The notes under the pieces: generated by a model | Seen by the model: the letters and a program-made list of their open reading frames with translations, nothing else | Databases searched by the model: none | Told to the model about the DNA's origin: nothing | Made by a program: the position numbers and the translations under genes | Part shown: positions 1 to 64,000 of the stretch, piece by piece | Numbering within the stretch: the first letter of the stretch is position 1 | How the letters are laid out: every line of letters starts with the position of its first letter | Assembly: GCA_964531975.1 (NCBI GenBank) | Contig: CAZHFU010000012.1 | Location: 12,705 to 76,704 of the forward strand | Direction of reading: 5' to 3' | Origin: an uncultured Anaerolinea sp. | GTDB taxonomy: Bacteria; Chloroflexota; Anaerolineae; Anaerolineales; UBA4823 | Length of the DNA stretch: 64,000 nucleotides

Positions 1-582
1 CTGAGCAAATTTTTAAGCGTGTATGAAGACTTGGAAATGGTGGCCGAAGCCGCCGGTGGCGCCGAGGCCGTTCAGTTGTGCGGTCTGTTTCAACCCGATG
101 TGGTGCTAATGGACCTGATGATGCCGGATGTGGACGGCGTGGCCGCCACCCGCCAGATTAAGCAGCGCTATCCCAAAGTGCAGGTGATTGCCCTTACCAG
201 TTTCAAGGAAGAAAACCTGGTGCAGGGCGCGTTGCAAGCCGGGGCGCTAGGTTATCTGCTTAAAAACGTTACCGCCATTGAGTTAGCCCAGGCTATCCAC
301 CAGGCCGCCGCCGGGCGCATGGTTCTGTCATCAGAAGCCACGGAGGTGCTGGCGCATTCGCTCATCCAGCCGCCCACCCCCGATAACCAGCTAACCGAGC
401 GCGAGCGTGAAGTGCTGCAGCAAATGGTGCGCGGCAAATCCAACCAGGAAATCGCCGCCGAACTCTTCATTAGCCTGGGCACGGTCAAGTTTCATATCGG
501 TAACATCTTTATGAAGCTGGGCGTCCAAAGCCGCGTGGAGGCAGTTTCGTTGGCCTTGCAGCGCAAAATGGTGGATGTTTAG
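1..582 (+). CDS. NarL/FixJ-family response regulator (REC + LuxR HTH), 5' end outside window
   Basis: Frame open from base 1; DVVLMDLMMPDVDG receiver motif, GYLLK, C-terminal LTEREREVL...GKSNQEIAAELFISLGTVKFHI HTH. Confidence 0.93.
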   Translation: MSKFLSVYEDLEMVAEAAGGAEAVQLCGLFQPDVVLMDLMMPDVDGVAATRQIKQRYPKVQVIALTSFKEENLVQGALQAGALGYLLKNVTAIELAQAIHQAAAGRMVLSSEATEVLAHSLIQPPTPDNQLTEREREVLQQMVRGKSNQEIAAELFISLGTVKFHIGNIFMKLGVQSRVEAVSLALQRKMVDV

Positions 583-707
583 CAAGTGGATATACTTGGA
601 AACGCCGGCGAATACCCGCGCCTCCTGGTGGCTTAGCCGGCGGCTAAAAGCCGGCGCGTTCGCCCAGGTTGCTAACGGGCCAACGCGCCAGGGAACCCTT
701 TTTTCCA

Positions 708-793
<86 letters not shown>

Positions 794-804
794 AGAACAA
801 GGGC

Positions 805-835
805 ATTTTAACACGAAACCGCCGCCTGCTGTCAA
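805..835 (-). promoter_or_regulatory. Putative sigma70 promoter of tRNA-Ser
   Basis: Minus strand TTGACA (830-835), 19-nt spacer, TGT-TAAAAT extended -10 (805-813); spacer is long. Confidence 0.55.
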
Positions 836-940
836 TGGATTGGGGAATAACAAATAAGGATATAATATCCCCACTCAGCCCGCAATTTAGGGGAGACGCA
901 TGTCTACCATTCCACGGCCCTCCCGGCCGAAAGAGACGCC

Positions 941-2416
941 ATGACCCGTATTGCCCGCGCTTCGCTCATCATCGCCTTCTTCTTCGGCATCGATAAGATC
1001 ATCGGCCTGGCCCGGCAGATATTATTCAGCCGCGCTTTCGACGCCAACGCCCGCGATATCTTCCTGGTATCGAACAACGTACCCGACTTGCTCTCGGCGC
1101 TGATCTCCGGGGGGGCGTTGGGGTTGGCGCTCATCCCGGTGCTAACCGAGCATTTGCAGCGCCAGGATCGCCAGGCGGCTTGGGCGCTCTTCAGCCGCAT
1201 CCTCAACCTGGCCTTCTTGGTGACGGGTGGCATCTCGCTGATCGCGGCGGTCTTCGCCCGCCCGCTGATCCAATACCTGATTGCACCCGGCTTCAACGAC
1301 CCGGCGCGCTGGGCGCTGGCCGCCGACCTGATGCGCCTGGATTTCCTGGCGATCATCATCTTTTCAATTAGCGGGCTGGTGATGGCCGGTCTGCAAGCCA
1401 ACCAGCACTTCGTCATGCCGGCCATGGCTCCGGCGCTGTACAACCTGGGCCAGGTGGCCGGAATTGTGTTGTTGGCGCCCCGCTTTGGGTTATACGGCAT
1501 GGTGTACGGGGTTATCTTAGGCTCATTGCTGCACCTGGGCATCCAGGTTCCGGCGCTGCTGCGCTATGGGTTTCGCTGGACGCCTGGCTTGGGGCTGCGC
1601 GACCCCGGCGTAAAGCAAGTGCTGCGCCTGATGGGGCCACGCTTGCTTTCAATGCTCAGCCTACATATCTATTTCCTGGCGCGCGACAATTTCGCCTCTT
1701 ACTACCAGGCAGGCGGCGTATCGGCCCTCAACTACGGCTGGTTCATCATGCAGCTGCCCGAAACCATGGTAGGCACCGCCCTGGCGATTGCCCTGCTGCC
1801 GTCGCTATCTGAACTGGTGACCCAAGAGCGTATGGACGATTTCCGCCTCACCCTTAACCAGGCGCTGCGGGCCATGCTGGCCTTCTTACTACCCGCTGCG
1901 GCGCTGATGGCGGTGACCATTCGCCCCCTGGTGGGCATCGTGTTCAAGTTTGACCCGCCGGAGACCGATCTGTTGGTGTGGACGACGAGGGTGTTCCTGG
2001 CAGCGCTCATCAGCCACGCCTGGTTAGAGGTGGGGGTGCGCGCCTGGTATGCACAGCAGAACGCCCGCATTCCGCTCATCGGTTCGGTGCTGCAAATCGC
2101 CCTGTATATTCCCCTGGCGGCGCTGCTGCCGCGGTGGTTCGGCCACACCGGCCTGGCCGTGGCCGACAGCCTGGCTTTTACCGCCCAGGCCGCGCTGCTG
2201 TTAATTTGGCTGCGTAGAGACCTGCCAGGGCTGCTGGATATGCGCGCCACCCTGCCCCGCGCCCTGGTCTCGGCGGCCCTGGGCGCATTAGCGGCAGGCT
2301 TGGCGATGCTCGCCCCCTTGCCAACCATTCCCCAAACCGCCCTGGCGCTGGCGGCGGGCGGTCTTTTCGCTTTGCCATGGCTTACGCCGGAGATTAAGCT
2401 GCTGCTAAAAATTTAG
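941..2416 (+). CDS. murJ: Lipid II flippase MurJ/MviN
   Basis: Multi-TM protein; KIIGLARQ...PDLLSALISGGALGLALIPV, APALYNLG, LPETMVGTALAIALLP motifs typical of MurJ. Confidence 0.9.
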   Translation: MTRIARASLIIAFFFGIDKIIGLARQILFSRAFDANARDIFLVSNNVPDLLSALISGGALGLALIPVLTEHLQRQDRQAAWALFSRILNLAFLVTGGISLIAAVFARPLIQYLIAPGFNDPARWALAADLMRLDFLAIIIFSISGLVMAGLQANQHFVMPAMAPALYNLGQVAGIVLLAPRFGLYGMVYGVILGSLLHLGIQVPALLRYGFRWTPGLGLRDPGVKQVLRLMGPRLLSMLSLHIYFLARDNFASYYQAGGVSALNYGWFIMQLPETMVGTALAIALLPSLSELVTQERMDDFRLTLNQALRAMLAFLLPAAALMAVTIRPLVGIVFKFDPPETDLLVWTTRVFLAALISHAWLEVGVRAWYAQQNARIPLIGSVLQIALYIPLAALLPRWFGHTGLAVADSLAFTAQAALLLIWLRRDLPGLLDMRATLPRALVSAALGALAAGLAMLAPLPTIPQTALALAAGGLFALPWLTPEIKLLLKI

Positions 2417-2576
2417 CCATGCCTCAGATAAAGTTCACTTTGTTCCAAACCGCGCCCTTCACCCTGCTCCCCGGCGCGGGGCAACCTGCACAGCCGCCAC
2501 CGGCGGCATCCATTGCGGCCTGGGCCGCCCGGTCGGGATATGAGGCGATTAAGATCACGCAATCAAAGGCGATACC

Positions 2577-4448
2577 ATGAAAAATCTCTCTTTTCTTCTA
2601 TTAGTTTTGTTGGCGCTGCTTCCTTACAATCCAGCCTTTGCACGCGCCCAGGCCTGGCGCAGTAAAGTGGACGCCCGCTTGTTGGATGCGCCCGGTGCAG
2701 TGGAGGCAATCGTTTCGCTAACCCGCCAGGCCGACTTAAGCCGCGTTCCGCGCCTGGCTGCGCAAACTCAAAAGGGGCGCTTCGTAGGGCAGCGTTTGCA
2801 AGATGAAGCCGCTCAGAGCCAAAAGCCGCTGCTGGCCTGGCTGGCAGACTACGCCCAAGCGCATCCCCACAGCCACCTGGAATATCGCTCGTTGTGGATC
2901 GTCAACGCCATCTGGGTGCACGGCGACGCCGCCTTGCTCACCGCCCTGGCCCAGCGCGGCGATGTGCGGCGCATTGACGCCAACCCGCAGATCCCCATGC
3001 GCCTGGAAACCCCCGAAGCCATCCCAGCTCCCGCCGCCACTCAGGTCCTGGGCTGGAGCCTGAGCAAAGTGGGCGCAGATAAGGTTTGGGCGGAAGGCGT
3101 TACCGGCCAAGGCGTTGTTGTGGCCGGTCAGGATACCGGCTATGATTGGACGCACACCGCCCTTAAGAGCCAATATCGTGGCTGGAACGGCGTGAGCGCC
3201 AACCACGATTACAACTGGCACGACGCCGTTCACAGCGGCGGCGGCGTGTGCGGGGCCGACGCCCTGGCCCCGTGCGATGATTCTGGGCATGGCACGCACA
3301 CCATGGGGACCATGCTGGGCGACGATGGAAGCGGCGCCCCGGTGGGGATGGCCCCCGACGCCCGGTGGATCGGCTGCCGTAACATGAACGTAGGCGTTGG
3401 AACCCCAGCCACATACCTGGAATGCTACCAGTGGCTGCTGGCGCCCACCCCGGTGGGTGCAGCCGGGCCGCAGCGTTACGACCTGGCCCCGCAGGTGATT
3501 AACAACTCGTGGTCTTGCCCGCCATCGGAAGGATGTATCACGCCGGGGGTGCTGATTACCGCCGTGCAAAACATTCGCGCCGCCGGCATCGTCACGGTGC
3601 ATTCGGCGGGCAACGATGGCTATTGGGGCTGCGGCAGCATCGACGCCCCAGCCGCCATCTACGACGAATCGTTTACGGTGGGCAACACCGCCTCCGATGA
3701 CTCCATCAACCCCAGCAGCAGCCGCGGCCCGGTGACGATTGATGGCAGCCTGCGCTTAAAACCTGATATTTCCGCTCCCGGAACGAACATCTACTCCACC
3801 TATCCGAATAACAGATACACCACCATGACCGGCACAAGCATGGCCGGCCCACATGTGGCCGGGCTGGTGGCGCTGATGATCTCCGCCCGCCCTTCGCTGG
3901 CCGGGCAGGTGGATGAAATCGAGAGCCTGATCGAGCAAAACGCTGTTCCGCTCCAAAACCTGGAGCAAAGTTGCTCCCCCTATCCGGGGGCGAACGTACC
4001 CAACACCTCTTACGGCTGGGGACGCATCGACGCCGCTCGCACCGTGGGCGTACTGCTGCCTCACACCCTGGCGATCAGCAAGACTGCCACTCTCGCCGGT
4101 TATTTGCCTGGCGGGTTAATCACCTACACCCTCAGCGTTAGCGACATCAACAACCTGGCTCCATCGCTCTCGCTGCGCATCACCGATACCCTGCCCGCTC
4201 ACACCAGCTTTGTTCGCGCCAGCGGCAGCTACAGCCGCTCGGGCGACCTGGTAATTTGGACACGCGACAACTTGCCCGGTGGGGAGGTTTGGCAAGTGGA
4301 GTTGGTGGTGCGCGTAGATGACGATTACCTTGGAGAAGTGGCAAACACCAGCTACCTGGCTTCAGGCGCTGAGGCGCCCAAGGTTTACGGCGCGCCGCTC
4401 ACGCTTCGCCGGCTGCTGCCAATCTATCTGCCGTTGATCAGAAAGTAA
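2577..4448 (+). CDS. Secreted S8 subtilisin-like serine protease with DUF11-like domain and C-terminal IYLPLIRK tail
   Basis: Signal peptide; catalytic triad QDTG / GHGTHTMGT / GTSMAGPHVAG; ITYTLSV..TDTLP DUF11-like segment. Confidence 0.92.
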   Translation: MKNLSFLLLVLLALLPYNPAFARAQAWRSKVDARLLDAPGAVEAIVSLTRQADLSRVPRLAAQTQKGRFVGQRLQDEAAQSQKPLLAWLADYAQAHPHSHLEYRSLWIVNAIWVHGDAALLTALAQRGDVRRIDANPQIPMRLETPEAIPAPAATQVLGWSLSKVGADKVWAEGVTGQGVVVAGQDTGYDWTHTALKSQYRGWNGVSANHDYNWHDAVHSGGGVCGADALAPCDDSGHGTHTMGTMLGDDGSGAPVGMAPDARWIGCRNMNVGVGTPATYLECYQWLLAPTPVGAAGPQRYDLAPQVINNSWSCPPSEGCITPGVLITAVQNIRAAGIVTVHSAGNDGYWGCGSIDAPAAIYDESFTVGNTASDDSINPSSSRGPVTIDGSLRLKPDISAPGTNIYSTYPNNRYTTMTGTSMAGPHVAGLVALMISARPSLAGQVDEIESLIEQNAVPLQNLEQSCSPYPGANVPNTSYGWGRIDAARTVGVLLPHTLAISKTATLAGYLPGGLITYTLSVSDINNLAPSLSLRITDTLPAHTSFVRASGSYSRSGDLVIWTRDNLPGGEVWQVELVVRVDDDYLGEVANTSYLASGAEAPKVYGAPLTLRRLLPIYLPLIRK

Positions 4449-4458
4449 AATCATCGTC

Positions 4459-5769
4459 ATGATTAAAATCGTTCTTGAAATAATATTCCTCATCCTGCTC
4501 ATTTTAGCCAATGGAGTCTTTTCTATGTCGGAAATGGCAGTGATTACTGCACGGCGCAATCGCTTACAGCAGCGCGCCGAAGCCGGCAGCGCCGGAGCCA
4601 GGAAGGCGCTGGCGCTGAGCAGCTCCCCCACGCGCTTCTTATCGACTGTGCAGATCGGCATCACGTTGATTGGCATTCTAAGCGGCGCGCTGGGCGGCGC
4701 AACCCTGGCAAAAGAATTCGGCATGCTCATTGGACGGGTGAGCTGGCTGGCCGCCTACAGCGAGGCGATTGGCGTGGGTGTAGTGGTCTTGTTGATTACC
4801 TACTTCTCGCTGGTGCTGGGCGAACTCGTCCCCAAGCGCCTGGCCCAAAACAACGCCGAACGCCTGGCGATTTTGCTGGCCGGCCCCATGAACCGCCTGG
4901 CTCATGTCACCGGCCCAGTGGTGAGCCTGCTTTCATGGTCTACCGAAGCCGTGCTGCGTTTCCTGCGTGTGCGCCCCTCCGATGAACCGGCGGTGACGGA
5001 AGAGGATGTGCGCATGCTGATCTCACAAGGGGCGCGCACGGGGGTCTTCGAAGCCTCCGAGCAAGAGATTCTGCGCCGCGTGTTTCGCTTAGGCGACCGC
5101 CGCGTCAGCGCCCTGATGACCTACCGCACGGAAGTGGTGTGGTTAGATGTGGAAGACGAGCTGGAACAAAACTTATTCAAGGCCATAGAAGCCGGTTATT
5201 CCATCTACCCTTTATGCCGTCAAACCATCGACGATGTGCTGGGCGTGGTGCGCGTAAAGGACCTGTTGGCTTGCCGCCAACGCCAGGAGACTCCCTCCCT
5301 GGTCGAAATCGCCCACCCGCCGGTGTTCGTGCCCGAATCGACCACCGCCCTCAACCTGTTAGATAAAATGCGCCGCCACAAAGTTGAAATGGCGCTGATC
5401 ATTGATGAGTTTGGCGGCTTGTTGGGCCTGGTGACGCTTAAGAATATACTTGACGCCTTAGTAGGCGAGCTGCCCAGCCCCGAAGATCACGATGACCCCG
5501 ACGTGGTGCAGCGCCAAGACGGCTCGCTGCTAATTGACGGTTCGTTGCAAGTGGATGAATTGAAAGACCTGTTGGCGGTTTCCGCCCTCCCCGGCGAAGA
5601 GGCCTACGGCTATGAAACGCTGGGGGGTATGCTGATGGCTCAGTTTGGCCGTATTCCCCACAGCGGCGATGTGCTAAATTGGGGCGGCATGAGCTTTGAA
5701 GTGGTGGACATGGACGGACGCCGCGTGGATAAGGTGCTGGTGAGGCGCACACCATCCGCCGCAGAATAA
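4459..5769 (+). CDS. Hemolysin/CNNM family protein (DUF21-CBS-CorC_HlyC)
   Basis: FSMSEMAV, LSTVQIGIT, GELVPKRLA, paired CBS domains, DEFGGLLGLVTL, YETLGG. Confidence 0.93.
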   Translation: MIKIVLEIIFLILLILANGVFSMSEMAVITARRNRLQQRAEAGSAGARKALALSSSPTRFLSTVQIGITLIGILSGALGGATLAKEFGMLIGRVSWLAAYSEAIGVGVVVLLITYFSLVLGELVPKRLAQNNAERLAILLAGPMNRLAHVTGPVVSLLSWSTEAVLRFLRVRPSDEPAVTEEDVRMLISQGARTGVFEASEQEILRRVFRLGDRRVSALMTYRTEVVWLDVEDELEQNLFKAIEAGYSIYPLCRQTIDDVLGVVRVKDLLACRQRQETPSLVEIAHPPVFVPESTTALNLLDKMRRHKVEMALIIDEFGGLLGLVTLKNILDALVGELPSPEDHDDPDVVQRQDGSLLIDGSLQVDELKDLLAVSALPGEEAYGYETLGGMLMAQFGRIPHSGDVLNWGGMSFEVVDMDGRRVDKVLVRRTPSAAE

Positions 5770-5802
5770 AACCGCCGGTCACGATGGATCAATGACCGGC
5801 GG
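5768..5802. terminator. Hairpin terminator between convergent genes
   Basis: CCGCCGGTCA (5772-5781) / TGACCGGCGG (5793-5802), A-run 5768-5771 gives U-tail on minus strand. Confidence 0.7.
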
Positions 5803-5825
5803 GGGGCGGCTGCTTAGCAGAAAGG

Positions 5826-7544
5826 TCAAGCCTGATCAAAAATCTTATCCATCTCCTCAGTCGGCACATCAAACACAGCGTTTGTGGGGTGCAGCGGTTC
5901 ACGCGTCATCCACTCCGGCAGGCGGTCTTGAGCGGAGGTGAACCCCGCCCGGCGGTTAAACTCGCGCTCCATAAGCACCGTTTCTTTGCCCAACACTTGC
6001 AAGTAGTTATCCGGCACGTCCCAACCATAGCGCGCCTTAATCAGCGCCGGGATCACCTGCGGCACAGAGCCGTAGCTAAACCCCGTGAAGATACACGCGC
6101 CGAGCGAGTCGTACCCGGCCATGTTAAACTGAGCAGTGCGCGACACTTCCACCTGGCCTTCGGGGCTGGTTTGATTGATCTTGGCGCGAATAGTTAGCCC
6201 GGAGGTGTGGTCGGCGCCCTGGGCGGAGGTGGCGTAGGTAACCCCTGTGCCCTTAATAGCCCGCGGATCGTAGGCGCTCATGGCCTGGTTCTTAACCGCC
6301 GGCACACGCTCCACCCCCAAAACTTGCCCGGTGATGGCCGCCCCGTTGCCAATGATGCGCCCCAGTGGGGTATTGGTGCGGATTTCTTGCAGCAGCCGCA
6401 TCGCCCCGTCATAATCGCCCCACGCAAACAGACCCGCTTCGGCTGCAACGCCCAACGCCGCCCCAATTTCAATCGAATCCAGGCCCATATCGTTCACTTC
6501 CCAGTTAAGGCGGGCGATGCAATCCAGGTCGCTAATACTCAGGTTCGACCCCATTAGCCCCAAAGTTTCGTATTCGATCGGCGAGACCACCGCCTTGCCG
6601 TTCACATCGCCGAAAATGTTCGACGAGCGAATGGCGCAGCCCACCATGCAGGCATGTGAAGTGTCACATTCGCCGCCGCGATCCAGCATGGCCTGGCGCA
6701 CCGCTTCACCGGAGATTTCCTCCGCCCGTTCAAATTGCCCATCCGAAAAGTTGCGCGTGGGCAAGCAGCCAAAGCTCTGGCACATCATCACAATAGCCGC
6801 AGTACCAAAATCGCGATAAGTGGCCGTTTGCGGATGAGCTGCCAGGGCAAGGCTAAATTCTTTGCGAGCGGCCTTAAAAGCGGCCTCATCCAAAATAGGC
6901 GGCTTGGATCCGCCGGATCCGTCAATCACCACTGCCTTGACATGCTTAGACCCCATCACCGCGCCAATGCCGCCGCGGGCGGCAATGCGGGTAGGTTGGC
7001 GATCCTTGTCCAGGTTTTGGATGCCGGCGCCGCGCAGCTGTTGTTCGCCGCCGGGGCCGATGAGCGCAATGGCGGGTTTCTCACCATAGCGTTCGATCAA
7101 GAGGGGCGCAGCGGTAAACACGCCGGTGTTCAATAAGTCGTCGGCCGCGTCGAAGCGCACTCCGCTGCTGCTCACGTGCAGCGTCCACCACCCCTGATCG
7201 GGTCGCTCTTCAATGATGAGCGCCTTAATCCCCAGCATCGCCAACTGCAAGCCGGTGCGCCCGCCGGCGTTGGCCTCTTTAATGCCTCCGGTTAGCGGGC
7301 TTTTCGCGCCGATGGAGATGCGGTCGGTGCTGGAAATCATGTGCCCCACCAATAAACCTGGTGCGAAGACCAGCTTATTATTCGGGCCTAGCGGTTCACA
7401 AGTCGCCACGTCTTCATCTAGTAAAATTCTAGTCAATAAACCGCGCCCGCCCAACTTGCGCCAGGCTTCGGGCACGGGTTCACGAGCAAAGCTGCGAGTG
7501 CGCATGTTCACTCGCCAAATCGAGAAGAATTCGTTGTTTTCCAT
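5826..7544 (-). CDS. Aldehyde:ferredoxin oxidoreductase (W/Mo-pterin AOR family)
   Basis: KSPLTGGIKEANAGG, AARGGIGAVMGSKHVKAV, EYETLGLMGSNL, GLDSIEIG, YATSAQGADHT motifs. Confidence 0.92.
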   Translation of the reverse strand: MENNEFFSIWRVNMRTRSFAREPVPEAWRKLGGRGLLTRILLDEDVATCEPLGPNNKLVFAPGLLVGHMISSTDRISIGAKSPLTGGIKEANAGGRTGLQLAMLGIKALIIEERPDQGWWTLHVSSSGVRFDAADDLLNTGVFTAAPLLIERYGEKPAIALIGPGGEQQLRGAGIQNLDKDRQPTRIAARGGIGAVMGSKHVKAVVIDGSGGSKPPILDEAAFKAARKEFSLALAAHPQTATYRDFGTAAIVMMCQSFGCLPTRNFSDGQFERAEEISGEAVRQAMLDRGGECDTSHACMVGCAIRSSNIFGDVNGKAVVSPIEYETLGLMGSNLSISDLDCIARLNWEVNDMGLDSIEIGAALGVAAEAGLFAWGDYDGAMRLLQEIRTNTPLGRIIGNGAAITGQVLGVERVPAVKNQAMSAYDPRAIKGTGVTYATSAQGADHTSGLTIRAKINQTSPEGQVEVSRTAQFNMAGYDSLGACIFTGFSYGSVPQVIPALIKARYGWDVPDNYLQVLGKETVLMEREFNRRAGFTSAQDRLPEWMTREPLHPTNAVFDVPTEEMDKIFDQA

Positions 7545-7754
7545 AGGTTTGCGTCCTGTTATATGGTGGTTACCGAATTACTTATTTCACTTGAAAAAGT
7601 AATTCTACCACGAACCGCCGTCTATTGTGCTCAAATTTCTCGAAACGCCTCCGCTCCCTAGCTTTAACTAACCCCGCTCCTATAAAACCGTCACTGCCAG
7701 TATAATAAACAGGCGCTTTTTCCGCGTCCACCTCTCCAAGAATAGGGTGAAAAG

Positions 7755-8453
7755 ATGACCAATCTCCCAAGCAAGAACATAACCTATGCGCAGCTAGCCA
7801 AGACCATCGATCACTCACTGCTCCGTCCCGAATTGACCGCTGAAGAGGTGCAGCAGGGCTGCGAACTGGCGGCGCGCTATCACGTGGCCTCGGTGTGTGT
7901 AAAGCCGTGCCATGTCCGCCTGGCAGCGGCGCTGCTGCCGCGCCGCGATGTGGCCGTGGGCACGGTGATTGGCTTTCCACATGGCAGCCACACCACCGCC
8001 GTAAAGGTGTACGAAACCGCCGAAGCACTGGAGAATGGCGCTGCCGAGCTAGATATGGTGCTGAACATCGGGGCGCTGCGCGGCGGCGACGCCGAGTTTG
8101 TGCTGAGAGACATACGCGCAATTGTCAACACCGCCCGCGGCAAAGCCCTGGTGAAGGTCATCTTGGAAAATGCCTACCTGACGGATGAACAAAAGGTAAT
8201 CGCATGCCGGCTGTGCGAACAAGCCGGGGCCGATTTCGTCAAGACCTCGACCGGTTTCGCCCCTGGCGGGGCCACCCTTGACGACCTCAAACTGATGCGC
8301 GCCGCTGTTGGCCCCCAGGTGCAAGTGAAGGCCGCGGGCGGCGTCCGCACCCTGGATGCGCTGCTCGATGTAATTGATGCCGGGGCCACACGGGTGGGCG
8401 CAACCGCCACCGCAGCCATTCTCGATGAGTTTAAACAACGCCGGGCCGCTTAG
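7755..8453 (+). CDS. deoC: Deoxyribose-phosphate aldolase
   Basis: IDHSLLRP, GFPHG, ELDMVLN, KVILE, VKTSTGF (Schiff-base Lys), VKAAGGVR, RVGAT. Confidence 0.93.
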   Translation: MTNLPSKNITYAQLAKTIDHSLLRPELTAEEVQQGCELAARYHVASVCVKPCHVRLAAALLPRRDVAVGTVIGFPHGSHTTAVKVYETAEALENGAAELDMVLNIGALRGGDAEFVLRDIRAIVNTARGKALVKVILENAYLTDEQKVIACRLCEQAGADFVKTSTGFAPGGATLDDLKLMRAAVGPQVQVKAAGGVRTLDALLDVIDAGATRVGATATAAILDEFKQRRAA

Positions 8454-8474
8454 CGCCCGGTAGGAGATTACCCA

Positions 8475-9632
8475 ATGACCAACGCAAATTTGAAAGTGGG
8501 CGTGGTGGGGGCCGGCTTTATTGGCCCCGCCCACATTGAAGCCTTACGCCGCCTGGATATCCAGGTGCTGGCACTGTGCAAGACCGGCCAAGAGCCGGCC
8601 CGCCAAAAGGCCGCCGAGCTGGGTGTGGAGCGCGCCTACGGCGACTTCGATCTCATGTTGGCCGACGCCGACCTGGACGTGATTCACATCACTTCGCCCA
8701 ACTTTCTGCACGCCGCGCAAGCCAAGGCCGCCTTGCAAGCCGGCAAGCATGTGGTGTGTGAAAAGCCCCTGGCGATGAACCCATCCGAATCGAGCGAACT
8801 GGCCCGGCTCGCTAAGGCCTCCGGTAAAGTTGCTGCGGTTAATTTCAACCTGCGCTTTTATCCCCTCTCGTTGCAAGCCCGCGCCATGCTGCGCAACCAG
8901 GAGATTGGGCGGGTCAACATTGTGCAAGGCTCCTACTTGCAAGATTGGCTGCTGCTGCCCAGCGATTGGAACTGGCGGCTGGAGCCCGAATTGGGCGGCG
9001 AGCTGCGCGCCGTGGCCGACATCGGCTCGCACTGGCTCGACCTGACGACCTTCATCACCGGCCTCGAAATAGAAGCGGTGTTGGCCGATTTCGCCACCTT
9101 CTTACCGGTGCGCCAAAAGCCCCTCCGGCCCCTCGAAACTTTTTCCGGCAAGCTGGAAACCCCGGCCGAATTTATCGAGCAGCCCATCCACACCGAAGAT
9201 TACGCCGCGGTGCTGCTGCGCTTCAAAGGCGGAGCGCGCGGCATGTTCAGCGTTTCGCAGGTGAGCGCCGGGCGCAAGAACCGCTTAACCTACGAGATCA
9301 ACGGAGCGCAATCCTCCCTGGCCTGGAATTCCGAACACCCCAACGAACTATGGATCGGCCACCGCCAACGGCCCAACGAGCTGATGATTAAAGACCCCGC
9401 CCTGCTGGCGGCTGAAGTGCGCCCATTTGTTTCTTACCCCGGCGGACATAACGAAGGCTTCCCCGATACCTTTAAACAGCTATACCAGGCGGTGTACACC
9501 GATATTCGCGCCGGCGGCCCCAGCCAAAATCCGCTTTACGCCACCTTCGACGATGGGCATCGAGAACTGGTGTGGAGCGAGGCAATCTTGCGCTCGGCGC
9601 GCCAGGGGCATTGGGTTACAATAGTAGCTTAG
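8475..9632 (+). CDS. Gfo/Idh/MocA family oxidoreductase
   Basis: GVVGAGFIG Rossmann, [17 protein letters not shown]. Confidence 0.92.
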
Positions 9633-9678
9633 ACCAGGCAGGCATATCTCCCCGCGCAGGGGAAAAATTGGAGGTTAT

Positions 9679-10689
9679 ATGAAATTTATCGGCGTAGACT
9701 TGGGGGGAACCCACTTGAGAGCCGCCCTGGTAGATACCAACAGCGGTCAAGTCTCCAATATCATTCAGATTCCCACCGGGGCGCGTGAAGGCCACGATGC
9801 GGTGATGGCGCGCATGGCCGACCTGATCTTGAAAGTCATCGCCTCGTCGGGCGAGGAGAAAGCCGCTATCGGCGGGGTGGGCATTGGCGTACCGGGAATG
9901 CTCGACCTAGATCGGGGCCTGGTGGTGTTTCTGCCCAACCTGCACGGAACCTGGCCCAACGTGCCGCTGCGCGATACCATTCGCAACCGGGTTGGGCTGC
10001 CCACTTACATGCTAAACGATGCTCGCGCCATGACCTTTGGCGAGTGGAAGTATGGGGCCGGGCGAGATGTGGACACGATGGCCTGCTTCACCTTGGGAAC
10101 CGGGGTGGGCGGCGGGCTGGTCATTAACGGGCAGCTGCACCTCGGAATGGGCGGCACTGCCGGCGAGCTGGGCCACGCCAGTATCGACATGAACGGCCCA
10201 ACCTGCGGCTGCGGAAATAAAGGCTGCATCGAAGTCTATGCCTCCGGCCCAGCTATCGCCGCCGCCGGCATTAAAGCCGTGGTGCAAGGACACACCACGC
10301 GCATTGGAGAGATGGCCGAATACGACCTCAACCGCATCACCCCAGAGCTGGTATTTAAAGCCGCCATGGAAGGAGATTCGGTTGCTAAAGATATTTACAA
10401 CAACGCCGGCTTTGCCCTGGGAGTGGCAATCGCCAACATCCTGGTGACCCTCACACCCCGCAAGGTGGTGATTGGCGGCGGCGTGGCGCAAGCGGGTGAG
10501 CTGCTATTTAACCCCATCCGCCGCACGGTTAACGAGCGGGTCTTCGTGATGCCCAAAGACCAGGTGCAAATCATCCCCGCCGAGCTAGGCCCCAACGCCG
10601 GAATGATCGGGGCCGCGGCCTGGGCGTGGCATTGTGAAATACAAGGCCCGGCATACACCCCGCCTTCACTCACCGAACCCGGCGCTTGA
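9679..10689 (+). CDS. ROK family sugar kinase (glucokinase-like)
   Basis: [36 protein letters not shown] zinc motif. Confidence 0.93.
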
Positions 10690-10781
10690 TTGGAACCGGT
10701 GGGCCGCCTGCTTGCTATGGGCCAGGCGGCGCTCACCCCGCCGCTCTTTTTCAAAAGCATTCATGATAAAAGCAGGTCGCC

Positions 10782-11321
10782 ATGCAGTTGAGCAACCATT
10801 TCATTATTTCAGCTTCGCAGCGCGATGTGTGGGATTTTTTCATCGACATTCCACGTATGTCGGTGTGTCTCCCTGGCCTGCGTGAAACCGTACAGGTGGA
10901 TGCGCAAAGCTACACCATGGCGGTCGAAACCCACGTAGGGGCGGTGCAGTCCACCTTCCATGGCACAGTCACCAAAACCACCGAAGAGGCCCCCCATCAC
11001 CTGACCACCACCATCCATTTATGGGACGCTAAGACCGCCAGCATTATCACCGGCCAAATCGAAACGTGCTTTTCAATCGAAGCGCCGTCCAGCACACGGG
11101 TCGATTATGCCATTGACATGGTTTTACGTGGTCGCCTGACCCAGGTGGATGAGGGCCTGGTGGAGGGAGCGTTACTGCTGTTTCTAGAAACCTTCCTGCA
11201 GTGTGCGCGCATGCGCATCGAGCGCCCACCCGCCGCTGCCCCCGCGGCGGCGCGGTCGCGGTGGCAGCGATTGGTTCAGGTTGTTCAGAACCTGGTAGAG
11301 AAACTCAAACAAACCCGATGA
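10782..11321 (+). CDS. SRPBCC/CoxG-like protein
   Basis: VWDFFIDIPRMSVCLPG resembles CoxG N-terminus; ~180 aa. Confidence 0.7.
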   Translation: MQLSNHFIISASQRDVWDFFIDIPRMSVCLPGLRETVQVDAQSYTMAVETHVGAVQSTFHGTVTKTTEEAPHHLTTTIHLWDAKTASIITGQIETCFSIEAPSSTRVDYAIDMVLRGRLTQVDEGLVEGALLLFLETFLQCARMRIERPPAAAPAAARSRWQRLVQVVQNLVEKLKQTR

Positions 11322-12058
11322 GCAGCCCGTCGTTGTGGGTCATCCTGGCCTTTGGCGCAGCCTGCTTCATCACCGGCCTATCCAAGGGCGGCATGGGCGG
11401 CGCATTGGGGTTTATCATCACCCCCATGTTGGCGCTTGTGATGCCGCTCAATCGCGCCGTAGGCCTGATGCTGCCCATCCTCATCTTAGCCGACAGCTTC
11501 ACCATCGTGGCCTATTGGCGGCGCTGGGAGGCCGGGCGAATTCGTGTGCTGCTGGTGGGGGCGGTGGTGGGGGTGAGCCTCGCCACCCTGGTGTGGACGA
11601 GCTTTCCCCTGCCAATCCTAAAAAAGGGGCTGGGCGGGTTGGTGTTAATCTTCACCGCCTACAAACTGATCGAGAAGCGCCTGCTAACCAAGATGACCTA
11701 CCAGATGCGCCCCTGGCACGGCGTGCTGGCGGGCGGCGTTGCCGGTTTTACCAGCACCCTGGCCCACGCCGGCGGTCCGCCGATTACTATCTATTTGCTG
11801 CTGCAAAAGTTAGACCCTCTGGTGTACATTGCCACCAACGGCCTGTTTTTCTGCTTACTCAACTGGATCAAGGTTCCGTACTTCGCCGCCGCCGGCATGT
11901 TCGATTGGGAATGGCAGCTGCGTCTCGCTCCCCTGGCGCTGCTGACGCCCGCCGGGGTGTTTAGCGGAAAATGGATGGCAAAACGCATTAACCGCCGGCG
12001 CTTTGAACAGGTTGTGCTGGGCCTGTTGATGGGTTCGGGCATCCTATTGTTAAGATGA
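11318..12058 (+). CDS. TauE/SafE sulfite-exporter family membrane protein
   Basis: ATGA overlap with upstream stop at 11318; GLSKGGMGG, GVAGFTSTLAHAGGPP, LNWIKVPY. Confidence 0.88.
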   Translation: MSSPSLWVILAFGAACFITGLSKGGMGGALGFIITPMLALVMPLNRAVGLMLPILILADSFTIVAYWRRWEAGRIRVLLVGAVVGVSLATLVWTSFPLPILKKGLGGLVLIFTAYKLIEKRLLTKMTYQMRPWHGVLAGGVAGFTSTLAHAGGPPITIYLLLQKLDPLVYIATNGLFFCLLNWIKVPYFAAAGMFDWEWQLRLAPLALLTPAGVFSGKWMAKRINRRRFEQVVLGLLMGSGILLLR

Positions 12059-12120
12059 AAGTTACCTCCTAAAATGGCGTATAATCTAAGGGTGTTCGTT
12101 AAGCAATTGGGAGCCTGCCC

Positions 12121-12438
12121 ATGAATGATGAATCGTATGGCCTGATGTTTATCCTGCCTTCAGGAGAAAAACAGACATTCAACGCCCTGCCGGTAAGCAT
12201 CGGGCGCGCCGCCGAAAATGATATCGTGATTGATCACGAAGCCGTTTCGGCTATGCACGCCCAGGTATATTACGACGATCTCTTGGGCGATGTCTGTATC
12301 CAAGACCTCGATTCGCTCAACGGCGTTGCCATAAATGATTTGCCCACCCGCAAAAATGTGCTGCACGATGGCGTCAAAATATCATTAGGTGGAGTGCAGC
12401 TTACCTTTCGAGACACCGGCTATATCCATGCCGGATAA
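12121..12438 (+). CDS. Stand-alone FHA domain protein
   Basis: SIGR...VSAMHAQV...DLDSLNGVAIN FHA motifs; GGGAG SD and TATAAT (~12080) upstream. Confidence 0.88.
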   Translation: MNDESYGLMFILPSGEKQTFNALPVSIGRAAENDIVIDHEAVSAMHAQVYYDDLLGDVCIQDLDSLNGVAINDLPTRKNVLHDGVKISLGGVQLTFRDTGYIHAG

Positions 12439-12440
12439 CC

Positions 12441-14258
12441 ATGATTACATGCCCGAACTGCCATGCTGAAAACCGTTCTGGGGCCAAGTTTTGTAAAAGC
12501 TGCGCCACGCGCCTGCCCGAATCGTCTGCGGAAACCTATCGCCTGCCCGACGCCGACCGCCAACCGGCCGCCAACAGCCTGCACCCTGTCAGCCGCCAGC
12601 CCGCCCCACCGTCTATACCTGTGAAACCAGCCAAACGCCCTATGACTAAATCTTCCCGTTCCGGAACTCGCCCTATCTCTGCTCCCAAGGCTTTCCTACG
12701 CCGCCCACCGGGAGCCATCTTCGGCGACATTTTCTTATACGAAAATGTCTTGTTTAGCGATGCCCAGCAGCATCGTTACAGCGTACGCCAGTTAGATGTC
12801 TCCGAAGATTTGCAAATTCGGGCCTGCCCCAACCCAGAATGCGGGGCGCTCTTTCCACCGCGCAGCGTGGCCCCTGAAAAGTACTGCACCGACTGCGGTA
12901 CTGTCTTAGAAAAAGGGGGGAAAGACCTGGTTTTGATCGAAGCCCACGCCCCCATTCCCGATACCCTGGCGCGCACCGCTGGAAAGGGTCTTTCACATGG
13001 CAGCGTACGCGCCCCGCTCTCTGCTTTTGTGGAACGCCTGGCCGACCAACCCCGTCACTGTGTGGTGGTTTCCCGCGTCATGGCCCTGGAGACCACCCCC
13101 GAACCATTAACCGCCGTGCGCTGGGGGATTCTGCTAGGGCGCGGGCTTGATTATTTACACGATAACGGGGTGTCCTTTGGCGGCAAAGTGGACGCCTCGT
13201 GCGTGGGCCTGGTGAACGGCAAAACAGTGTGGGCAAACTTCACCACCTGTAAACACCTGCCCGAAGGCTATGTGACCGACCGTTCCGCCGATACCCACAG
13301 CCTGGCGCAGATGATCTTCACCTGGCTTACGGGCAAGCCTAAAATCGCCCCAGACCCCAGCCTGACCCCCGCCTTGCAGCAGGTGTTTCTTGACCAGGCC
13401 GCCGACGGTCAGCTCAGTAACGGCTTGAAGTTAGCCGAGGCCCTGGAAAAAGCCGTCAGCGAAATGGCTGCTCCCACTGCCATTGATTTTCAGGTTGGAC
13501 GGTGCAGTAACGTGGGCAAAGTGCGCAGCCTGAATGAAGATAGCATTTTGGTGCTGGAAGTTAACCGCGTGGTCAAATCGGTCAGCCGCCCGCTGGGCGT
13601 CTTCGTTGTGGCCGATGGCATGGGCGGGCACACCGCCGGCGAGATCGCCAGCAGCGCCATCGTTTCCAGCATCGCTCAGAGTGCGCTCAAGGAATGGCTG
13701 CTGGAGGGCGTCACCCGCATCGCGCCGCTCAACGGACAGACCTGGCTAACCCACGCCGTACAGGCGGCAAACGCCGAAGTCTACAACCTGCGCAAGACCT
13801 CCGGCTCCGACATGGGTTCGACCCTGGTGGCAGCGGTGATGGACGCCGGCAAGTTGACCGTCTCACACATTGGCGACAGCCGCGCCTACCGCATCAACGC
13901 CGAGTCCATCACCCGTTTAACCATCGACCACTCGCTGGTGGAACGACTGGTTAGCACCGGCCAGATCACCCGTCAGGAAGCGCGTTACCACCCCCAGCGC
14001 AATGTCATCTACCGCACCGTGGGCGATAAGCAGCAGGTGGAGATCGAAACCACCACCCACACCTTCCTCCCTGGCGACAGCCTGCTGCTGTGTTCGGACG
14101 GCCTGACTGGGCCGTTAGACGACGACACCATCGCCCGCCTGGTGCGCCAGGCCACATCGCCGCAAGATGCTTGCAATCACCTCATCGAGGCGGCCAATGC
14201 CGGCGGCGGAGAAGATAACATCTCCGTCATAATTGTTCAGCTTTTTGGGTCTTGCTAA
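12441..14258 (+). CDS. Zinc-ribbon + degenerate kinase-like domain + PP2C/Stp1 Ser/Thr phosphatase
   Basis: CPNC..FCKSC and CPNPEC..YCTDC ribbons; PP2C motifs RSLNED, VADGMGG, MGSTLV, HIGDSRAY, LCSDGL, GGEDNISV. Confidence 0.9.
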   Translation: MITCPNCHAENRSGAKFCKSCATRLPESSAETYRLPDADRQPAANSLHPVSRQPAPPSIPVKPAKRPMTKSSRSGTRPISAPKAFLRRPPGAIFGDIFLYENVLFSDAQQHRYSVRQLDVSEDLQIRACPNPECGALFPPRSVAPEKYCTDCGTVLEKGGKDLVLIEAHAPIPDTLARTAGKGLSHGSVRAPLSAFVERLADQPRHCVVVSRVMALETTPEPLTAVRWGILLGRGLDYLHDNGVSFGGKVDASCVGLVNGKTVWANFTTCKHLPEGYVTDRSADTHSLAQMIFTWLTGKPKIAPDPSLTPALQQVFLDQAADGQLSNGLKLAEALEKAVSEMAAPTAIDFQVGRCSNVGKVRSLNEDSILVLEVNRVVKSVSRPLGVFVVADGMGGHTAGEIASSAIVSSIAQSALKEWLLEGVTRIAPLNGQTWLTHAVQAANAEVYNLRKTSGSDMGSTLVAAVMDAGKLTVSHIGDSRAYRINAESITRLTIDHSLVERLVSTGQITRQEARYHPQRNVIYRTVGDKQQVEIETTTHTFLPGDSLLLCSDGLTGPLDDDTIARLVRQATSPQDACNHLIEAANAGGGEDNISVIIVQLFGSC

Positions 14259-14276
14259 GGCCAGGTGGGCTTATTT

Positions 14277-15536
14277 ATGTTATCCCTGGTCATCACCCCC
14301 CACCGCCCCGTCTCCCCGGCGCTGCCAACCGAGCAGCAGGCGTATTTACTGATCGAAGCGCTGCCCCTTGAGAACGACTTGCCAACCGTGCGCCAACCGG
14401 TGAACCTGTGCCTGGCGCTGGATCGCAGCGGTTCGATGGACGGCGAGAAATTAGAGGCCGTGCGCCAGGCCGCCCTGCACATTGTGGAACGCCTCGGCCC
14501 GCAAGACAACCTGGCAGTGGTGGTTTTTGACGACGCCGAACCGGCGGAATGGGCGGTCGCGCCCACTGCGGTGATCGATAAAGAAGACCTGCGGCGGCGA
14601 ATTCGAGATATCCAGGCGCGCGGCGGAACACACATGTCCACCGGCATGCGCCTGGCATTGCAGGCGCTGCAGCAAAGCGGCGCACCCAACCAGGTAAAAC
14701 AGTTATTCCTGCTCACCGATGGTCAAACCTGGGAAGACAGCGAAGACTGCCTGGCCCTGGCCTCGATCTGCCAGCAGGCGGGCATTTCATTGCAGGTATT
14801 TGGCCTGGGCTTGGGCAGCGAAAATAATTGGGATCCCCAATTTCTGGAAGAACTGGCGCGGCGCTCGGGCGGGGAGTGGAACCTGATCGAAACCCCTGCA
14901 CAGCTGGATGAAATCTTCGGGCATGCTTTGAACACCCTACAAGAAACCGCCGCCGTGAACGCGCGCCTGGTGCTGCGTTTGGTAAACGGCGTTTCACCGC
15001 GCAACGTATGGCGCGTCACCCCGCTCATCAGTCGGCTGGATGCACAGGCGATTTCGCAGCACGACGTACAAATCTACCTGGGCGATATTCACTATGGCAA
15101 CGGCCAGGCCGTCTTGGCCGAGTTAATCTTACCGCCGCGCCCGGCCGGCAGCTACCGCCTGGCCCATGCCGAATTAATTTATGACAACCCTCAAAGCCAG
15201 CAGAGCGAGCTGCGCGCTGCCGCCGATTGTATCTTCCGGTTTTCAGATGCGCCCCACGAATCGGCGGTTCTGAATGAAGCCATGATGAACCTGATCGAAC
15301 GCGTGACCGCCCATCGACTGCAAACCCAGGCGCTAGACGCCGCCGCTGCCGGCGATATGGCCCACGCCACGCGCAAGCTGCGCGCTGCCGCCACGCGTCT
15401 GTTAGAATTAGGGCAGACCGAAATGGCCCAGGAAGCAGAATGGCAAGCGCAGCGCCTGGAGCAAGACGGTCGCCTGGACCTGGCCGATGCTCAAAAAATG
15501 CGCTATGCCACCAAACGCCTGACTGAGTTGGATTAA
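14277..15536 (+). CDS. von Willebrand factor A domain protein
   Basis: MIDAS DRSGSM, GGT, LLTDG; helical C-terminus; start ATG 14277 (GTG 14265 alternative). Confidence 0.9.
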   Translation: MLSLVITPHRPVSPALPTEQQAYLLIEALPLENDLPTVRQPVNLCLALDRSGSMDGEKLEAVRQAALHIVERLGPQDNLAVVVFDDAEPAEWAVAPTAVIDKEDLRRRIRDIQARGGTHMSTGMRLALQALQQSGAPNQVKQLFLLTDGQTWEDSEDCLALASICQQAGISLQVFGLGLGSENNWDPQFLEELARRSGGEWNLIETPAQLDEIFGHALNTLQETAAVNARLVLRLVNGVSPRNVWRVTPLISRLDAQAISQHDVQIYLGDIHYGNGQAVLAELILPPRPAGSYRLAHAELIYDNPQSQQSELRAAADCIFRFSDAPHESAVLNEAMMNLIERVTAHRLQTQALDAAAAGDMAHATRKLRAAATRLLELGQTEMAQEAEWQAQRLEQDGRLDLADAQKMRYATKRLTELD

Positions 15537-15590
15537 AATATTGGTAGAGAATGGCGGCTGCTAAACATCGCCGCCGTCAGGAGGAGAGCA

Positions 15591-16235
15591 ATGCCCGGAA
15601 TGTTATGCCCAAGTTGCAACACCCCCGCCCCGGCTGGGGCGATCTTCTGCGATTTCTGCGGGTTCGACCTGCGCACCGTCAACAGCGAGGCGCTCGCCAC
15701 TCAGCTTGCCTACATGCCCGCGTCCGCCTCTAATAGCCCGGTTTGCCCCATGTGTGGGCATCCGAACGTGCCAGGGGCGGCGTTTTGTGAGAATTGCGGC
15801 GCGCAGTTGTCGTCATCCGTGATTACACCGGGGGGCGAGTCGCCATCAGCCGCGCCTTCGCTGCCTGCTGCGCCATCGCTTGCGGCTGCGCCTACCCCGG
15901 CCGGTGGTTTCGTCACCGGTCGCCTGGTGGTCAACGCCGGCCAGGCGGCATTAGAAATTCCCCCCGGAAAGACTACCGTGGTATTGGGGCGTGAAGACCC
16001 GGTGAGCGGCGTATTTCCAGATATTGATTTAGACCCCCATGGTGGGCACGAGAACGGCGTGGGCCGCCGTCACGCCCAATTGGTATGGGTGAATGGACAG
16101 GTGTGCTTGGAAGACCTGGACAGTGTGAATGGCACTACGCTCAACCACATCCGTTTAGCGCCTCATCAGCCGCAGCCGCTCAGCCCAGGGGATGAGATCT
16201 TGCTGGGTAAGCTAGCCTTAACCTACCAGGCCTGA
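15591..16235 (+). CDS. Double zinc-ribbon + FHA domain protein
   Basis: CPSC..FCDFC and CPMC..FCENC; VLGR...VGRRHAQL...DLDSVNGT; AGGAGG SD. Confidence 0.9.
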   Translation: MPGMLCPSCNTPAPAGAIFCDFCGFDLRTVNSEALATQLAYMPASASNSPVCPMCGHPNVPGAAFCENCGAQLSSSVITPGGESPSAAPSLPAAPSLAAAPTPAGGFVTGRLVVNAGQAALEIPPGKTTVVLGREDPVSGVFPDIDLDPHGGHENGVGRRHAQLVWVNGQVCLEDLDSVNGTTLNHIRLAPHQPQPLSPGDEILLGKLALTYQA

Positions 16236-16245
16236 GACTGTCGCA

Positions 16246-17520
16246 ATGCCTTTCTGCCCTGATTGCCACGCCGAGGTCACCGATACGGCCCGCTTTTGCG
16301 ATAACTGTGGCTACCCGTTAAGCGCGCCGCCGTCTCGCGTCCCTGCGCCAGTGCAAACACCCGCCGCGGCGGCGCGCCCGAGCTTGCCGGCGGCAGCCCC
16401 GCCGGCGGCCGCTCATCCGCCGAGCGCATTTGCCTGCCCCGCCTGCGGAATAGAAAATGTGGCCGGGGAAATATTCTGCCAAAATTGCGGCGAAACCCTG
16501 CCGCCGCTGAGCAGCCGCCTGCCGTCTGCTGCGCCGCTCAACCCGCCGCCGGCCCACAGCACTGCCGCGCCGGCAACGCTGCCCTGGCCGTCTGCACCCG
16601 AGGCGACCATCTCAACGCCACCCGCCGCCCCGCTCGGCCCCACGCCAACGCCGCCTGCGCCGCCCATCCCGCCTGCTTCAGTCCCGCCCAGCCCCCGCAA
16701 CCTCCCGGCGGCCAACCTGGCCTCCGCGCCACCTGCCGCCCCGCTCGACCCCACGCCAACGCCGCCTGCGCCGCCCATGCCGCCTGCTTCAGTCCCGCCC
16801 AGCCCCTCCAACCTCCCGGCGGCCAACCTGGCCCCCGCGCCTCCCGGCGCTCCGCTCGGCCCCACGCCAACGCCGCCTGCGCCGCCCATCCCGCCTGCTT
16901 CAGTCCCGCCCAGCCCCCGCAACCTCCCGGCGGCCAACCTGGCCTCCGCGCCACCTGCCGCCCCGCTCGACCCCACGCCAACGCCGCCTGCGCCGCCCAT
17001 GCCGCCTGCTTCAGTCCCGCCCAGCCCCTCCAACCTCCCGGCGGCCGACCTGGCCTCCGCGCCTCCCGGCGCTCCGCTCGGCCCCACGCCAACGCCGCCC
17101 AACGACGCCCCGCCCTACCAAACGGCCGCCTTAAACCCACTGCCGCCAGACGAAGCGGATATTCGCCCTGCGCTTATCGCGCCGCCGCCTTCTCCCGGAC
17201 GCCTGGTGCTGCGCGCCACCGGGCAAGCCATTCCCCTACCGGCTGGTTCCAGCGAAGTGCTGATTGGCCGCTCCGACCCGATAAAGGGGGTCTATCCCCA
17301 CATTGATCTATCTCCCTTTGGCGGCGACAACAGCGGTGTATCGCGCCGGCATGCCCGCCTGCTCTTTGTGGCCGGCAGCGTCACCGTCGAAGATCTGCAC
17401 AGCACCAACTTCACCTTTATTAACCGCCAAAAATTGGAGCCTGGGCGACCATATCCCCTCCACCCTGGCGATGAACTACGCCTGGGCCTGATGGCGCTGA
17501 TTTACCAGGCCGGCGGTTGA
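16246..17520 (+). CDS. Double zinc-ribbon + Pro/Thr repeat linker + FHA domain protein
   Basis: CPDC..FCDNC, CPAC..FCQNC; IGRSD...VSRRHARL...DLHSTNFT. Confidence 0.9.
   Translation: MPFCPDCHAEVTDTARFCDNCGYPLSAPPSRVPAPVQTPAAAARPSLPAAAPPAAAHPPSAFACPACGIENVAGEIFCQNCGETLPPLSSRLPSAAPLNPPPAHSTAAPATLPWPSAPEATISTPPAAPLGPTPTPPAPPIPPASVPPSPRNLPAANLASAPPAAPLDPTPTPPAPPMPPASVPPSPSNLPAANLAPAPPGAPLGPTPTPPAPPIPPASVPPSPRNLPAANLASAPPAAPLDPTPTPPAPPMPPASVPPSPSNLPAADLASAPPGAPLGPTPTPPNDAPPYQTAALNPLPPDEADIRPALIAPPPSPGRLVLRATGQAIPLPAGSSEVLIGRSDPIKGVYPHIDLSPFGGDNSGVSRRHARLLFVAGSVTVEDLHSTNFTFINRQKLEPGRPYPLHPGDELRLGLMALIYQAGG
16614..17100 (+). repeat. In-frame 111-bp (37-aa) tandem repeat, about 4.3 copies, alternating A/B variants
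   Basis: CCGCTCG anchor recurs at 16630, 16741, 16852, 16963, 17074 (period 111). Confidence 0.95.
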
Positions 17521-17536
17521 AGGCGGGCAGCGCTTA

Positions 17537-19681
17537 GTGATCGGCCCCGGAGATATCCTCAATAACCGCTATCGGGTTGTTCGCACCTTTGGACAGGGTG
17601 GGTTCAGCACGGTATATCGCGCCTGGGATATGGTGCTGGGCTGTCCGTGCGCCCTCAAGGAAAATCCCGACGCCAACCCGCATGTGCAGCGTCAATTCCT
17701 GCGCGAAGCCAAGATATTAGCTAATTTACATCAGAATAACCTGCCGCGGGTGAGCGATTTTTTTATTGAGAACGGCCGCCAATACCTGGTGATGGAATTT
17801 GTGGAGGGGCAAGACTTGCAAGACATGCTGGAGGATCGCGGCGGGCCTCTTCCAGAAGACCAGGTTCTACCGTGGATATTGCAGGTGTGCGACGCCCTCA
17901 CCTATTTGCATACTCGCAAACCGCCGATTATCCATCGCGATGTCAAACCAGCTAATATCAAGATCACCCCCGACGGCATCGCGATGCTGGTCGATTTTGG
18001 CATCGCCAAACAAGAACCGGCCCACAAGAAGACCACCGTGGCAGCCCAGGCGGTGACGCCCGGCTTTTCTCCTCTGGAGCAGTACGGCAAGGGCAGCACC
18101 GACGCGCGCACCGATGTGTACGCCTTGGGAGCCACGTTGTACACTATGCTGACCGGCGTCGAACCGCCCGAAAGTGTGCAGCGCGTTGTCCACGATCCAC
18201 TCACCCCGGCGCGCACACACAACCCTGGCATCTCGCTGCGCAGCGCGGCGGCATTGAGCCGCGCCTTGCAGATGGATCCGCAGCAGCGTTTTCAAAGCGC
18301 CGCCGATTTCAAGGCCGCCCTGGCCCCCACAACCAGTATGCATCCCTCGGCGCAGCGGCTGCGCCCTCCCTCGGCGAGCGGCGTGGCCGGGGCGGCGGGC
18401 GGGGGTTCGCTGCCGGTCGGCGGTGCGCCGGCAGGCGGGTTTGCGGGAGGCCAATCTGCGGCTGCCCCAATTTGGGGTAAGCTGGCCGGGTTTGGGCTGG
18501 CGGCGCTGGTTTTATTACTGGTGGGGCTGCTGCTGCGCCCCACCGCCCGTCCTCCCCGCCCCTTTCCTGTCGAGCAAGCTGCCGCGCCATCAACCGCCGC
18601 GGCCAGCATGACCGCGCCGGGTGCGCCCACCTCGTTGGCCGCGAACGAGGCAGCGCCCTCCGCGGCGCTCGCCCAAACCATGGCATCGCCAGACCCGCAA
18701 ACCATCGCCGCCAACGCCACGCTTACCCCAGCCCCTTCCGCCGCTCCCTCCGCCACCCCCGCCCTCATGCGCTACACGGTGCAGGCGGGCGATACCTGTT
18801 CGGAGATCGCCGAACGCTTTGGGGTCAGCCTGCGCGAGCTGTCAAAACTAAACGATTTACCCGCCGACTGCGGCGTGATTTACCCCGGCCAGGCGCTGCT
18901 CGCCCCTATCCCAGATGTATACGCCATCGCCACGCTTACGCCTACCCCCAATCAAGCCATCGCCACGGCCATAGCCGCGGTGGACGGAGCGGCGCTGGTA
19001 TATGTGCCCTCCGGCCAGTTCTTGATGGGGTCGCTGGTGGATGATGTGCGCGGCGGCGATGAAGAGAAACCCCAACACAGCGTATACTTGAAAGCCTATT
19101 GGATCGACCGCACCGAGGTGACCAATGCCATGTACGCCCGCTGTGTGCAGGTGGGGAAATGCCGACCGCCGGCGCAAAGCAGCTCGCAAACCCGCCCCGC
19201 CTATTATGACGAGGCGGAGTTCGGCGCTTTTCCGGTGGTGTACGTGGCCTGGCAAGACGCGCAAGCCTACTGCGCTTGGGCCGGGCGGCGCTTGCCCAGC
19301 GAAGCCGAATGGGAGAAAGCCGCCCGTGGCCCCGACGGCGGGCTGTATCCCTGGGGCGACGCCTCCCCCACCCTCAAGTTGGCGAACTTTGGCGGATTGT
19401 TGGGCGACACCACCGCGGTGGGCAGCGCCCCCGCCGGGGCCGCCCCCTATGGCGCTTTGGACATGGCCGGCAACGTGGCCGAATGGACCGCCGATTGGTT
19501 CAACAAGGCCGCCTATACCCTGTCGGAATTCTCGAACCCCTCCGGCCCGGCCACGGGCGAATTCCGTGTGCTGCGGGGCGGTTCGTGGTTCAACCAGGCC
19601 AACACTCTGAGGGCGGCTTTCCGCTTGTGGAATTATCCCGATTTGCGCAGCAACACCATTGGATTTCGCTGTGCCAGGTAA
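17537..19681 (+). CDS. Hanks-type Ser/Thr kinase - TM - LysM - FGE-sulfatase (SUMF1-like) domain
   Basis: GQGGFS, ALKE, HRDVKPANI, DFG; TM WGKLAGFGLAALVLLLVGLLL; LysM YTVQAGDT..IAERFGVS; RLPSEAEWEKAARG, DMAGNVAEW, RGGSW, GFRC. Confidence 0.93.
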   Translation: MIGPGDILNNRYRVVRTFGQGGFSTVYRAWDMVLGCPCALKENPDANPHVQRQFLREAKILANLHQNNLPRVSDFFIENGRQYLVMEFVEGQDLQDMLEDRGGPLPEDQVLPWILQVCDALTYLHTRKPPIIHRDVKPANIKITPDGIAMLVDFGIAKQEPAHKKTTVAAQAVTPGFSPLEQYGKGSTDARTDVYALGATLYTMLTGVEPPESVQRVVHDPLTPARTHNPGISLRSAAALSRALQMDPQQRFQSAADFKAALAPTTSMHPSAQRLRPPSASGVAGAAGGGSLPVGGAPAGGFAGGQSAAAPIWGKLAGFGLAALVLLLVGLLLRPTARPPRPFPVEQAAAPSTAAASMTAPGAPTSLAANEAAPSAALAQTMASPDPQTIAANATLTPAPSAAPSATPALMRYTVQAGDTCSEIAERFGVSLRELSKLNDLPADCGVIYPGQALLAPIPDVYAIATLTPTPNQAIATAIAAVDGAALVYVPSGQFLMGSLVDDVRGGDEEKPQHSVYLKAYWIDRTEVTNAMYARCVQVGKCRPPAQSSSQTRPAYYDEAEFGAFPVVYVAWQDAQAYCAWAGRRLPSEAEWEKAARGPDGGLYPWGDASPTLKLANFGGLLGDTTAVGSAPAGAAPYGALDMAGNVAEWTADWFNKAAYTLSEFSNPSGPATGEFRVLRGGSWFNQANTLRAAFRLWNYPDLRSNTIGFRCAR

Positions 19682-21218
19682 TCCCGAACTGCTTTCATTA
19701 CCAGAGTCTACCGGCAAGTCGTCGATTAAGCAGCAAATTCGATCAGCATCCGTTTTAATCTTAGTCATCATCTTGACGGGCGTCCTGCTGCGTATCTATT
19801 TTTACCTGGTTAACCGCTCGTTGTGGCTAGATGAAGCTTTTTTAGCCGCCAGCCTGGTGAACCGCTCATTCGCCGGCTTGTTCCAACCGCTCGAATATGC
19901 CCAAGGCGCGCCGCCTGGTTTTTTGTTGGCGGCGAAAACCGCCGTGGTTTTGTTTGGCAAGACGGACTACAGCCTTAGACTCATTCCATTATTGGCCGGA
20001 GTGGCATCTGTGCCTTTGATGGCGGCGGTTGCACACCGCTACAGCGCCAGGCCGGCGGCGATGGTTGCCTCCGCTTTATTCGCCCTTTCTCCCCGCCTCA
20101 TTTATTATTCTTCTGAAGTGAAGCAGTATTCTACCGACGTATTTTTTGCACTGCTGTTATTATATACCGGCCTGGCTTGCCTGCAAAAAGATCACCAAAC
20201 GCGCTGCCTGGCGCTATTTGGGGCCGCCGGGATCATTGCCGTCTGGATGTCTCATCCGGCGCTGTTCGTTTGGGCGGCGGTTGCCCTGGCGCTGGGCTTA
20301 ACCTTTATCAAACAGAATGACACTCGCCGCCTGTTATGGCTGGCAGGCGCAGCGGCGGTGTGGACGGTTAACCTGGCCGCAATTTATTTCATCTCCCTGC
20401 AAGATCTGGCAGCCAACAAACTCATGCTAAATTACTGGCATGGCGCTTTTGCGCCCATGCCACCGTGGAGCGATATTAATTGGTATCAGATGACCTTCGC
20501 CAACTTTCTTATAGACCCCATCGGTCTACCCAACAACCTGGTAATCCGCGGGTTATTATTGATTGGCGCCGCCTCATTGGCCTACCGGATCAAGACGCAG
20601 ACCGCGGCCATCTTTGCCCCCTTTGTTCTGGCGTTAATCGCCTCCGCTTTAGACAAATATCCATTTAGTGGGCGCTTACTATTATTCACAGCGCCATTGA
20701 TATTTTTGATTGCCGGCGAGGGCATCAATCGTCTGCGCTTGCTTGGGATGAGAGCCAGCCGTCCCCTCGCGTATCTTACCTTTGCGGTTTGCAGCATCTA
20801 CTTACTCTATACACCCGCCCTGGAAACCTTTAACCGGCTACTTTCTCCACCGATGGGGGAACATATCAAACCGGTGATGGCCTATATCCAGAAAAACCGG
20901 CAGCCCAATGATCTGGTATATGTTTACTACAGCACCATCCCCGCCTTCAACTTTTATGCCGCTCAATATGGATTCGGCCCCCAAGATTATTACTTGGGGG
21001 TCTTCTCCAGAGATTATCCCAATAAATATATCCAAGAGTTATCCACCTTCAAAGGCCGTCCGCGGGCCTGGTTCGTCTTCTCTCACAACTGTATTCAGTG
21101 CCAGGTCAACGAGGAGGAGTTCATCTTAGCCTATCTCGATCAGATCGGGCGGAGAGAAGACGCCTTTCTTGGAACCGGCGCAACCGCCTATCTGTATGAT
21201 CTTAGTTCACCGCCCTAA
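19659..21218 (+). CDS. GT-C fold membrane glycosyltransferase (GT39/ArnT-like); start codon uncertain
   Basis: LRIYFYLVNRSLWLDE, PPGF, LRLIPLLAG, SSEVKQYS motifs; ~12 TM segments. Confidence 0.8.
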   Translation: MDFAVPGNPELLSLPESTGKSSIKQQIRSASVLILVIILTGVLLRIYFYLVNRSLWLDEAFLAASLVNRSFAGLFQPLEYAQGAPPGFLLAAKTAVVLFGKTDYSLRLIPLLAGVASVPLMAAVAHRYSARPAAMVASALFALSPRLIYYSSEVKQYSTDVFFALLLLYTGLACLQKDHQTRCLALFGAAGIIAVWMSHPALFVWAAVALALGLTFIKQNDTRRLLWLAGAAAVWTVNLAAIYFISLQDLAANKLMLNYWHGAFAPMPPWSDINWYQMTFANFLIDPIGLPNNLVIRGLLLIGAASLAYRIKTQTAAIFAPFVLALIASALDKYPFSGRLLLFTAPLIFLIAGEGINRLRLLGMRASRPLAYLTFAVCSIYLLYTPALETFNRLLSPPMGEHIKPVMAYIQKNRQPNDLVYVYYSTIPAFNFYAAQYGFGPQDYYLGVFSRDYPNKYIQELSTFKGRPRAWFVFSHNCIQCQVNEEEFILAYLDQIGRREDAFLGTGATAYLYDLSSPP

Positions 21219-21274
21219 CCTGGTGGAACACAGCCGCTGCCTGACGGTGGCGCAAAACCAAGGAGTATGCTGAT

Positions 21275-21748
21275 ATGGAGACGCCCTTAAAACGCTATTG
21301 GCGCGAATACCTGGCGACCTTGCCCGCCGGAGCCGACGTCCCTTCGGAAGCGCCCGAAGCCTGGTCGTTTTGCGATAACCAAACCGACGCTGACGAGCTG
21401 GCCGGGTTGGTGCAAGCCGGCATTAAAACCGCCACTTCCAGCCTTGTCTGGGCTTATGAGGCCGAAAATGAGCCTCTCCCCAAGGCGGGCGACTTTAGCA
21501 TCATCACCAATTGGACCGACCAACCGCAGTGCATCATTCAAACCGTGGAAGTTTGCATAATGGCCTTCAACGAAGTAGACGCGGCCTTCGCCGCAGATGA
21601 AGGCGAAGGCGACCGCTCATTGGATTACTGGCGTAAGGTTCATTGGACTTTCTTCTCGAGGGAATGCGCGCAGATGGACAGGCTTCCCTCTGAAAATATG
21701 CCGGTGCTGTGTGAACGCTTTAAGCTGGTCTTTGGCGGAACAATGTGA
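21275..21748 (+). CDS. ASCH domain protein
   Basis: ADELAGLVQAGIKTATSS, EGEGDRSLDYWR. Confidence 0.88.
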   Translation: METPLKRYWREYLATLPAGADVPSEAPEAWSFCDNQTDADELAGLVQAGIKTATSSLVWAYEAENEPLPKAGDFSIITNWTDQPQCIIQTVEVCIMAFNEVDAAFAADEGEGDRSLDYWRKVHWTFFSRECAQMDRLPSENMPVLCERFKLVFGGTM

Positions 21749-21868
21749 ACAGGCCGGGGTGTTCTGGATTTACCGGCGCGCAGCGAGGTAAATGCTCGTA
21801 TAATATTCATTCAACAGGAATAGGGAAAAAGTGTCTTTTTACGGGTATTAGCAGGAATGGAGGACGAG

Positions 21869-22546
21869 ATGAATATCGGTATATTAGGAACAGGCATGGT
21901 GGGGCGCACGCTGGCCGAACGTTTAGTGGAGCTGCAGCACACGGTGAGGATGGGCACACGCAACCCGGCTCGCCCCCTGGCGGAAACCTCTCAGCCCGAC
22001 CAGCCGCCCACGCTGCGCGACTGGCTGGCCGCCCACTCCCAAGTGCGCCTGGTGGCGTTCTCAGAAGCAGCCGCCCAAAGTGAGCTGCTCATCCTGGCGG
22101 TGAACGGCAGCGCCGCCCTGGCCGCACTGCACGCCGCCGCGGCCAAGAATATGAACGGCAAAGTTTTAATCGACGTAACCAACCCGCTGGATTTCTCGCA
22201 CGGCATGCCGCCTTCGCTGTTCGTGAGCAACACCGATTCGCTGGCCGAACAAATTCAGGCTGCCTTCCCCCAGGTAAAAGTGGTCAAGAGCCTCAATACC
22301 GTCACTGCCGCCCTGATGACCCATCCACAGGCCCTGGCCGGCGGGGCGCACAGCGTATTTGTTTGCGGGCAAGACGCCGCCGCCAAAGCCCAGGTGATCG
22401 AGCTGCTGCGCGCCTTCGGCTGGCAAGATATTCTAGACCTGGGTGATCTTTCCGCAGCTCGCGGCCTGGAAATGTATTTGCCCCTATGGCTGCGCCTGTG
22501 GGGGACGCTGGGCACAGGCATGATTAACATCCAGGTTGTCAGGTAA
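21869..22546 (+). CDS. NADP oxidoreductase, coenzyme F420-dependent family
   Basis: IGILGTGMVG, IDVTNPL, VVKSLNT, DLGDLSAARGLE; GGAGG SD before ATG 21869. Confidence 0.85.
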   Translation: MNIGILGTGMVGRTLAERLVELQHTVRMGTRNPARPLAETSQPDQPPTLRDWLAAHSQVRLVAFSEAAAQSELLILAVNGSAALAALHAAAAKNMNGKVLIDVTNPLDFSHGMPPSLFVSNTDSLAEQIQAAFPQVKVVKSLNTVTAALMTHPQALAGGAHSVFVCGQDAAAKAQVIELLRAFGWQDILDLGDLSAARGLEMYLPLWLRLWGTLGTGMINIQVVR

Positions 22547-22583
22547 TTCCACACGCAGCTATCTCAAGGGCAAGGAAACCCAT

Positions 22584-22970
22584 ATGAATGAAACCGCAGC
22601 CGGAGCGCAGTTCGCCAATCAAAGTTATCTCAACCTGGAGACGTTCAGAAAGAACGGCCAGGGCGTCAAGACGCCGGTGTGGTTTGTCCAGGACGAGGGC
22701 AAACTGTACGTGCGCACCATGGCCCAATCGGCCAAAATGAAGCGCCTGCGACGCACACCGGCGGTGCGGGTGGCCCCATGCCAGGCCAATGGGGCGCTCA
22801 AGGGCGAGTGGGTGGAGGCCTATGCCCGCCAACTAGACGACCCCGCCCTGGTTGAACATGTCAACAAGCTGCTCAATCGGAAGTACGGCCTGTTAAAACG
22901 CCTGTTCGATCTGCGGCAGAAATCGAAGGGCTACGAAATGGGCGCCATCGAGATCACCCTCCCCGGTTAG
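22584..22970 (+). CDS. PPOX-class F420-dependent oxidoreductase (split beta-barrel)
   Basis: YLNLETFRKNGQGVKTPVWF, KMKRLR, LNRKYG; AAGGA SD. Confidence 0.85.
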   Translation: MNETAAGAQFANQSYLNLETFRKNGQGVKTPVWFVQDEGKLYVRTMAQSAKMKRLRRTPAVRVAPCQANGALKGEWVEAYARQLDDPALVEHVNKLLNRKYGLLKRLFDLRQKSKGYEMGAIEITLPG

Positions 22971-22992
22971 CCGGCGAAGCCGCGGCGCGGCG

Positions 22993-23583
22993 CTAAAGCG
23001 CGTACAGGGTGGGGCGAATGGCTTGCAGCGCTCGCGCCCGGTGGCTAAGGGTATTCTTTTGCTCTGCCGACAGCTCGGCCATCGTCAAACCCAATTCGGG
23101 CAGCAAGAACACGCGGTCGTAGCCAAAACCATCGCTGCCCCGCTCTTGGGGGCTGATGCACCCCTCGCAAATTCCCTCGGCGAAACGCAGGTCTTGCCCC
23201 GGTACAGCTAACGCCACCCAACAGCGAAAGCGCGCCAGCCAGGGCTGGGGATACGCGGCCAACTTCTCGAGCAGCAGCCTGCGCCGGTCGGCGTCGGTGG
23301 CGTGGGGCCAGGGGGCAAAGCGCGCCGAATGCAGCCCCGGAGCGCCATCCAGCGCGTCCACCTCCAGCCCCGAATCGTCCGCCAGGGTGGGCAGCCCCGC
23401 CGCGCCGGCGAAGGCCAGCGCCTTCAAGGCGGCATTCTCCTGGTAGGTGCTGCCGGTTTCATCCACTTCTAACCGCAAACCCAGGTCGGTGGGCGCGAGT
23501 AATTCCCACGCCAGGTCGTTTAGAATAGCTTGAATTTCACGCAGCTTACCAGGGTTGTTTGAAGCGATCAGTAGTTTTGGCAT
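22993..23583 (-). CDS. rdgB: dITP/XTP pyrophosphatase (RdgB/HAM1)
   Basis: IASNNPGKLRE, ENAALKA, ADDSGLEVDAL, GFGYD, SHRARA. Confidence 0.95.
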   Translation of the reverse strand: MPKLLIASNNPGKLREIQAILNDLAWELLAPTDLGLRLEVDETGSTYQENAALKALAFAGAAGLPTLADDSGLEVDALDGAPGLHSARFAPWPHATDADRRRLLLEKLAAYPQPWLARFRCWVALAVPGQDLRFAEGICEGCISPQERGSDGFGYDRVFLLPELGLTMAELSAEQKNTLSHRARALQAIRPTLYAL

Positions 23584-23598
23584 GTTATAATGCTCTCC

Positions 23599-24090
23599 AT
23601 GGTCGAAAATAGCGATTTCTTACGCATTAACGTTGGCTTTATCGTCGCACAGACGATCGGCTTTCGCCGCGATATTCCGCTGGATGCCCCGGAAGTGCGC
23701 CTGGCGGAAGACCTGACTCTCAAAGATTTGCGCGGGCACGCTGTGGTTACGCGCACCTCACCAGGATTGTTAATCCAGGTGCAGTTGGAAGCTACCGCCC
23801 AAGCGGAGTGCGCCCGCTGCCTGGTTGACTTTGAGCAGCCGTTGAGCATTGATTTTACCGATTTATGGGCCTTTACGCCAGAGCAGATGACCGATTCCGG
23901 CCTGCGGGTTCCGGAGAACGGCAAAATTAACCTGGCGCCCATCGTTCGCGATGAAATGCTGCTCTCTTTCCCCATTAGCCCGATCTGCAAAAAAGACTGC
24001 CGGGGCTTATGCAGCGTGTGCGGAGAGAACCTGAACCTTGACCCCAACCACCGCCACCCCGAAGAAGAACAGGGCGATGAGGATGTTTAG
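23599..24090 (+). CDS. yceD: DUF177/YceD family protein
   Basis: ECARCL and CKKDCRGLCSVCGENLN Cys motifs; start 23599 sits 7 nt after TATAAT (23590 alternative). Confidence 0.9.
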   Translation: MVENSDFLRINVGFIVAQTIGFRRDIPLDAPEVRLAEDLTLKDLRGHAVVTRTSPGLLIQVQLEATAQAECARCLVDFEQPLSIDFTDLWAFTPEQMTDSGLRVPENGKINLAPIVRDEMLLSFPISPICKKDCRGLCSVCGENLNLDPNHRHPEEEQGDEDV

Positions 24091-24159
24091 GATGCAGGTT
24101 TAGGCGGCGTTGGTTCTTTTTGGGCCGTCTCCCAGACCGTCATCGTTTGAAAAACGGCC

Positions 24160-24188
24160 TTGACAGAACCCTGGCAATTTATTACACT
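24160..24188 (+). promoter_or_regulatory. sigma70 promoter of the metG leader
   Basis: TTGACA (24160-24165), 17 nt, TACACT (24183-24188). Confidence 0.85.
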
Positions 24189-24195
24189 TGCACTC

Positions 24196-24276
24196 ATGCA
24201 AAAGCGTCCCGCTTCTTCTGCTCGTCCACTAACCCCCCAGGCATTCATGCCTATGGGCATGCGTGGCTGCGTCTAA
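24196..24276 (+). CDS. Putative Met-rich leader peptide MQKRPASSARPLTPQAFMPMGMRGCV (26 aa, leaderless)
   Basis: ATG 7 nt after -10 box; ATG codons at 24247, 24253, 24259; TAA 24274-24276; directly upstream of terminator and metG. Confidence 0.75.
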   Translation: MQKRPASSARPLTPQAFMPMGMRGCV

Positions 24277-24325
24277 ACGGGACTGCCTTAAATTCAACCG
24301 TGTCATTCAAAACATGATAGAATCG

Positions 24326-24357
24326 GCGGGCTGTCCTGGTGACAGCCCGCTTTTTTT
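24326..24357 (+). terminator. Intrinsic terminator (attenuator) in metG leader
   Basis: GCGGGCTGTC / GACAGCCCGC 10-bp stem, 5-nt loop, T7 tail, 23 nt before metG ATG. Confidence 0.88.
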
Positions 24358-24380
24358 CACCCAAATTCTGGAGGTGCTGG

Positions 24381-26162
24381 ATGTCTGAAACCATTCTCGT
24401 CGCTGTGGCGTGGCCCTACGCCAACTCGCCCATTCACGTGGGCAACCTGGCCGGCTCTTACCTGCCCGCCGATATTTTCGCCCGCTTCCACCGCCTGGCA
24501 GGCGACCGGGTTATCATGGTTTCCGGCTCAGATGCTCACGGCACACCTGTGGCGGTGCGAGCCGACGCCGAGGGCCTCTCTTCGCTGCAGATCTACCAGC
24601 GTTTTCACAATTCGTTCATCGATCTGTTCCAGAAATTGGGCTTGCATTATGATCTGTTCACCAGCACCCATACCGAGAATCACTTCCGCGTATCGCAAGA
24701 TATTTTTCTGGCCTTGCAACGCAACAATTACCTGTATACCGAGCGCCAGAAACAGTGGTTCGCCCCTTCGCAGGGCCGCTTTCTGCCCGACCGCTACGTG
24801 GAGGGTACATGCTACATCTGCGGCTACCCCAACGCCCGCGGCGACCAGTGCGATGGCTGCGGCAGCCTGCTCGACGCCAACCTGATCATCAACCCGCGCT
24901 CCAAAATCGATGGCTCGACCCCCGAACTGCGCGAGACCGAACACTTCTACCTCGACCTGGCCGCCCTCGAACCCGGCATTGTCGAGTTTCTGCGCCAGCG
25001 CGAGAGCTATTTCCGCCCCAACGTACTGCGCCAATCGCTGGGCCAAATTCAGGTCGAAAGCCTGCATGGGCGCGCCATCACCCGCGATCTGGATTGGGGC
25101 ATCCCCGTGCCGGTTGAAGGCTGGGAGGGCAAATGCCTGTACGTGTGGTTTGAGGCGGTCATCGGTTATCTTTCCGCGGCCATCGAATGGGCCAAGCTCA
25201 CCGGTCAGCCCACCGCCTGGCATCAATGGTGGACCGACCCCGCCGCTAAAGGGTATTACTTCATCGGCAAAGATAACATCCCCTTTCACGCCGTCATCTG
25301 GCCGGGGCAGTTGATCGGCGCAGGTGAAGCCTTTGTGGAAATCTTCGAAGGCCAAAGCGGGCAAAAGCTGGTCTTGCCCTACGATGTGCCCGCCAACGAA
25401 TTTATGAACCTGGAAGGTAAGAAGATTTCGGGCAGCCGCAACTGGGCCGTGTGGGGTTTGGATTTCTTGGAGCGGTTTGACCCCGACCCGCTGCGTTATT
25501 ACCTGACCGCCAATATGCCTGAAACCAAAGATACCGATTGGGATTGGGAAGATTTTGTGCGCCGCAACAACGATGAGCTGGTCGCCACCTGGGGCAACCT
25601 GGCGAACCGCGTGTTAGCCTTCGGCTATAAGCACTGGGAAGGCGTCGTCCCCGACCCCGGCGAACTGCGCCCCGAAGATGAAGCCATCCTGTTGGCGGTG
25701 GAAAGCGGGTTTGAAACCGTGGGAGAGCTCTTTAGAGCTGTGAAGCTGCGCGCCGCCCTGAATGAAGCCCTGCGCCTTTCGGCGGAAGTCAACAAATACC
25801 TGGATAAAACGGCCCCCTGGTTTGAAATAAAGACCGACAAGGCCGCCGCGGCTAAGTCGGTGTATACCGCCATGCGCTGCATCGACTCGCTCAAGCTAAT
25901 GTTCGCGCCCTTTATCCCTTTCAGCAGCGAACGCCTGCACGGCTTCTTTGGCTACACCACGCCCCTGTTTGGCGAGCAGTTCACCCAAGTGGTAACCGAC
26001 CGCCTGGGCGAGCATACCGCCCTGCGCTACCAGCCCATCGACGCCGGCAGCCAGTGGCAGCCCAGCCAACTGGCCGCCGGGCAAAAGCTCAACCAGCCCG
26101 GCCCGTTGTTTAAGAAGTTGGAACCCAGCGTGGCGGCGGAGGAGAGGGCCAGGTTGGGGTAA
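24381..26162 (+). CDS. metG: Methionine--tRNA ligase (no C-terminal tRNA-binding domain)
   Basis: AWPYAN..HVGN (HIGH), SGSDAHG, CYIC/CDGC zinc knuckle, YVWFEA, GKDNIPFH, KISGS; GGAGG SD. Confidence 0.97.
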   Translation: MSETILVAVAWPYANSPIHVGNLAGSYLPADIFARFHRLAGDRVIMVSGSDAHGTPVAVRADAEGLSSLQIYQRFHNSFIDLFQKLGLHYDLFTSTHTENHFRVSQDIFLALQRNNYLYTERQKQWFAPSQGRFLPDRYVEGTCYICGYPNARGDQCDGCGSLLDANLIINPRSKIDGSTPELRETEHFYLDLAALEPGIVEFLRQRESYFRPNVLRQSLGQIQVESLHGRAITRDLDWGIPVPVEGWEGKCLYVWFEAVIGYLSAAIEWAKLTGQPTAWHQWWTDPAAKGYYFIGKDNIPFHAVIWPGQLIGAGEAFVEIFEGQSGQKLVLPYDVPANEFMNLEGKKISGSRNWAVWGLDFLERFDPDPLRYYLTANMPETKDTDWDWEDFVRRNNDELVATWGNLANRVLAFGYKHWEGVVPDPGELRPEDEAILLAVESGFETVGELFRAVKLRAALNEALRLSAEVNKYLDKTAPWFEIKTDKAAAAKSVYTAMRCIDSLKLMFAPFIPFSSERLHGFFGYTTPLFGEQFTQVVTDRLGEHTALRYQPIDAGSQWQPSQLAAGQKLNQPGPLFKKLEPSVAAEERARLG

Positions 26163-26173
26163 AGTGGGATGAC

Positions 26174-26203
26174 AAAAGCGGCTTTCTGACAGAAGCCGCT
26201 TTT
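26174..26203 (+). terminator. Intrinsic terminator after metG
   Basis: AAAAGCGGCT / AGCCGCTTTT inverted repeat. Confidence 0.8.
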
Positions 26204-26324
26204 CTGTTAGAGCATCGCAGGCGGTAAATGCCTGCTTTCGCCTGCATTTACCGCCCCCAAAAATTATATATAATGTATAATATAACCGTCCCCCGTTTTT
26301 AATCGACATTAGGACGGTGCGCCC

Positions 26325-27092
26325 ATGCTCCACCCGCTGCAACCCACGGAAAACGATCTGCTGCCCAAGAAATCGCTCAAAGACAGCGTATTCGACTATT
26401 TGCACACCCGCATCGTGGCCGGCAAGGCCGCCCCTGGCGAGTGGCTGCGCCAGGAAGACATCTCCACCCATTTGGGCGTGAGCCAAACGCCGGTGCGCGA
26501 AGCCCTCGACCTGCTGGTAGCCGTGGGCCTGGCTGAGCGTGTGCCCTACCGCGGCGTGCGTGTGCCGGAATTGGACGCCGCCGAAATCATCGACGCCTAT
26601 GTGCTGCGCCTGATCTTAGAAACCGCCGCCGCCCGCCTGGCCGCCCTAAACATCACCCCCGCCGAAGTGGAACATTTGCAAACGCTGCTGGATCGCACCC
26701 GCACCCTGGTCACGCTGGACGATATGCCCGCCTTGCAGCAGCTCAACCGCCGCTTCCATAACGACCTGGCCGCCGCCTCCCACAACCCCTTGCTCAGCAA
26801 ACATTATCAGAACGCCGCCAACAAATTTCCCGATTGGCGGCTGTACGAAAGCATGTTTCGCCACCCCGAAATGCTCAAAACCAGCCTGCCGCGCGAGCTG
26901 GGCGAACACCAGGCCATGCTCACCGCCCTGGCCGCTCACCAACCCGACCAGGCCGTGGCGGCTGCCACCATCCACATTCGCAACCTGGCCCACGAATTAG
27001 TAACCTTCCTCAACATTCCTTCCCATCTGCTGGCGGCCAAGGAGGCCCAGGTGGCGGTCTTGCTGCAAAGCAGCCCGCCGCCCACCGCCTAA
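26325..27092 (+). CDS. GntR family (FCD/FadR-type) transcriptional regulator
   Basis: LRQEDISTHLGVSQTPVREAL wHTH; NRRFH and EHQAML FCD motifs. Confidence 0.92.
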   Translation: MLHPLQPTENDLLPKKSLKDSVFDYLHTRIVAGKAAPGEWLRQEDISTHLGVSQTPVREALDLLVAVGLAERVPYRGVRVPELDAAEIIDAYVLRLILETAAARLAALNITPAEVEHLQTLLDRTRTLVTLDDMPALQQLNRRFHNDLAAASHNPLLSKHYQNAANKFPDWRLYESMFRHPEMLKTSLPRELGEHQAMLTALAAHQPDQAVAAATIHIRNLAHELVTFLNIPSHLLAAKEAQVAVLLQSSPPPTA

Positions 27093-27136
27093 GCCGTTAT
27101 TTCTACATTATCCAATCACTTGCAAGGAGGCAACCC

Positions 27137-27784
27137 ATGACGACTGAATTGTTCCAAGCGATGGCGCAAAGCATTATCGACGGCGACGCCGAAGCCGCGG
27201 AGGCGCTGGCCCGCCAGGCCATTGAAGCCGGTATCGACCCCCTGGAGGCGATCAACCAGGGCTTTGTAGTAGGCGTAAACCATGTGGGCAAAGAATTCGC
27301 CGCCGGCGAAGCCTTTTTGCCCGAACTCGTCATGGCCGGCGAAGCCATGAAAAGCGCCGTCGCCACCCTGGAGCCGGAAATGGCCCGCCGCGGAACCAGC
27401 CGCGAAATGCTGGGCAAGGTGGTGCTCGGAACCATTCAGGGCGATATTCACGAAATCGGCAAGACCCTGGTGGGAACCATGCTGACAGCCGCCGGGTTCC
27501 AGGTCTACGATTTAGGCGTGGATGTGCCGGTGGAAAAGCTGGTGGCGAAGGCCCGCGAAGTGGAGGCCGACATTATCGGCGTCAGCGCCCTGCTCACCAC
27601 CACCATGGTGCGCCAGCGCGATGTGGTGGAAGCCCTGGAAGATATGGGTATGCGCCCAAAGGTGAAAGTGATGGTGGGCGGCGCGCCGGTAACCCGTGAA
27701 TGGGTGGAAGAAATCGGCGCGGACGGCTATTCGGAAGACGCCATCGGCGCAGTAGACGTGGCCCGCCGCCTGGTAGGGAAATAG
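27137..27784 (+). CDS. Corrinoid (B12-binding) methyl-carrier protein, MtgC/MttC-like
   Basis: FLPELVMAGEAM cap, GTIQGDIHEIGK (DxHxxG), GVSALLTTTM, VMVGGAPV; AAGGAGG SD. Confidence 0.95.
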   Translation: MTTELFQAMAQSIIDGDAEAAEALARQAIEAGIDPLEAINQGFVVGVNHVGKEFAAGEAFLPELVMAGEAMKSAVATLEPEMARRGTSREMLGKVVLGTIQGDIHEIGKTLVGTMLTAAGFQVYDLGVDVPVEKLVAKAREVEADIIGVSALLTTTMVRQRDVVEALEDMGMRPKVKVMVGGAPVTREWVEEIGADGYSEDAIGAVDVARRLVGK

Positions 27785-27794
27785 GGAGCGCAGC

Positions 27795-29258
27795 ATGGCC
27801 CGCAAAATCAAATCGATTACCAACCCTAAATTGGGGCTGAGCATCCTCACCCCGCAAGAAGTGGAACGCCTGCACGGCGCTACCCTCGATGTGATCGAAA
27901 AGACCGGCGTACGCTTTCCCTCGACGCGCGCCTTGAAAATTTGGGCCGACGCCGGAGCCGATGTAAATTGGGATACCCAGGTGGTTAAAGCCAGGGGGCA
28001 TCTCATCGACGCCGCCCTGCGCCAGGCCCCGCCCGCCTACACCCTGGCAGCCCGCGCCCCCGCCCAAGATCTGCCGCTGGATGGCAACCACGTTCACCTG
28101 GGAACTGACGGCTGCGGCGTGGAGGTGATCGATCTATACAGCAGCCAGCGCCGCCGCACTTGCCTGCAAGATGTGGCCGAAATCGCTCGCCTGGGCGATT
28201 ACCAGGAAGAGATCGCCTTCCATTGGGTGGCCGTCTCGGCCCAAGATAAACCAGCGCACACCCGCGGCCTGCACGAGCTGAAGGCGGTGTGGGAGAACTC
28301 GACCAAGCATGTGCAAACCGAAAGCGTCTATTCCGAAGCGGAAGCCAAAGCGGCCATTGAAATGGCCGCCGTGGTGGCGGGCGGGCGCGAACAGCTGCGC
28401 CAACGTCCGCTGCTTTCGATCATGCAATGCACCGCCCCACCCCTGGGCCACGACGGCGGCAGCCTGAACGCCGCCCTCATCGCCGCCGAAGCAGGCATGC
28501 CGGTGGGATTCATGACCATGGCCTCCATGCTTACCACCGGCCCGGCCACCCTGGCGGGCAACCTGGTGGTGGGCAACGCCGAAGTCATCGCTGGTACGGC
28601 CCTGATCCAACTGGCCTACCCGGGTGCGCCAGTGTTCTACGCTGCCGCCCAAACCGCCTCCGACCTGCGCACCGGCGCCTATACCGGCGGCGGCCCCGAA
28701 GATTTCCTGTTCGGCGCAGCCACCAACGTGCTGGCCGATTACTACAACATTCCGCTTTCAATGGGCTCCTTCGCCACCGGCGCTAAGCAGCCCAACTGGC
28801 AGGCTGGGGTCGATAACAGCCTGTCAACCTTTATGGCCTGCGTGGTAATGTCGGATATGCTCTTGGGGGCCGGCTTTTTGCATGGCAGTCGCATATGGTC
28901 GTACGCCGAAATGCTCATGGACTGCGAAATCTTCAGCATCGTGCATAAAATGCTGGGCGGCATCGTCATCAACGACGAAACCCTGGCGCTGGACGTGATC
29001 AACGCCGTGGGGCCGGGCGGCAACTTCCTCGCCCAAAAGCACACCCTGCGCCACATGCGCGAGATTTTCAACCCTCAGTACATGGATCGCCGCCCGTATA
29101 ACGAATGGGAAGAAAAAGGCGATGGCGCTGTGGAATGGGCCGCCGCCAAGGCGCGCCAGATTTTAGAGACCCACCAACCCGACCCGCTGGCCGCCGGCCT
29201 TTCCGCCGAGCTGGCTCGCATCATCGCCGCCGCCGAGCGAGAACATCCGCTGGCTTGA
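27795..29258 (+). CDS. Trimethylamine methyltransferase (MttB) family protein, non-pyrrolysine, copy 1
   Basis: LDVIEKTGVRF, TLAGNLVVGNAE, QLAYPGAPVFY, ALDVINAVGPGGNFLAQKHT. Confidence 0.92.
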   Translation: MARKIKSITNPKLGLSILTPQEVERLHGATLDVIEKTGVRFPSTRALKIWADAGADVNWDTQVVKARGHLIDAALRQAPPAYTLAARAPAQDLPLDGNHVHLGTDGCGVEVIDLYSSQRRRTCLQDVAEIARLGDYQEEIAFHWVAVSAQDKPAHTRGLHELKAVWENSTKHVQTESVYSEAEAKAAIEMAAVVAGGREQLRQRPLLSIMQCTAPPLGHDGGSLNAALIAAEAGMPVGFMTMASMLTTGPATLAGNLVVGNAEVIAGTALIQLAYPGAPVFYAAAQTASDLRTGAYTGGGPEDFLFGAATNVLADYYNIPLSMGSFATGAKQPNWQAGVDNSLSTFMACVVMSDMLLGAGFLHGSRIWSYAEMLMDCEIFSIVHKMLGGIVINDETLALDVINAVGPGGNFLAQKHTLRHMREIFNPQYMDRRPYNEWEEKGDGAVEWAAAKARQILETHQPDPLAAGLSAELARIIAAAEREHPLA

Positions 29259-29267
29259 GAGGACGCT

Positions 29268-30725
29268 ATGCAGCCCAAAATTCAACTCCTTTCCGAAGAC
29301 CTGGTGCAGCGCACCCTGGATGAAGCCTATGCCCTGATGCGCGATCACGGCCTAAAGGTGCAAGCGCCCGAGGCCCGCCGTCTGCTGGCCGAGGCCGGGG
29401 CGCGCATCGACGAGGCCAACGAAATCGCCTACCTGCCCGAAGACTTGGTGCGCCGGGCCATGTCCACCGCTCCCAGCCAATTTACCCTCTACAATCGCCA
29501 GGGTGAGGCGGCCGTCAACTACGGCGGCGACGCGGTGCATTTCGACCCCGGTTCATCCGGCGTCCACATTCTCGACCCCGACACGCTCGAACATCGCCCG
29601 TCCTACACCAAAGACCTGGTGCGCATCATCAAAGTGGCCGAAATGCTGCCCCAGATCGACGCCCAATCGACAGCGGTGGTATGCAGCGAAATTCCCAAAG
29701 CCATCGGCGACCTGTACCGCCTGTACCTGGTGCTGCGCTACTCGAGCAAGCCCATCATCACTGGCGCGTTTTCGATCAGCACCCTGCAAACCATGATCGA
29801 CATGATGGCGCTCTTCGCCGGCGGGCGGCAAGCCCTGGCCGAAAAACCGCAGGCGGTGTTCGATGTGTGCCCCTCGCCGCCGCTGATCTGGAGCGATTTC
29901 GGGGCGCAGAACCTGATCGAGCTGGCGCGGGCCGGCGTTCCGGCGCAGATGGTCTCGATGCCCCTGGCGGGCGCGGCCGCGCCGGTGACGCTGATCGGCT
30001 CGGTGGTGCAGCACGCCGCTGAGTCGATGAGCGGCGTGGTTATCCACCAGCTGGCAAACCCCGGCGCGCCGATCGTATGGGGCGGCGCGCCCGCCATCTT
30101 CGATATGCGGAAAGGAACCACCCCCATGGGCGCCATCGAAACCGCCATGATCGACGCCTCCTACGCCCAGGTAGGCAAAGCCCTCCACCTGCCCACCCAT
30201 ACCTACCTGGGCGCTTCCGACGCCAAGCTGGTGGACGCCCAGGCCGGCCTGGAGAGCGGTATCACCGCCATCATCGCCGCCCTGGCGGGCGTCAACATGG
30301 TTTCCGGCGTGGGTATGCTCGATTTCCTGGCCTGCTTCAGCGTCGAAAAGCTGGCGATAGACGCCGAAGCCGTGGGCATGGCAAAGCGCCTGATCCGCGG
30401 GGTGCAGGTGCATACCGACACTCTGGCGCTGGAGATGTTCGCTAACATTGCCTTCAAAGGTGAGTTTCTCAAGCAAAAGCAAACCCGGCAGCTGTTTTCC
30501 AAGGAGCAGTATTTACCCTCCCCCATCATCGATCGTGGTTCAGTGCGCACCTGGCAAGAAGAAGGCGGCGCCGATGCCTTCTCCCGCGCCAAGGCCCGTG
30601 TGCAAACGCTGCTGGCGGATTATCAACCGCCCAACCTGCCCGCCGGTCAGCTCGCAGCCCTGGAAGAAATGGTATGGACCCTGGCGCAAACAGCCGGCAT
30701 GGAGAAGCTGCCCGCCGCTGAATAG
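29268..30725 (+). CDS. MttB family protein, non-pyrrolysine, copy 2
   Basis: APVTLIGSVVQHAAE, QLANPGAPIVWG, DAKLVDAQAGLE, GMLDF. Confidence 0.92.
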   Translation: MQPKIQLLSEDLVQRTLDEAYALMRDHGLKVQAPEARRLLAEAGARIDEANEIAYLPEDLVRRAMSTAPSQFTLYNRQGEAAVNYGGDAVHFDPGSSGVHILDPDTLEHRPSYTKDLVRIIKVAEMLPQIDAQSTAVVCSEIPKAIGDLYRLYLVLRYSSKPIITGAFSISTLQTMIDMMALFAGGRQALAEKPQAVFDVCPSPPLIWSDFGAQNLIELARAGVPAQMVSMPLAGAAAPVTLIGSVVQHAAESMSGVVIHQLANPGAPIVWGGAPAIFDMRKGTTPMGAIETAMIDASYAQVGKALHLPTHTYLGASDAKLVDAQAGLESGITAIIAALAGVNMVSGVGMLDFLACFSVEKLAIDAEAVGMAKRLIRGVQVHTDTLALEMFANIAFKGEFLKQKQTRQLFSKEQYLPSPIIDRGSVRTWQEEGGADAFSRAKARVQTLLADYQPPNLPAGQLAALEEMVWTLAQTAGMEKLPAAE

Positions 30726-30869
30726 CGCCAGCTTGCAGCCGGGGATGACGCTGGGAATTATTGTGGTGTAGGCCTGCAGCGGCAATCTTGCCCAGGCGGC
30801 CTGGTGTTATGCCAGGCACGACGCTGTTAACCGCCGCCATCCTGGCCGGATGTTCGACAAAGGAAGCCA

Positions 30870-32969
30870 ATGCTCGATCTCGAAACCCTACTGCGCGTAC
30901 CATACGTGGACGCGTCTTTCGATATTTCCCCCGACGGCCAGAATGTGGCCTTCGCCTGGAATCAAACCGGCCAGTGGGAGATTTACGAAGCGCCTGTGGC
31001 CGGTGGAGAGCCGCGCCGCCTCACCCACGGGGCCGGGGCCAAATTCGCCCCGCGCTACGCCCCCAACGGCCAGCGCCTGGCCTATGTGGTGGACGAGGAC
31101 GGCGGTGAGAACTTCGACCTACACTTGCTCGATCTATCTACCGGGGCAGCCCGCAATCTGACCCCCAACACCCCCTTTGCCCTCCAGCCCAGCTTCGCCT
31201 GGCTGCCGGATGGCGAGCGCATCGCCTGCCTGGCCGACCCCGAAGGCCGCTTCAAAACCTACCTGCTCACCCTGGCAAGCGGCCGGCTCGAAAAGCTGTT
31301 CGAAAGCCGCGGCCCGGCCTGGGAGTTGCATCTCTCGCCAGACGGCAGGCAGCTGGCCGTGGTGTCGGAAGGAACCGGGCAAGATTACGCCGTCCACATT
31401 GTACCCCTGGTAGGTGCGTCAACGGGCGGCGCTTCAACGGGCGGCGCTTCAATCGGCGGCGCTTCAATCGGCGGCGCACCGACTGACCCCGCGCCAATTA
31501 TCGATGCGCCTGTCGATAGCCAACTCCCTGACCACTCCCGCAGCGGTGGGCCTTCACTGGCGGCGCGCCCGGCCCTGGTAGTGGCGCTGGACGGGCGCAG
31601 CCTCAACGCCATGCAAGTATGCTGGTCGCCCGATAGTCAGGCCCTGGCGTTCTCGTCTGATGAACCGGGGCGGTACGAAATTGGCTGCTTCTACCCGTCC
31701 GATGAGCGTATCGAGTGGTTAACCCAGAGCGGCCCCGGCGATAAAGGCGAGCCGGCCTTCTCGTCCGATGGACGCCGCCTGGCTTATATCATCAGCGACG
31801 GGCCGGATACCCGCCTCGGACTGCTGGACCGGCGCACCCAGGCCGAACGCGCCTGGCAAATTGAGCCGGGCGTCCATGCCGCCCCAGCCTTCACCCCTCA
31901 GGCCGATAACCTGGTGCTGTTATTCGATAACCCGCGTCGTCCCGGCGATTTGTGGCGCTTTCACCTACCGGCGGAAGCTTTCCACCCCCTCACCCACTCC
32001 CTGCCGCCCGGCCTGACCCCCGATGATTTCGTCATGCCGCGCCAGGTCGTTTACCCCACCCCCGACGGCTGTCTGGTTCCGGCGCTGCTGTTCACCTCCC
32101 CCAACCTGGCCCCCGGCCCGGCCACAGACCTCGCCCATCCATTGATGAAGGCATCCACCAACGGCAACCCGGCAAGCAATCCGCTTGCAAGCCGCGCCCC
32201 GGCAGGCGAAACATCCCAAAGCGTCATCCCCGCCGGCGGAGCCTCCGCAAGCCAAACCCCCGTCAGCGGCCAGTCGCCGCGCTTGCCGCCGGCGGTGATC
32301 ATCATTCACGGCGGGCCAGGCTGGCTGTTTCAATACCTGTGGTATCCCGTCATGGCCCACTGCGCCTCGCGTGGCTGGACGGTGCTGGCCCCCAACTATC
32401 GCGGCTCCACTGGCTATGGGCGCGCGTGGCAGCTTGCCAACCGCTTCGAAATGGGCAACTTAGATACGCTCGATGTAGCCTGCGGCGTCGATTACCTAGT
32501 GAACCACGGCCTGGCCGATCCGCAGCGCATCGGCGTCACCGGGCGCAGCCACGGCGGCTATCTCACTATGAGCTGCCTGACGCGCTACCCGCAGCGATTC
32601 GCCGTGGGGTCGGCCATCGTGCCGTTCCTAAACTGGTTCACTTCGCACGCCGCCAGCCGCGACGATCTCAAACATTGGGATATCGAAAACATGGGTCGCC
32701 CGCAAGACAACGCCGCCCTATGGCGCGAGCGTTCGCCGTTCTTCTTCCTCGACCGCATCCAGGCTCCGGTGCAGATGGTGTGCGGCGCGCACGACCCGCG
32801 TTGCCCGGCTTCCGAATCGCTGGCGGCGCGCGACCGCCTGGCCGAATTGGGCAAAACGATGGAATTGATCCTCTACCCGGACGAAGGCCACACTTTCTTG
32901 AAGCTTGAAAACGTGGTCGATCACGAACTGCGGCGGATTGCTTACCTTGCTCAAGTGTTGGAAGCATGA
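30870..32969 (+). CDS. S9 family peptidase (beta-propeller + alpha/beta hydrolase) with two low-complexity insertions
   Basis: PD40-like repeats; IHGGP, PNYRGSTGYG, GRSHGG nucleophile, HDPRC, DEGH. Confidence 0.92.
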   Translation: MLDLETLLRVPYVDASFDISPDGQNVAFAWNQTGQWEIYEAPVAGGEPRRLTHGAGAKFAPRYAPNGQRLAYVVDEDGGENFDLHLLDLSTGAARNLTPNTPFALQPSFAWLPDGERIACLADPEGRFKTYLLTLASGRLEKLFESRGPAWELHLSPDGRQLAVVSEGTGQDYAVHIVPLVGASTGGASTGGASIGGASIGGAPTDPAPIIDAPVDSQLPDHSRSGGPSLAARPALVVALDGRSLNAMQVCWSPDSQALAFSSDEPGRYEIGCFYPSDERIEWLTQSGPGDKGEPAFSSDGRRLAYIISDGPDTRLGLLDRRTQAERAWQIEPGVHAAPAFTPQADNLVLLFDNPRRPGDLWRFHLPAEAFHPLTHSLPPGLTPDDFVMPRQVVYPTPDGCLVPALLFTSPNLAPGPATDLAHPLMKASTNGNPASNPLASRAPAGETSQSVIPAGGASASQTPVSGQSPRLPPAVIIIHGGPGWLFQYLWYPVMAHCASRGWTVLAPNYRGSTGYGRAWQLANRFEMGNLDTLDVACGVDYLVNHGLADPQRIGVTGRSHGGYLTMSCLTRYPQRFAVGSAIVPFLNWFTSHAASRDDLKHWDIENMGRPQDNAALWRERSPFFFLDRIQAPVQMVCGAHDPRCPASESLAARDRLAELGKTMELILYPDEGHTFLKLENVVDHELRRIAYLAQVLEA
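31413..31481 (+). repeat. In-frame 15-bp tandem repeat (GASTG/GASIG x4+) inside S9 peptidase
   Basis: GGTGCGTCAACGGGC GGCGCTTCAACGGGC GGCGCTTCAATCGGC GGCGCTTCAATCGGC GGCGCACCG. Confidence 0.9.
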
Positions 32970-33106
32970 TGGGCGGGAAGGGTGGTTAATCATCATATAC
33001 CCCCAGCGGTTGCCGGAGGCGTGACAAACGTTAGGGCGCGTTCCTGTATCATCAAGGCGGCTTTCCGCGCTCCCTAAGCAAGACCCAATATCCAGGAGAA
33101 AAACCC

Positions 33107-34270
33107 ATGGCAAACTACTACGAAAAAGCAAAGGCCCAAGCTGCGCAGCTAAGCGAATGGCGGCGCGCCATTCACCGGCGGCCCGAACTCGGCTTTCAAG
33201 AACAGCATACCGCCGCCCTGGCAAGCCAAATCTTAGCCGGGCTGGGCGGGCGGGTGCGCACCGGGGTGGGCAAAACCGGGGTGGTGGCCGATTTTGGCTC
33301 CCGCCGCCCGCTGATCGCCATCCGCGCCGACATGGACGCCCTGCCCGTTACGGAAGCCAACGTTTGCGATTACGCTTCGCAAAACCCCGGCCTGATGCAC
33401 GCCTGCGGCCACGACTCTCACGTGGCGATGGCCTGCGGAGCAGCCCGCCTGCTCACCGAAAGCGGCTTCCCCGGCAGTCTGCGGGTGCTGATTCAACCCT
33501 CGGAGGAAATGAACGACAGCGAAGGTCTGAGCGGCGCGCCGCGCATGATCGCCGATGGAGCGATGGAGGGGGTCGATAAAATCATCGCCCTGCATGTGGA
33601 ACCGGATACGCCGGTGGGCGGCATTCGTGTGGCCGCCGGGCCATTTTCAGGCGGGGTCGATTCGTTCTTCGCCACCATCACCGGCACAGGCGGACACGGC
33701 GCCGCCCCCCACACCACCATCGACCCCATTCACATCGCCGCCCACGTCATCCTGGCGCTTAACGCCATCGTCTCGCGCCGGCTCGACCCGTTCGCCCCGG
33801 CCGTGGTCAGCCTGGGCAGCATTCACGCTGGTCAGGCCGAGAACGTCATCCCCGCCCAGGTGGAAATCAACGGCACGATCCGCTATATGCAGAAGGCGGT
33901 GCAAGCCGCCATCCACGCCGAAATCCGGCGGGCGTTTGAGATCAGCCGGGTGTTCGGCGGCGATTATGCGCTCAAGATCGAGGTGGGCGTGCCGCCGATG
34001 CTCAACGACGCCGGGGTGGTGGATACCATCATCGCCGCCGCTCATGCCCTGCTCGGGCCGGACGCCCTGCTTCCCCCCCAGGATGGGCTGGGGGCCGAAG
34101 ATTTCGGCTGCTTTTCAGAAGCGGCCCCCGGAGCCATGTTCTCGCTGGGCTGTGCTCTGCCCGGCGAGGCGCGCCACCTCCACAGCCCGGTGTTCGATAT
34201 TGATGAAGCCTGCCTGCCAGTGGGCGCGGCCTTGTTGGCCGAGACCGCCCTCAGATTAATGAACCAATAA
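33107..34270 (+). CDS. M20 family amidohydrolase
   Basis: HRRPELGFQE, RADMDALP, MHACGHD, QPSEE, GAEDF, LHSP. Confidence 0.93.
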   Translation: MANYYEKAKAQAAQLSEWRRAIHRRPELGFQEQHTAALASQILAGLGGRVRTGVGKTGVVADFGSRRPLIAIRADMDALPVTEANVCDYASQNPGLMHACGHDSHVAMACGAARLLTESGFPGSLRVLIQPSEEMNDSEGLSGAPRMIADGAMEGVDKIIALHVEPDTPVGGIRVAAGPFSGGVDSFFATITGTGGHGAAPHTTIDPIHIAAHVILALNAIVSRRLDPFAPAVVSLGSIHAGQAENVIPAQVEINGTIRYMQKAVQAAIHAEIRRAFEISRVFGGDYALKIEVGVPPMLNDAGVVDTIIAAAHALLGPDALLPPQDGLGAEDFGCFSEAAPGAMFSLGCALPGEARHLHSPVFDIDEACLPVGAALLAETALRLMNQ

Positions 34271-34280
34271 AGGAGACCCG

Positions 34281-35708
34281 ATGCCCGGTCTGGCTATCCC
34301 GAAACTAAGCTTACTTACTGACGAACAAATTCAAAGCGTGCATGCCCATTCGCTGCGCATTTTGGCCGAAACCGGCGTGCGCATCGACTCGCCGGCGGCG
34401 CTGGCAATTTTGGGCAACGCCGCCGGGGCCACGCTGCGCGCCGGCGGGCGCGTCACCTTCGACGCCGAGCTGGTCGAATGGGCGGTTCAGGCCGCCCCTG
34501 CCGCAGTAGACGTATTCGACCGCGACGGGGCGCTGCGCTTCCGCTTAGGGCTGGATCGGGCGCGCTTTGGAGCCGGCGTAACCAACCTGTTCTACCAGCA
34601 CCCCGCCAACGACCGCCTGGCCCCTTTCACCCGCGCCCACATGACCCAGGCGGTGCGCCTGGCCCACAGCCTGCCCCATTACGATGTGGTTTCGACCATC
34701 GGCGTAATTCAAGATTACCCGCCCGAAAGCGCCGATCTCTACGCCACCCTGGAGATGGTCGCCAACACCACCAAGCCGCTGGTGCTGCTCATCTCGGATG
34801 AAAATCTGTTCGAGCCGGCCCTGGACTTGCTGCAGCATCTGCACGACCGCCCCCTGGGCGAACGGCCATTTGTCATCCCCTACTTCAACCCCATCACCCC
34901 TTTGGTGATTAACCAGGGCACTGCCGACAAAATGCTGACCGCCATTGGGCGAGGCCTACCCGTGATCTATTCCAACTATAGTATGGCGGGCATGTCTACA
35001 CCCATCACCCCGGCGGGAACGCTGGCGCTGATGAACGCCGAACTGCTGGCCGGGCTAACCCTGGCACAGCTGGCCCGCCCCGGCACACCGGTAATCTTGG
35101 GCAGTTTGCCGGCCTATTTTGATATGCGTCAAATGAAGGACTACTACGACCCGCAGACCATCCTGCTCAACCTGGCTTGCGCCGAAATGCTGGCCTATTA
35201 CCACCTGCCGCACGCCGGCACATCGGGCAGCGGGCTGGGCTACGGGGCCGACCTGGCCGAAAGCGGGCTGCTGTGGATGAACCACCTCACCGCCCTGCTG
35301 GGCAAGGTGGGGCTGGCCCCGTTTGTGGGCGGCGTGTTAGGATCGAAAGCCTTCTCGCCCACCATGCTGGTCTACGCCCATGAGATCATCGACCAGGCGA
35401 TCCGCTTCAGCGAAGGTTTCGTGCTTGATGAGGACAGCCTGGCGCTAGACGAGATCGCCCAACGTGGCCCTGGTGGCAGCTTCCTGGACAGCGACCTGAC
35501 CCTGCGCTTATTCCGTAAGAATTATTACGAGAGCAAATTGTTCCCCCGTTGGAGCCTGGAGAAGTGGCAAGGGCTGGGCCGCCCCAGCCTGGACGAGCGT
35601 TTGCGCCGGCACACTCAAGATCTGATCGACGCCGCGATGCGCACGCCCCCACCCAACGCCGCCGGCCTGCAAGCCCGCGGCGAGGCCTGGATTGCGAAGC
35701 GTGGCTGA
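34281..35708 (+). CDS. MttB family protein, non-pyrrolysine, copy 3
   Basis: ILAETGVRI, PITPAGTLALMNAELLAG, QLARPGTPVILG, ALDEIAQRGPGGSFL. Confidence 0.9.
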   Translation: MPGLAIPKLSLLTDEQIQSVHAHSLRILAETGVRIDSPAALAILGNAAGATLRAGGRVTFDAELVEWAVQAAPAAVDVFDRDGALRFRLGLDRARFGAGVTNLFYQHPANDRLAPFTRAHMTQAVRLAHSLPHYDVVSTIGVIQDYPPESADLYATLEMVANTTKPLVLLISDENLFEPALDLLQHLHDRPLGERPFVIPYFNPITPLVINQGTADKMLTAIGRGLPVIYSNYSMAGMSTPITPAGTLALMNAELLAGLTLAQLARPGTPVILGSLPAYFDMRQMKDYYDPQTILLNLACAEMLAYYHLPHAGTSGSGLGYGADLAESGLLWMNHLTALLGKVGLAPFVGGVLGSKAFSPTMLVYAHEIIDQAIRFSEGFVLDEDSLALDEIAQRGPGGSFLDSDLTLRLFRKNYYESKLFPRWSLEKWQGLGRPSLDERLRRHTQDLIDAAMRTPPPNAAGLQARGEAWIAKRG

Positions 35709-36354
35709 ACCGCCTGCCATCCTCCCGGTGGGCGAAAGCGCCCCCGAAGACGCCGCGCGCCTGCATCAACAGATGATAGCGCTGGCGCGGCGCGACCTGG
35801 CGTTGCAGGCCATTATTGATCGCTATGGTCTGCCGCCCTACTGGCAGCGCCCTCGCAGTTTTCCCGGCCTGCTGCGCATCATCCTAGAGCAGCAGGTCTC
35901 GCTGGCTTCGGCCAAAGCCGCCTACGAAAAGCTGCTCCAGCTGCTCCCCGATCTGACGCCGGGCGCCTTCCTCACCCTGGACGAGGCCGCTTTGCGCCAG
36001 GCGGGTTTCAGCCGCCAGAAGATCGCCTACAACCGAATTTTAGCCGCCGCCCTCCTCAGCGGCGAATTGGATCTGGACGACCTGGAGCAGCAGGATGATG
36101 AGCAGGTGCGCGCCAGGCTGATACGGCTGAAAGGCATTGGTCATTGGACCGCGGATATTTACCTGCTGCTGGCGCTGCGCCGCCCCGATGTGTGGCCGGT
36201 GCAAGATTTGGGCTTAATCGGCGGGGTGCAGCGCGCCTATGGTTTAAACGCGCCGCCCTCCCGGGAGGCGCTGCTTACCCTGGGAGAGCGGTTCAGGCCG
36301 TATCGTTCCACCGCCACACGGCTGTTCTGGCATCGGTACTTGAGCGGCAAGTAG
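35701..36354 (+). CDS. DNA-3-methyladenine glycosylase II (AlkA-like, HhH-GPD)
   Basis: ILEQQVSLASA, LKGIGHWTADIYLL HhH, WPVQDLG, RPYRS; GTG start overlaps MttB3 stop. Confidence 0.88.
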   Translation: MAEPPAILPVGESAPEDAARLHQQMIALARRDLALQAIIDRYGLPPYWQRPRSFPGLLRIILEQQVSLASAKAAYEKLLQLLPDLTPGAFLTLDEAALRQAGFSRQKIAYNRILAAALLSGELDLDDLEQQDDEQVRARLIRLKGIGHWTADIYLLLALRRPDVWPVQDLGLIGGVQRAYGLNAPPSREALLTLGERFRPYRSTATRLFWHRYLSGK

Positions 36355-36389
36355 CCCAACGGCCTTGCCGCGCGGAGGCGCAGAGCGAT

Positions 36390-38042
36390 TTACACCCCGG
36401 CCGCCTTGAACACATCCGCTGTCAATTCTTGCGCCTCGGCCTGCAAACGCTGGAGGTGATCTTCGCTCACAAAGCTTTCGGCGTAAATCTTATAAATATC
36501 CTCGGTTCCCGATGGGCGAGCAGCGAACCAACCGTCTGCCGTAACCACCTTTAGCCCGCCGATGGGCGCGTTATTGGCGGGGGCGCGGGTGAGCCGGGCG
36601 GTGATGGGCGAACCCGCCAGCGTGGCGGTCTGCACCATATCGGGCGACATATCTTTAAGCACGTTCTTCTGCGCCGGCGTAGCCGGGGCCTCGAAGCGGG
36701 CGTAGTAGGTGCGCCCAAATTCATCCTCCAACTCCTGGTATAACCTGCCGGGGTCTTTGCCGGTCACAGAGGCCATCTCGGCCGCCAGGAGGCCCATAAT
36801 CAAACCGTCCTTATCGGTCGTCCACACGCTGCCATCCATGCGTAGGAAAGACGCCCCGGCGCTTTCCTCGCCGCCAAAGCCATACGAACCGTCTAGCAGC
36901 CCATCCACGAACCATTTGAAGCCCACCGGAACCTCGGCCAACCGCCGCCCGATCTTGAGCGCCACTTTATCGATCATGCCGCTCGAAACCAGGGTCTTGC
37001 CCACCGCGGCGTCTGGCCGCCAACCGGGGCGGTGTTGGAACAAATAGAAGATCGCCGCCGCCAGGTAATGGTTGGGGTTCAGCAAGCCGTAGCCGGGGGT
37101 GACAATGCCGTGACGATCCACGTCGGGGTCATTGCCCCAGGCCAGATCGAAGCGGTCTTTGAGATGGATCAGGCTCGCCATAGCCGCTGGCGATGAGCAG
37201 TCCATACGAATTTTGCCGTCGTGATCCACCGTCATAAAAGAGAAGGTGGCGTCTACGTGGGGGTTAACCACCTCCAGATTGAGATTGTACCGCTCGGCGA
37301 TTGGCTCCCAATACGCCACCGCCGCCCCGCCCATCGGGTCTACTCCCAGTTTGAGCTTTGCGCCGGCGATGGCCGGCATGTCGATCACCTTGCTTAGCTC
37401 GGCGGCGTAGGCAGTGATGTAATCGTAAGCCTGGATGTTATCGGCGCGCATCGCCCGCGCCAGGGGAATGCGCTTCACCGCCTTCAGGCCATCGCGCATC
37501 ATCTGATTAGCGTTATCCTGAATGATCTTGGTGGTTGTGGTATCGGCTGGCCCGCCGTTTGGCGGGTTGTATTTAATGCCGCCGTCGCCAGGTGGGTTAT
37601 GCGACGGGGTGATGACCACGCCATCGGCCAGGTGCGCGCTGCGCCCGCGGTTAGTGGTCAAGATCGCCAGCGAGACCGCCGGGGTGGGCGTATAGCCTGG
37701 CCCCGGTTGATAACGCACCTGCACCCCATTGGCGGCGAAAACTTCCACAGCCGTGGCAAAGGCCGGCTCGGACAAAGCGTGCGTATCGATGCCCAGGAAC
37801 AGCGGGCCGTCGATGCCCTGCGAGCGGCGCAGATCGGCGATGGCCTGGCACACCGCCAGGATATGATCCTCGTTAAAGCTGCCATCGGCGGCGCTGCCAC
37901 GGTGGCCCGATGTGCCAAACGAGACAAGCTGCGTGGGATCTTCCAGGTTCGGATGCAGGCTATAGTATTGCGTTACCAGCCGCGACGGATTGATCAGAAG
38001 CGACTGCAGAGCGGGTTTCCCAGCCAGGGGGCTAATCAGCAT
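36390..38042 (-). CDS. pgm: Phosphoglucomutase
   Basis: [47 protein letters not shown]; GGAGG SD before ATG 38042. Confidence 0.96.
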
Positions 38043-38172
38043 AACAACCTCCACAAAATCGTATAACGTTGATATAGGTTCATTATAAAGCCTTCACAGC
38101 CTGGCGGCGCGCACAATCAGGATTAGATGTTGGCAAACTGCCCAAAAAGCAACTCTTTGATAAAATAGAGGC

Positions 38173-38841
38173 ATGAAATTAGTTATCACCCATCCGTGGG
38201 ACCTCACTCCCAAGCAGGCCATCGCCTTGCAAAAGGAATTGCGCCCTCGGGTGGTGCGCATCGATCAATTTGAGCCGCCGCACACCATCGCCGGTATCGA
38301 TGTAGGCTTTGAGCACGGCGGAGCGCTAACCCGCGCCGCCGTGGCGGTGCTGCGCTTCCCCACCCTGGAGTTGATCGAAACCAGTCTGGCGCGCCTTCCC
38401 ACCACCTTCCCCTATGTGCCGGGGCTGCTCACCTTCCGCGAAGCTCCGGCGGTGCTGCAAGCTCTCGACGCCCTGCGCACTCTGCCAGATATGCTGATGT
38501 ATGACGGACAAGGCGTGGCCCACCCGCGCCGCCTGGGCATCGCCTCCCACGTGGGGCTGGTGACCGGCTTGCCCAGCATCGGAGCAGCCAAATCGCGCCT
38601 GGTGGGCGAATACACACCCCCCGGCGAAGCGCGTGGCGATTGGTCGCCCCTAATCCACCAGGGCGAAGTGATCGGCGCAGTGCTGCGCACCCGCGCCGGC
38701 GCAAAACCGTTATTTGTTTCCACCGGACATCGCGTCGGTTTAGAAAGCGCCATCGCCATCACCCTGGCATGCGCCCCCAAATACCGCCTTCCTGAAACCA
38801 CCCGCCAGGCTCACCACCTGGCATCGGAGCTTAAACCATGA
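38173..38841 (+). CDS. nfi: Endonuclease V
   Basis: AGIDVGF, FPYVPGLLTFRE, YDGQGVAHPRRLGIASH, YRLPETTRQAH. Confidence 0.95.
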   Translation: MKLVITHPWDLTPKQAIALQKELRPRVVRIDQFEPPHTIAGIDVGFEHGGALTRAAVAVLRFPTLELIETSLARLPTTFPYVPGLLTFREAPAVLQALDALRTLPDMLMYDGQGVAHPRRLGIASHVGLVTGLPSIGAAKSRLVGEYTPPGEARGDWSPLIHQGEVIGAVLRTRAGAKPLFVSTGHRVGLESAIAITLACAPKYRLPETTRQAHHLASELKP

Positions 38842-39419
38842 AAAGCGTGTGCGTCTACTGCGGTTCATCCGACAAAATCCCGGCCCACTACTACGCTGCC
38901 GCCCAAGCTATGGGCGGCGAGATCGCCCAGCGCGGCCTGAAGCTTTGGTATGGGGCGGGCAGCACCGGCCTGATGGGAGCGGTGGCGCAGGGCGCCCTGC
39001 AAGCCGGCGGCGAGGTGGTCGGGGTCATCCCGAAGTTATTCGACACCCCCCAGCTGGTCCACACCGGGCTAACGCGCCTGGAGGTGGTTGAGTCGATGCA
39101 CCAACGCAAGGCCCGCCTGGCCGACCAAGCCGACGGGTTCATCGCTTTGCCGGGCGGCTACGGCACATTCGAGGAGCTGTTCGAAATCCTCACCTGGGCG
39201 CAGATCGGCCTGCATCAAAAGCCGGTGGGCGTGCTCAATGTGCAAGGTTACTACGACCCCCTGCTCAGCATGATTCACCACGCCCAGCAGGAGGGCTTCA
39301 TCTACGCCGAACACCTGGCCCTGCTGCACGTCGCCTCCGCGCCGCAGGCGCTGCTCAACGCCATGCAGGCCTACCATCCCCCCGCCGGGCTGGAGAAATG
39401 GCTCAGCCGGGAGGATTAA
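38838..39419 (+). CDS. LOG family nucleotide 5'-monophosphate nucleosidase (TIGR00730-type)
   Basis: CVYCGSS, MHQRK, ALPGGYGTFEE (PGGxGTxxE); ATGA overlap with nfi. Confidence 0.92.
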   Translation: MKSVCVYCGSSDKIPAHYYAAAQAMGGEIAQRGLKLWYGAGSTGLMGAVAQGALQAGGEVVGVIPKLFDTPQLVHTGLTRLEVVESMHQRKARLADQADGFIALPGGYGTFEELFEILTWAQIGLHQKPVGVLNVQGYYDPLLSMIHHAQQEGFIYAEHLALLHVASAPQALLNAMQAYHPPAGLEKWLSRED

Positions 39420-39776
39420 GCCGCGGCTGGGCAGCGGCCTTTCACACAATCCAGATCATTCCCACGTGGCCGGGTAAGAAAGCTAAATTTAGTACTAAAG
39501 ACCTATCGATTAAACCCATCTTTTCCTTAGGGTGGGCAATATATGTGGTATAATTTTTGCATAGGGGAAGCTCCTGTCGAGCCGATTTATTTATCCTGAT
39601 TAGTGGTGCTGTTTATCTGCGTTCATCCTCCTGAGATTTAGCTTTAACACGGTTGCGGCGTTCTTGCGCCAAACGACTTATTCCCTCTCTCCGAGCGCCT
39701 ATTGACATTATTTTTTTACGCACCATTATCTAACCCACCCTACCCAACCCTATTTCCCCCTCCTACAAAGGCAAAT

Positions 39777-41051
39777 ATGAGAGTTCTCGAACTAGAAAAT
39801 GTATCCCTGGCCTCCCTAAGGCAAATTGCGCGTGAACTAGATGTTACCAACGCCAACCGCCTAAAGAAGGAAGACCTGATCTTGAAGATTCAGCAGGCCG
39901 AAGCCGAACGGCAGGGCTTGGAAATGCGCGGCGGCATCCTCGAAATTATGAGCGAGGGCATCGGCTTTCTGCGTTCTGGGCACTACCAACCCGGCCAGTA
40001 CGATGTGTACGTGTCGCAGTCGCAAATCCGGCGTTACAACCTGCGCAATGGCGACCTGGTGATTGGCAATGTGCGCCCGCCGCGCGAGTCGGAACGGCAC
40101 TATGGTTTGCTTAAAGTGGAAAGCGTCAACGGCCTCAACCCTGAAGAAACTAAGTATCGCCCGACGTTCGAATCGTTGACCCCCATCTTCCCCGATAAGC
40201 GCTTCGACCTGGAAACCGACCGGCATACCCTATCCACCCGCCTGATTAACCTGGTCACCCCCATCGGGCGCGGCCAGCGTGGGCTGATCGTCTCGCCGCC
40301 CAAGGCCGGTAAAACCACCATCCTAAAGCAAATCGCCAATGCCATCTCCACCAAGTACCCGGAAGTGCATCTTATGGTGGCGCTCATCGGTGAGCGCCCG
40401 GAAGAAGTGACCGACATGGATCGCTCGGTAGACGCCGAAGTGATCTCATCCACCTTCGATGAACCGGTTAGCTCGCATGTGCGCGTGGCCGAAATGGCCC
40501 TCGAACGCGCCAAGCGCCTGGTGGAAAATGGGCGCGATGTGGTGATCTTAATGGACTCGATTACCCGCCTGGCGCGCGCCTATAACCTGGTGGTTACACC
40601 CTCCGGGCGCACGCTCTCCGGCGGCATCGACCCCTCCGCCCTGTACCCGCCCAAACGCTTCTTTGGCGCGGCGCGGAATATTGAAGAAGGCGGCTCGCTC
40701 ACTATCATCGCCACCTGCCTGATCGATACCGGCTCGCGCATGGATGATGTGGTTTACGAGGAATTCAAAGGAACCGGCAACATGGAACTGCACCTCTCAC
40801 GCCGACTGCAAGAACGGCGCGTGTTCCCGGCCATCGACATCGAGCGCAGCTCCACCCGCCGCGAAGAGCTGCTCTTAGGCCCAGACATTACCCAGCGCGT
40901 GTGGCTGATGCGCCACATGTACGATCAAATGGTCACCCCGCCGCCCAACGGCCCAGGGATGGACGCCTCCAACGCCACAGAAGCCATCCTCACCACGCTG
41001 CAGCGCACTGCCAACAACCAGGAATTTCTCGAATCCCTGGCCGACCGCTAA
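39777..41051 (+). CDS. rho: Transcription termination factor Rho
   Basis: GIGFLR, DVYVSQSQIR, PIGRGQR, PPKAGKT Walker A, DSITRLARAYN, EEFKGTGNME; ATG 39777. Confidence 0.97.
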   Translation: MRVLELENVSLASLRQIARELDVTNANRLKKEDLILKIQQAEAERQGLEMRGGILEIMSEGIGFLRSGHYQPGQYDVYVSQSQIRRYNLRNGDLVIGNVRPPRESERHYGLLKVESVNGLNPEETKYRPTFESLTPIFPDKRFDLETDRHTLSTRLINLVTPIGRGQRGLIVSPPKAGKTTILKQIANAISTKYPEVHLMVALIGERPEEVTDMDRSVDAEVISSTFDEPVSSHVRVAEMALERAKRLVENGRDVVILMDSITRLARAYNLVVTPSGRTLSGGIDPSALYPPKRFFGAARNIEEGGSLTIIATCLIDTGSRMDDVVYEEFKGTGNMELHLSRRLQERRVFPAIDIERSSTRREELLLGPDITQRVWLMRHMYDQMVTPPPNGPGMDASNATEAILTTLQRTANNQEFLESLADR

Positions 41052-41093
41052 AACGGGCCGCCATCATCCGGGGTTCACGCGGTTAGCTGCTAT

Positions 41094-41141
41094 CGGGGGT
41101 GTTTGCTCGGCCTTTGCCCAGCAAACACCCCCGGGTATTTT
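41094..41141 (+). terminator. Intrinsic-terminator-like hairpin after rho
   Basis: CGGGGGTGTTTGCT / AGCAAACACCCCCG 14-bp stem followed by GGTATTTTT. Confidence 0.7.
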
Positions 41142-41256
41142 TAATCAACCTGCCGCGCCAACCTAATATTTCATTTTAGTTATTAACCCTTAACCTGTGC
41201 GCCCCCAGCCGGCTAAAACGACCCCCGGCCATCACCGCCATGTTATACTCAAATGG

Positions 41257-42372
41257 TTGAAAAGCGAAACCTTCTCTAACCCTGCTGCTCAAAAAGAGCG
41301 TCTCATTTCCCAACTGGGCTGGCTGGCGGCGGCCGTGCTGGCCCTGGCGGCCCTTGGCATGGTCTGGCGCGCCCTGCACGGGCAAACCCTGCTGCCGCAA
41401 GCCGCTCTGGCTAGGGACAGCGCATCGGCGGGGCAAACCGGCGCGGGCGATCTGCGCCCCGCCTCCGCCCCCACCGGCTTACCGCCCTTCGCCACGCCAA
41501 CCGCCGGCGCGCAAGTGGCTCGCCGCCCCCAGGTGCATACCACCATCCCGCGGCGGCCCCGCCAAGATGTGATCGATTACTCCGTCCAAAAAGGCGATTC
41601 GGTGTTCGAGATTGCCAAAAAGTTCAACTTGCGGCCCGAAAGCGTCTTGTGGAGCAACTACGCCCAGCTTAACGACAACCCCGATCAGATTAGCGTGGGC
41701 ATGCAGCTGCTCATTCCGCCGGTAGACGGTGTGCTGTACGACTGGCAAACCGGCGATACCCTGGAAGCCGTGGCCGGGCGCTTCAAGGCCAACCCACAAG
41801 ATATTCTCAACTGGCCGGGCAATGGGCTAGACCTGGTGTCGCCGCAGGTGGCCCAGGGGACGCGCTTGATCGTCCCCGGTGGTCAGCGCGAGTTTCGCCA
41901 GTGGGTCATCCCCACCATCCCACGCGGCTCGGCGGGGGTAGCGGCTTCGGTGTATGGCGGCGGGGTGTGCCAGGATCTCGCCGAAGGTGGGGCCATGGGA
42001 ACCGGCTCCTTTGTTTGGCCGGCCGGCAATCACTTCCTTTCGGGCAACGATTACTGGCCCGGCCACCTGGCTATCGACATCGCCGCTGGGGCGGGCAGCT
42101 GGCTGTACGCCGCCGACGCTGGCGTGGTGGTGTTCGCCGGTTGGGCCAACGGCGGCTACGGCAGCACGGTGATGATCGACCACGGCAACGGTTATCAGAC
42201 CCTTTATGGGCACATGGATAGTGTGACTGTTCGCTGCGGCCAAAGTGTCAGCCAAGGGCAAACTATCGGCGTAGCCGGAACCACAGGCAACTCCACCGGC
42301 GTACATCTGCATTTTGAAGTGCGCTACCTGGGCGGCTTTGTCAGCCCCTGGACGGTGCTGCCGGCTCCATAA
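41257..42372 (+). CDS. Membrane-anchored LysM x2 + M23 peptidase; start uncertain (41197 GTG or 41257 TTG)
   Basis: YSVQKGDSVFEIAKKF LysM, HLAID, GNGYQTLYGHM, STGVHLHFEV. Confidence 0.88.
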   Translation: MKSETFSNPAAQKERLISQLGWLAAAVLALAALGMVWRALHGQTLLPQAALARDSASAGQTGAGDLRPASAPTGLPPFATPTAGAQVARRPQVHTTIPRRPRQDVIDYSVQKGDSVFEIAKKFNLRPESVLWSNYAQLNDNPDQISVGMQLLIPPVDGVLYDWQTGDTLEAVAGRFKANPQDILNWPGNGLDLVSPQVAQGTRLIVPGGQREFRQWVIPTIPRGSAGVAASVYGGGVCQDLAEGGAMGTGSFVWPAGNHFLSGNDYWPGHLAIDIAAGAGSWLYAADAGVVVFAGWANGGYGSTVMIDHGNGYQTLYGHMDSVTVRCGQSVSQGQTIGVAGTTGNSTGVHLHFEVRYLGGFVSPWTVLPAP

Positions 42373-42455
42373 GTGTTATACTTTCCTACGCCGCCGGAGA
42401 AACATCTTCTCCGGCAAGCGCGCCTTCAATCGACTAAAAAATTCCCCAGGAGGAA

Positions 42456-42647
42456 ATGATGGACAAAGACGAGATGGAACCCGAAACCGAATTAATCGTA
42501 GAGACAGATAATTTCTCGGCCTGGAAGGCCGCGGAGCCGGACGGCGAAACGACCTACCATGTGGAGTTAGGCCTGGTGACGCTGCACTTCTTTCAGGAAG
42601 AATGGGACGAGTTTTTGAAACTGGCGAATCTGCTGGTTAAATCGTAG
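42456..42647 (+). CDS. Small acidic hypothetical protein (63 aa)
   Basis: AGGAGG SD; own TG-T-TATACT promoter at ~42373-42381; EPDGETTYHVELG..LHFFQEEW. Confidence 0.8.
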   Translation: MMDKDEMEPETELIVETDNFSAWKAAEPDGETTYHVELGLVTLHFFQEEWDEFLKLANLLVKS

Positions 42648-42654
42648 GCTGCCC

Positions 42655-44301
42655 TTACGGCTGCGCCGCCTCTTCCACAGTGGGGGGCGGCGCAGTGAAC
42701 TGGGTAATCTGGTTGACGTAAGGCACTACCCCCTGGCACGGCTCGGTAAAGCGCGTCGAAACCACATCCCAAGTGAGTGTTCCGCCGGTTTGCCAGGCCT
42801 GGTGAATAGCAAAAGATACGCAGCCTGGCCCGACGTGATAGTTGGCGATAGTAAAACGCCACAGGTCTTCATAGGTCGCCACTCGCCCGGCCATCTCGCC
42901 GCTGGCGTTGAACACCACCCGGCTCACCTGGGCGCAGTTGGCCTTTAGCGTATTGGCGAACAGCGAAACCGTAAAGCCCACATTCGAAATATCAATCCCT
43001 GCCGGGCAATCGGCGCAGTCGGCGCGCGCTTGCAGCGCCAACGCCCCGCGCAAGATGCTGCGGTCTTTCTCGTCCAACATCAGGTAGCCGTGCGAACATG
43101 CCTCGGATGATAGGATCAACGGGCAAAATTGGCCGTAAAATTCCGGATTCCAAATAAAGATCGGATCTGCGCCCTGGTCGGTAATTTGCCCCAAACCAAA
43201 CTCATACGCCACCCGGTACATGCCCGGCCAAAACTGGCTTTCTTGGGCAAACAGATTCTTCATCAACTGGGCCGGCACGCCGGTATCACTGCTCACCTGG
43301 ATAATGCGCTGATCGAATTGATTCTGCCAATCCTCCACAATCGGGCGCGCCGTTTCCAAGCCGCAAGCGTCGGCATAGCCGTTAGGCAGCAAGCCCTTGT
43401 TCGGGCAGGCCGGCGCATCCACCACCCCCTGGGAAAGCAGCCGACCGGCCAGGTAGTAGTACGGGTCGCCGGAGGCCATCACCTCAAAATGATCGGGGGT
43501 CGTCAACCAGTCGGGGGTTTGCCCCACAGGCGGGAAGGCTTCCCAAATGCGGCTGCAGCTTGTGAGGGCCGGGCCGCTCCACTGGCTGCTGATGATATCC
43601 ACATAATAGCCGTCGTTCAGACCATCGGGAACGCGGCTCACCCCCGTTTCTAGAATGCGCACCTGGGCGGTGAAATGCTCGCTGGCATCGCCATAGCTGG
43701 AATTAGCCCAAAACTCCACCCCCACCCCCTGCACCGGCGTGGTGTACATCGGGAGGCTGCACTGGCTGCCGGCGCATTCAAAGGGCTGCCCGTCAAACAC
43801 GCCCTGGATGGAAACAATCTGCTGGTTAGGCAGCGGCTCCTCGGCGGTGAGCATTAAAGCGGGGATTTGTGGACAGAAGTTATCCGGCGGGGCGGGGTTG
43901 CAGCCTTCTAAGGCAATCGCCATGGTGGGCGAAGGCAACGTGACCGTGATCTGGCGCTCTTTTTGAAGCGAGGCGACAAAGTAAAGATAAAAGCCCTGGC
44001 AGGGCTTGCCATTTTGCTTACAATTGGGGGTGTTCCACCAGGCGGTGGCGTAATCGGCGCCGCACGAATGCGAAACCTCGCTCACGCTGGGCAAACCCTC
44101 GTGATCAATCAGCACCCGGCAGGCAATCTCGTTCGACGACCAGGCAATCAGCCACCATTCGTATTCGGTAAACGGAACGGTGACGGCGGTGGTGCGCGGT
44201 AAAGATTGGGCTAAAGCAACCTGTGTCCCCCAGATCAGCCCGCCAACCACTAACCCCAGTAACATTGCGGCTGTGGCAATGACCCAACCAATGCTTTTCA
44301 T
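42655..44301 (-). CDS. Secreted Cys-rich protein with C-terminal lysozyme/SLT-like domain
   Basis: Signal peptide; AQESQF, GLGQIT, ANYHVG resemble SLT motifs I-III; TTGACA-17-TATTTT promoter 8 nt before ATG 44301. Confidence 0.72.
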   Translation of the reverse strand: MKSIGWVIATAAMLLGLVVGGLIWGTQVALAQSLPRTTAVTVPFTEYEWWLIAWSSNEIACRVLIDHEGLPSVSEVSHSCGADYATAWWNTPNCKQNGKPCQGFYLYFVASLQKERQITVTLPSPTMAIALEGCNPAPPDNFCPQIPALMLTAEEPLPNQQIVSIQGVFDGQPFECAGSQCSLPMYTTPVQGVGVEFWANSSYGDASEHFTAQVRILETGVSRVPDGLNDGYYVDIISSQWSGPALTSCSRIWEAFPPVGQTPDWLTTPDHFEVMASGDPYYYLAGRLLSQGVVDAPACPNKGLLPNGYADACGLETARPIVEDWQNQFDQRIIQVSSDTGVPAQLMKNLFAQESQFWPGMYRVAYEFGLGQITDQGADPIFIWNPEFYGQFCPLILSSEACSHGYLMLDEKDRSILRGALALQARADCADCPAGIDISNVGFTVSLFANTLKANCAQVSRVVFNASGEMAGRVATYEDLWRFTIANYHVGPGCVSFAIHQAWQTGGTLTWDVVSTRFTEPCQGVVPYVNQITQFTAPPPTVEEAAQP

Positions 44302-44458
44302 GCAGCCTGAAAATAACATGAAGGGGGTGGTTTGTCAAGAAATTCATTGCCAGGCCCGGCGCGCATTTCAAAATTGTTTGGAGAAGCGGCTCCGGCGGGC
44401 GCGCCGGAGCCGCCGCGCACGTATTCCCAATGTGATTGAGTCGTGATAGACTCTAGCT

Positions 44459-47272
44459 ATGCCATCCATCTTGTATTTGATTGACGGCCACGCTTTGGCC
44501 TACCGCACCTATTTCGCCATCTCCAGCGGCAGCTCGGCTTTTCACACCCGCAGCGGTGAGCCAACCGCCGGCGTGTTTGGCTTCGCCAGCGTGCTGCTGC
44601 GCCTGATGGAACAAGAACGTCCCGAATACCTGGCGGTGGCGTTCGACACCGGACGCACCTTCCGAGATGCTATCTTCCCCGCCTATAAAGGCACACGCGA
44701 AAAAATGCCCGACGACCTGGCGGTGCAGATCGAACGCATCCGCCAGATGGTGGACGCCTTCAACATTCCGCGCCTCGAAATTGAGAACTATGAAGCCGAC
44801 GACATCCTGGGCAGCGTGGCGCGCCAAACTGCAGCTCGCGGTTTTGGCGTCAAGATCATCACCGGCGATAAAGATCTGCTTCAGCTGGTGGATGAGCGCA
44901 TCGTGGTGAGCCTGCCCGGCAAGAGCCTGAGCGACTCGAAAGACTACTTCCCAAAGGACGTGGAAGAATTCTTGGGAGTGCGCCCCGACCAGGTGGTGGA
45001 TTACAAAGCCCTGCTGGGCGATAAATCCGACAACATCCCCGGTGTAGCCGGAATTGGCGAAAAGACCGCCGCCTCGCTGCTGCAAACCTATAACACACTC
45101 GACAATATTTACGCTCACCTGGATGAGCTTTCCACCGGTGTACGCAAAAAACTCGAACTCGGGCGAGAATCCGCCGAGCTAAGCCGCACATTGGCCCAAA
45201 TTATCACCGACCTGGCTATTCCCTTCACACTGGAGCAGGCGCGCCTGGCAAATTTCGACCACGAGCGCGTGGATGAGCTGTTCCGCGAGTTAGAATTTCG
45301 CACCCTGGCCTCGCGCCTGGCCGCGCTCGACAGAATCTACCATCCCCAGGTTGGCGGCCCGGCGCTTTCTGAAGGCCGCCAGATGAGCCTGTTCGATACC
45401 GAAGGCTTGAAGGCCGCCGCCGAAGCGCCTGCCATCGCCATCCCCGCCGACAACGACCGCGTGGTGCATATTGTCGATACGCCCGAAAGCCTGGAGGCCC
45501 TGGTACAGCGCCTGGCGCAAGCCGAACACATTGCCTTTGACACGGAGACCACCTCCACCGACCAGATGCGCGCCGAACTGGTGGGCATTTCGCTGGCGGT
45601 GCAGCCCGGCGAAGGCTATTACATCCCCGTGGGGCACAACACCGGGCAGCAGCTGCCCTTGCAGCAAGTCATCGACGCCCTGCGCGGCCCGCTCACCAAC
45701 CCAGGCATCCCCAAGGTGGGCCATAATCTAAAATATGACTGGGTGATGCTCAATCGCTATGGGATTGACGCCGCCCCGCTCACTTTCGACACCATGTTGG
45801 CCGAATTTCTTACCGACCCCTCCTCGCGCAACCTGGGGCTAAAAAACCTGGCCTGGGTGCGCCTGGGTGTGCAGATGACCCACATCCAAGAACTCATCGG
45901 CAAGGGCAAAAAGCAAATTACCATGGCCGAAACGCCCATCGCCGCAGCTGCGCCCTACGCCGCCGCCGACGCTGAAGTGGTGCTGCGCCTGATGCCCCCG
46001 CTCACCACCGCCCTGCAAGAATGCCACGCCGAGAAACTGCTCTACGAACTGGAAATGCCCCTGGTTGCAGTGCTGGGCAAGATGGAAATGCAGGGTGTGA
46101 CCCTAGACGCCGCCTATCTGCAAAGTATGTCGGCCGACTTGAGCTTGCGCCTGGCGGATATTGAACGCCAGGTGTATGAACATGTGGGGCAAACCTTCAA
46201 CATTAACTCCACCCAACAGCTTTCCACCGCCCTGTTCGAGACCCTCAAAATTCGCCCTCCCGACCGCACCGCGAAGACCGCCAGCGGGTTCTTCTCCACC
46301 TCCGCCGAGGTGCTGGAAAGCTTGCGCGGCGAGCATCCGGTGGTGGATGGCCTCCTGGAATACCGCGAGCTTTCCAAGCTTAAGTCCACCTACCTCGATG
46401 CGCTGCCTTTGCAGGTCAACCCCACCACCGGAAGGGTGCATACCTCCTTTAACCAGGTGGGGGCCGTCACCGGGCGCATCGCCTCCTCCGACCCGAACTT
46501 GCAGAATATCCCCACCCGCACCGAGCTAGGCCGCCAGGTGCGCCACGCCTTCGTGGCCGCCCCTGGGCATGTGCTGCTCAGCGTGGATTATTCGCAGATT
46601 GAGCTGCGCATCGTGGCCCACATGGCCCAAGACCAACGCATGCTAGACGCCTTCCGCCACGGACAAGATATTCACGCCGCCACGGCCGCAGCGGTGATGG
46701 GCGTGCCGCTAGAGCAAGTTAGCAAAGATCAACGCCGCAAGGCCAAAGGGGTCAACTTTGGTCTGATCTACGGCATGTCGCCTTACGGGCTAACTCGCTA
46801 CGTCAACATTACCCTGGCCGAAGCGGAAAACTTTGTGGCCGCCTACAACCAGCAGTTTACCGGCGTGAAACAGTACCTGGACGGCATCCGCCGCCTGGCC
46901 GCCGAACAAGGCTATGTGGAAACGCTCATGGGCCGCCGACGCTACTTCCCGGCCTTGAAAAACAGCCTGGATCGCAACCAGCGGATGCGCGAAGAGCGCG
47001 AAGCCATCAACGCCCCCATCCAGGGCACAGCCGCCGATATTATGAAGCTGGCGATGATTCGCCTGCCCCAAGCACTGCACAAGGCGGGGCTTTCGGCTCG
47101 CCTGATGCTGCAAGTTCACGACGAGCTGGTATTAGAATGCACACCTGAAGAACTGGCCGCCACCGTGCAAACCGTGCGCGATGTGATGGAAAACGCCTAT
47201 ACGCTCGATATTCCACTGGATACCGAAGCGCGCAGCGGAATCAACTGGGGACAAATGGAAGTATTGGGCTAA
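44459..47272 (+). CDS. polA: DNA polymerase I (5'-3' exo, intact 3'-5' exo motifs, polymerase)
   Basis: IDGHALAYR, EADD, GDKSDNIPGV, AFDTET, HNLKYD, YAAADA, DYSQIELR, KGVNFGLIYG, QVHDEL. Confidence 0.98.
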   Translation: MPSILYLIDGHALAYRTYFAISSGSSAFHTRSGEPTAGVFGFASVLLRLMEQERPEYLAVAFDTGRTFRDAIFPAYKGTREKMPDDLAVQIERIRQMVDAFNIPRLEIENYEADDILGSVARQTAARGFGVKIITGDKDLLQLVDERIVVSLPGKSLSDSKDYFPKDVEEFLGVRPDQVVDYKALLGDKSDNIPGVAGIGEKTAASLLQTYNTLDNIYAHLDELSTGVRKKLELGRESAELSRTLAQIITDLAIPFTLEQARLANFDHERVDELFRELEFRTLASRLAALDRIYHPQVGGPALSEGRQMSLFDTEGLKAAAEAPAIAIPADNDRVVHIVDTPESLEALVQRLAQAEHIAFDTETTSTDQMRAELVGISLAVQPGEGYYIPVGHNTGQQLPLQQVIDALRGPLTNPGIPKVGHNLKYDWVMLNRYGIDAAPLTFDTMLAEFLTDPSSRNLGLKNLAWVRLGVQMTHIQELIGKGKKQITMAETPIAAAAPYAAADAEVVLRLMPPLTTALQECHAEKLLYELEMPLVAVLGKMEMQGVTLDAAYLQSMSADLSLRLADIERQVYEHVGQTFNINSTQQLSTALFETLKIRPPDRTAKTASGFFSTSAEVLESLRGEHPVVDGLLEYRELSKLKSTYLDALPLQVNPTTGRVHTSFNQVGAVTGRIASSDPNLQNIPTRTELGRQVRHAFVAAPGHVLLSVDYSQIELRIVAHMAQDQRMLDAFRHGQDIHAATAAAVMGVPLEQVSKDQRRKAKGVNFGLIYGMSPYGLTRYVNITLAEAENFVAAYNQQFTGVKQYLDGIRRLAAEQGYVETLMGRRRYFPALKNSLDRNQRMREEREAINAPIQGTAADIMKLAMIRLPQALHKAGLSARLMLQVHDELVLECTPEELAATVQTVRDVMENAYTLDIPLDTEARSGINWGQMEVLG

Positions 47273-47281
47273 GGAGCAAGA

Positions 47282-49588
47282 ATGGCCGGACGGCAAGATA
47301 TCTTTCAGCAAGCCATGAACCAGGGTCACTCCGCCGCTTGGGATCAGTTGTGGGATCAGGCTGCTAGCTATTACCGGCAGGCATTGGAAGAATTCCCCGA
47401 AAACCCGCAGGCGCTTAGCAGCCTGGGGTTGGCGTTGATTGAGCTGCAAAGCTACGATGAGGCGCTCAAAGCCTATCAAAAAGCGGCGCGCTTCATGCCC
47501 GAAGACCCTGTGGCGTTAGAGAAGATCGCCCAGCTAACCGAACGGATGGGCCAGCTAGACATTGCTGTGCAGGCTTCGCTGCGAGCAGCCGAGCAGTATT
47601 TAAAGAACCGCGACGCCGGTAAGGCCGTGGAAAACTGGGAACGCGTCACTCGCTTGAATCCGGAAAACCTCACCGCCCACGCCCGCCTGGCGCTCGTTTT
47701 GGAACGCCTGGGCGACAAAGCCCGCGCCGTAAGCGAATATATCGCCGTTGCCAGCCTGTACCAATCGGCCGGCGACCCCGACAAAGCCCAGGCCGGGGTA
47801 AACCAGGCGCTGCGGGTGCTGCCCACTAGCGAGGAAGCTCTGAACGCCCAGGCTCTGCTGAAAGATTTCAAGCCACTGCCTAAGCCCTCCCGGCCCAAAG
47901 GCGGCACCGCCCCGCTGCGCATGCAACAGGTGCGCAAACTAGAACTGCTGGAAGCCCCCGAAAAGGCTCCCGAACTCGACCCCGTAGCCATGGCGCGCCA
48001 GAAAGCCCTCACCTTACTGGCCGGCATGTTATTTGAAGGCTCCGATGAAGAACGAGATAACCGACGCGGCCTCTCCCAAATCGTCACCGGAGCAACCGGC
48101 ATGCTGCAGCGTCCCGTTGATCGCACGAAGATGATCTTGCATCTTTCCCAGATGATCGATTTACAATCGCAGAACAACGCCGTGCGCGCAACCGAAGAAC
48201 TACAAAAAGCCATCGAAGCGGGTCTGGAAAACGCCGCCGCCTATTTCGACCTGGGTTACTTGTACGCCCAATCGGGTCGCCTGGAGAGCGCCATCCGCCA
48301 ACTGCAATCTTCCGTCAAACATCACGATTTTGGCCTGGCCTCACGCCTGCTGTTGGGCGACCTGCTGCAGAAGAAGGGCCAGCTTCGCGAAGCCTCGTTT
48401 GAATACCTGGAAGCGCTCAAACTGGCAGACGCCATGATGGTGGCCCCCAAACACGCCAACGACCTGCTTCAGCTTTACGATTTGCTGATTGAATCAAACC
48501 GGCGAATTAATGAAGAAATCCAGGCGCGCATGTGCACCAATATCCGCGATATGCTTATGCGCCCGGATTGGAAGACCCAGCTTCGGAAAGCGCGCGAGCA
48601 GCTGCCTGCCAGCGGCGACAACACGCCCATTCCACTGGCTGAGATTTTACTGGAAGCGCGCAGCGGACGGGTAATTGCAGCCATGTCGAGCATCTACGAC
48701 CTGGTGCAAGACGGCAGCTATCGCACCGCCATGGAAGAAGCTTTTTATATCCTGCAAGAATCTCCCACTTATCTGCCGCTGCACGCCACCATGGGTGAAA
48801 TGCTGGTGAAGCAGAATGACGTCAACGCCGCGGTGGCGAAATTCCAGGTTATATCGCGGGTATACGAGTCGCGCGGCGACGCCTCCCAGGCGATCAACTT
48901 TCTGCGGCGCGTGGTCGAACTTTCCCCGGCCGACCTGGCAGCGCGGGGCCGCTTAATCGATCTGCTGGCGCGCTATGGCAAGATCGACGCCGCCATTCAC
49001 GAATACGAGCAGCTGGCCGCCTTCTACTTTAGCCTGGGCGATTTCCCCATGGCGCGCAAAACCTACACCGAGGCCCTGCGCGCCGCCCAACAAGCCAATG
49101 TAGATCGCGCCATTCGGGTGAAAATTATGCACCGCATGGCCGACATCGACATGCAAAGCCTGGACTGGCGCCAGGCGCTGCGCGTACTGGAGCAAATTCG
49201 CACACTGCAGCCGGAAGACACAGAAGCCCGTTCGCAAATTATTCGCCTCAACCTGCGCATGGCGCAAGAGCAGCCCGCCCTGGCTGAATTGGACAACTAT
49301 ATTGCTTTTATGAATAGCAGCCATAAATTGGGCGACCTGGTGGCGTTTATGGAAAGCGTGGCCGCCGATCACCCCCAGAACATCCCCGTGCTGCGCCGCC
49401 TGGCCGATGTGTACCGCGGTGTGGGCCGCGTTCCCGATGCCATTAACCAGCTAGACGCCATCGGCGATATGCTGCTAGAAGCCGGCGACCGGGCTGGAGC
49501 CATTCAAACCATTGAGATGATTTTGATGATGGACCCCCCTAATCGCCAAGATTACTTGCAAGTATTGGAACAGCTGCGCGCCGGCTAA
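47282..49588 (+). CDS. Large tetratricopeptide-repeat protein
   Basis: Repeated TPR-like helices throughout 768 aa; AAGGAG SD right after polA stop. Confidence 0.85.
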   Translation: MAGRQDIFQQAMNQGHSAAWDQLWDQAASYYRQALEEFPENPQALSSLGLALIELQSYDEALKAYQKAARFMPEDPVALEKIAQLTERMGQLDIAVQASLRAAEQYLKNRDAGKAVENWERVTRLNPENLTAHARLALVLERLGDKARAVSEYIAVASLYQSAGDPDKAQAGVNQALRVLPTSEEALNAQALLKDFKPLPKPSRPKGGTAPLRMQQVRKLELLEAPEKAPELDPVAMARQKALTLLAGMLFEGSDEERDNRRGLSQIVTGATGMLQRPVDRTKMILHLSQMIDLQSQNNAVRATEELQKAIEAGLENAAAYFDLGYLYAQSGRLESAIRQLQSSVKHHDFGLASRLLLGDLLQKKGQLREASFEYLEALKLADAMMVAPKHANDLLQLYDLLIESNRRINEEIQARMCTNIRDMLMRPDWKTQLRKAREQLPASGDNTPIPLAEILLEARSGRVIAAMSSIYDLVQDGSYRTAMEEAFYILQESPTYLPLHATMGEMLVKQNDVNAAVAKFQVISRVYESRGDASQAINFLRRVVELSPADLAARGRLIDLLARYGKIDAAIHEYEQLAAFYFSLGDFPMARKTYTEALRAAQQANVDRAIRVKIMHRMADIDMQSLDWRQALRVLEQIRTLQPEDTEARSQIIRLNLRMAQEQPALAELDNYIAFMNSSHKLGDLVAFMESVAADHPQNIPVLRRLADVYRGVGRVPDAINQLDAIGDMLLEAGDRAGAIQTIEMILMMDPPNRQDYLQVLEQLRAG

Positions 49589-49613
49589 GCCGGACCCCCT
49601 TACATTAATATCA

Positions 49614-49652
49614 AGCGCCGCCGGAGTCAAATAACTTGGCCCCGGCGGCGCT
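49614..49652. terminator. Hairpin between convergent genes
   Basis: AGCGCCGCCGG / CCGGCGGCGCT. Confidence 0.65.
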
Positions 49653-49676
49653 AAGTATTTAACCGCCAGTTTTAGA

Positions 49677-50621
49677 TTACCACCAAATTCTGAACGAGGT
49701 GAGCGTTGCGAAAGTTTGACCAGATTTGGAAAGCGTCACCCGCACCGTAGCCAGGCCCACTTGTTTCGAATAGAAGCGAAACGTAACCTTGGTATGCCCA
49801 TTCACATCGGTGGGCGGTATCGACGGAACGGACATCACTTCTCCGGAAGGCAGCGTAACGACAACCGAAACGTTGGCGTTCTCAACCGCTTCCAGGCGCT
49901 GGGTTTGGGCGGTAATATAAATGGTTTGATAGCTCACCTGCCCCACCACAGGGCGCGCCGGAAAAGCGCGTACGGTGGCATTCAGCAAACCTTGCACACC
50001 GGCGTCAAAAACTGGCAAGAGCAGCTGTGGGTTTTCGTGTTGGAAGTTGAAATACCACCGGCCCAGGTCCGAAACCTTTACGCGCAATGCCGGGGGCAGG
50101 TCGGGCCGCCATTCAAGCCGTGCGTAGGTGAAGAACTGGACATACAAGCCATCGCGCTGCTCAACATTCGATATAGGTTCGCCCAGCGCCAATACCCCGC
50201 CTTGGGCTTCAAAAAACTCCAGGAACCGGGAACACACCATAAAACCGGTGGAAAAACTCCGGCACAGCCCGTCAGTAGAGCGCACAGGAATTCCCACGCC
50301 GCTGGCATAAGCCGATTGGCCCAGAGCAGTGACGATGATGCGCCGGCCGGGGGGCAGCTCTGGCAGATATTCGAACCGGGCCTTTTCGAAATATTGAATT
50401 AAGCGGTTGGTACGGGCGTCTTGATAAGATTCAGTAATGGGATTGCCATACACTAATTCGGGGTTTGGCACACTGAGGTACTGATCCAGAAACTCACCCG
50501 TCACCCGATGGCCGGTATCATATGGAATGCTCTCTGGTCCCCCTTGGGACAACGCGGATGGAGCCAAGCTAAGCAGCAGGCCAATCACCAACAGCAGCGT
50601 CAACAAACGCATTTTACGCAT
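49677..50621 (-). CDS. Secreted hypothetical protein with two LGFP-like repeats and Ig-like C-terminus
   Basis: Signal peptide; TGHRVTGEF..YGNPITE..QYFEKARFE and TGFMVCSRF..LGEPISN..QFFTYARLE repeats. Confidence 0.7.
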   Translation of the reverse strand: MRKMRLLTLLLVIGLLLSLAPSALSQGGPESIPYDTGHRVTGEFLDQYLSVPNPELVYGNPITESYQDARTNRLIQYFEKARFEYLPELPPGRRIIVTALGQSAYASGVGIPVRSTDGLCRSFSTGFMVCSRFLEFFEAQGGVLALGEPISNVEQRDGLYVQFFTYARLEWRPDLPPALRVKVSDLGRWYFNFQHENPQLLLPVFDAGVQGLLNATVRAFPARPVVGQVSYQTIYITAQTQRLEAVENANVSVVVTLPSGEVMSVPSIPPTDVNGHTKVTFRFYSKQVGLATVRVTLSKSGQTFATLTSFRIWW

Positions 50622-50683
50622 GCATTCATTATATGGTAAAGCCGCGCAAGTATCAATAGCCAGAAAGTCCTTTTAACGAGAAT

Positions 50684-51487
50684 TTACTCGCTGGGAGCAT
50701 ATAAGTTAAATAACGCTGGCAAGTTGGCGGTAGAGGCCAAAATATCATCCGCGCCGGCGGCGCGCAATTCTAACTCATCACCAAAACCACACAGCACCCC
50801 CAGGGTCTGCGCGCCGGCGGCCCGTCCGGCGCGTATATCGGGGGTGGTGTCGCCCACCATCAGGCAGGTTTGCGGCGACACACCAAGCTGCCGCGCGGCC
50901 CACAGGATCGGATCGGGAAAAGGCTTGGTGTAGCGCGTGGTTTGCCCGGTGGCGATTGCCTTAAACAAGGGCGACAGGTGATTACCATCCAAAAAGGCCA
51001 TGGTAGACCTTTCGGGGCGGGCGCTGACCACCGCCAGCGGAAAATGGACCGCCAGCAGGGTGAGCGCCTCCACCACCCCCGGAACCGGCGCCAAGGCGGT
51101 GGAAATCGGCGCGGGCGGAGTGACGGGCGGGGGCGCATCCGCCGGAGAGCGCGCGCTTGCAGAGCGAGATGCGTCCACCGCAGGCCAATTCGCAGCGCGG
51201 GGCGCGCTTGCAGGGCGGCCGGCGCGGGCGCGGCGCAGAGCGCCGGCCGCCCGCGCCGCCAGGTTATCCAAACCCAGGCGGTCGGCGTAATACAGCGCCA
51301 GGTTGCCGGGGTATTCCACCCCCATCACCAGGCGGCGAGCCGCCGCCGGACTATCGCGGCGGGGCAGCAAAAAAGCCGCCGGCTGCAAAAAGCGCGCCAG
51401 GCGCGCCACCCATTGATCGTCGGTGTCGCGCAACGTCCCGTCTATATCAAACAGAATTGCGCGCACACGCCCGGTATCTACAGCCAT
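50684..51487 (-). CDS. HAD-family hydrolase (phosphoglycolate phosphatase-like) with Ala/Pro/Arg insertion
   Basis: FDIDGTLRDT motif I, KPFPDP, MVGDTTPDI. Confidence 0.9.
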   Translation of the reverse strand: MAVDTGRVRAILFDIDGTLRDTDDQWVARLARFLQPAAFLLPRRDSPAAARRLVMGVEYPGNLALYYADRLGLDNLAARAAGALRRARAGRPASAPRAANWPAVDASRSASARSPADAPPPVTPPAPISTALAPVPGVVEALTLLAVHFPLAVVSARPERSTMAFLDGNHLSPLFKAIATGQTTRYTKPFPDPILWAARQLGVSPQTCLMVGDTTPDIRAGRAAGAQTLGVLCGFGDELELRAAGADDILASTANLPALFNLYAPSE

Positions 51488-51494
51488 AGGCGGC

Positions 51495-51608
51495 TTAACT
51501 CCACAAAAATACCGCTGCTCCCAACACGCTCAATACGCTCAGCGTAATGCAAGCGACTAAAACGATCATTAAAAGCGAGATCAGGTAACGCGCCGGAATT
51601 GATTTCAC
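51495..51608 (-). CDS. 37-aa single-pass membrane micro-protein MKSIPARYLISLLMIVLVACITLSVLSVLGAAVFLWS
   Basis: AGGAGG SD 9 nt before GTG 51608; hydrophobic; TAA 7 nt before HAD ATG; below ORF-track length cutoff. Confidence 0.7.
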   Translation of the reverse strand: MKSIPARYLISLLMIVLVACITLSVLSVLGAAVFLWS

Positions 51609-51668
51609 CGCTGTTTGCCTCCTGCACCTACACCCGCGCTTTCACCCGATAAAGGCGGCGGGTTAATG

Positions 51669-52898
51669 TTAATCGGCCTGGGTTCTGCCGAACAGCGCCC
51701 CGGCGAGCAGCAGCACTGCGCCGCTCACCACCAGGCCCAAAACCACCCAAATCACAAAGCTGCCGCGCGGGGCGGTTTGAGAAACGGCCGCCGGAAGAGC
51801 CGCCCTAACTGCGCTGGGGCCGCTTTGTTCCACCAGGGCAGCCGCCGCCAGCGTTGGAACGAGCGTGTGCGCCGGGCGCGCTGTGGCGCTGGGGCGGGGC
51901 GTTTCATCCAGGGCGGTGGTCGCCAGTGCGCTATTCTCGGTAGGAACCGAACCCGGTGGGCGAATGATGATCTTCTGCCCTGGGGTAATAAAAGAACCGG
52001 TGTATAGGTTGTTAAGCCGCAGCAGTTCGTTAATATCCACCTTGTACAGCGCCGCGATGGTCCAAAGGGTTTGCCCGTCTTCAACCGGATGCACGATAGA
52101 GCCGTCGGGCAGGGCGGTAGCTAACTTGACCGAATTATCGGCGGGCGCAAGCGGGGATGAAGCAGCCCCGGCTGGGGCTGCGCCGCCGCTCCCGGCTGGG
52201 GCCGCGCCCACCGGGGCCGCGCCGCCGATCACCACCCCCACATCCAGGGTGAAATACACCGTGCCTGCGCCGCCCACGGCTACCCCCACACCGGCTTCCG
52301 TATGGCGGGTAGATAGCAGCGTGTTGAGGTGGATGGCATCGCCCTGCCACCAGTTGACCGCCGTCTGAGCCGAGGCGTTCATCCCGCTGTAAATATTCTC
52401 CACCACCGATACATCGGCTCCGCCGCCGTAGCCAGCCGCCAGGGCGCGGCTTTTAATATCCGAGCCGCCTGCGCCGCTATGGCTGGCCGAACCGCTGGAG
52501 GCCATATAGTTGCTGTGCGCCTGGGCCGCCGCCATCAACGCCCCATTAGCGGCGAAGGCTGGCAGCCCATTGGCGGCGCGCACACTGTTCACCGCCGCCA
52601 GCACCTCGTAAGCGCCTGGCCCAGCCGACGCGCCGCTCCCCGGCTTGGGGGTGCGAGTGGGTTTTGCGGCCCGCGCCGGGCTGCCGCCGAGCAGCAGCGC
52701 CCCCAGCAGCAGTAAACTCACCCCCACCAGCAGGCGGCGATAAACGGCCGAGCGGCCCGCGCGGCCAAGGCCCGGCCCGCGTCCCGCCGGATTGCCAGAA
52801 CAAGTTCCACCCCGGGGGGCCGCATCTCGGCCTGCGGAAGATGGGTTACACCGGCGCGAGCGCCGGAGGGTGCTTTGTTGACCACGATTCATATTCAT
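51669..52898 (-). CDS. CAP/SCP domain + LysM + C-terminal TM protein; start uncertain
   Basis: VNSVRAANGL, AAQAHSNYMA..SHSG, ENI, WWQGDAIHLNTLL CAP motifs; HPVEDGQTLWTIAALY LysM. Confidence 0.87.
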   Translation of the reverse strand: MNMNRGQQSTLRRSRRCNPSSAGRDAAPRGGTCSGNPAGRGPGLGRAGRSAVYRRLLVGVSLLLLGALLLGGSPARAAKPTRTPKPGSGASAGPGAYEVLAAVNSVRAANGLPAFAANGALMAAAQAHSNYMASSGSASHSGAGGSDIKSRALAAGYGGGADVSVVENIYSGMNASAQTAVNWWQGDAIHLNTLLSTRHTEAGVGVAVGGAGTVYFTLDVGVVIGGAAPVGAAPAGSGGAAPAGAASSPLAPADNSVKLATALPDGSIVHPVEDGQTLWTIAALYKVDINELLRLNNLYTGSFITPGQKIIIRPPGSVPTENSALATTALDETPRPSATARPAHTLVPTLAAAALVEQSGPSAVRAALPAAVSQTAPRGSFVIWVVLGLVVSGAVLLLAGALFGRTQAD

Positions 52899-53051
52899 TC
52901 CAGTAAATTTTTCTCAGGCCGCGGGCAGCCAGAGGATAGAAACAACCCCATCCAGCTGCTAAGCGTCCTATCAGGATATTCTACCAGGGAGACCTCACGA
53001 CCAGATTTTACCAGCAGCCGGTTAGGCGGCCCGGTTGGCGTCCAGCGTGGC

Positions 53052-54803
53052 TTAGCCAGCCTGGCGATGGGTTTGCAACCAGTTCACAATTTGGTCGGGG
53101 GTGCGGGTGTTCAGCACGTTCTGCGGCCCCACCCACGCTCGCCGCGCCGAAGCCACGCCAAAGAAGAGTAAATCCATATCACCGGCGCTGTGTGAATCGG
53201 TGTTAATGGTTAACAAAATGCCCAGCTCTATCGCCCGGCGGGCGTAGGTATCGTTCAGGTCGAGGCGGGCCGGGTGGGCGTTAATCTCCAAGGCCAGACC
53301 CAATTCTTTGGCGGCTGCAAACACCGCTTCCATGTCTAAATCGGCCCCTTCGCGATTGGGCAGCAGCCGCCCGGTGGGGTGACCGATAATATCGACATGC
53401 GGGTTGTGCATGGCCTTCAACAGGCGCTCGGTTACCTGGGCGCGCGGCTGGCGCAAACTAGAATGCAGCGAGGCGACCACCACATCCAGCCCCGCCAAAA
53501 CCTCGTCGGGCAAATCCAGGCTGCCATCGGCCCGAATTTCCACTTCGCAGCCTTGCAGCAAACGAATGCCGTCTCCTAACTCGGCCTGGGCGGCGTCGAT
53601 CTCCAGGCGTTGGGCGTAAATCTCATCCGGGGAAAGGCCACCCGCCACCCCCAGGCCAGCCGAATGATCGGTAATCGCCAGGGTCAGCCGGCCGCGCTGC
53701 ATGGCGGCGCGCCCCATTTCGATAATCGAAAGCCGTCCGTCGCTCCAGGTGGTGTGGGAATGCAGTTCGGCGCGTATGTCCTCCACGCTAAGCAGGCGCG
53801 GCAAGCGGCCTTGTAAGGCGGCTTCGATCTCGCCCCGGTCTTCTCGCAGCTCGGGGGGGATGAAAGGCAAACCCAGCCGGTCGTACACTTCGGCTTCCGT
53901 GGCGCATAAAATTTCGCTGCCATCCGGCAGAAGGAAGGATTGGTCGGATAGAGACAGACCCTGCTTTTGAGCCATCTCGCGCAGGCGCACGTTGTGGTCT
54001 TTGGAGCCGGTGGCATACAACAAAGCCGTGCCAAAGCGCGCGGGGGGGTGCACCCACAGTTGGGCGCGCACATTATGCGCAAACTCCACCGAGGCTTTGG
54101 TTTCTCCCTGGCCTAGCACCCGCACCACATCGGGTCGCCCCACAAATGCTTCAATAATGGGGCGCGAATCGACTGCCGCGGCGGCCAGATCCAGGTCTCC
54201 CACGGTGTCGCGCATCCGCCGCAAACTGCCGGCAGGTTCTACTGCGGCCACGCCGGGCACAGCGCGCAGCTGCGCCAAGAGTTCTTGCGCCAGCGGCCAG
54301 GCCCGCCCCAGGGTGATGCGGTCTCCGCGGCGTTTAACCGCCTCAATCCCGGCCAGGATGCGCCCCTCCGATTTTTCCCCCATGCCGGCCAGGCTGCGCA
54401 ATCGCCCATCCTTGGCCGCGGCTTCTAATTCCGCCAGGTTCTTAATTCCCAATTCTTTCCAAAACATGCGCGCCTTTTTGGGGCCAACATCGCTCACTTC
54501 CAGAAGTTCCACCAGGCTGGCAGGCATTTCGGCTTCCAGCTTTTCCAGAAACTCTAATTTGCCGGTGCGGAACAATTCATCCATCTTCTCAGCGATGGCT
54601 TTGCCCACACCAGGAATTTCTTCCAGGGCGCCGCTGCGCCAATAATCGGCAGCCGGTCGGCCCAGCCCCAAGAGATTATCGGCGGCCTTACGATAGGCGA
54701 TAATCTTGTAAATGATCTCGCCCTTAATTTCCAGCAAATCGCCAATGCGGGTAAATATATCCGCTAACTGCGCATTCGTGAGGAGTTCGGGTTCATCAGC
54801 CAT
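53052..54803 (-). CDS. polX: DNA polymerase X / PHP 3'-5' exonuclease
   Basis: GSLRR, GDLD, LYATGSKDHN, PPELRE; PHP HSHTTWSDG, ITDH, HPTGR, EINA, NTDSH. Confidence 0.95.
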   Translation of the reverse strand: MADEPELLTNAQLADIFTRIGDLLEIKGEIIYKIIAYRKAADNLLGLGRPAADYWRSGALEEIPGVGKAIAEKMDELFRTGKLEFLEKLEAEMPASLVELLEVSDVGPKKARMFWKELGIKNLAELEAAAKDGRLRSLAGMGEKSEGRILAGIEAVKRRGDRITLGRAWPLAQELLAQLRAVPGVAAVEPAGSLRRMRDTVGDLDLAAAAVDSRPIIEAFVGRPDVVRVLGQGETKASVEFAHNVRAQLWVHPPARFGTALLYATGSKDHNVRLREMAQKQGLSLSDQSFLLPDGSEILCATEAEVYDRLGLPFIPPELREDRGEIEAALQGRLPRLLSVEDIRAELHSHTTWSDGRLSIIEMGRAAMQRGRLTLAITDHSAGLGVAGGLSPDEIYAQRLEIDAAQAELGDGIRLLQGCEVEIRADGSLDLPDEVLAGLDVVVASLHSSLRQPRAQVTERLLKAMHNPHVDIIGHPTGRLLPNREGADLDMEAVFAAAKELGLALEINAHPARLDLNDTYARRAIELGILLTINTDSHSAGDMDLLFFGVASARRAWVGPQNVLNTRTPDQIVNWLQTHRQAG

Positions 54804-54866
54804 AATGTGATTCTATCATACCGCGAAGACATGTTTGGGGGGCTAAATTAAGGTATGATTGAAGGG

Positions 54867-56009
54867 ATGGTTAACGAACGGCAAAAATGGATTGCGGCGG
54901 GGTTGGCGGCGTTGGCGCTGGTGGGGCTGGGGGGGCTTTGCCTGCTTTCTGGGGCGGGCGTGTATCTAACCCGCCGGCCGGCGGCGCTCGTCCCCTTAAC
55001 GGCTGGGGCGCTTATGCCCACGCCTGCCGCCACCCTACCCGAAACCGCCTCCCCCAGCCGCACACCGGCGGTGGGGCCAACCGGGTTGGCCGGGGCGGCC
55101 ACGCGCCCGGCAGCCACCGCCGCCGCAGCCGCGTTGCAAATTGGCGATCCCCTTTCCGCCACCCTCACCCTCATCGCCGCAACGCTGCTGCCGGCGCCCA
55201 ACTTCGCCGCCGGCGGAGGCGATGTGTGGTGCCTGCCCTGGAATGCGCCGGCGCAGCCCGCTCAGGTGACGGATGTGCTCGATGGCGTGACCATCGAAGT
55301 AGATGTCAACGGTGTGCGCCAACAAGTGCGCTATATCGGCGTCTCTCTCCTAGACTATACGCAAGACGACAGCTTGTGGAGCCGCGCCCTGGCCGCTAAC
55401 CGCCGCCTGGTGCAGGGGCAGCGCGTTACCCTGATTAGCGATGTGCAGCTGCAAGATGACCAAGGACGCTGGCTGCGTTATGTGCTGGCGCAAGGGCGTT
55501 TTGTGAACGCCGATTTAGCCGCGGCGGGTTATGTAAGCGCCGCAAGCGCCCCGCCCAACACCCGCTGCGATGCCCTGTTGCTGGAGGCCGAAGGGCGCGC
55601 CCTGGCCGGCAGCCTGGGCTTGTGGCAGCCCACTTCCACCGCCACGCGCACTCTCATCCCCCTGCCCAGCCCCACCATCGGCAACGTGGGTCTGGCGACA
55701 ATCACCTTCTTGGTGCAGCGCGGCTCTTTGTGGCGAGAACCGGAAGAGTTCGTGGAGATACGCAATGACAGCGACGGCCCGCTAAACCTGGAGAACTGGA
55801 CGCTTAACGACGAAGACCGGCACGTGTTCACCTTTCCCCGCTTTATCTTGGGGGAAGGGCAAATGTGCCGGGTCTATACGAACGAATATCACGCTAAATC
55901 TTGCGGCTTTTCTTTCAACAGCCCATCGCCGATTTGGGATAACGATGGCGAATGCGCCTATCTCAAAGACCCGCTTGGCCGTGTCGTGTCCACGTTTTGC
56001 TATAACTAG
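54867..56009 (+). CDS. Membrane-anchored thermonuclease-like (SNase) + lamin-tail domain protein
   Basis: N-terminal TM; VLDGVTIEV, VRYIG, DDQGRWLRYV; EFVEIRN..LENWTL, IWDNDG LTD motifs; ATG 54867 7 nt after TATGAT. Confidence 0.82.
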   Translation: MVNERQKWIAAGLAALALVGLGGLCLLSGAGVYLTRRPAALVPLTAGALMPTPAATLPETASPSRTPAVGPTGLAGAATRPAATAAAAALQIGDPLSATLTLIAATLLPAPNFAAGGGDVWCLPWNAPAQPAQVTDVLDGVTIEVDVNGVRQQVRYIGVSLLDYTQDDSLWSRALAANRRLVQGQRVTLISDVQLQDDQGRWLRYVLAQGRFVNADLAAAGYVSAASAPPNTRCDALLLEAEGRALAGSLGLWQPTSTATRTLIPLPSPTIGNVGLATITFLVQRGSLWREPEEFVEIRNDSDGPLNLENWTLNDEDRHVFTFPRFILGEGQMCRVYTNEYHAKSCGFSFNSPSPIWDNDGECAYLKDPLGRVVSTFCYN

Positions 56010-56926
56010 CGCACCATGCGCAGCGCCACCCAATCGCCAATTTGCTTGCGTTCGGCCAATCGCAGGTGACGGCGCTCAGCGGCGGCTTGCACATCGCCGG
56101 CCTGTTCGGCCAGGATGCCGCTCAAAATCAGGCTGCCGCCAGGGGTTAAGGTCTGATCCAGACCTTCATCGAGCAGCTTGATTAATACCGGAGCCAGGAT
56201 ATTGGCGAACACCACCGGGGCCTGGCTAAAGCTGTATTGCCCGGCCAACACCTCCGCCAGCGACCCCAACCCTAGCTCCAGCTGTTGTGTCGTGGCGTTG
56301 GTCTGGGCGTTATCTTGCGAGGCGTGGATCGAATCAGCGTCAATATCCACACCCACGGCGCGGCGGGCGCCCATCAGCAGAGCGGCAATGGCTAAGATGG
56401 CCGTACCGCAGCCCACATCAATCACGTTCCAATCGCCGCGCAGCTCGTCGGCGGCGCTTTCTAGCAGCTCCAGGCACAGCTGGGTGGTGGGATGTGTGCC
56501 CGTGCCAAAGGCCATCCCCGGATCGATGCGAATGGCAATGCGCGACGGGTCGGGCGCTTCTAACCAGGCTGGCACAATCATCAACCGCCGCCCAATGGCA
56601 ATCGGACGGTAGTGCTGCTTCCAAGATTCAGCCCAGTTAACCCGCCCAATCGATTGAAACTGCGCTTCGGGCAGCGGGCGAATGCGCCCCAAATACCACA
56701 ACCCCTCCTCAATGCGGCGGCGGGTGTCTTCCAGGCGTTCATCCACCGGAATATAGCCAAACACGCGCAGCGGCCCCACGGCATGGCCTTCAGAATCGTC
56801 CATATTCGCGGAAACGCTGGTGCTTTCGATCACCACACCATCGGGGAGATAACGCGCCAACACCTCCGCCACCGATTCCGCCATTTCGCCGTCTACCGTG
56901 AGAGAAACTTCAATCCAGCTATCCAT
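56006..56926 (-). CDS. prmA: Ribosomal protein L11 methyltransferase
   Basis: WAESWKQHYRP, IDPGMAFGTGTHPTT, DVGCGTAILAI, ANILA, LSGIL. Confidence 0.95.
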   Translation of the reverse strand: MDSWIEVSLTVDGEMAESVAEVLARYLPDGVVIESTSVSANMDDSEGHAVGPLRVFGYIPVDERLEDTRRRIEEGLWYLGRIRPLPEAQFQSIGRVNWAESWKQHYRPIAIGRRLMIVPAWLEAPDPSRIAIRIDPGMAFGTGTHPTTQLCLELLESAADELRGDWNVIDVGCGTAILAIAALLMGARRAVGVDIDADSIHASQDNAQTNATTQQLELGLGSLAEVLAGQYSFSQAPVVFANILAPVLIKLLDEGLDQTLTPGGSLILSGILAEQAGDVQAAAERRHLRLAERKQIGDWVALRMVR

Positions 56927-56943
56927 GCTGCTCCTGTGGGGCG

Positions 56944-58065
56944 TTAGAACCCCAGCGTTTCTTTTACCCAGTCAAAAAAGCCGCGTTCGGCGGGGAGAAC
57001 TTCACTATCCATGGTCTCGGCCAGTTTTTCCAACAGATCGCGCTGCTCGGCGGTGAGATGTTTAGGCACTTCCACATTAATCATAATGCGCTGGTCGCCG
57101 CGTCCGCTGGCGCGCAAGCGCGGCACACCGCGGCCCTTTAAGACCAGGGTAGCGCCGGGCTGTGTGCCAGGCGGGATGATAAGCTTAGCCATAACATCTT
57201 CTACCGTGGGCACTTCCACCTCGGCCCCTAATGCCGCCTGGGCATAATTTATTTTGAGATCGAGGTTAATATCAAAATCGTGACGGCGGAAATACTTATG
57301 CGGCTGCACCTGGATGAGAATAAAGAAGTTGCCGGCCGGGCCGCCGTTTTCGCCAGGTTGACCTTCACCTGCCAGGCGAATTTGATTGCCCGAATCGACG
57401 CCGGCCGGGATGGGCACATTCTTGCGGACGGTTTTGCGCTCTAACCCGCTTCCATTGCACTGCGAGCAGGGCGAGGAAATTAACGTCCCATGGCCGCGAC
57501 AAGTGGGGCAGGTGGAAACCTGCACCATGGAACCCAAGATGGTTTGGCGCACCTGGCGCACTTCCCCGGCTCCCTTACAGGTGGTGCAGGTGGTGGGCTT
57601 AGAACCGGGCTTAGCGCCGCTGCCGGCGCACACCGAACACACCTCGTCGCGCGTAAATACGATTTCCTTCTCTACCCCGAAAACGGCTTCTTTAAAAGTC
57701 AGTTCCAGGCGATAGGATAAATCGGCCCCGCGGCGGGGAGCGTTGCGCATCTGCTGCGAGCGTCCGAAGCCGCCCAGGTTGAACAGATCGCCCAGAATGT
57801 CCGACCAATCCATGTTGTTCATATCGGGCATGCCGCTCCCATTGCGCACCCCGGCATGACCAAAGCGATCATAAGCGGCGCGCTGGTCGGGGTCGGAAAG
57901 GATGGCGTAGGCTTCGTTAATTTCTTTGAAATTTTCTTCGGCGTCGGGCGCTTTATTCACATCCGGGTGAAATTGGCGCGCCAAACGCCGGAAGGCGGCT
58001 TTCAGCTCTTCCGGCGTGGCGCTGCGAGGCACCCCCAGAACTTCATAGTAATCGCGTTGTGCCAT
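56944..58065 (-). CDS. dnaJ: Chaperone DnaJ
   Basis: J domain with HPD; four CxxCxGxG repeats. Confidence 0.97.
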   Translation of the reverse strand: MAQRDYYEVLGVPRSATPEELKAAFRRLARQFHPDVNKAPDAEENFKEINEAYAILSDPDQRAAYDRFGHAGVRNGSGMPDMNNMDWSDILGDLFNLGGFGRSQQMRNAPRRGADLSYRLELTFKEAVFGVEKEIVFTRDEVCSVCAGSGAKPGSKPTTCTTCKGAGEVRQVRQTILGSMVQVSTCPTCRGHGTLISSPCSQCNGSGLERKTVRKNVPIPAGVDSGNQIRLAGEGQPGENGGPAGNFFILIQVQPHKYFRRHDFDINLDLKINYAQAALGAEVEVPTVEDVMAKLIIPPGTQPGATLVLKGRGVPRLRASGRGDQRIMINVEVPKHLTAEQRDLLEKLAETMDSEVLPAERGFFDWVKETLGF

Positions 58066-58086
58066 GGTCCTCGCTGAGTTTACAGG

Positions 58087-59982
58087 TTACGAACGGAACT
58101 CGCCGTCCACTACATCTTCGCCGGCCGGGCCGCTGTCGCCGCTGGGGCCGGTTTCGCCGCCCGCCGGCGCGGTGGGGCCTTCTTGCTGGTAGGCCGCTGC
58201 CCCAACCTGCTGTAAAACCTGGCTCAGAGCTTCGGTGGCCTGGCGAATCGCTTCGGTGTCTTCGCTGCCGAGCAGCTGCCGCACACTGGCCGCCTGGCTT
58301 TCCACCTTCTGGCGCAGATCGGCGGGCACTTTATCGCCCAAATCGCGCAGCACCTTATCGGCGGAATAGGCCATGTTATCGCCATTGTTACGCGCCTCAA
58401 TCAGCTCCTTGCGCTTGCGGTCTTCATCGGCGTGAATTTCGGCGTCTTTGCGCATCTGCTCCACTTCGCGCTCGTTTAGGCCCGAAGAGGCGGTGATGGT
58501 GATATGTTGGCTGCGCCCACTGGCCTTATCGGAGGCCGTGACTTTGATAATACCATTGGCGTCGATATCAAAGGTGACTTCGATTTGCGGGATGCCACGC
58601 GGGGCGGGGGGAATGCCATCCAAAATAAATTTGCCCAGCGACTTATTATCCGCCGCCATGGGGCGTTCGCCCTGCAGCACGTGAATTTCCACCTGCGACT
58701 GGCTATCCGAAGCGGTGGAGAAAATTTGGCTTTTGCGGGAGGGAATGGTCGTGTTGCGCTCAATCAGAGGGGTGCTCACGCCGCCCAGAGTCTCTACCGA
58801 AAGGGTCAGGGGAGTCACATCGAGCAGCAAAATATCCTTAACTTCGCCGCTTAGCACACCGGCCTGGATGGCTGCGCCAATCGCCACAACTTCATCGGGG
58901 TTGACGCCTTTGTGCGGCTCCTTATTGAACAGGCGGCGCACGGCTTCTTGCACGGCGGGCATACGCGTCATCCCGCCCACCAGCACCACCTCGCTGATCT
59001 TGGAGGTTTCCATCTCGGCGTCTTTAATCGCCTGGCGCACCGGCTCAAGCGAGCGGTCGATCAGGTCTTGGGTGAGCTGCTCGATCTTGGCGCGGGTTAG
59101 GGTCATCACCAGGTGCTTCGGGCCGCTGGCGTCGGCAGTGATATAAGGCAGGTTAATTTCGGTCTGCATCACGGTGGAAAGCTCGATCTTCGCTTTCTCG
59201 CCGGCTTCGCGCAGGCGCTGCAGAGATTGGCGATCTTTGCGCAGATCAATGCCGGATTGATGCTGAAACTCGGTAGCCAGGTATTCGACAATGCGATGAT
59301 CGAAATCGTCGCCGCCCAAGAAGGTATCGCCGCTGGTAGAGCGCACCTGGAACACGCCGTCGCCCACGTCCAGCACCGAGATGTCGAAGGTTCCGCCGCC
59401 CAGGTCGTAAACGGCTATCACCTCGTCCTTCTTCTTATCCAGGCCATAGGCCAGGGAAGAAGCGGTGGGTTCGTTGATGATACGCAGCACTTCCAAGCCG
59501 GCGATCTTACCGGCGTCTTTGGTGGCGTTGCGCTGAGCATCGTTAAAATAAGCCGGAACCGTAATAACCGCTTGCGTAACCGGCGACCCCAAGAAGGCCT
59601 CGGCGTCGGCGCGCAGCTTCCCCAAAATCATGGCCGAGATCTCCGGCGGGGAATATTCCTTACCGTCCAAAATCACGCGCACGTCGCCATTTGGCGCTTC
59701 GGCCACCTTATAAGGCACCCGGGCGATGGCTTGCTGCACTTCCGCATCCTTAAATTTGCGCCCCATGAAGCGCTTGATCGAAGAAATGGTGTTCTCCGGG
59801 TTCACCACGGCCTGGTTGCGGGCCACGCGCCCGATGAGGCGTTCATGATTCTTGTTAACTGCCACGACCGAAGGAACCAGCCGTTCCCCTTCGGCGGAGG
59901 GAATCACGGTAGGTTCGCCGCCTTCCATTACCGCCACAACTGAGTTGGTGGTTCCTAAGTCGATGCCAATGATTTTTGCCAT
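58087..59982 (-). CDS. dnaK: Chaperone DnaK
   Basis: [41 protein letters not shown]. Confidence 0.98.
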
Positions 59983-60032
59983 AATATCCTCCGAAAATTG
60001 AACAACGATGGGTTGAAAAAGCCATCGCCCCC

Positions 60033-60554
60033 TTAGCGGGCGACACGCACGGTGGCCGGGCGCAATACCCGGTCGCCCATGAGATAACCTTGCTGAAGAA
60101 CTTCGATGATTTGCCCGCTTTCATGTTCTGGGCTATCTTCCATTGCCACGGCTTCATGCAGGTTGGGATCGAACATTTCGCCCAAAGCTGGCATGGGTTT
60201 TACGCCTTCACTATCCAAATACTGCAGCAGCTTCCGATAAATCAACTCGATGCCATCGGCCCAAGCCGCCGACTGACCCTTGGTAGGGCGGTGTTTAAGG
60301 GCGCGCTCCAGGTCATCGACCACGCTGAGATAGCGCTTAACCACGTTCGCCGTGCAGGTTTGGTAGACTGTGGCCTGCTCGCGTTCGATGCGCCGCTTGT
60401 AATTAGTAAACTCGGCCAGCGAGCGCTGCCAACCTTCCAGGTTCACCTGGGCTTCTGCTTGAGCCTGGGTAAGCCGGCTTTGCAGGTCTTCCAATTCGGC
60501 GTCTAGTTCGCCGTCATCATGGGAGATGGGGGTCTGTTCATAATTATCTGTCAT
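60033..60554 (-). CDS. grpE: Nucleotide exchange factor GrpE
   Basis: [32 protein letters not shown]. Confidence 0.96.
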
Positions 60555-60563
60555 AACGGATGA

Positions 60564-61607
60564 TTACTCCTGTTCTTCATTTAGCATATCTTCCACCAAC
60601 TCGCTTAGCAAGTTAGACATAAAGCGCACGGTAGAGATGGTGCGGCTGTAGGGCATGCGCATTGGCCCCAAAACACCCAGTGTGCCGGTGGTTAAACCCG
60701 GAACGCCGTAACGCGCCAGCACCACCGAGCAATCGCGCAGCTCTTCCCAGGCGCCTTCGCCGCCGATCAACACCTGCACCCCGTTGTGCTCACCGGCCAA
60801 CACCGTGCGGTGCAACAAGTCTTCCAGCAAGGGGCGTTCTTCAAACAAACGCAGGGCTTTGCGCGCATTTTCAACCTCGCCAAATTCCGGCTCAGCCAAC
60901 ACATGCGTCAGGCCGTCGCGATACAGCTCGCCCATACGCACTTGTTCGCCGCGGCGCATTTCGTCCAGCACCAGGCGGCGAATATCGGTCTCCAGCGCGC
61001 CCTGCGGGGCTAACAAAGCCGATACCAGGTCGCTGTTCAAACCGGGGGCCAGTTGATTGAGATAGCCAGCCACCGCCGAAAGCTGCTCTTGCGAGACCGG
61101 CTCGGCCAGGGTTAACATCTGTTGAACCACCTCGCCGCCCGAAAGCACCAACACCATCAAGACCTGGCGTCCACGGGTCGAAATCAATTCCAGGTGCTTG
61201 AAGACCGGGCGGTCGGGATGGGGGGCGGTAACCAAAGACGCCGCCTGGGATTGATGCGCCAGCACCGACGCCGCCAGACGCATCCAACGATCCAGATCGG
61301 CCCCCACCTGGTAGAACTGGTGGGTGATGGTGCGCTTGGTGGGCGCTGGTAGATCGGTGTTGCCCATCAACTGGCGCACAAAATAGCGGTAGCCCTCTTC
61401 CGAAGGCACTCGTCCGGCGGAGGTGTGAGGTTGACGCAGGTAGCCCTGCTCGGTAAGCGCCATCATTTCGTTGCGCACGGTTGCAGAGCTAAATTCCAGG
61501 CCATAGTGTTTTACCAGGTGCACCGAACCCACCGGTTGGGCGGTTTCGATATAATCGCGTATCACCAGGGCCAGGATAAATTTTTGGCGTTCTGTTAATT
61601 CATTCAT
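60564..61607 (-). CDS. hrcA: Heat-inducible transcription repressor HrcA
   Basis: YIETAQPVGS, SSATVRNEM, QPHTSAGRVPS, LGPMRMPY; ATG 61607. Confidence 0.96.
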   Translation of the reverse strand: MNELTERQKFILALVIRDYIETAQPVGSVHLVKHYGLEFSSATVRNEMMALTEQGYLRQPHTSAGRVPSEEGYRYFVRQLMGNTDLPAPTKRTITHQFYQVGADLDRWMRLAASVLAHQSQAASLVTAPHPDRPVFKHLELISTRGRQVLMVLVLSGGEVVQQMLTLAEPVSQEQLSAVAGYLNQLAPGLNSDLVSALLAPQGALETDIRRLVLDEMRRGEQVRMGELYRDGLTHVLAEPEFGEVENARKALRLFEERPLLEDLLHRTVLAGEHNGVQVLIGGEGAWEELRDCSVVLARYGVPGLTTGTLGVLGPMRMPYSRTISTVRFMSNLLSELVEDMLNEEQE

Positions 61608-61627
61608 CTCTAACGCCTCTACGAAAA

Positions 61628-61654
61628 TTAGCACTCAAAGAGCGAGAGTGCTAA
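61628..61654. promoter_or_regulatory. CIRCE element (HrcA operator)
   Basis: Perfect TTAGCACTC-N9-GAGTGCTAA. Confidence 0.98.
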
Positions 61655-61667
61655 CACAACAGATTGA

Positions 61668-61696
61668 ATCATAACATGTGGTAAAAAGTGTGTCAA
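61668..61696 (-). promoter_or_regulatory. sigma70 promoter of hrcA operon
   Basis: Minus strand TTGACA (61691-61696), 17 nt, TATGAT (61668-61673). Confidence 0.88.
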
Positions 61697-61921
61697 GCGG
61701 GCCATGAATTTCTAACACAAAGTTAACTCCGCCATCTAAACTGCAAGGACATCTTCACAAGGAAGGCCGGCCGCCCTACGCTGCGGCCGAGAAAAGATAG
61801 CCGGCGCATCCGCCCGCCAGAAATCTCCCCCATCGAGACAGGCAATTCATCTTTCTCAGGCATGTTAAAACCGGTATAATCAAGCATATCGACGTAAAAT
61901 TCGCGTATAGAGGAGGCGCTA

Positions 61922-62842
61922 GTGGAAATACTAGGCATCGACATTGGCGGCACAGGCATCAAAGCCGCGCCGGTGGATACCCAAACCGGCGAATTGCTGG
62001 CGCCGCGCAAGCGCATTGTCACCCCACAACCCTCCTTGCCCGAACCGGTGGGCCAGGTGGTGGCGCAGCTGGCCGAAGCGTTTGAATGGAAGGGCTGGAT
62101 TGGCTGCGGATTTCCTGCCGTGGTGATGCACGGAAAGGTAATGAGCGCCGCCAATATCTCTAAGAAATGGATTGGCGTAGACGCGGCCGCCTTGCTCACC
62201 AAAACAACCGGCTGCCCCACCTGGGTGCTGAACGACGCCGACGCCGCCGGTATGGCGGAGGCCGACTTTGGCGTAGGCCGCAATGTCGCCGGTTCGGTGC
62301 TTATCATCACCATCGGCACAGGTTTAGGCACGGCGCTGTTTGTGGATGGACGCCTGGTTCCCAACCTGGAGCTGGGCCACATTGAACTCGATGGGCAGGA
62401 CGCCGAAGCTATCGCCTCCGACGCCGCCCGCCGCCGCGATGATCTTTCATGGAAGAAGTGGGGCAAACGCTTCAACCGCTACCTGGCGCAGCTAGAAATG
62501 CTGCTCTCGCCCGAACTGATTATCTTAGGCGGCGGCGGCAGCAAAGACTTTGAAAATTATCGCCAATATCTCACCACGCGCGCAGAAGTTAAACCTGCCC
62601 AATTATTGAATAACGCCGGAATAGTAGGAGCTGCCATGGCTGCACAATTGCACTTTGCCGAGATGGGCCAACCCGAACCGGAAAGCCGGCCCCAACCCGA
62701 CGGCCCCAAGAAAGAAGGGGGACACACCAGCAAAGAGGGCCGTGAACTGGAAGAAGAGATGAAGAACGATCCCAAACGCCCTGGCGTCGAAGATAACACC
62801 TTCGAAGTCATCGACCCAAACACAGAATTGACCCCCGGCTAA
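61922..62842 (+). CDS. ppgK: Polyphosphate glucokinase (ROK family) with C-terminal extension
   Basis: GIDIGGTGIKAAPVD, NDADAAG, TIGTGLGTALF, PNLELGH, LNNAGIVGAA; GAGGAGG SD. Confidence 0.88.
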   Translation: MEILGIDIGGTGIKAAPVDTQTGELLAPRKRIVTPQPSLPEPVGQVVAQLAEAFEWKGWIGCGFPAVVMHGKVMSAANISKKWIGVDAAALLTKTTGCPTWVLNDADAAGMAEADFGVGRNVAGSVLIITIGTGLGTALFVDGRLVPNLELGHIELDGQDAEAIASDAARRRDDLSWKKWGKRFNRYLAQLEMLLSPELIILGGGGSKDFENYRQYLTTRAEVKPAQLLNNAGIVGAAMAAQLHFAEMGQPEPESRPQPDGPKKEGGHTSKEGRELEEEMKNDPKRPGVEDNTFEVIDPNTELTPG

Positions 62843-63000
62843 GCAGACCGCCCGGCGCGCCCGGCGGCCCCACACCGGTGGGCGCGCCGGCAGGCTTCAA
62901 CGCTGCCCTCCGCCAGGCGAGGTCGCTGTGCAAGCGGCGGTCGCTAAGCGATGTGACCGCGGTAAGATCAAGCGTTTTTCAGGCAAAATGAGGTGCTAAT

Positions 63001-64000
63001 TTGGAATTTAGCCGGCAGGCTGGGGTGGCGCTGCTCGACAGTGCGCTTTTGTTAGGGTGCGCGATGTATGCCATGCGCCGGCAAGCATTTCGCCCCCAAA
63101 CGGCGCGCCTGGCGGTCATCTACGCCCTGCTGGCCGCCGGTTGGGCGGCGCTGCACGGCCTCGCCGCCCCCGGCGGATGGTTGGCCGCATCACCCTTCCT
63201 GCTGCTCAGCAGCCTGCCCTGGCTGGGCTTACTAACACTCAGCATGTTCTTCCTGCTCTTCACCCGGCTTAGCCTGGGTTACGAGCAACATTGGTGGGCA
63301 TGGGCGGCGGCGGCCGCCGCCTGGCCCACGCTGGGCCTGGCCGCCGCATCTGGCTTGCTGCATTTACCCGACCGATTGGTTTTCGCAAACGGCGCAACCC
63401 TCACCTTGCCCGCCCTGCTGCATGCTTGGGTTATCTTTGGCTGGGCGTGGGCGTCGGCGCTTAGCATTTTCCTGACGCTGCAGGCGCTGCGTCAATCCTC
63501 GCGCTTTTTCACCCTCAGCTCATATTGGGTCATCGTCTTGTTAGTGGGCCTGCCAGGCGACGCCCTCTACCTGTGGCAGCCCAGCCTGGCCGGCCTGGTG
63601 CTGCGTTCAATCGCCGCCGGCCTGGCCGTTTTCGCCGCCGGCTCGCCGCGCATGCCCGAAGTAAACCATGTGCTGCGTCACTGGCTCAGCCGATTGATCT
63701 ATTTTTTGCTGGCGGCATTGATTTTCACCGGTCTATTTGGCCTGGTTTGGCTAACCGCGCAAGCCCGCCCTGGTTTGCCCGGCTTGTGGGTGGCGCTGGC
63801 CGCCGCGCTGCTCACCGCTTTGCTCATCGATCCGGCGCTGCTGCGCGCCCGCCGCCTGCTCAAACGCTTGATCATCGGAGCCGCCGAAATCCCCAACTCC
63901 AACAATATCTTACGCCAGTACAGCCAATCTATCACCAATATCCTCGACTTGAATTTGTTAGCCACGGTGGCCGTGGCGACCACCAGCGAGTTATTGGAAG
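63001..64000 (+). CDS. Multi-TM membrane protein, probably N-terminus of a GAF/histidine-kinase sensor; runs off the window (absent from ORF track)
   Basis: Frame open from TTG 63001 (GAGGTG SD) to window end; many hydrophobic segments, then ILRQYSQSITNILDLNLLA as seen at the start of GAF modules. Confidence 0.7.
   Translation, partial: MEFSRQAGVALLDSALLLGCAMYAMRRQAFRPQTARLAVIYALLAAGWAALHGLAAPGGWLAASPFLLLSSLPWLGLLTLSMFFLLFTRLSLGYEQHWWAWAAAAAAWPTLGLAAASGLLHLPDRLVFANGATLTLPALLHAWVIFGWAWASALSIFLTLQALRQSSRFFTLSSYWVIVLLVGLPGDALYLWQPSLAGLVLRSIAAGLAVFAAGSPRMPEVNHVLRHWLSRLIYFLLAALIFTGLFGLVWLTAQARPGLPGLWVALAAALLTALLIDPALLRARRLLKRLIIGAAEIPNSNNILRQYSQSITNILDLNLLATVAVATTSELLE

Follow-up and report, generated by a model that had tools for sequence, protein, structure and literature searches.

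In Sulfolobus acidocaldarius, adjacent genes encode a zinc-ribbon plus FHA protein (ArnA) and a cytoplasmic vWA protein (ArnB), which work with the kinases ArnC and ArnD and the phosphatase PP2A. The zinc finger docks on unphosphorylated ArnB and, after phosphorylation by ArnC, the FHA domain binds phosphothreonine (pThr) in the C-terminal helix bundle of ArnB, a step that a phosphatase reverses (PMC12852372, PMC6509490). Among bacteria, phosphorylation positively regulates an FHA-carrying ABC transporter in the PknF/Rv1747 operon of Mycobacterium tuberculosis (PMC3138270), and in the MviN (Rv3910)-FhaA pair an FHA protein is recruited by a phosphorylated pseudokinase (PMC12599244). Furthermore, Deinococcus radiodurans encodes a vWA protein, an STPK, an FHA protein and a KI-FHA-PP2C protein in DRA0331-DRA0334, Deinococcus kinases being linked to the DNA-damage response (bioRxiv 10.64898/2026.01.23.701218), and the TerY-P triad consists of the TerY vWA protein, a kinase and a PP2C phosphatase.

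The locus described here lies in a 64-kb window, that is, the whole stretch of DNA that was analysed, from an uncultured Anaerolinea sp. Between positions 12121 and 19681 it consists of six co-oriented open reading frames, named g1 to g6, and we consider that there is about an even chance that it represents a pThr switch driven by a receptor kinase, with a bacterial counterpart of the ArnA/ArnB module at its core. The features are the following:

12047..12114, plus strand, putative promoter and ribosome-binding site (consensus scan and direct reading)
12121..12438, plus strand, g1, FHA protein, 105 aa (Pfam FHA E 1.2e-15)
12441..14258, plus strand, g2, zinc-ribbon/pseudokinase/PP2C fusion protein, 605 aa (Pfam, NCBIfam and homologue alignment)
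12702..13475, plus strand, g2 pseudokinase domain (AF2 model, Foldseek and profile search)
13506..14240, plus strand, g2 PP2C (PPM) phosphatase domain (NCBIfam Stp1/IreP)
14265..15536, plus strand, g3, cytoplasmic vWA protein, 423 aa (Pfam VWA E 5e-19)
15591..16235, plus strand, g4, double zinc ribbon, short Pro/Ala linker and FHA, 214 aa (Pfam DZR E 1e-14, FHA E 4e-14)
16246..17520, plus strand, g5, two zinc ribbons, long Pro-rich linker and FHA, 424 aa (Pfam, tandem repeat and motif comparison)
17537..19681, plus strand, g6, receptor Ser/Thr kinase, 714 aa (Pfam, hydropathy and catalytic motifs)
19671..21218, plus strand, g7, polytopic GT-C (PMT_2/ArnT-like) glycosyltransferase (Pfam PMT_2 E 4e-6, NCBIfam Agl23-like)

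The locus is a real operon that is conserved in Anaerolineae. The gaps from g1 to g6 measure 2, 6 (or 18), 54, 10 and 16 nt, and the 62-nt gap between a TauE gene and g1 contains promoter-like hexamers (TTGTTA-17-TAAAAT, plus TATAAT at 12081-12086; consensus matches only) and a GGGAG ribosome-binding site 7 nt ahead of the g1 ATG, which likely mark the operon start. The synteny search proposed in an earlier sequence-only reading of this DNA recovered the same gene order at 18 loci in genomes and 6 in metagenomes (~24), with 45-60% protein identity; the arrangement is far beyond chance and the order is conserved across the class Anaerolineae. In several lineages the cluster adjoins ROK or TauE genes, which we counted in favour of vertical inheritance. 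Because the vWA gene is absent from the cluster position in four related loci (L013, L014, L017 and L018), the vWA partner is dispensable in cis. Partners are also fused in some relatives (FHA-pseudokinase-PP2C, and vWA-Big_7-FHA in L022). The sequence-only reading had described a six-gene Ser/Thr phospho-signalling operon in which pThr readers and a vWA partner accompany a writer and an eraser, and this description is borne out by the Pfam and NCBIfam matches to kinase, PP2C, FHA and VWA domains; a regular-expression search likewise gave the six zinc-ribbon modules (CxxC...CxxC) it had counted, with a pair in each of g2, g4 and g5. According to hydropathy, g1-g5 are soluble and g6 is a single-pass protein. 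Taken together, the receptor kinase, the PP2C-pseudokinase, the three pThr readers and the ArnB-like scaffold probably make up a reversible phosphorylation switch. The parts are familiar but the combination is new to the literature, and our search found no paper describing the operon, in keeping with the earlier statement that its function is uncharacterised.

That the operon is self-contained, as had also been proposed, is doubtful. In the related loci a stand-alone PP2C gene is found ahead of the kinase gene and a zinc-ribbon/2xFHA/ABC exporter gene after it whenever the contig is long enough, whereas neither was found within the 64-kb window, in which a GT-C glycosyltransferase gene follows the kinase; the operon is therefore not clearly self-contained. 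In the relatives the kinase gene is directly followed by a gene for a 2xFHA, ABC_tran and ABC2_membrane protein, matching Rv1747 next to PknF, although the Anaerolineae exporter adds an N-terminal double zinc ribbon and sits in a much larger cluster, and is wholly absent from the window. The start of g7 overlaps the stop of g6 by 11 nt (GTG 19671) or 23 nt (TTG 19659), its product has about eight hydrophobic segments by hydropathy, and the order g5-g6-g7 also occurs on an independently assembled contig. In this lineage g7 is probably co-transcribed. No g7 homologue is present in any related locus, and the gene is outside the conserved cluster.

The vWA protein g3, for which gene callers use an alternative start (ATG 14277, giving 419 aa), is composed of N-terminal strands, the vWA domain (nt 14403-14873), a split beta-sandwich (~nt 14946-15245) and a C-terminal four-helix bundle (~nt 15276-15527). 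Its MIDAS residues (D-x-S-x-S, T, D), previously read as intact, are indeed invariant across 26 homologues. Also invariant are Thr369, Thr377 and Thr416, with xxL after each, and the tail AQKMRY-x-T-K-R-L. Foldseek searches with the AF2 model (pLDDT 87.4) returned 4fx5 (E 9e-30), ArnB (8s05_A, E 1.3e-25) and ArnE (5a8j, E 1.2e-20), then Sec23/24, and the predicted structure of g3 is that of the ArnB/ArnE/Sec23-24 tripartite fold. As in ArnB, the split beta-sandwich is combined with a four-helix bundle that carries threonines; g3 also matches the ArnB chain 8s05_A by sequence (E 2.6e-7), but identity is as low as 15-16% and there is no sequence match to the Pfam ArnB_C model. Moreover, ArnB-type folds also occur in proteins without phospho-regulation, such as YfbK and Sec23/24 (PMC12852372). 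A TerY-type identity, which the sequence-only reading had implied by its comparison with TerY-P triads, was rejected, since of the 26 g3-family members a single one matched a TerF/TerY-type vWA model, and then only as a trace (E 0.32), and the fold is of ArnB type.

The layout of g4 is the same as that of ArnA, and in the PDB its zinc-finger region matches ArnA in 8s05_C (E 1.2e-5) and 5a8i (E 2.2e-5). One ArnA-ArnB co-crystal, 8s05, provides sequence matches to both g3 and g4, in separate chains. The three FHA domains reported earlier were all recovered by Pfam in g1, g4 and g5, with E-values of about 1e-14 to 1e-15. In g4, however, the SxxH motif has Gly (GVGRRHA) instead of its phosphate-contacting Ser in 16 out of 16 orthologues covering the motif (18 were examined, two being truncated ahead of it), so that g4 may not bind pThr at all. 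The g5 FHA domain, 52% identical to that of g4, keeps the canonical Ser (GVSRRHA) but with STN[F/Y]T replacing NG, and the linker of g5 contains a tandem repeat of a 111-nt unit (4.4 copies, 16616-17099). The same domain order, a double zinc ribbon followed by a Pro-rich region and an FHA domain, is found in FraH of Anabaena, likewise a filamentous bacterium; FraH is not known to be encoded with an ArnB-like vWA protein, a kinase or a PP2C, and its likeness to g4 and g5 is one of domain order. With ArnA/ArnB the operon shares adjacent zinc-ribbon-FHA and cytoplasmic vWA genes, a Hanks kinase as writer and a phosphatase as eraser. It differs in being bacterial, in having two zinc-ribbon-FHA paralogues, whose ribbons are double and whose Pro-rich linkers are long, as well as an extra small FHA protein, and in encoding kinase and phosphatase in the same operon, the eraser being a pseudokinase-fused PP2C rather than PP2A and the kinase a receptor whose ectodomain is LysM/FGE-like.

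The small cytoplasmic FHA protein, g1, has the canonical pThr-binding residues (IGR, VSxxHA, SLNG) and no transmembrane segment by hydropathy. Its C-terminal tail, F-R-D-T99-G-Y-I-H, contains a TxxI motif, and both the FHA motifs and the DTGYIH tail are kept in 17 of the 18 orthologues. In g2, an N-terminal zinc ribbon (aa 4-21) and a disordered linker precede the pseudokinase domain (aa ~88-345), and the PP2C domain (aa 356-600) comes last. Within linker residues 27-87, T32, T76 and P78 alone are nearly invariant, the two threonines belonging to conserved TxxL/I motifs. The pseudokinase lacks the Gly-rich loop, beta3 Lys, HRD and conserved DFG Asp while keeping the kinase fold, and a second zinc ribbon (C129, C134, C149, C152; nt 12825-12896) is inserted in its N-lobe. 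With an AF2 model (pLDDT 90.7, pTM 0.88), the best Foldseek match in the PDB was the M. tuberculosis PknB kinase domain (E 2.7e-10, TM 0.61, probability 1.0). This predicted fold, together with the loss of all catalytic motifs, upholds the earlier pseudokinase call. In profile comparisons, kinase matches in the PDB were weak but colinear, hhalign aligned the domain with the g6 kinase at 75% probability with the catalytic loop within a gap, and a distant family member (P0278) still matches Pfam Pkinase. The PP2C domain scores 242 bits against the NCBIfam Stp1/IreP model (cut-off 230 bits), and D367, D392, G393, D553, D592 and N593 are invariant among 26 homologues, giving the full set of metal-binding aspartates (D367, D392, D553, D592); judged by these residues it looks active. 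The PP2C-fused pseudokinase family comprises 159 clusters and is not among the seven bacterial pseudokinase families listed in a 2025 review (PMC12599244). DRA0331-DRA0334 likewise unite a vWA protein, a Hanks kinase, FHA and PP2C in one operon and, like plant KAPP, provide a PP2C with a kinase-directed docking module; distant g2-family members have a g1-like FHA fused to the pseudokinase-PP2C protein. In g2, however, the putative docking module is a pseudokinase with an inserted zinc ribbon rather than KI-FHA, and gene order and copy numbers differ from those in Deinococcus.

The receptor g6 matches Pfam Pkinase (E 2e-39), LysM (E 3e-11) and an FGE-sulfatase-like domain (E 1.5e-59), and its orthologues can be aligned over the full length. 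The Hanks kinase domain (nt 17570-18295) is followed by a Gly/Ala-rich juxtamembrane stretch, a single transmembrane helix (aa 309-339, nt 18461-18553; hydropathy), an extracellular LysM (nt 18773-18907) and the FGE-sulfatase-like domain (nt 18992-19678). The kinase is intact, as had been stated, with K41, H133-R134-D135, N140 and D153-F154-G155 all present in the translation. The FGE-sulfatase-like domain (229 aa) makes up most of the ectodomain and had been missed; in an alignment with S. coelicolor FGE a gap and NQA stand in place of CHDSYC, that is, the FGE catalytic cysteines are absent, and by this criterion the domain is non-catalytic. Of the proposal that a LysM ectodomain senses peptidoglycan, the LysM in a single-pass kinase stands, but with the larger FGE-like domain lacking catalytic cysteines, peptidoglycan becomes just one candidate ligand.

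An alternative reading, which the LysM domain favours, is a controller of cell-wall growth or division of the actinobacterial type (FhaA/FhaB-PstP-PknA/PknB, MviN-FhaA), in which the kinase would read peptidoglycan fragments and the phosphorylated g2 pseudokinase would recruit an FHA protein that inhibits or localises peptidoglycan synthesis in these filamentous bacteria. The fhaA-fhaB-pstP-rodA-pbpA-pknA-pknB cluster also combines genes for FHA proteins, PP2C and a receptor kinase like PknB, g6 is closest to PknB/Stk1 kinases in NCBIfam, FhaB/FipA is the best NCBIfam match, below cut-off, for g1, g4 and g5, and a GT-C envelope glycosyltransferase follows the kinase in the window. A precedent is MviN-FhaA, in which the dead kinase domain, once phosphorylated, provides the platform on which an FHA protein docks, a role that g2 may share, although its pseudokinase is fused to PP2C and zinc ribbons and not to a flippase. 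We consider this explanation unlikely, given that no rodA, pbpA, ftsW, murJ or other peptidoglycan-synthesis gene occurs in or beside the cluster, in the window or in the related loci, that the LysM/FGE-like sensor has no PASTA domains, and that the conserved last gene of the relatives encodes an ABC-2 exporter rather than a peptidoglycan enzyme.

Rather more doubtful is an ArnAB-like regulator of gene expression, in which the phosphorylation state of the vWA/zinc-ribbon-FHA complex would control how much of certain surface-structure, motility or stress proteins is made, following the example of Sulfolobus/Saccharolobus, without direct action on a transporter. The likeness to ArnA/ArnB in fold and gene pair is consistent with it, as is the lack of a cis-encoded exporter in the window version; ArnAB represses archaellum expression, and ArnA is a global repressor of the DNA-damage response in S. 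islandicus (PMC6509490, PMC10470591). However, Pfam and NCBIfam detect no DNA-binding domain in the six proteins, there are no motility or pilus genes nearby, and the ArnAB authors detected no direct binding of ArnA or ArnB to DNA (PMC12852372). Finally, a conflict or defence role of the TerY-P or vWA-ternary kind, in which the kinase/phosphatase/vWA triad would threshold a phage or stress response, is very improbable: such triads are known from these contexts (PMC7159879; TerY-P is mentioned in PMC11090510) and the g6 kinase domain matches the PADLOC models PD-T4-6 and mad6, but these and the g2 match are generic kinase and PP2C models, g1, g3, g4, g5 and g7 have no system-specific PADLOC match, g3 is not of TerY/TerF type, FHA and zinc-ribbon proteins are integral here and the kinase spans the membrane as a receptor, the surroundings contain no mobile elements and no Ter, MoxR or effector genes, and class-wide synteny with housekeeping neighbours at 45-60% identity resembles a vertically inherited core locus more than a defence island.

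We infer phosphorylation, FHA binding, complex formation and sensing in the operon by comparison with the described systems. In the preferred reading, the receptor-kinase-driven pThr switch, the ectodomain of g6, with its LysM and non-catalytic FGE-like domains, would sense an envelope glycan, and autophosphorylation would activate the kinase. As candidate phospho-sites, g1, g2 and g3 offer conserved TxxL/I threonines within segments that are terminal or otherwise variable. In g3, g6 would phosphorylate those of the C-terminal helical bundle and the tail, in g2 those of the N-terminal linker, and in g1 that of the C-terminal tail. Pre-docked on g3 through a zinc ribbon, like ArnA on ArnB, g4 and g5 would then use their FHA domains to clamp onto the phosphothreonines, so that a loose association becomes tight and multivalent. 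The reset may be provided by g2, whose dead kinase domain would serve as a docking module bringing PP2C to its substrates, either on the g6 kinase domain or, through the phosphorylated g2 linker, on an FHA protein.

Since the cluster of the relatives ends with an Rv1747-type exporter, the switch most likely served ancestrally to gate the export of an envelope component by phosphorylation. In this genome the locus has lost both the exporter and the second PP2C, and the output here would still concern the envelope.

Six co-oriented genes (g1 to g6), which the sequence-only reading had placed between positions 12121 and 19681, were recovered as ORFs on the + strand with gaps of 2-54 nt (2, 6, 54, 10 and 16 nt from g1 to g6), and a seventh gene follows 3′ of g6:

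12121-12438, + strand: g1, ORF for a small FHA protein
12441-14258, + strand: g2, ORF for a zinc ribbon/putative pseudokinase/PP2C fusion
14265-15536, + strand: g3, ORF for a vWA protein
15591-16235, + strand: g4, ORF for a double-zinc-ribbon FHA protein
16246-17520, + strand: g5, ORF for a second double-zinc-ribbon FHA protein
17537-19681, + strand: g6, ORF for a receptor Ser/Thr kinase
19659/19671-21218, + strand: g7, polytopic GT-C (PMT_2/ArnT/Agl23-like) glycosyltransferase, its start overlapping the g6 stop codon by 11-23 nt

The 62-nt gap 5′ of g1 contains promoter-like hexamers and a GGGAG ribosome-binding site, and no convincing terminator was found between the operon genes. Pfam and NCBIfam searches located FHA domains in g1, g4 and g5, a vWA domain in g3, and Pkinase and LysM domains in g6; the PP2C domain of g2 scored 242 bits with the NCBIfam Stp1/IreP model, above the cut-off, and has kept all of its metal-binding aspartates. 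With the Hanks motifs of g6 complete (K41, HRD 133-135, N140, DFG 153-155), the proposed set of three FHA readers, a PP2C eraser and an intact kinase is borne out, as are the six zinc-ribbon modules: a regular-expression count gave exactly six four-Cys ribbons, two each in g2, g4 and g5. Hydrophobic segments were absent from g1-g5, and g6 has one TM helix (aa 309-339). Neighbouring genes within ~10 kb encode ROK, CoxG, TauE, GT-C, ASCH, F420 oxidoreductase, PNPOx, Ham1, MetRS, GntR, a corrinoid protein and MttB. Among these (window 10782-12058), the longest TauE ORF (GTG at 11201) overlaps the CoxG ORF by 121 nt, an overlap that disappears with the gene-caller start at ~11318 (246 aa). Further downstream (window 26325-30725), consecutive genes for a GntR/FCD regulator, for a corrinoid (B12-binding) protein and for two methyltransferases of the MttB family resemble a methyltransferase cluster of the methylamine or glycine-betaine type, unrelated to the operon.

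The 270-residue region of g2 that separates the N-terminal ribbon from the PP2C domain had no Pfam match to Pkinase, the only matches being zinc-ribbon and IBR-like ones to an inserted ribbon, so that structure prediction was needed to reveal its kinase relationship. An AF2 model of this region, built from 22 homologues (pLDDT 90.7, pTM 0.88), had as its best PDB match the kinase domain of M. tuberculosis PknB (E 2.7e-10, probability 1.0, TM about 0.6), with the second zinc ribbon inserted in the N-lobe. Kinase matches in profile searches were weak but colinear, and one distant member of the family, P0278, passes the Pfam Pkinase threshold. The GxGxxG motif and the beta3 Lys (strand …LVLIE…) are absent from all 26 g2-family sequences, YLHDNGVSFGG stands in place of the HRD loop in g2, and DFG is replaced by VWANF, at a position that varies (N/Y/G/D/E) among the 26. 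Taken together, the modelled fold, the weak profile matches, P0278 and the loss of all four catalytic motifs across the 26 sequences support the earlier call of a pseudokinase, that is, a predicted kinase fold from which the catalytic motifs have been lost. Homologues in the g2 family number more than 2000, and those that carry a taxon name are assigned solely to Chloroflexota or Anaerolineales. The PP2C-fused pseudokinases form 159 clusters at 50% identity among 1.84 billion representatives, nearly all sharing the same 550-650-aa architecture, and a PP2C-fused family with a zinc-ribbon insert is not among the seven that a 2025 review lists for bacterial pseudokinases (PMC12599244); nor did we find one elsewhere in the literature. 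Fusion variants were observed as well (P0284, P0311, P0278, P0324 and L022:2698-4563). In some g2-family members a g1-like FHA domain is joined to the pseudokinase-PP2C part, and in the distant locus L022 (2698-4563) vWA, Big_7 and FHA domains are fused in one polypeptide; such fusions lend support to putative functional links of g1 with g2 and of vWA with FHA proteins. Other variants combine a zinc ribbon with an active kinase and a second pseudokinase-like domain, or with a kinase-scoring domain and PP2C, the latter perhaps standing midway between an active kinase and a pseudokinase.

The vWA protein g3 has an invariant MIDAS motif, in agreement with the intact MIDAS noted from the sequence. 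Its AF2 model (pLDDT 87.4) consists of strands at residues 2-30 that complete a beta-sandwich (224-323), a vWA domain (42-222) and four helices (334-417). The best Foldseek match was the Catenulispora vWA protein 4fx5 (E 9e-30), followed by ArnB (8s05_A, E 1.3e-25, TM 0.68/0.73) and ArnE (5a8j, E 1.2e-20), with Sec23/24 ranking next. By sequence, g3 matches 8s05 chain A, and g4 matches 8s05_C and ArnA (5a8i), chains A and C of 8s05 being the two partners of one co-crystal. Moreover, g4, like g5, encodes a DZR and an FHA domain and begins 54 nt past the g3 stop, placing a gene for an ArnA-type partner beside the vWA gene. The locus thus resembles the archaeal module in that g3 has the ArnB fold and the adjoining g4 and g5 carry zinc ribbons and FHA domains like ArnA, but by sequence the g3 family falls outside ArnB_C: the Pfam model of this regulatory helical bundle matched none of 26 family members even with E as permissive as 10, leaving fold and weak sequence matches to PDB chains as the basis of the ArnB link. 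In Sulfolobus, the ArnA zinc finger binds unphosphorylated ArnB weakly, at the junction of sandwich and helices; ArnC then phosphorylates threonines of the ArnB C-terminal bundle, which the ArnA FHA domain clamps, and a phosphatase reverses the reaction (PMC12852372, PMC6509490).

The FHA domain of g1 is canonical and that of g5 keeps the phosphate-binding Ser, whereas in g4 (aa 165-172) a Gly replaces the phosphate-contacting Ser of SxxH, giving GVGR[RK]HA, in all 16 orthologous sequences that contain the motif (18 examined). Given this Ser to Gly exchange, g4 may bind its partner without phosphothreonine. The linker of g5 between zinc ribbons and FHA domain contains a 111-nt tandem repeat (window 16616-17099; 4.4 copies, 92% matches) with a higher-order unit of 222 nt (2.2 copies, 98%), encoding a Pro-rich 37-aa unit; linkers of orthologues (g5 of 240-470 aa) are much shorter, and two short-read contigs (L001, L002) end in g5 about 15-30 codons ahead of the repeat.

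In g6, the proposed LysM ectodomain was confirmed by Pfam, but most of the ectodomain is taken up by an FGE-sulfatase-like domain (aa 486-714, E 1.5e-59) that had been overlooked. The active-site C-x-x-x-x-C of FGE is absent: the S. coelicolor segment 'LCHDSYCN' (6muj/2q17) aligns to 'F---NQAN'. A catalytic FGE was rejected on the loss of both cysteines, and replacement of the catalytic segment by a gap and NQA indicates that the domain is a predicted non-catalytic module, probably ligand-binding. As to g7, it sits where relatives have an FHA-ABC exporter, and the direct g5-g6-g7 junction is also present on an independently assembled contig. Membership of g7 in the conserved cluster was rejected, since no homologue was found in any related locus and g7 occurs in the lineage of the window only.

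A genome scan with one narrow peptide pattern, by which taxonomic range may be underestimated, returned 19 loci, all from Chloroflexota bar one weak match (L023); with the latter left out, 18 related loci remained, all from Anaerolineae or Chloroflexota MAGs, to which one locus from a contig look-up and six from metagenomes were added. Scanning metagenomes with g6, the closest kinase relative was 56% identical. Using tblastn and ORF mapping, the cluster order was recovered across these loci, so the expected synteny does extend beyond this contig: FHA, Zn/pseudokinase/PP2C, vWA, ZnFHA, ZnFHA, a stand-alone PP2C (~280 aa), the LysM/FGE kinase and a ~950-aa protein that in Pfam combines a double zinc ribbon, two FHA domains, ABC_tran and ABC2_membrane. 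This exporter shows the strongest conservation in the cluster (60-72% identity among relatives), and wherever a locus reaches far enough, the exporter and the stand-alone PP2C both occur. The exporter was located in L004, L006-L013, L015-L021 and L024-L029, lying 3′ of the kinase except in L019 and L020, in which the kinase gene is missing and it lies 3′ of the stand-alone PP2C. The vWA gene is missing from its cluster position in four loci, and some relatives, including lineages without the in-cluster gene, have one or two extra ArnB-like vWA paralogues 3′ of the exporter, 29-37% identical to g3. Examples of both are:

L008, 17704-20595: ~950-aa Zn-FHA-ABC exporter, Rv1747-like architecture with added zinc ribbons
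L021, 8404-11199: the same exporter
L018, 15804-18632: the same exporter
L025, 13573-15746: vWA paralogue(s), 3′ of the exporter
L028, 13450-15644: vWA paralogue(s), 3′ of the exporter
L018, 18873-20162: vWA paralogue, 3′ of the exporter

Within the 64-kb window, tblastn found no FHA-ABC exporter, no stand-alone PP2C and no second kinase, and a GT-C glycosyltransferase is present instead of the exporter. The description of the operon as self-contained is thus doubtful, as the window is without two components that its relatives carry in every locus of sufficient length. In several lineages the cluster adjoins ROK or TauE genes, a pattern suggestive of vertical inheritance and not of a mobile island. 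In L004 (ERZ25039503 contig_49997, 832 kb), the AFOR, kinase/FGE and exporter genes are fragmented (4828-6551 and 15469-20394), more likely through frameshift errors in the assembly than because they are real pseudogenes.

FHA domains classically prefer pThr with Leu or Ile at +3. Conserved threonines with this spacing occur in the bundle and invariant tail (…MRY-x-T-K-R-L) of g3, where T369, T377 and T416 are invariant and all TxxL, a pattern suggestive of putative Hanks-kinase/FHA phospho-sites. In the disordered linker of g2, near-invariance is confined to T32 and T76 (TxxL/I), and the conserved C-terminus of g1, D-T-G-Y-I-H, has a Thr with Ile at +3. The TxxL/I threonines of g1, g2 and g3 are placed as would be expected of candidate phospho-sites.

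Domain logic and the ArnAB precedent probably point to a phospho-switch. A ligand would engage the LysM/FGE-like ectodomain and activate g6, which would phosphorylate g1-g3; the phosphorylated scaffold would then assemble g4 and g5 and, in relatives, also the exporter's own FHA pair, and the g2 PP2C, targeted via the dead kinase domain or the phosphorylated linker, would reset the system. Beyond domain content, fold and conservation, every step is one that we infer. Precedents exist for a pseudokinase acting with an FHA protein (MviN-FhaA; PMC12599244) and for pairing of a kinase with an FHA-ABC protein (PknF-Rv1747; PMC3138270). The relatives resemble the Rv1747-type operon in having an FHA-ABC exporter beside a Hanks kinase, but the Anaerolineae exporter adds zinc ribbons and the window is without it. 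In its fullest form, which we put forward tentatively and with low confidence, the proposal is that Anaerolineae combine an ArnA/ArnB-type switch with a glycan-sensing kinase, reset by an unclassified PP2C-fused pseudokinase and clustering near the membrane via multivalent pThr-FHA contacts and Pro-rich linkers, and that the switch may gate the FHA-ABC exporter or, here, the GT-C, thereby controlling envelope or sheath construction in filamentous bacteria.

Control of the cell wall in the manner of PknB is possible, and the LysM domain of g6 would fit it, but the cluster has no linked gene for peptidoglycan synthesis: SEDS or PBP genes (rodA, pbpA) were found neither in the cluster nor in the window or the related loci. 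Unlike the actinobacterial FhaA/FhaB-PstP-RodA-PbpA-PknA/B cluster, the locus also has no FhaA/FhaB equivalog (35-39 bits with the FhaB model vs a 125-bit cut-off) and no PASTA kinase (192 bits vs 450 with PknB_PASTA, from the kinase domain only). An effect on gene expression like that of ArnAB has a low probability, and a DNA-binding domain is absent. A role in defence or of the TerY-P type is unlikely, since the locus behaves like core genome, PADLOC finds nothing specific and the TerF-type vWA model is unmatched. PADLOC matches were limited to generic kinase models (PD-T4-6, mad6) and a single PP2C model, with no system-specific match for g1, g3, g4, g5 or g7, and a known anti-phage system was rejected on this basis. 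The Pfam vWA-TerF-like model hit one of 26 g3-family members (E 0.32) and, below threshold, the L018 paralogue (E 3.9e-5, 24.4 bits; cut-off 29.4). No ter genes (TerD/TerZ/TerC) were found among neighbours within ~10 kb, which sets the locus apart from the TerY-P triad. Of the kinase-PP2C-vWA precedents invoked by the sequence-only reading, the actinobacterial neighbourhoods are documented (PMC7159879), but the TerY-P comparison fails. Deinococcus DRA0331-0334 is a known operon that likewise combines kinase, PP2C, FHA and vWA.

Operons with these four kinds of protein are already known, the parts are familiar and no new biochemical principle is demonstrated. Our literature search found no description of the operon, which is consistent with its having been considered uncharacterised in this lineage, nor of the eight-gene Anaerolineae cluster as a whole, nor of any operon in bacteria that combines an ArnB-fold vWA protein with Zn-ribbon-FHA proteins. 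The locus is of value not for surprise but as a well-defined, testable system, in a phylum whose Ser/Thr phospho-signalling is essentially unstudied. The compact PP2C-fused pseudokinase family would offer a clean test case for phosphatase targeting by a dead kinase domain. The ArnA/ArnB switch has so far been treated as archaeal, with bacteria contributing structural look-alikes only; the locus would represent a complete, class-wide bacterial version in which a single operon supplies writer, eraser, readers and scaffold, and relatives add a plausible output in the Rv1747-type exporter. If the tentative proposal holds in its fullest form, ArnAB would be an ancient module common to domains of life and not a crenarchaeal speciality.

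Follow-up and report, generated by a model that had tools for sequence, protein, structure and literature searches.

A candidate leader-peptide attenuator upstream of metG in Anaerolineae that would read the supply of charged Met-tRNA

The gene for methionyl-tRNA synthetase (MetRS), metG, is preceded in the DNA studied here by a short reading frame with clustered methionine codons and by an apparent intrinsic terminator. Does this leader control metG and, if so, what does it sense? An earlier note on this DNA had suggested a leader-peptide attenuator that responds to Met-tRNA charging, and we followed up this proposal in the window (the whole 64-kb stretch of DNA analysed) and in its relatives. 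Leader-peptide attenuation is a textbook mechanism. To our knowledge, the leader-peptide sensors described so far respond to Trp, His, Phe, Leu, Thr and Ile/Val, with Cys as a translational variant; control by methionine is otherwise attributed to MetJ/MetR, SAM riboswitches and T-boxes. Judged by its sequence, the metG leader looks like a previously undescribed switch that raises MetRS when charged Met-tRNA runs low. We consider it probable that it is a ribosome-mediated (leader-peptide) transcription attenuator, which would adjust metG to how much charged elongator Met-tRNA is available.

All parts of the locus lie on the forward strand, and every coordinate given by the earlier note was verified in the sequence. 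The promoter P1 (24160-24188) consists of a -35 box TTGACA (24160-24165), a 17-nt spacer and a -10 box TACACT (24183-24188). With 10 of 12 consensus matches, it is one of only two sigma-70-like sites found within 5 kb by a consensus scan. The leader ORF (uORF; 24196-24276) has 26 codons (MQKRPASSARPLTPQAFMPMGMRGCV) and runs from ATG 24196-24198 to the stop codon TAA 24274-24276. Since its start codon follows the -10 box by only 7 nt, the uORF is presumably leaderless. Three of five successive codons specify Met (MPMGM, 24247-24261), at positions 24247, 24253 and 24259. Two nucleotides after the stop codon begins the 5' strand of a predicted antiterminator, CGGGAC-U-GCCU (24278-24288), which we call region 2. 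A variable spacer with small nested hairpins (24292-24324) is enclosed by the antiterminator and leads to the terminator (24325-24357), the putative attenuator. Its arms GGCGGGCTGTC (24325-24335) and GACAGCCCGCT (24341-24351) flank the 5-nt loop CTGGT and are followed by a T7 run (24351-24357); the predicted fold has a free energy of -21.4 kcal/mol (z = -5.2). The position and the T run agreed with the note, and the stem was computed as 11 pairs instead of 10.

The regulated gene would be metG (24370-26162, where the stop codon ends). Its SD (GGAGG, 24370) lies 13 nt past the T run, and the predicted folds leave it unpaired; the start codon is ATG 24381-24383. By its translation and its Pfam domains (tRNA-synt_1g and Anticodon_3) the product is a class I MetRS, which is 66-82% identical to other MetRS of Anaerolineae. 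No second metG was seen within the 64-kb window.

Of the metG loci of relatives, 45 of 81 from genomes and 52 of 76 from metagenomes carry a leader of the same kind (type A). These amount to 97 non-identical copies, and about two thirds of the Anaerolineae metG loci have this leader. The metagenome scan yielded no relative of the window with more than 81% MetRS identity. Nearly all type A relatives carry a promoter of the form TTGACAAA-N14-TAnACT at the position of P1. Type A leaders are only ~130-170 nt long, and the T run is mostly 20-50 nt from the metG start codon. The family terminator forms a consensus structure with two covarying pairs. The spacer between region 2 and the terminator 5' arm (region 3), the only long unpaired stretch, is conserved neither in sequence nor in length among the relatives, which argues against a ligand-binding aptamer.

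We built a covariance model (R1) from the family without the window. Its sole significant match in the 64 kb was 24238-24354, from the Met cluster to the terminator (31.9 bits, E = 4.8e-07). This score lies at the low end of the family, most members of which reach 46-93 bits. On 80 independent loci, R1 gave 55 full-length matches, every one of them just upstream of metG. Loose DNA patterns were also run on genome contigs; most of the matches listed are due to chance in GC-rich genomes, and only the Chloroflexota subset was therefore used. Among the pattern matches listed, metG follows all 17 Chloroflexota copies whose downstream gene could be evaluated. The leader is thus tied to a gene linked to the amino acid that it would sense, MetRS being encoded downstream in the window and at every evaluable copy. 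A second leader type (type B), also upstream of metG, has a different terminator and encodes M-[LM]-M; no antiterminator was found in it by simple folding, masked folding or alifold.

Is the uORF translated? Taken alone, the Met cluster of the window is unexceptional, as three in-frame ATGs per 12 codons are equalled or exceeded elsewhere in the 64 kb, and three Met codons are the smallest class within the family. The relatives are more informative. Within the 75 nt before region 2, the 97 leaders contain 418 ATG triplets in one frame and 38 in the other two, and each homologous uORF has two to nine clustered Met codons (median four). In 36 of 60 loci, no in-frame ATG cluster within the ~8-kb locus is denser than the one in the leader. 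On these counts, Met clustering across the relatives is far beyond what chance would give, and the expectation that the cluster would be conserved in metG upstream regions was borne out.

The start signals fit as well. As in the window, the uORFs of 13 relatives have apparently leaderless starts, with the ATG 6-9 nt after the -10 box; in the remaining relatives, the start lies ~25-39 nt after the -10 box and is preceded by a GAAAGG-type SD. Insertions and deletions in the uORFs preserve the frame, and residues other than Met vary freely across type A. Where region 2 is itself translated, its frame is fixed (70 of 74 leaders), and this constraint is relaxed (14 of 22) where the stop codon precedes it. 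Region 2 starts at a median of 22 nt past the last Met codon. The end of the stop codon and the terminator core are separated by 21 nt or more throughout the family, with a peak at 22-25 nt (54 of 97 leaders).

Region 2 is an 8-nt copy of the terminator 3' arm and is thus able to pair with the 5' arm. The window carries a diverged version of the family sequence GGRCAGCC. The antiterminator drawn by hand in the note exists, and ViennaRNA favours a slightly better register, in which 24278-24288 pair with GGGC-U-GUCCUG (24328-24338; -21.5 kcal/mol, z = -3.1). In the relatives, 96.6% of the cells in the 8-nt core are paired. Pairing is retained in all 39 variants at core positions 3-5, and at position 3 an A occurs solely opposite T (28:0, Fisher 5.7e-5, not corrected for phylogeny). 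No core pair has changed on both sides; complementarity is conserved by one-sided changes. Covarying pairs of the kind that the note had proposed to look for were found in the terminator and not in the antiterminator. Outside the 8-bp core, a permutation test on the terminator loop and the bases 5' of region 2 gave no covariation either (0.83 observed vs 0.74 ± 0.12).

Folding with ribosome masks agreed with the predicted switch. In the window, the partner of region 2 is 24328-24338 if the 3' arm is left out or a ribosome is placed at the Met codons. With the ribosome at the last Met codon and the 3' arm absent, the minimum free energy fold pairs the 5' arm with region 2 in ~55 of 60 leaders. 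At equilibrium, the window favours the terminator together with a 1:2 helix even with a ribosome on the Met codons; the switch must therefore be kinetic.

The note had also proposed an anti-antiterminator, in which GTCCCG (24206-24211) sequesters CGGGAC (24278-24283). We abandoned this part. The duplex is possible in the window and is no better than in shuffled sequences (z = -0.65), and no conserved counterpart was detected. As 24206-24211 lie 35-55 nt upstream of the Met codons, a ribosome stalled there would leave them uncovered. For the family as a whole, RNAduplex gave a mean z of -0.26 against shuffles, with inconsistent positions, and we found no conserved region 1, pause hairpin or 1:2 hairpin overlapping the regulatory codons in the family leaders. 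The core of the earlier proposal, a translated and leaderless Met leader ORF that decides between terminator and antiterminator in front of metG, is strongly supported by the 97 leaders with their frame-specific ATGs, start signals, indels, constrained stop, region 2 and linkage to metG.

Taken together, these findings suggest the following course of events. Transcription from P1 would start at or next to the uORF ATG. When Met-tRNA(Met) is plentiful, the ribosome would pass the three Met codons, reach the stop codon at 24274 and cover region 2; in most relatives, it would translate through region 2 and park between regions 2 and 3. With region 2 occupied or passed, the 11-bp terminator would form and release most transcripts at the T7 run, short of metG. 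Under a shortage of Met or of MetRS activity, the ribosome would be expected to stall at 24247-24261, so that free region 2 could pair with 24328-24338 before the 3' arm is made, and RNA polymerase would enter metG. Without a ribosome on the leader, read-through is likely to be the default, as no conserved anti-antiterminator was found.

Translation of the leader also needs fMet-tRNA, which likewise depends on MetRS. This dependence complicates the simple attenuation logic. Tentatively, the leader might be an attenuator with three regions that is ON by default and senses MetRS output at two steps of a single leaderless mini-gene, initiation with fMet-tRNA(fMet) and elongation with Met-tRNA(Met); we regard this extension as rather doubtful. 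If either step failed, region 2 would remain unoccupied and, given the lack of a conserved anti-antiterminator, RNA polymerase would read through. To turn metG transcription off, a ribosome would have to both initiate on the uORF and complete it, and the sharply conserved position of the stop codon, 22-25 nt before the terminator, would park this ribosome between regions 2 and 3, with the terminator untouched.

A perfect extended -10 box, TGATAGAAT (24315-24323), had been missed by the earlier note. This candidate second promoter (P2) has a predicted start at ~24330, within the terminator 5' arm, and its transcript would retain a hairpin of just 6 bp, with 4 nt between it and the U run. The motif is identical to the promoter motif of leader-less relatives (44 of 54) and absent from other type A leaders. 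We discarded the idea that extended -10 boxes before the terminator characterise the family or act as sigma-dependent pause sites; the box is specific to the window and occurs in the relatives at background frequency (4 of 97 leaders). P2 may let some metG transcription escape the attenuator.

The presence of P2 bears on one alternative to attenuation, in which the uORF encodes a functional Met-rich micro-protein, the hairpin acts as a constitutive terminator or insulator, and metG is transcribed from its own promoter, for example the one at 24315-24323. In some type A relatives whose spacers are long, -10-like CGCTACAAT boxes lie past the terminator, which would fit such an arrangement, and the failure of the gene caller to call the uORF is neutral either way. 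On the other side, an extended -10 box occurs between leader and metG in only 4 of 85 type A leaders, and the short distance from T run to start codon leaves no room for a promoter in most of them. The peptide is also poorly conserved beyond its Met residues, and a micro-protein would explain neither the copy of the terminator arm in region 2 nor the constrained stop codon, nor why the element is found solely with metG. We consider this explanation quite unlikely. Slightly less improbable, though still unlikely, is a translation-dependent attenuator that reads a signal other than Met-tRNA charging, such as general translation capacity, or arrest of the Met-rich nascent peptide by methionine or SAM; the TnaC nascent peptide arrests the ribosome in response to tryptophan. 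The architecture would be identical to that of an attenuator reading Met-tRNA, and an in-frame Arg-Ala (CGCGCC) conserved after the Met cluster, together with partly conserved C-terminal parts, could mean a function at the peptide level. CGCGCC is kept even in leaders in which a stop codon follows directly, however, and may therefore be an RNA-level feature. The Met cluster is the only feature shared by all type A peptides and by those of type B, and the target is the very enzyme that charges tRNA(Met).

A switch independent of translation, in which the AUGs are read by tRNA(Met), as in a T-box, or by a protein and act on the same terminator, is very unlikely. In its favour, metG/metS is often under T-box control in Firmicutes, and an AUG would serve as Met specifier. 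T-boxes are present in Chloroflexota (PMC3766115, PMC2494555). Against it, the leader is short and its region 2-3 spacer unconserved, and the bias of ATGs to one frame, the start signals, the constrained stop codon and the frame-preserving indels indicate translation, as an untranslated RNA would need none of them. Searches of Rfam pointed the same way and confirmed the absence of T-box and SAM riboswitch motifs that had been noted by eye. At E values up to 10, cmscan of 23900-24600 returned only chance-level matches to unrelated families and no T-box, and none appeared in the 15 relatives scanned. At the gathering score, no family matched the window or these relatives, and there was no match to the aptamers of SAM or other methionine riboswitches in either. 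The Trp_, His_, Leu_, Thr_ and Phe_leader covariance models did not match the window. The sole match to a leader family, L20_leader (21.2 bits vs a gathering score of 58.7, E = 0.13), is due to the terminator and was rejected.

The preferred reading, an attenuator that senses Met-tRNA charging, would give leader-peptide attenuation a new amino-acid specificity and, if true, would be a first case of it in Chloroflexota and another example of a synthetase whose product feeds back on it via the ribosome. The sensed codon would also be the initiation codon, on transcripts that are leaderless or SD-led depending on the lineage. The metG leaders would thus lend themselves well to studies of how transcription and translation are coupled, and of leaderless initiation, in a phylum that has received little attention. 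The uORFs are unannotated at present, and a model such as R1 could annotate more than 100 of them. As the earlier note had surmised, no Met-codon sensor, Met leader peptide or metG attenuator was found in Rfam 15 or among roughly 8 million searchable papers, which do not include the likeliest prior mention (Lopatovskaya et al. 2010, Mol Biol 44:128).

The metG leader shares its regulatory codons, mutually exclusive antiterminator and terminator, and coupling of transcription and translation with the trp, his, leu, thr and pheA attenuators of Proteobacteria. Unlike these, it has no Rfam match, apparently comprises three regions instead of four, and precedes a synthetase gene, whereas they precede biosynthetic operons. 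In Escherichia coli, the pheST attenuator, reportedly described by Fayat/Springer and co-workers in the 1980s, is said to have a Phe-rich leader peptide before the phenylalanyl-tRNA synthetase genes. It thus resembles the metG leader in placing a peptide rich in the cognate amino acid before an intrinsic terminator, so that the synthetase is fed back by its own tRNA charging. The metG leaders differ in the amino acid (Met in place of Phe), the phylum (Chloroflexota) and the sequence family. The uORF is apparently leaderless in the window and 13 relatives and in most relatives is translated through region 2, and the leaders showed no conserved hairpin of the 1:2 pause or anti-antiterminator type. 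Like the T-box of Firmicutes metS/metG, the metG leader would raise MetRS on falling tRNA(Met) charging by a choice between terminator and antiterminator; the T-box reads uncharged tRNA directly and without translation, and its hallmarks are absent here.

Leaderless short ORFs with a cluster of codons for a single amino acid are also known from mycobacteria, where polycysteine ORFs sense Cys by ribosome stalling and control downstream genes (bioRxiv 10.1101/834739). In that type, stalling frees a sequestered downstream RBS. In the window, by contrast, the metG SD is unsequestered, and what switches would be the intrinsic terminator, with its T run, between uORF and metG. Outside Proteobacteria, two attenuators of this kind have been predicted computationally for synthetase genes, a His leader peptide before hisS paralogues of bacilli (PMC2965389) and a leader peptide before trpS2 of Streptomyces avermitilis (PMC1262725). 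Like the metG leader, both are predicted leader-peptide attenuators; they act on duplicated or paralogous synthetases and concern other amino acids and lineages.

On reading 23800–24700, we verified all elements named in an earlier, sequence-only note: the promoter, the leader ORF with its Met codons, the terminator and the metG Shine–Dalgarno sequence (all + strand). The upstream neighbour of the metG leader is a YceD/DUF177 protein gene (23590–24090), and the public gene call for this metagenome contig of an uncultured Anaerolineae member annotates no genes between YceD and metG. A consensus scan placed the leader promoter, P1, at 24160–24188 (−35 TTGACA, 24160–24165; 17 nt spacer; −10 TACACT, 24183–24188), one of just two sigma-70-like sites in 5 kb. 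The leader ORF starts with an ATG at 24196, 7 nt past the −10 box, and encodes MQKRPASSARPLTPQAFMPMGMRGCV in 26 codons; its clustered Met codons begin at 24247, 24253 and 24259, and the stop codon TAA occupies 24274–24276. An intrinsic terminator follows at 24325–24357 (GGCGGGCTGTC/CTGGT/GACAGCCCGCT plus T7), which folds with 11 pairs at −21.4 kcal/mol (z = −5.2 versus shuffles). metG (Shine–Dalgarno GGAGG, 24370; ATG, 24381) encodes a 593-aa class I methionyl-tRNA synthetase (MetRS). Genes for a GntR regulator, a B12-binding corrinoid protein and an MttB-family methyltransferase lie 3′ of metG (~26325–29258), and the Rfam model of the mttB pyrrolysine insertion element, PYLIS_3, matches 30213–30312 (+) with a score of 40.2, slightly over the gathering threshold of 38.

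The antiterminator that the note had drawn by hand is present, and folding favours a slightly better register of it: CGGGAC-U-GCCU (24278–24288), a diverged form of the antiterminator 5′ strand hereafter called region 2, pairs with GGGC-U-GUCCUG (24328–24338), and the domain folds at −21.5 kcal/mol (z = −3.1). Folding under ribosome-footprint masks, a check proposed in the note, gave the antiterminator whichever Met codon the ribosome occupied, provided that the polymerase was short of 24340. A ribosome placed on the stop codon covered region 2, and the terminator formed. The free RNA adopted a helix (24204–24212/24278–24286) plus the terminator. In the full transcript at equilibrium the terminator wins, a property shared with classical attenuators, and the choice must thus be kinetic.

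Within the window, the Met cluster is unremarkable, three in-frame ATGs in 12 codons being equalled or surpassed elsewhere in the 64 kb. Evidence beyond chance was therefore drawn from relatives, comprising 80 genome loci and 80 metagenome loci with a MetRS 66–82% identical to that of the window. Comparison of their metG upstream regions, as the note had advised, revealed a recurring Met-cluster leader (type A) in 45 of 81 genome loci (window counted) and 52 of 76 metagenome loci, with 97 distinct copies after duplicate removal. Type A leaders consist of a promoter (TTGACAAA-N14-TAnACT), an ORF of 17–56 codons (mostly 26–41) with clustered Met codons, a conserved CGCGCC, region 2 (conserved GGRCAGCC), a variable spacer of 35–50 nt and a terminator (GGCTGYCC-loop-GGRCAGCC, then a T run) whose 5′ arm we call region 3. 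A covariance model trained on 50 type A leaders, window excluded, matched window positions 24238–24354 (31.9 bits, E = 4.8e-07) and nothing else in the 64 kb. Among 80 independent metagenome loci it gave 55 full-length matches, all directly 5′ of metG. The score of the window is at the low end of the family, which makes it a diverged type A member. Two relatives (L334 and L335) carry a degenerate variant ~150 to 30 nt upstream of metG, with the Met cluster reduced to SMAMM and the terminator AGCTGCCC-GAAA-GGGCAGTT (family model score, 25.7 bits).

Consensus folding of the family gives the terminator, two pairs of which covary. Region 2 is an 8 nt copy of the terminator 3′ arm and is thus able to pair with the 5′ arm. 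Across 52 sequences, 96.6% of cells retain this pairing, compared with 25–50% in a slid register, and all 39 non-consensus variants at core positions 3–5 retain a standard pair. At core position 3, A stands opposite T only (28:0) and G is split 43:25 (Fisher 5.7e-5, phylogeny uncorrected). Neither two-sided changes in antiterminator pairs (52 sequences) nor covariation extending the pairing past the 8 nt core was found. Region 2 is kept both when translated and when untranslated, so the constraint acts on RNA. With a ribosome placed at the last Met codon and the 3′ arm omitted, the 5′ arm paired with region 2 in ~55 of 60 leaders (minimum energy). The start of region 2 lies a median of 22 nt past the last Met codon, just outside the reach of a ribosome stalled there.

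That the Met-codon ORF is translated, as the note had held, is supported in relatives by frame bias, start signals, indels and stop position. Of the ATG triplets within 75 nt upstream of region 2, 418 share one frame and 38 fall in the other two combined (250:33 inside called uORFs), and in 36 of 60 loci the ~110 nt leader holds the densest in-frame ATG cluster of the whole ~8 kb locus in six frames. Starts are either of the leaderless type (ATG 6–9 nt past the −10 box, 13 loci) or an ATG or GTG ~25–39 nt past it, preceded by a GAAAGG-type Shine–Dalgarno sequence. Leader indels keep the reading frame. The phase of region 2 is fixed (xGG-GCA-GCC) in 70 of 74 leaders translating it and mixed (14:6:2) in 22 leaders with a stop ahead of it. 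Stop codons are bimodal: immediately ahead of region 2 in 18 leaders, that of the window included, and past it in 79. Their end is at least 21 nt from the terminator core in all 97 leaders (22–25 nt in 54), a constrained distance despite the unconserved spacer around the stop. A ribosome terminating 22–25 nt before the terminator would sit between regions 2 and 3 and leave the terminator unmelted. Leader peptides vary freely except for the Met cluster and an Arg-Ala coinciding with CGCGCC. This hexamer lies 5–12 nt 5′ of region 2 (window equivalent GCGTCT, 24266–24271) and is always read Arg-Ala, whether the stop comes directly after or the ORF goes on; it could serve in RNA pairing, as a pause signal or as a peptide feature.

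The note had also proposed GTCCCG (24206–24211) as an anti-antiterminator. The pairing exists, yet it is no better than shuffles (z = −0.65), and no conserved anti-antiterminator was found in the family (mean z = −0.26, positions variable). Moreover, GTCCCG lies 35–55 nt 5′ of the Met codons and is therefore not covered by a ribosome stalled there. Given these failures, the family seems to be built of three regions. If the leader carries no ribosome, the antiterminator would form by default, which would be sensible for MetRS because leader initiation also needs its product.

A DNA pattern search demanding neither metG nor ATGs was evaluated for Chloroflexota matches, and all 17 copies with an evaluable downstream gene, among the matches listed, precede metG. 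This exclusive link, the stop-position constraint and region 2 itself would be left unexplained if the leader were an independent micro-protein gene that ends in a constitutive terminator. Chloroflexota do use T-boxes and SAM riboswitches (PMC3766115, PMC2494555). The note had seen neither motif here, in agreement with the absence of T-box features from the leader and of Rfam 15 matches from the window leader and 15 relatives. Regions 2 and 3 are separated by a spacer devoid of conserved bases, evidence against a riboswitch aptamer.

A second leader, type B, has another promoter, a conserved hairpin containing the stop codon and another terminator, and precedes metG only. It occupies ~145 to 30 nt upstream of metG in L031, L052, L061, L063, L372, L397 and L400, with a related leader in L067. 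Its leaderless uORF encodes M-x3-[SCT]-M-[LM]-M-...-FTAR before the stop; the hairpin is GGUUUAC-UGCCAG-GUAAACC and the terminator AACGCUGGC-GAAA-GCCAGCGUU. No antiterminator was identified in type B leaders. Two further loci, L288 (~6290–6440, +) and L301 (~390–540, +), carry a Cys/Met-rich uORF (MSLRSFYVCMCTTMCNCRIRTAYYSRA, then stop) followed by GGACAGCC and a terminator (GGCTGTCC-loop-GGACAGCC-T-run); the ORF that comes next has similarity to a TonB-dependent receptor. This may be an unrelated attenuator in another phylum, perhaps for Cys.

The element list of the note omitted a perfect extended −10 (TGATAGAAT, 24315–24323, +) inside the leader, just 5′ of the terminator. This candidate second promoter, P2, is identical in its −10 to the metG promoter of relatives without the leader, 44 of 54 of which have the motif TGnTA[ACG]AAT 27–49 nt upstream of metG. 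Other type A leaders all but lack extended −10 boxes (any loose match in 4 of 85). Transcripts from P2, with a predicted start near 24330, would retain no more than a 6 bp hairpin, separated from the U run by 4 nt, and should escape termination. As judged from sequence, the window may combine a constitutive bypass promoter with the attenuated one. Four type A loci with ~100 nt between terminator and metG (L022, L025, L030 and L361) have a −10-like box, CGCTACAAT, past the terminator and 25–35 nt upstream of metG, which suggests an attenuated plus a constitutive promoter in these lineages too.

We conclude that the leader is probably a transcription attenuator of metG that works through a Met-codon leader peptide, a reading based on sequence comparison and folding. 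The leader is widespread in Anaerolineae and unannotated. The core of the earlier reading is supported, its anti-antiterminator is not, and the candidate internal promoter had been overlooked. The note knew of no described Met leader-peptide attenuator of metG; we likewise found no report of a Met leader peptide or metG attenuator in the literature searched, although an earlier mention may exist. The proposed mechanism, supported in its core, is classical leader-peptide attenuation. Among the closest analogues is E. coli pheST, a synthetase gene controlled by a leader rich in the enzyme's own amino acid. Also close are two predicted cases, a His leader preceding hisS paralogues in bacilli (PMC2965389) and an attenuator of trpS2 in Streptomyces (PMC1262725), as well as the mycobacterial poly-Cys short ORFs, which are leaderless and control translation, not termination (bioRxiv 10.1101/834739).

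Follow-up and report, generated by a model that had tools for sequence, protein, structure and literature searches.

A GntR-headed gene cluster of an uncultured Anaerolinea sp. in which S9 and M20D hydrolase genes accompany a corrinoid protein and three divergent non-Pyl MttB paralogues

The stretch of DNA analysed here (the window, 64 kb in length) carries a run of seven genes on the plus strand, in the order and orientation that the original prediction had given. The run opens with a GntR regulator bearing an FCD domain (26325-27092, 255 amino acids; PF00392 and PF07729), followed by a corrinoid (B12-binding) carrier protein (27137-27784, 215 amino acids; PF02607 and PF02310) and by MttB1 (27795-29258, 487 amino acids; PF06253, 298 bits) and MttB2 (29268-30725, 485 amino acids; PF06253, 313 bits). 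Next come an S9 serine peptidase (30870-32969, 699 amino acids; PF00326 and PF07676), an M20D-type amidohydrolase/aminoacylase (33107-34270, 387 amino acids; PF01546 and PF07687) and MttB3 (34281-35708, 475 amino acids; PF06253, 195 bits), the three MttBs representing subfamilies B1, B2 and B3 of the non-Pyl MttB superfamily. Successive genes are separated by 44, 10, 9, 144, 137 and 10 nt. Scans of the 144- and 137-nt gaps, which flank the S9 gene, revealed neither a terminator nor a structured element; given the width of these gaps, the seven genes can be regarded as putatively co-transcribed. A candidate sigma-70-like promoter, TTTACC-16-TATAAT, lies upstream of the GntR gene (26247-26274, plus strand) and agrees with the consensus at 10 of 12 positions, but it can be regarded as a candidate only, since such sites are no commoner in the region than in shuffled sequences. 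Orthologues of the GntR regulator, with 54-68% identity, open the same cluster in 17 related loci.

The MttB paralogues share pairwise identities of only 27.5, 26.1 and 25.6% and form separate deep subfamilies. All three far exceed the PF06253 cut-off of 25 bits, with matches that span roughly positions 21-498 of a model 500 positions long. The open reading frames are uninterrupted and nearly the whole Pfam model is covered, so that no in-frame amber codon is present in any of them, as had been predicted. In the column of pyrrolysine 334 of Methanosarcina barkeri MttB, the residues are Ala, Ala and Ser in MttB1, MttB2 and MttB3, respectively. Identity as Pyl-type trimethylamine methyltransferases was ruled out, given the lack of UAG/Pyl and TIGR02369 scores (438, 399 and 210 bits) that all fall under the cut-off of 525; in addition, no pyl genes were found in the window. 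The M. barkeri enzyme (7XCL) is nevertheless of the same superfamily and is the best PDB match of MttB2, which keeps the xSDAK motif, SDAK coming directly after Ala316 where the Pyl residue would stand. An Rfam PYLIS_3 match within MttB2 (30213-30312, plus strand; 40.2 bits, gathering score 38) begins at a GCU codon, the homologous counterpart of the Pyl UAG. As most of the pairs in the model are non-standard in the MttB2 sequence, this match is read as coding-sequence homology and was rejected as a recoding signal. The B1 orthogroup is highly conserved, with 74-87% identity across more than 120 clusters, and MttB2 always adjoins B1 in relatives. The B3 orthogroup is large (52-69% identity), with members in Chloroflexota, Gemmatimonadota, Desulfobacterales and Acidobacteriota.

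MtgB of the Desulfitobacterium hafniense glycine betaine:THF system (MtgB/MtgC/MtgA; PDB 2QNE/9YCE) is among the best PDB matches of all three paralogues. That system likewise places a non-Pyl MttB TIM-barrel adjacent to a B12-binding carrier with a DxHxxG motif, and needs an MT2 enzyme and an activase to complete the cycle. However, MttB1-3 are only 25-32% identical to MtgB, and the clusters described here hold three to five MttB paralogues together with peptidases and, in relatives, a peptide importer. Substrate binding in MtgB involves Y97 and F356 (cation-pi) and R312 and H348 (carboxylate) (PMC13080624). In a MAFFT alignment to 9YCE, in which a local misalignment by one residue is possible at ~25-32% identity, the equivalents of Y97/R312/H348/F356 are G/S/L/S in MttB1, S/H/S/L in MttB2 and V/A/P/S in MttB3. 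The absence of all four residues indicates that these are not plain glycine betaine enzymes, and identity with MtgB was rejected. R312 is reported to be conserved in MtcB, MtpB, MtyB and MthB of Eubacterium limosum (PMC13080624), which act on carnitine, proline betaine, gamma-butyrobetaine and phosphocholine, respectively; its absence from MttB1-3 is indirect evidence as regards orthology with these four enzymes.

The corrinoid protein starts at ATG 27137, preceded by the ribosome-binding site AAGGAGG, and a longer reading frame from 26834 was rejected. It satisfies TIGR02370 for methyltransferase-cognate corrinoid proteins (230.8 bits, cut-off 215.3), and its best-scoring model is that of MtgC (NF047995), with 241 bits under a cut-off of 310. 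The His-on motif DxHxxG is present as DIHEIG at residues 103-108. Searches of the 64-kb window by tblastn and Pfam found no second corrinoid protein, leaving the carrier as a single copy, and no pterin-binding or URO-D-type methyltransferase, RACo/RamA activase or Opp transporter. Of a complete corrinoid system (MT1, corrinoid protein, MT2 and activase), the window thus lacks MT2 and the activase, as the original prediction had stated for the corrinoid:THF methyltransferase and the RACE activator, and both are presumably encoded elsewhere in the genome. In relatives, both can lie within or close to the homologous cluster. In L169, a methyl-THF:corrinoid methyltransferase (NF005719, 301 bits, cut-off 259) and an AcsV/RACo activase directly follow M20; in L031 the order is B3-MT2-RACo; and in L166 the two genes are found near the cluster. 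The sharing of one carrier by several divergent MttBs has a precedent in E. limosum, where MtpB, MtcB and MtyB share the corrinoid protein MtqC, MtqA and RamQ (PMC12155760). In that system, compared here by description only, the paralogues lie at separate loci, show substrate-specific induction and act on free betaines, whereas the present MttBs are in one putative operon with hydrolases.

The S9 enzyme combines N-terminal PD40/tricorn-type propellers with an alpha/beta-hydrolase domain and is predicted to be cytoplasmic, no signal peptide being evident. Membership of peptidase family S9 is indicated by PF00326 (152 bits), the PD40/tricorn repeats and a Ser-Asp-His triad (Ser560 within GRSHGG, Asp642 and His674) that is invariant in 10 homologues. 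Its best PDB matches are acylamino-acid-releasing enzymes (E-values 1e-29 to 1e-27), to which the catalytic domain alone aligns. The M20 enzyme is of the M20D type (TIGR01891, 330 bits, cut-off 153.75), with the metal-binding motif HACGHD at residue 98 and the dimerisation domain PF07687; its nearest PDB structures are those of ILL2, YxeP and N-acyl-glutamine aminoacylase, and 4EWT. As a pair, the two enzymes resemble the route by which acylpeptide hydrolase (S9C) and aminoacylase-1 (M20) process peptides with a blocked N terminus, with the same two families in the same logical order. Mammals reportedly degrade N-blocked peptides with such a pair of acylamino-acid-releasing enzyme and aminoacylase (Perrier et al. 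2005, as referenced in PMC3898105). That route, however, is eukaryotic and archaeal, has no link to methyl transfer and deals with an acetyl blocking group, and such a specificity of the present enzymes is putative.

The original prediction had called for a search for MttB, S9 and M20 synteny, and this linkage was found in many Chloroflexota in both directions, between S9 or M20 orthogroups on one side and MttB/corrinoid clusters on the other. The lack of synteny that was to refute the prediction is thus clearly not what is observed. In metagenomes, an MttB gene directly adjoins 9 of 11 M20 orthologues (at least 51% identity) and none of 69 M20D paralogues (33-44% identity). All nine S9 homologues checked (36-50% identity) lie within MttB clusters, with M20 within two genes of S9 in eight of them. 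The order GntR-CoP-B1-B2-[ABC]-S9-B4-M20-B3 is kept in Anaerolineae and other Chloroflexota, and the tightly packed cluster genes of relatives stand only 7-30 nt apart (as in L164, L167 and L169). Genes for SBP_bac_5/OppBCDF lie within the same string in six relatives, the nearest PDB entries of these importers being AppA and Lmo0135. Two-way synteny and an Opp-type importer in the relatives' operon are gene-context evidence that gives good support to a connection of corrinoid demethylation with the hydrolysis of peptides or amides, and S9 and M20 are not passengers in the cluster. The usual and most constant partner of S9 and M20 in relatives is a fourth MttB type, B4, which tblastn did not find in the window. 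B4 has been lost from this genome, and the pathway in the organism may consequently be partial.

When MttB3 orthologues were used to anchor 80 species genomes, an orthologous M20 was present in 26 and S9 in 12, which likewise speaks against a passenger role. In 27 of the 80, the gene for an M20D or C45 amidohydrolase is no more than 300 bp away from B3. About two-thirds of the B3 orthologues had neither S9 nor M20. The string CoP-B1-B2 also occurs without S9 or M20, in L009 and L173, which together with the peptidase-free B3 genes indicates that the MttBs are not strictly dependent on the peptidases. Other neighbours of B3 include a C45 amidohydrolase, polar-amino-acid ABC transporters and lysine-dehydrogenase-like genes; saccharopine/lysine-dehydrogenase-like neighbours are found in some relatives, as is a lysine-aminomutase-like LAM_C radical SAM neighbour. 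Methyl-lysine as a substrate is no more than hinted at by these lysine-dehydrogenase-like and lysine-aminomutase-like genes.

The explanation that we favour, with moderate confidence, is that the cluster is a GntR-controlled catabolic operon for corrinoid methyl transfer, in which an S9C-like peptidase and an M20D aminoacylase supply methyl donors from N-blocked or methylated peptides or amides. Small peptides or amide conjugates with N-methylated amino-acid residues would enter the cell, carrying their methyl groups on a quaternary or tertiary ammonium at a blocked alpha-N terminus or a Lys/Orn-type side chain. Uptake in relatives would be by the operon-encoded Opp-type ABC importer, which in the present organism would have to be encoded elsewhere in the genome. 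The peptides would be trimmed by the cytoplasmic S9 enzyme, and the last amide bond, resistant to ordinary aminopeptidases and dipeptidases, would be cut by the M20D aminoacylase. The freed methylated amino acid(s) would then be demethylated by MttB1, MttB2 and MttB3, with the methyl cation passing to Co(I) of the single corrinoid protein, and the cycle would be closed by two enzymes whose genes lie beyond the window, a methylcorrinoid:THF methyltransferase and a RACo/RamA-type activase dependent on ATP. Gene context upholds the connection between peptidases and demethylation that the original prediction had drawn, by two-way synteny and the importer of relatives; its further proposal, of particular substrates stripped stepwise, is hypothetical, and we likewise infer what class the substrates belong to, that hydrolysis precedes demethylation and that the MttBs divide the work among them. 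What is directly observed is the set of genes, their intact catalytic motifs and the synteny, two-way and at the level of orthogroups, that joins S9 and M20 to MttB/corrinoid genes. The choline kinase MthK of E. limosum offers a parallel for an auxiliary enzyme whose gene neighbours that of an MttB homologue and which makes the real methyl donor from a precursor; the authors describe MthK-MthB as the first such case (PMC12155760). MthK yields phosphocholine by phosphorylation, whereas here a peptidase and an amidohydrolase would presumably free the donor by hydrolysis. No description of a peptidase-linked corrinoid methyl-transfer cluster of this kind was found in the literature searched, and the cluster suggests an undescribed route by which methylated peptides or conjugates of amino acids give up their methyl groups.

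Several observations count against this explanation, including the 144- and 137-nt gaps around S9 and the fact that SBP_bac_5 transporters and S9/M20D hydrolases accept non-peptide ligands too. Moreover, all six known MttB-family substrates are, to our knowledge, free small molecules. It is conceivable, if unlikely, that the MttBs demethylate free osmolyte betaines or methylamines, with S9 and M20 serving general peptide catabolism in a shared regulon or neighbourhood, unlinked by substrate. The characterised non-Pyl MttBs all act on free quaternary amines (PMC12155760), MtgC is the best-scoring model of the carrier, and many B3 orthologues lack peptidases and lie beside amino-acid ABC transporters, or beside amine-oxidase and GcvT genes of the kind usual where free methylamines are catabolised; L173, too, lacks the peptidases beside CoP-B1-B2. 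Nevertheless, neighbourhood alone would hardly account for a linkage as orthogroup-specific as that of M20 and S9, and in relatives the hydrolase genes are interleaved among the MttB genes with very short gaps. An equally doubtful alternative is that the substrates are non-peptide conjugates in which an amide or ester bond holds a methylated amine, such as N-acyl amino acids or lipo-amino acids whose head group is a methylated ornithine or lysine, or acylated betaines, from which S9 as an esterase/amidase and M20D as a classical aminoacylase would free the head group. M20D enzymes are typically N-acyl-amino-acid hydrolases, as are ILL2, YxeP and N-acyl-Gln aminoacylase, and the catalytic domain of S9, an alpha/beta hydrolase, also gives weak matches to esterase families. 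A plain alpha/beta hydrolase replaces S9 beside CoP-B1-B2 in L173, a C45 Ntn amidohydrolase replaces M20 beside B3 in some genomes, and the Lys/Orn-related neighbours would fit such head groups. The S9 double beta-propeller and the Opp-type SBP_bac_5 importers, however, are most typical of oligopeptides, and the clusters contain no recurrent lipase or fatty-acid genes.

The favoured sequence of hydrolysis before demethylation could also be reversed, the MttBs demethylating, and thus unblocking, intact N-methylated peptides whose products S9 and M20 then degrade. This order draws on the same synteny, and the missing Arg312 equivalent would fit a carboxylate tied up in an amide bond. It is judged more improbable still, as small ligands occupy a narrow TIM-barrel pocket in the MttB active sites known so far (PMC13080624), and as ordinary peptidases would suffice for unblocked peptides, making enzymes of the blocked-N-terminus type needless. 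Least credible, to the point of being very nearly dismissed, is a functionally meaningless insertion of the peptidase genes into an MttB operon in this lineage. The gaps around S9 in the window and the lineage-specific low-complexity insertions in the S9 enzyme would be consistent with such an accident, but it is contradicted by the synteny survey, in which the arrangement recurs across dozens of genomes at species level and of metagenome contigs, even where the orthologues are no more than ~40-55% identical.

A cluster of seven genes, all running in one direction (+), occupies 26325-35708, and its content and order were confirmed as set out in the original prediction. A GntR/FCD regulator (26325-27092, +) is followed by a corrinoid protein of 215 residues (27137-27784, +) with a DxHxxG motif at residue 103, by two MttB-superfamily paralogues, MttB1 (B1; 27795-29258, +) and MttB2 (B2; 29268-30725, +), by an S9 peptidase with PD40/tricorn-type propellers (30870-32969, +), by an M20D amidohydrolase (33107-34270, +) and by a third paralogue, MttB3 (B3; 34281-35708, +), all three paralogues matching PF06253. 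The true start of the corrinoid protein is the ATG at 27137, which has AAGGAGG in front of it, and a longer ORF from 26834 was dismissed. Successive genes are separated by 44, 10, 9, 144, 137 and 10 nt, with the S9 gene bounded by the 144-nt and 137-nt gaps, and a single transcript is putative. Scanning of these two gaps revealed no terminators, promoters or structured RNA, and their folding was not better than that of shuffled sequences (z = +1.1 and +2.0). The cluster is flanked by housekeeping genes, with metG upstream and, after MttB3, an HhH-GPD glycosylase, a phosphoglucomutase on the other strand, endonuclease V, a LOG-family protein and Rho. The HhH-GPD DNA glycosylase (35692-36354, +) shares 17 nt with the end of MttB3 and may be read through, but is probably a mere neighbour, because relatives carry other genes after B3. 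The same contig is present in two Logan assemblies (SRR10083293 and SRR10083294), and the nearest relatives of every cluster gene are found in Anaerolinea/Anaerolineales MAGs. The THF methyltransferase and activase had been placed outside the window, and tblastn indeed found no gene for a methylcorrinoid:THF methyltransferase (MT2), a URO-D-type methyltransferase, a RACo activase or an Opp system within the 64 kb. An aldehyde:ferredoxin oxidoreductase encoded elsewhere in the window is consistent with an anaerobe.

No stop codon breaks any of the three MttB ORFs, each of which covers nearly the full PF06253 model, and therefore none needs amber read-through. At the pyrrolysine (Pyl) column they carry Ala (B1), Ala (B2) and Ser (B3), and their TIGR02369 scores are below the equivalog cut-off, which bears out both their assignment as non-Pyl types and the earlier statement that no in-frame amber codon is present. 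In B2 the Ala is followed by an SDAK motif, as in true MttB. An Rfam match to PYLIS_3, the pyrrolysine insertion sequence of mttB, lies within MttB2 (30213-30312, +) above the gathering score, starting precisely at the codon that corresponds to the Pyl UAG. Recoding was rejected, as this codon is GCU (Ala316), most of the predicted pairs are non-standard and the match tracks conserved coding sequence; the element appears to be a relic of coding homology with Pyl-type mttB, not a working signal. The terminal TAG of MttB2 is a true stop, since it is located past the end of the Pfam model.

MttB1-3 share pairwise identities of 25.6-27.5%, and their best structure matches, all distant, are the glycine betaine methyltransferase MtgB of D. 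hafniense (2QNE/9YCE) and the Pyl-containing MttB (7XCL). In MtgB, glycine betaine is held by Y97, R312, H348 and F356, as shown by a crystal structure with bound ligand and by mutagenesis, and R312 is kept in MtcB, MtpB, MthB and MtyB (PMC13080624). None of the four residues is conserved in B1, B2 or B3, and an MtgB identity was rejected for all three. NCBIfam naming of the MttBs and accessory proteins yielded generic or below-cut-off matches only. A distance tree and identity matrix with several orthologues per type, including two further types found in relatives (B4 and B5), gave mutual identities of 22-29% among B1-B5 and of 22-32% to MtgB and Pyl-MttB; by these comparisons B1-B5 are separate deep subfamilies, with recent duplication excluded. 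B1 is unusually conserved, with 74-87% identity across the best 120 database clusters, more so than B3 (58-69%). B5 occurs with a Pot-like ABC transporter in five related loci (L004, L005, L020, L165 and L174). The MttB superfamily is very large, with a defined substrate for only six members (PMC12155760), and metagenome studies tend to label every non-Pyl homologue mtgB (e.g. PMC6081815), a practice that is contradicted here by the residue test on B1-B3.

Gene neighbourhoods were surveyed from three anchors. A profile of B3 orthologues recovered 486 relatives from a one-genome-per-species collection, and the best 80 of these (52-69% identity) were analysed, mostly from Anaerolineae and other Chloroflexota, with some Gemmatimonadota, Desulfobacterales and Acidobacteriota. 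Counts were taken from tblastn because a simple ORF caller dropped genes to antisense ORFs in GC-rich DNA (e.g. cluster c16 over M20). Among these best 80 of 486 loci, an M20 orthologue was found within 8 kb of B3 in 26, B4 in 17, a corrinoid protein in 14, S9 in 12 and an amino-acid or peptide ABC transporter in 21, and an M20D or C45 Ntn amidohydrolase lay within 300 bp of B3 in 27. With the M20 gene as anchor in metagenome contigs, an MttB was directly adjacent in nine of 11 loci with at least 51% identity (B4 upstream in seven of the nine, a B2-type gene in two), and the two contigs with no adjacent MttB are only 2.5 and 3.6 kb long. In contrast, none of 69 loci of M20D paralogues (33-44% identity), which served as an internal control for specificity, contained an MttB gene. 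All nine S9 homologues checked (36-50% identity) lie inside MttB clusters, with M20 within two genes in eight. These counts are raw, with phylogenetically related loci counted alike, and most loci are from Chloroflexota. On the evidence of synteny, a corrinoid methyl-transfer system of Chloroflexota includes the S9 and M20 orthogroups as dedicated parts. The original prediction is thus partly supported in its interpretation: the functional link between peptidases and corrinoid demethylation is well supported, and the substrates and stepwise stripping are hypothetical.

The order GntR-CoP-B1-B2-S9-B4-M20-B3, where CoP is the corrinoid carrier protein, recurs in loci L003, L007 and L011 when searched by tblastn with the window proteins, and gaps between cluster genes in relatives are typically 7-30 nt. 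Variants without S9 occur in L046, L049 and L072, and an SBP_bac_5/OppBCDF importer is added upstream or downstream in L018, L031, L080, L032 and L059. The most complete locus, L169, encodes B4, SBP5, OppBCDF, S9, M20, a methyl-THF:corrinoid methyltransferase (NF005719 above cut-off), a protein of no assigned function and an AcsV/RACo activase in that order, with a corrinoid protein nearby; L031 has B3-MT2-RACo, and L172 has S9-M20-B3, the order of the window itself. The partner found most constantly with S9 and M20 in relatives is B4, which normally lies between the two (compare L003, L007, L011, L165 and L167). B4 is still present in the close relatives L165 and L167, which have the same flanking genes, but is absent from the window, where no remnant was found in the S9-M20 gap (32970-33106) or elsewhere. 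The cluster is, judged by these arrangements, clearly modular, and the window copy may be reduced. Many genes of L165 (ERZ25039461 contig_15903), which is closely related to the window locus and shares its downstream LOG and Rho genes, are in fragments, for which assembly frameshifts are more likely than real pseudogenes. Further accessory genes beside the cluster in four relatives (L163, 11679-13943; L164, 10239-11231; L172, 12892-14802; L173, 13017-15304) include two HemN-like radical SAM genes after M20, a weak URO-D-like protein replacing M20, 5-oxoprolinase subunits near the cluster, and an alpha/beta hydrolase with a lysine-2,3-aminomutase-like radical SAM gene after CoP-B1-B2.

The S9 peptidase keeps its triad (Ser560 in GRSHGG, Asp642 and His674), has no evident signal peptide, and is closest in its catalytic domain to acylamino-acid-releasing enzymes (Aeropyrum APE1547, PH0594 and mammalian APEH). 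TIGR01891 (above cut-off) and a HACGHD motif place the M20 protein in the M20D aminoacylase group, and it is closest to ILL2, YxeP and an N-acyl-glutamine aminoacylase. The pair resembles the established eukaryotic route for N-terminally blocked peptides, in which an S9C peptidase acts first and an M20 aminoacylase second. A (per)methylated alpha-amino peptide is not taken by ordinary amino- or dipeptidases, and is formally an N-substituted acyl-amino acid. Two low-complexity insertions rich in Gly/Ala/Ser/Pro, both in variable loops (31416-31577 and 32103-32280), make the window S9 about 70-100 residues longer than that of relatives, and the first of them contains a 15-nt tandem repeat (3.9 copies, 31419-31477) encoding (STGGA)n.

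In the mechanism considered most likely, methylated peptides or amide conjugates would be imported by an Opp-type system, encoded in the operon in relatives and, for the window genome, presumably outside the window. The S9 peptidase would trim the imported peptides, the M20D enzyme would cut the final amide, and methyl groups of the freed methylated amino acid(s) would pass through MttB1-3 to a single Co(I) carrier, the cycle being closed by MT2 and an activase encoded elsewhere. The MttBs themselves probably act on free small molecules after release, because peptidases are missing beside about two thirds of the B3 orthologues and beside some of the CoP-B1-B2 units. A precedent for an accessory enzyme that makes an MttB substrate is the choline kinase MthK, encoded beside MthB, which produces the true substrate and was described by its authors as the first such case (PMC12155760).

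Two kinds of substrate can be weighed for these enzymes. A saccharopine-dehydrogenase-family protein recurs by B3 or B1-B2 in relatives, its nearest structure being PH1688 (PDB 3ABI), which we take to be L-lysine 6-dehydrogenase, followed by saccharopine reductases; polar-amino-acid ABC systems also recur next to B3 or B1-B2, and one relative has a lysine-2,3-aminomutase-like radical SAM gene next to B1-B2. These neighbours are weak leads towards methylated Lys/Orn-type side chains, whereas the S9C/M20D pairing, by analogy, points to blocked alpha-N termini instead, and the structures nearest to the relatives' SBP_bac_5 proteins (AppA, Lmo0135 and NikA) leave the ligand undecided. In some Chloroflexia (L064, L069 and L074) two flavin amine oxidases and a GcvT-like folate-binding protein lie upstream of B3, an arrangement that by its gene content is a corrinoid module combined with an oxidative N-demethylation module. 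This adjacency suggests that B3 takes the first methyl from a quaternary amine and that the oxidative enzymes take the rest. The three window MttBs may work one after another on a single compound, or each may have a different one. The most far-reaching reading, which we consider less likely than not, is that Anaerolineae and other Chloroflexota use methylated peptide residues as a C1 source in a dedicated pathway, through import of blocked peptides, opening by the S9C-like and M20D enzymes, and demethylation by up to five MttB subfamilies (B1-B5) with one carrier. Such residues could derive from protein or lipid turnover, as N-alpha-methylated termini or as N-epsilon-methyl-lysine/ornithine, and protein methylation marks would then join the substrates of the MttB superfamily as a new class.

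Full-text searches of the literature found no description of an MttB-peptidase-amidohydrolase cluster. What appears to be new is that substrate-releasing hydrolases are built into a corrinoid MT1/CoP system, together with several new MttB subfamilies: five deep ones, in many uncultured Chloroflexota of sediments, soils and digesters, are tied to one peptidase, one aminoacylase and a peptide importer. If the proposed mechanism holds, B12-dependent demethylation would reach from free osmolytes to methylated peptide residues, the role of several mttB copies in these abundant fermenters would be explained, and concrete candidate substrates would be supplied; if not, the synteny still guides the choice of MttB homologues to characterise next.

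Elsewhere in the window, PrmA, the ribosomal protein L11 methyltransferase (56006-56926, -), adjoins dnaJ-dnaK and hrcA. PrmA puts trimethyl-Ala and trimethyl-Lys on L11, residues of the kind that the cluster might recycle, but the enzyme is widespread and its proximity may mean nothing. Two ORFs on the minus strand gave no Pfam match, one of 554 residues (42655-44319) at E <= 1e-3 and one of 314 residues (49677-50621) at E <= 1e-5. A signalling string at 12441-19681 (+) encodes, besides a zinc-ribbon/PP2C phosphatase and a VWA protein, a Ser/Thr kinase with fused LysM and FGE-sulfatase domains; in the related locus L174, the MttB cluster is preceded upstream by a PP2C and kinase-FGE pair of similar kind.
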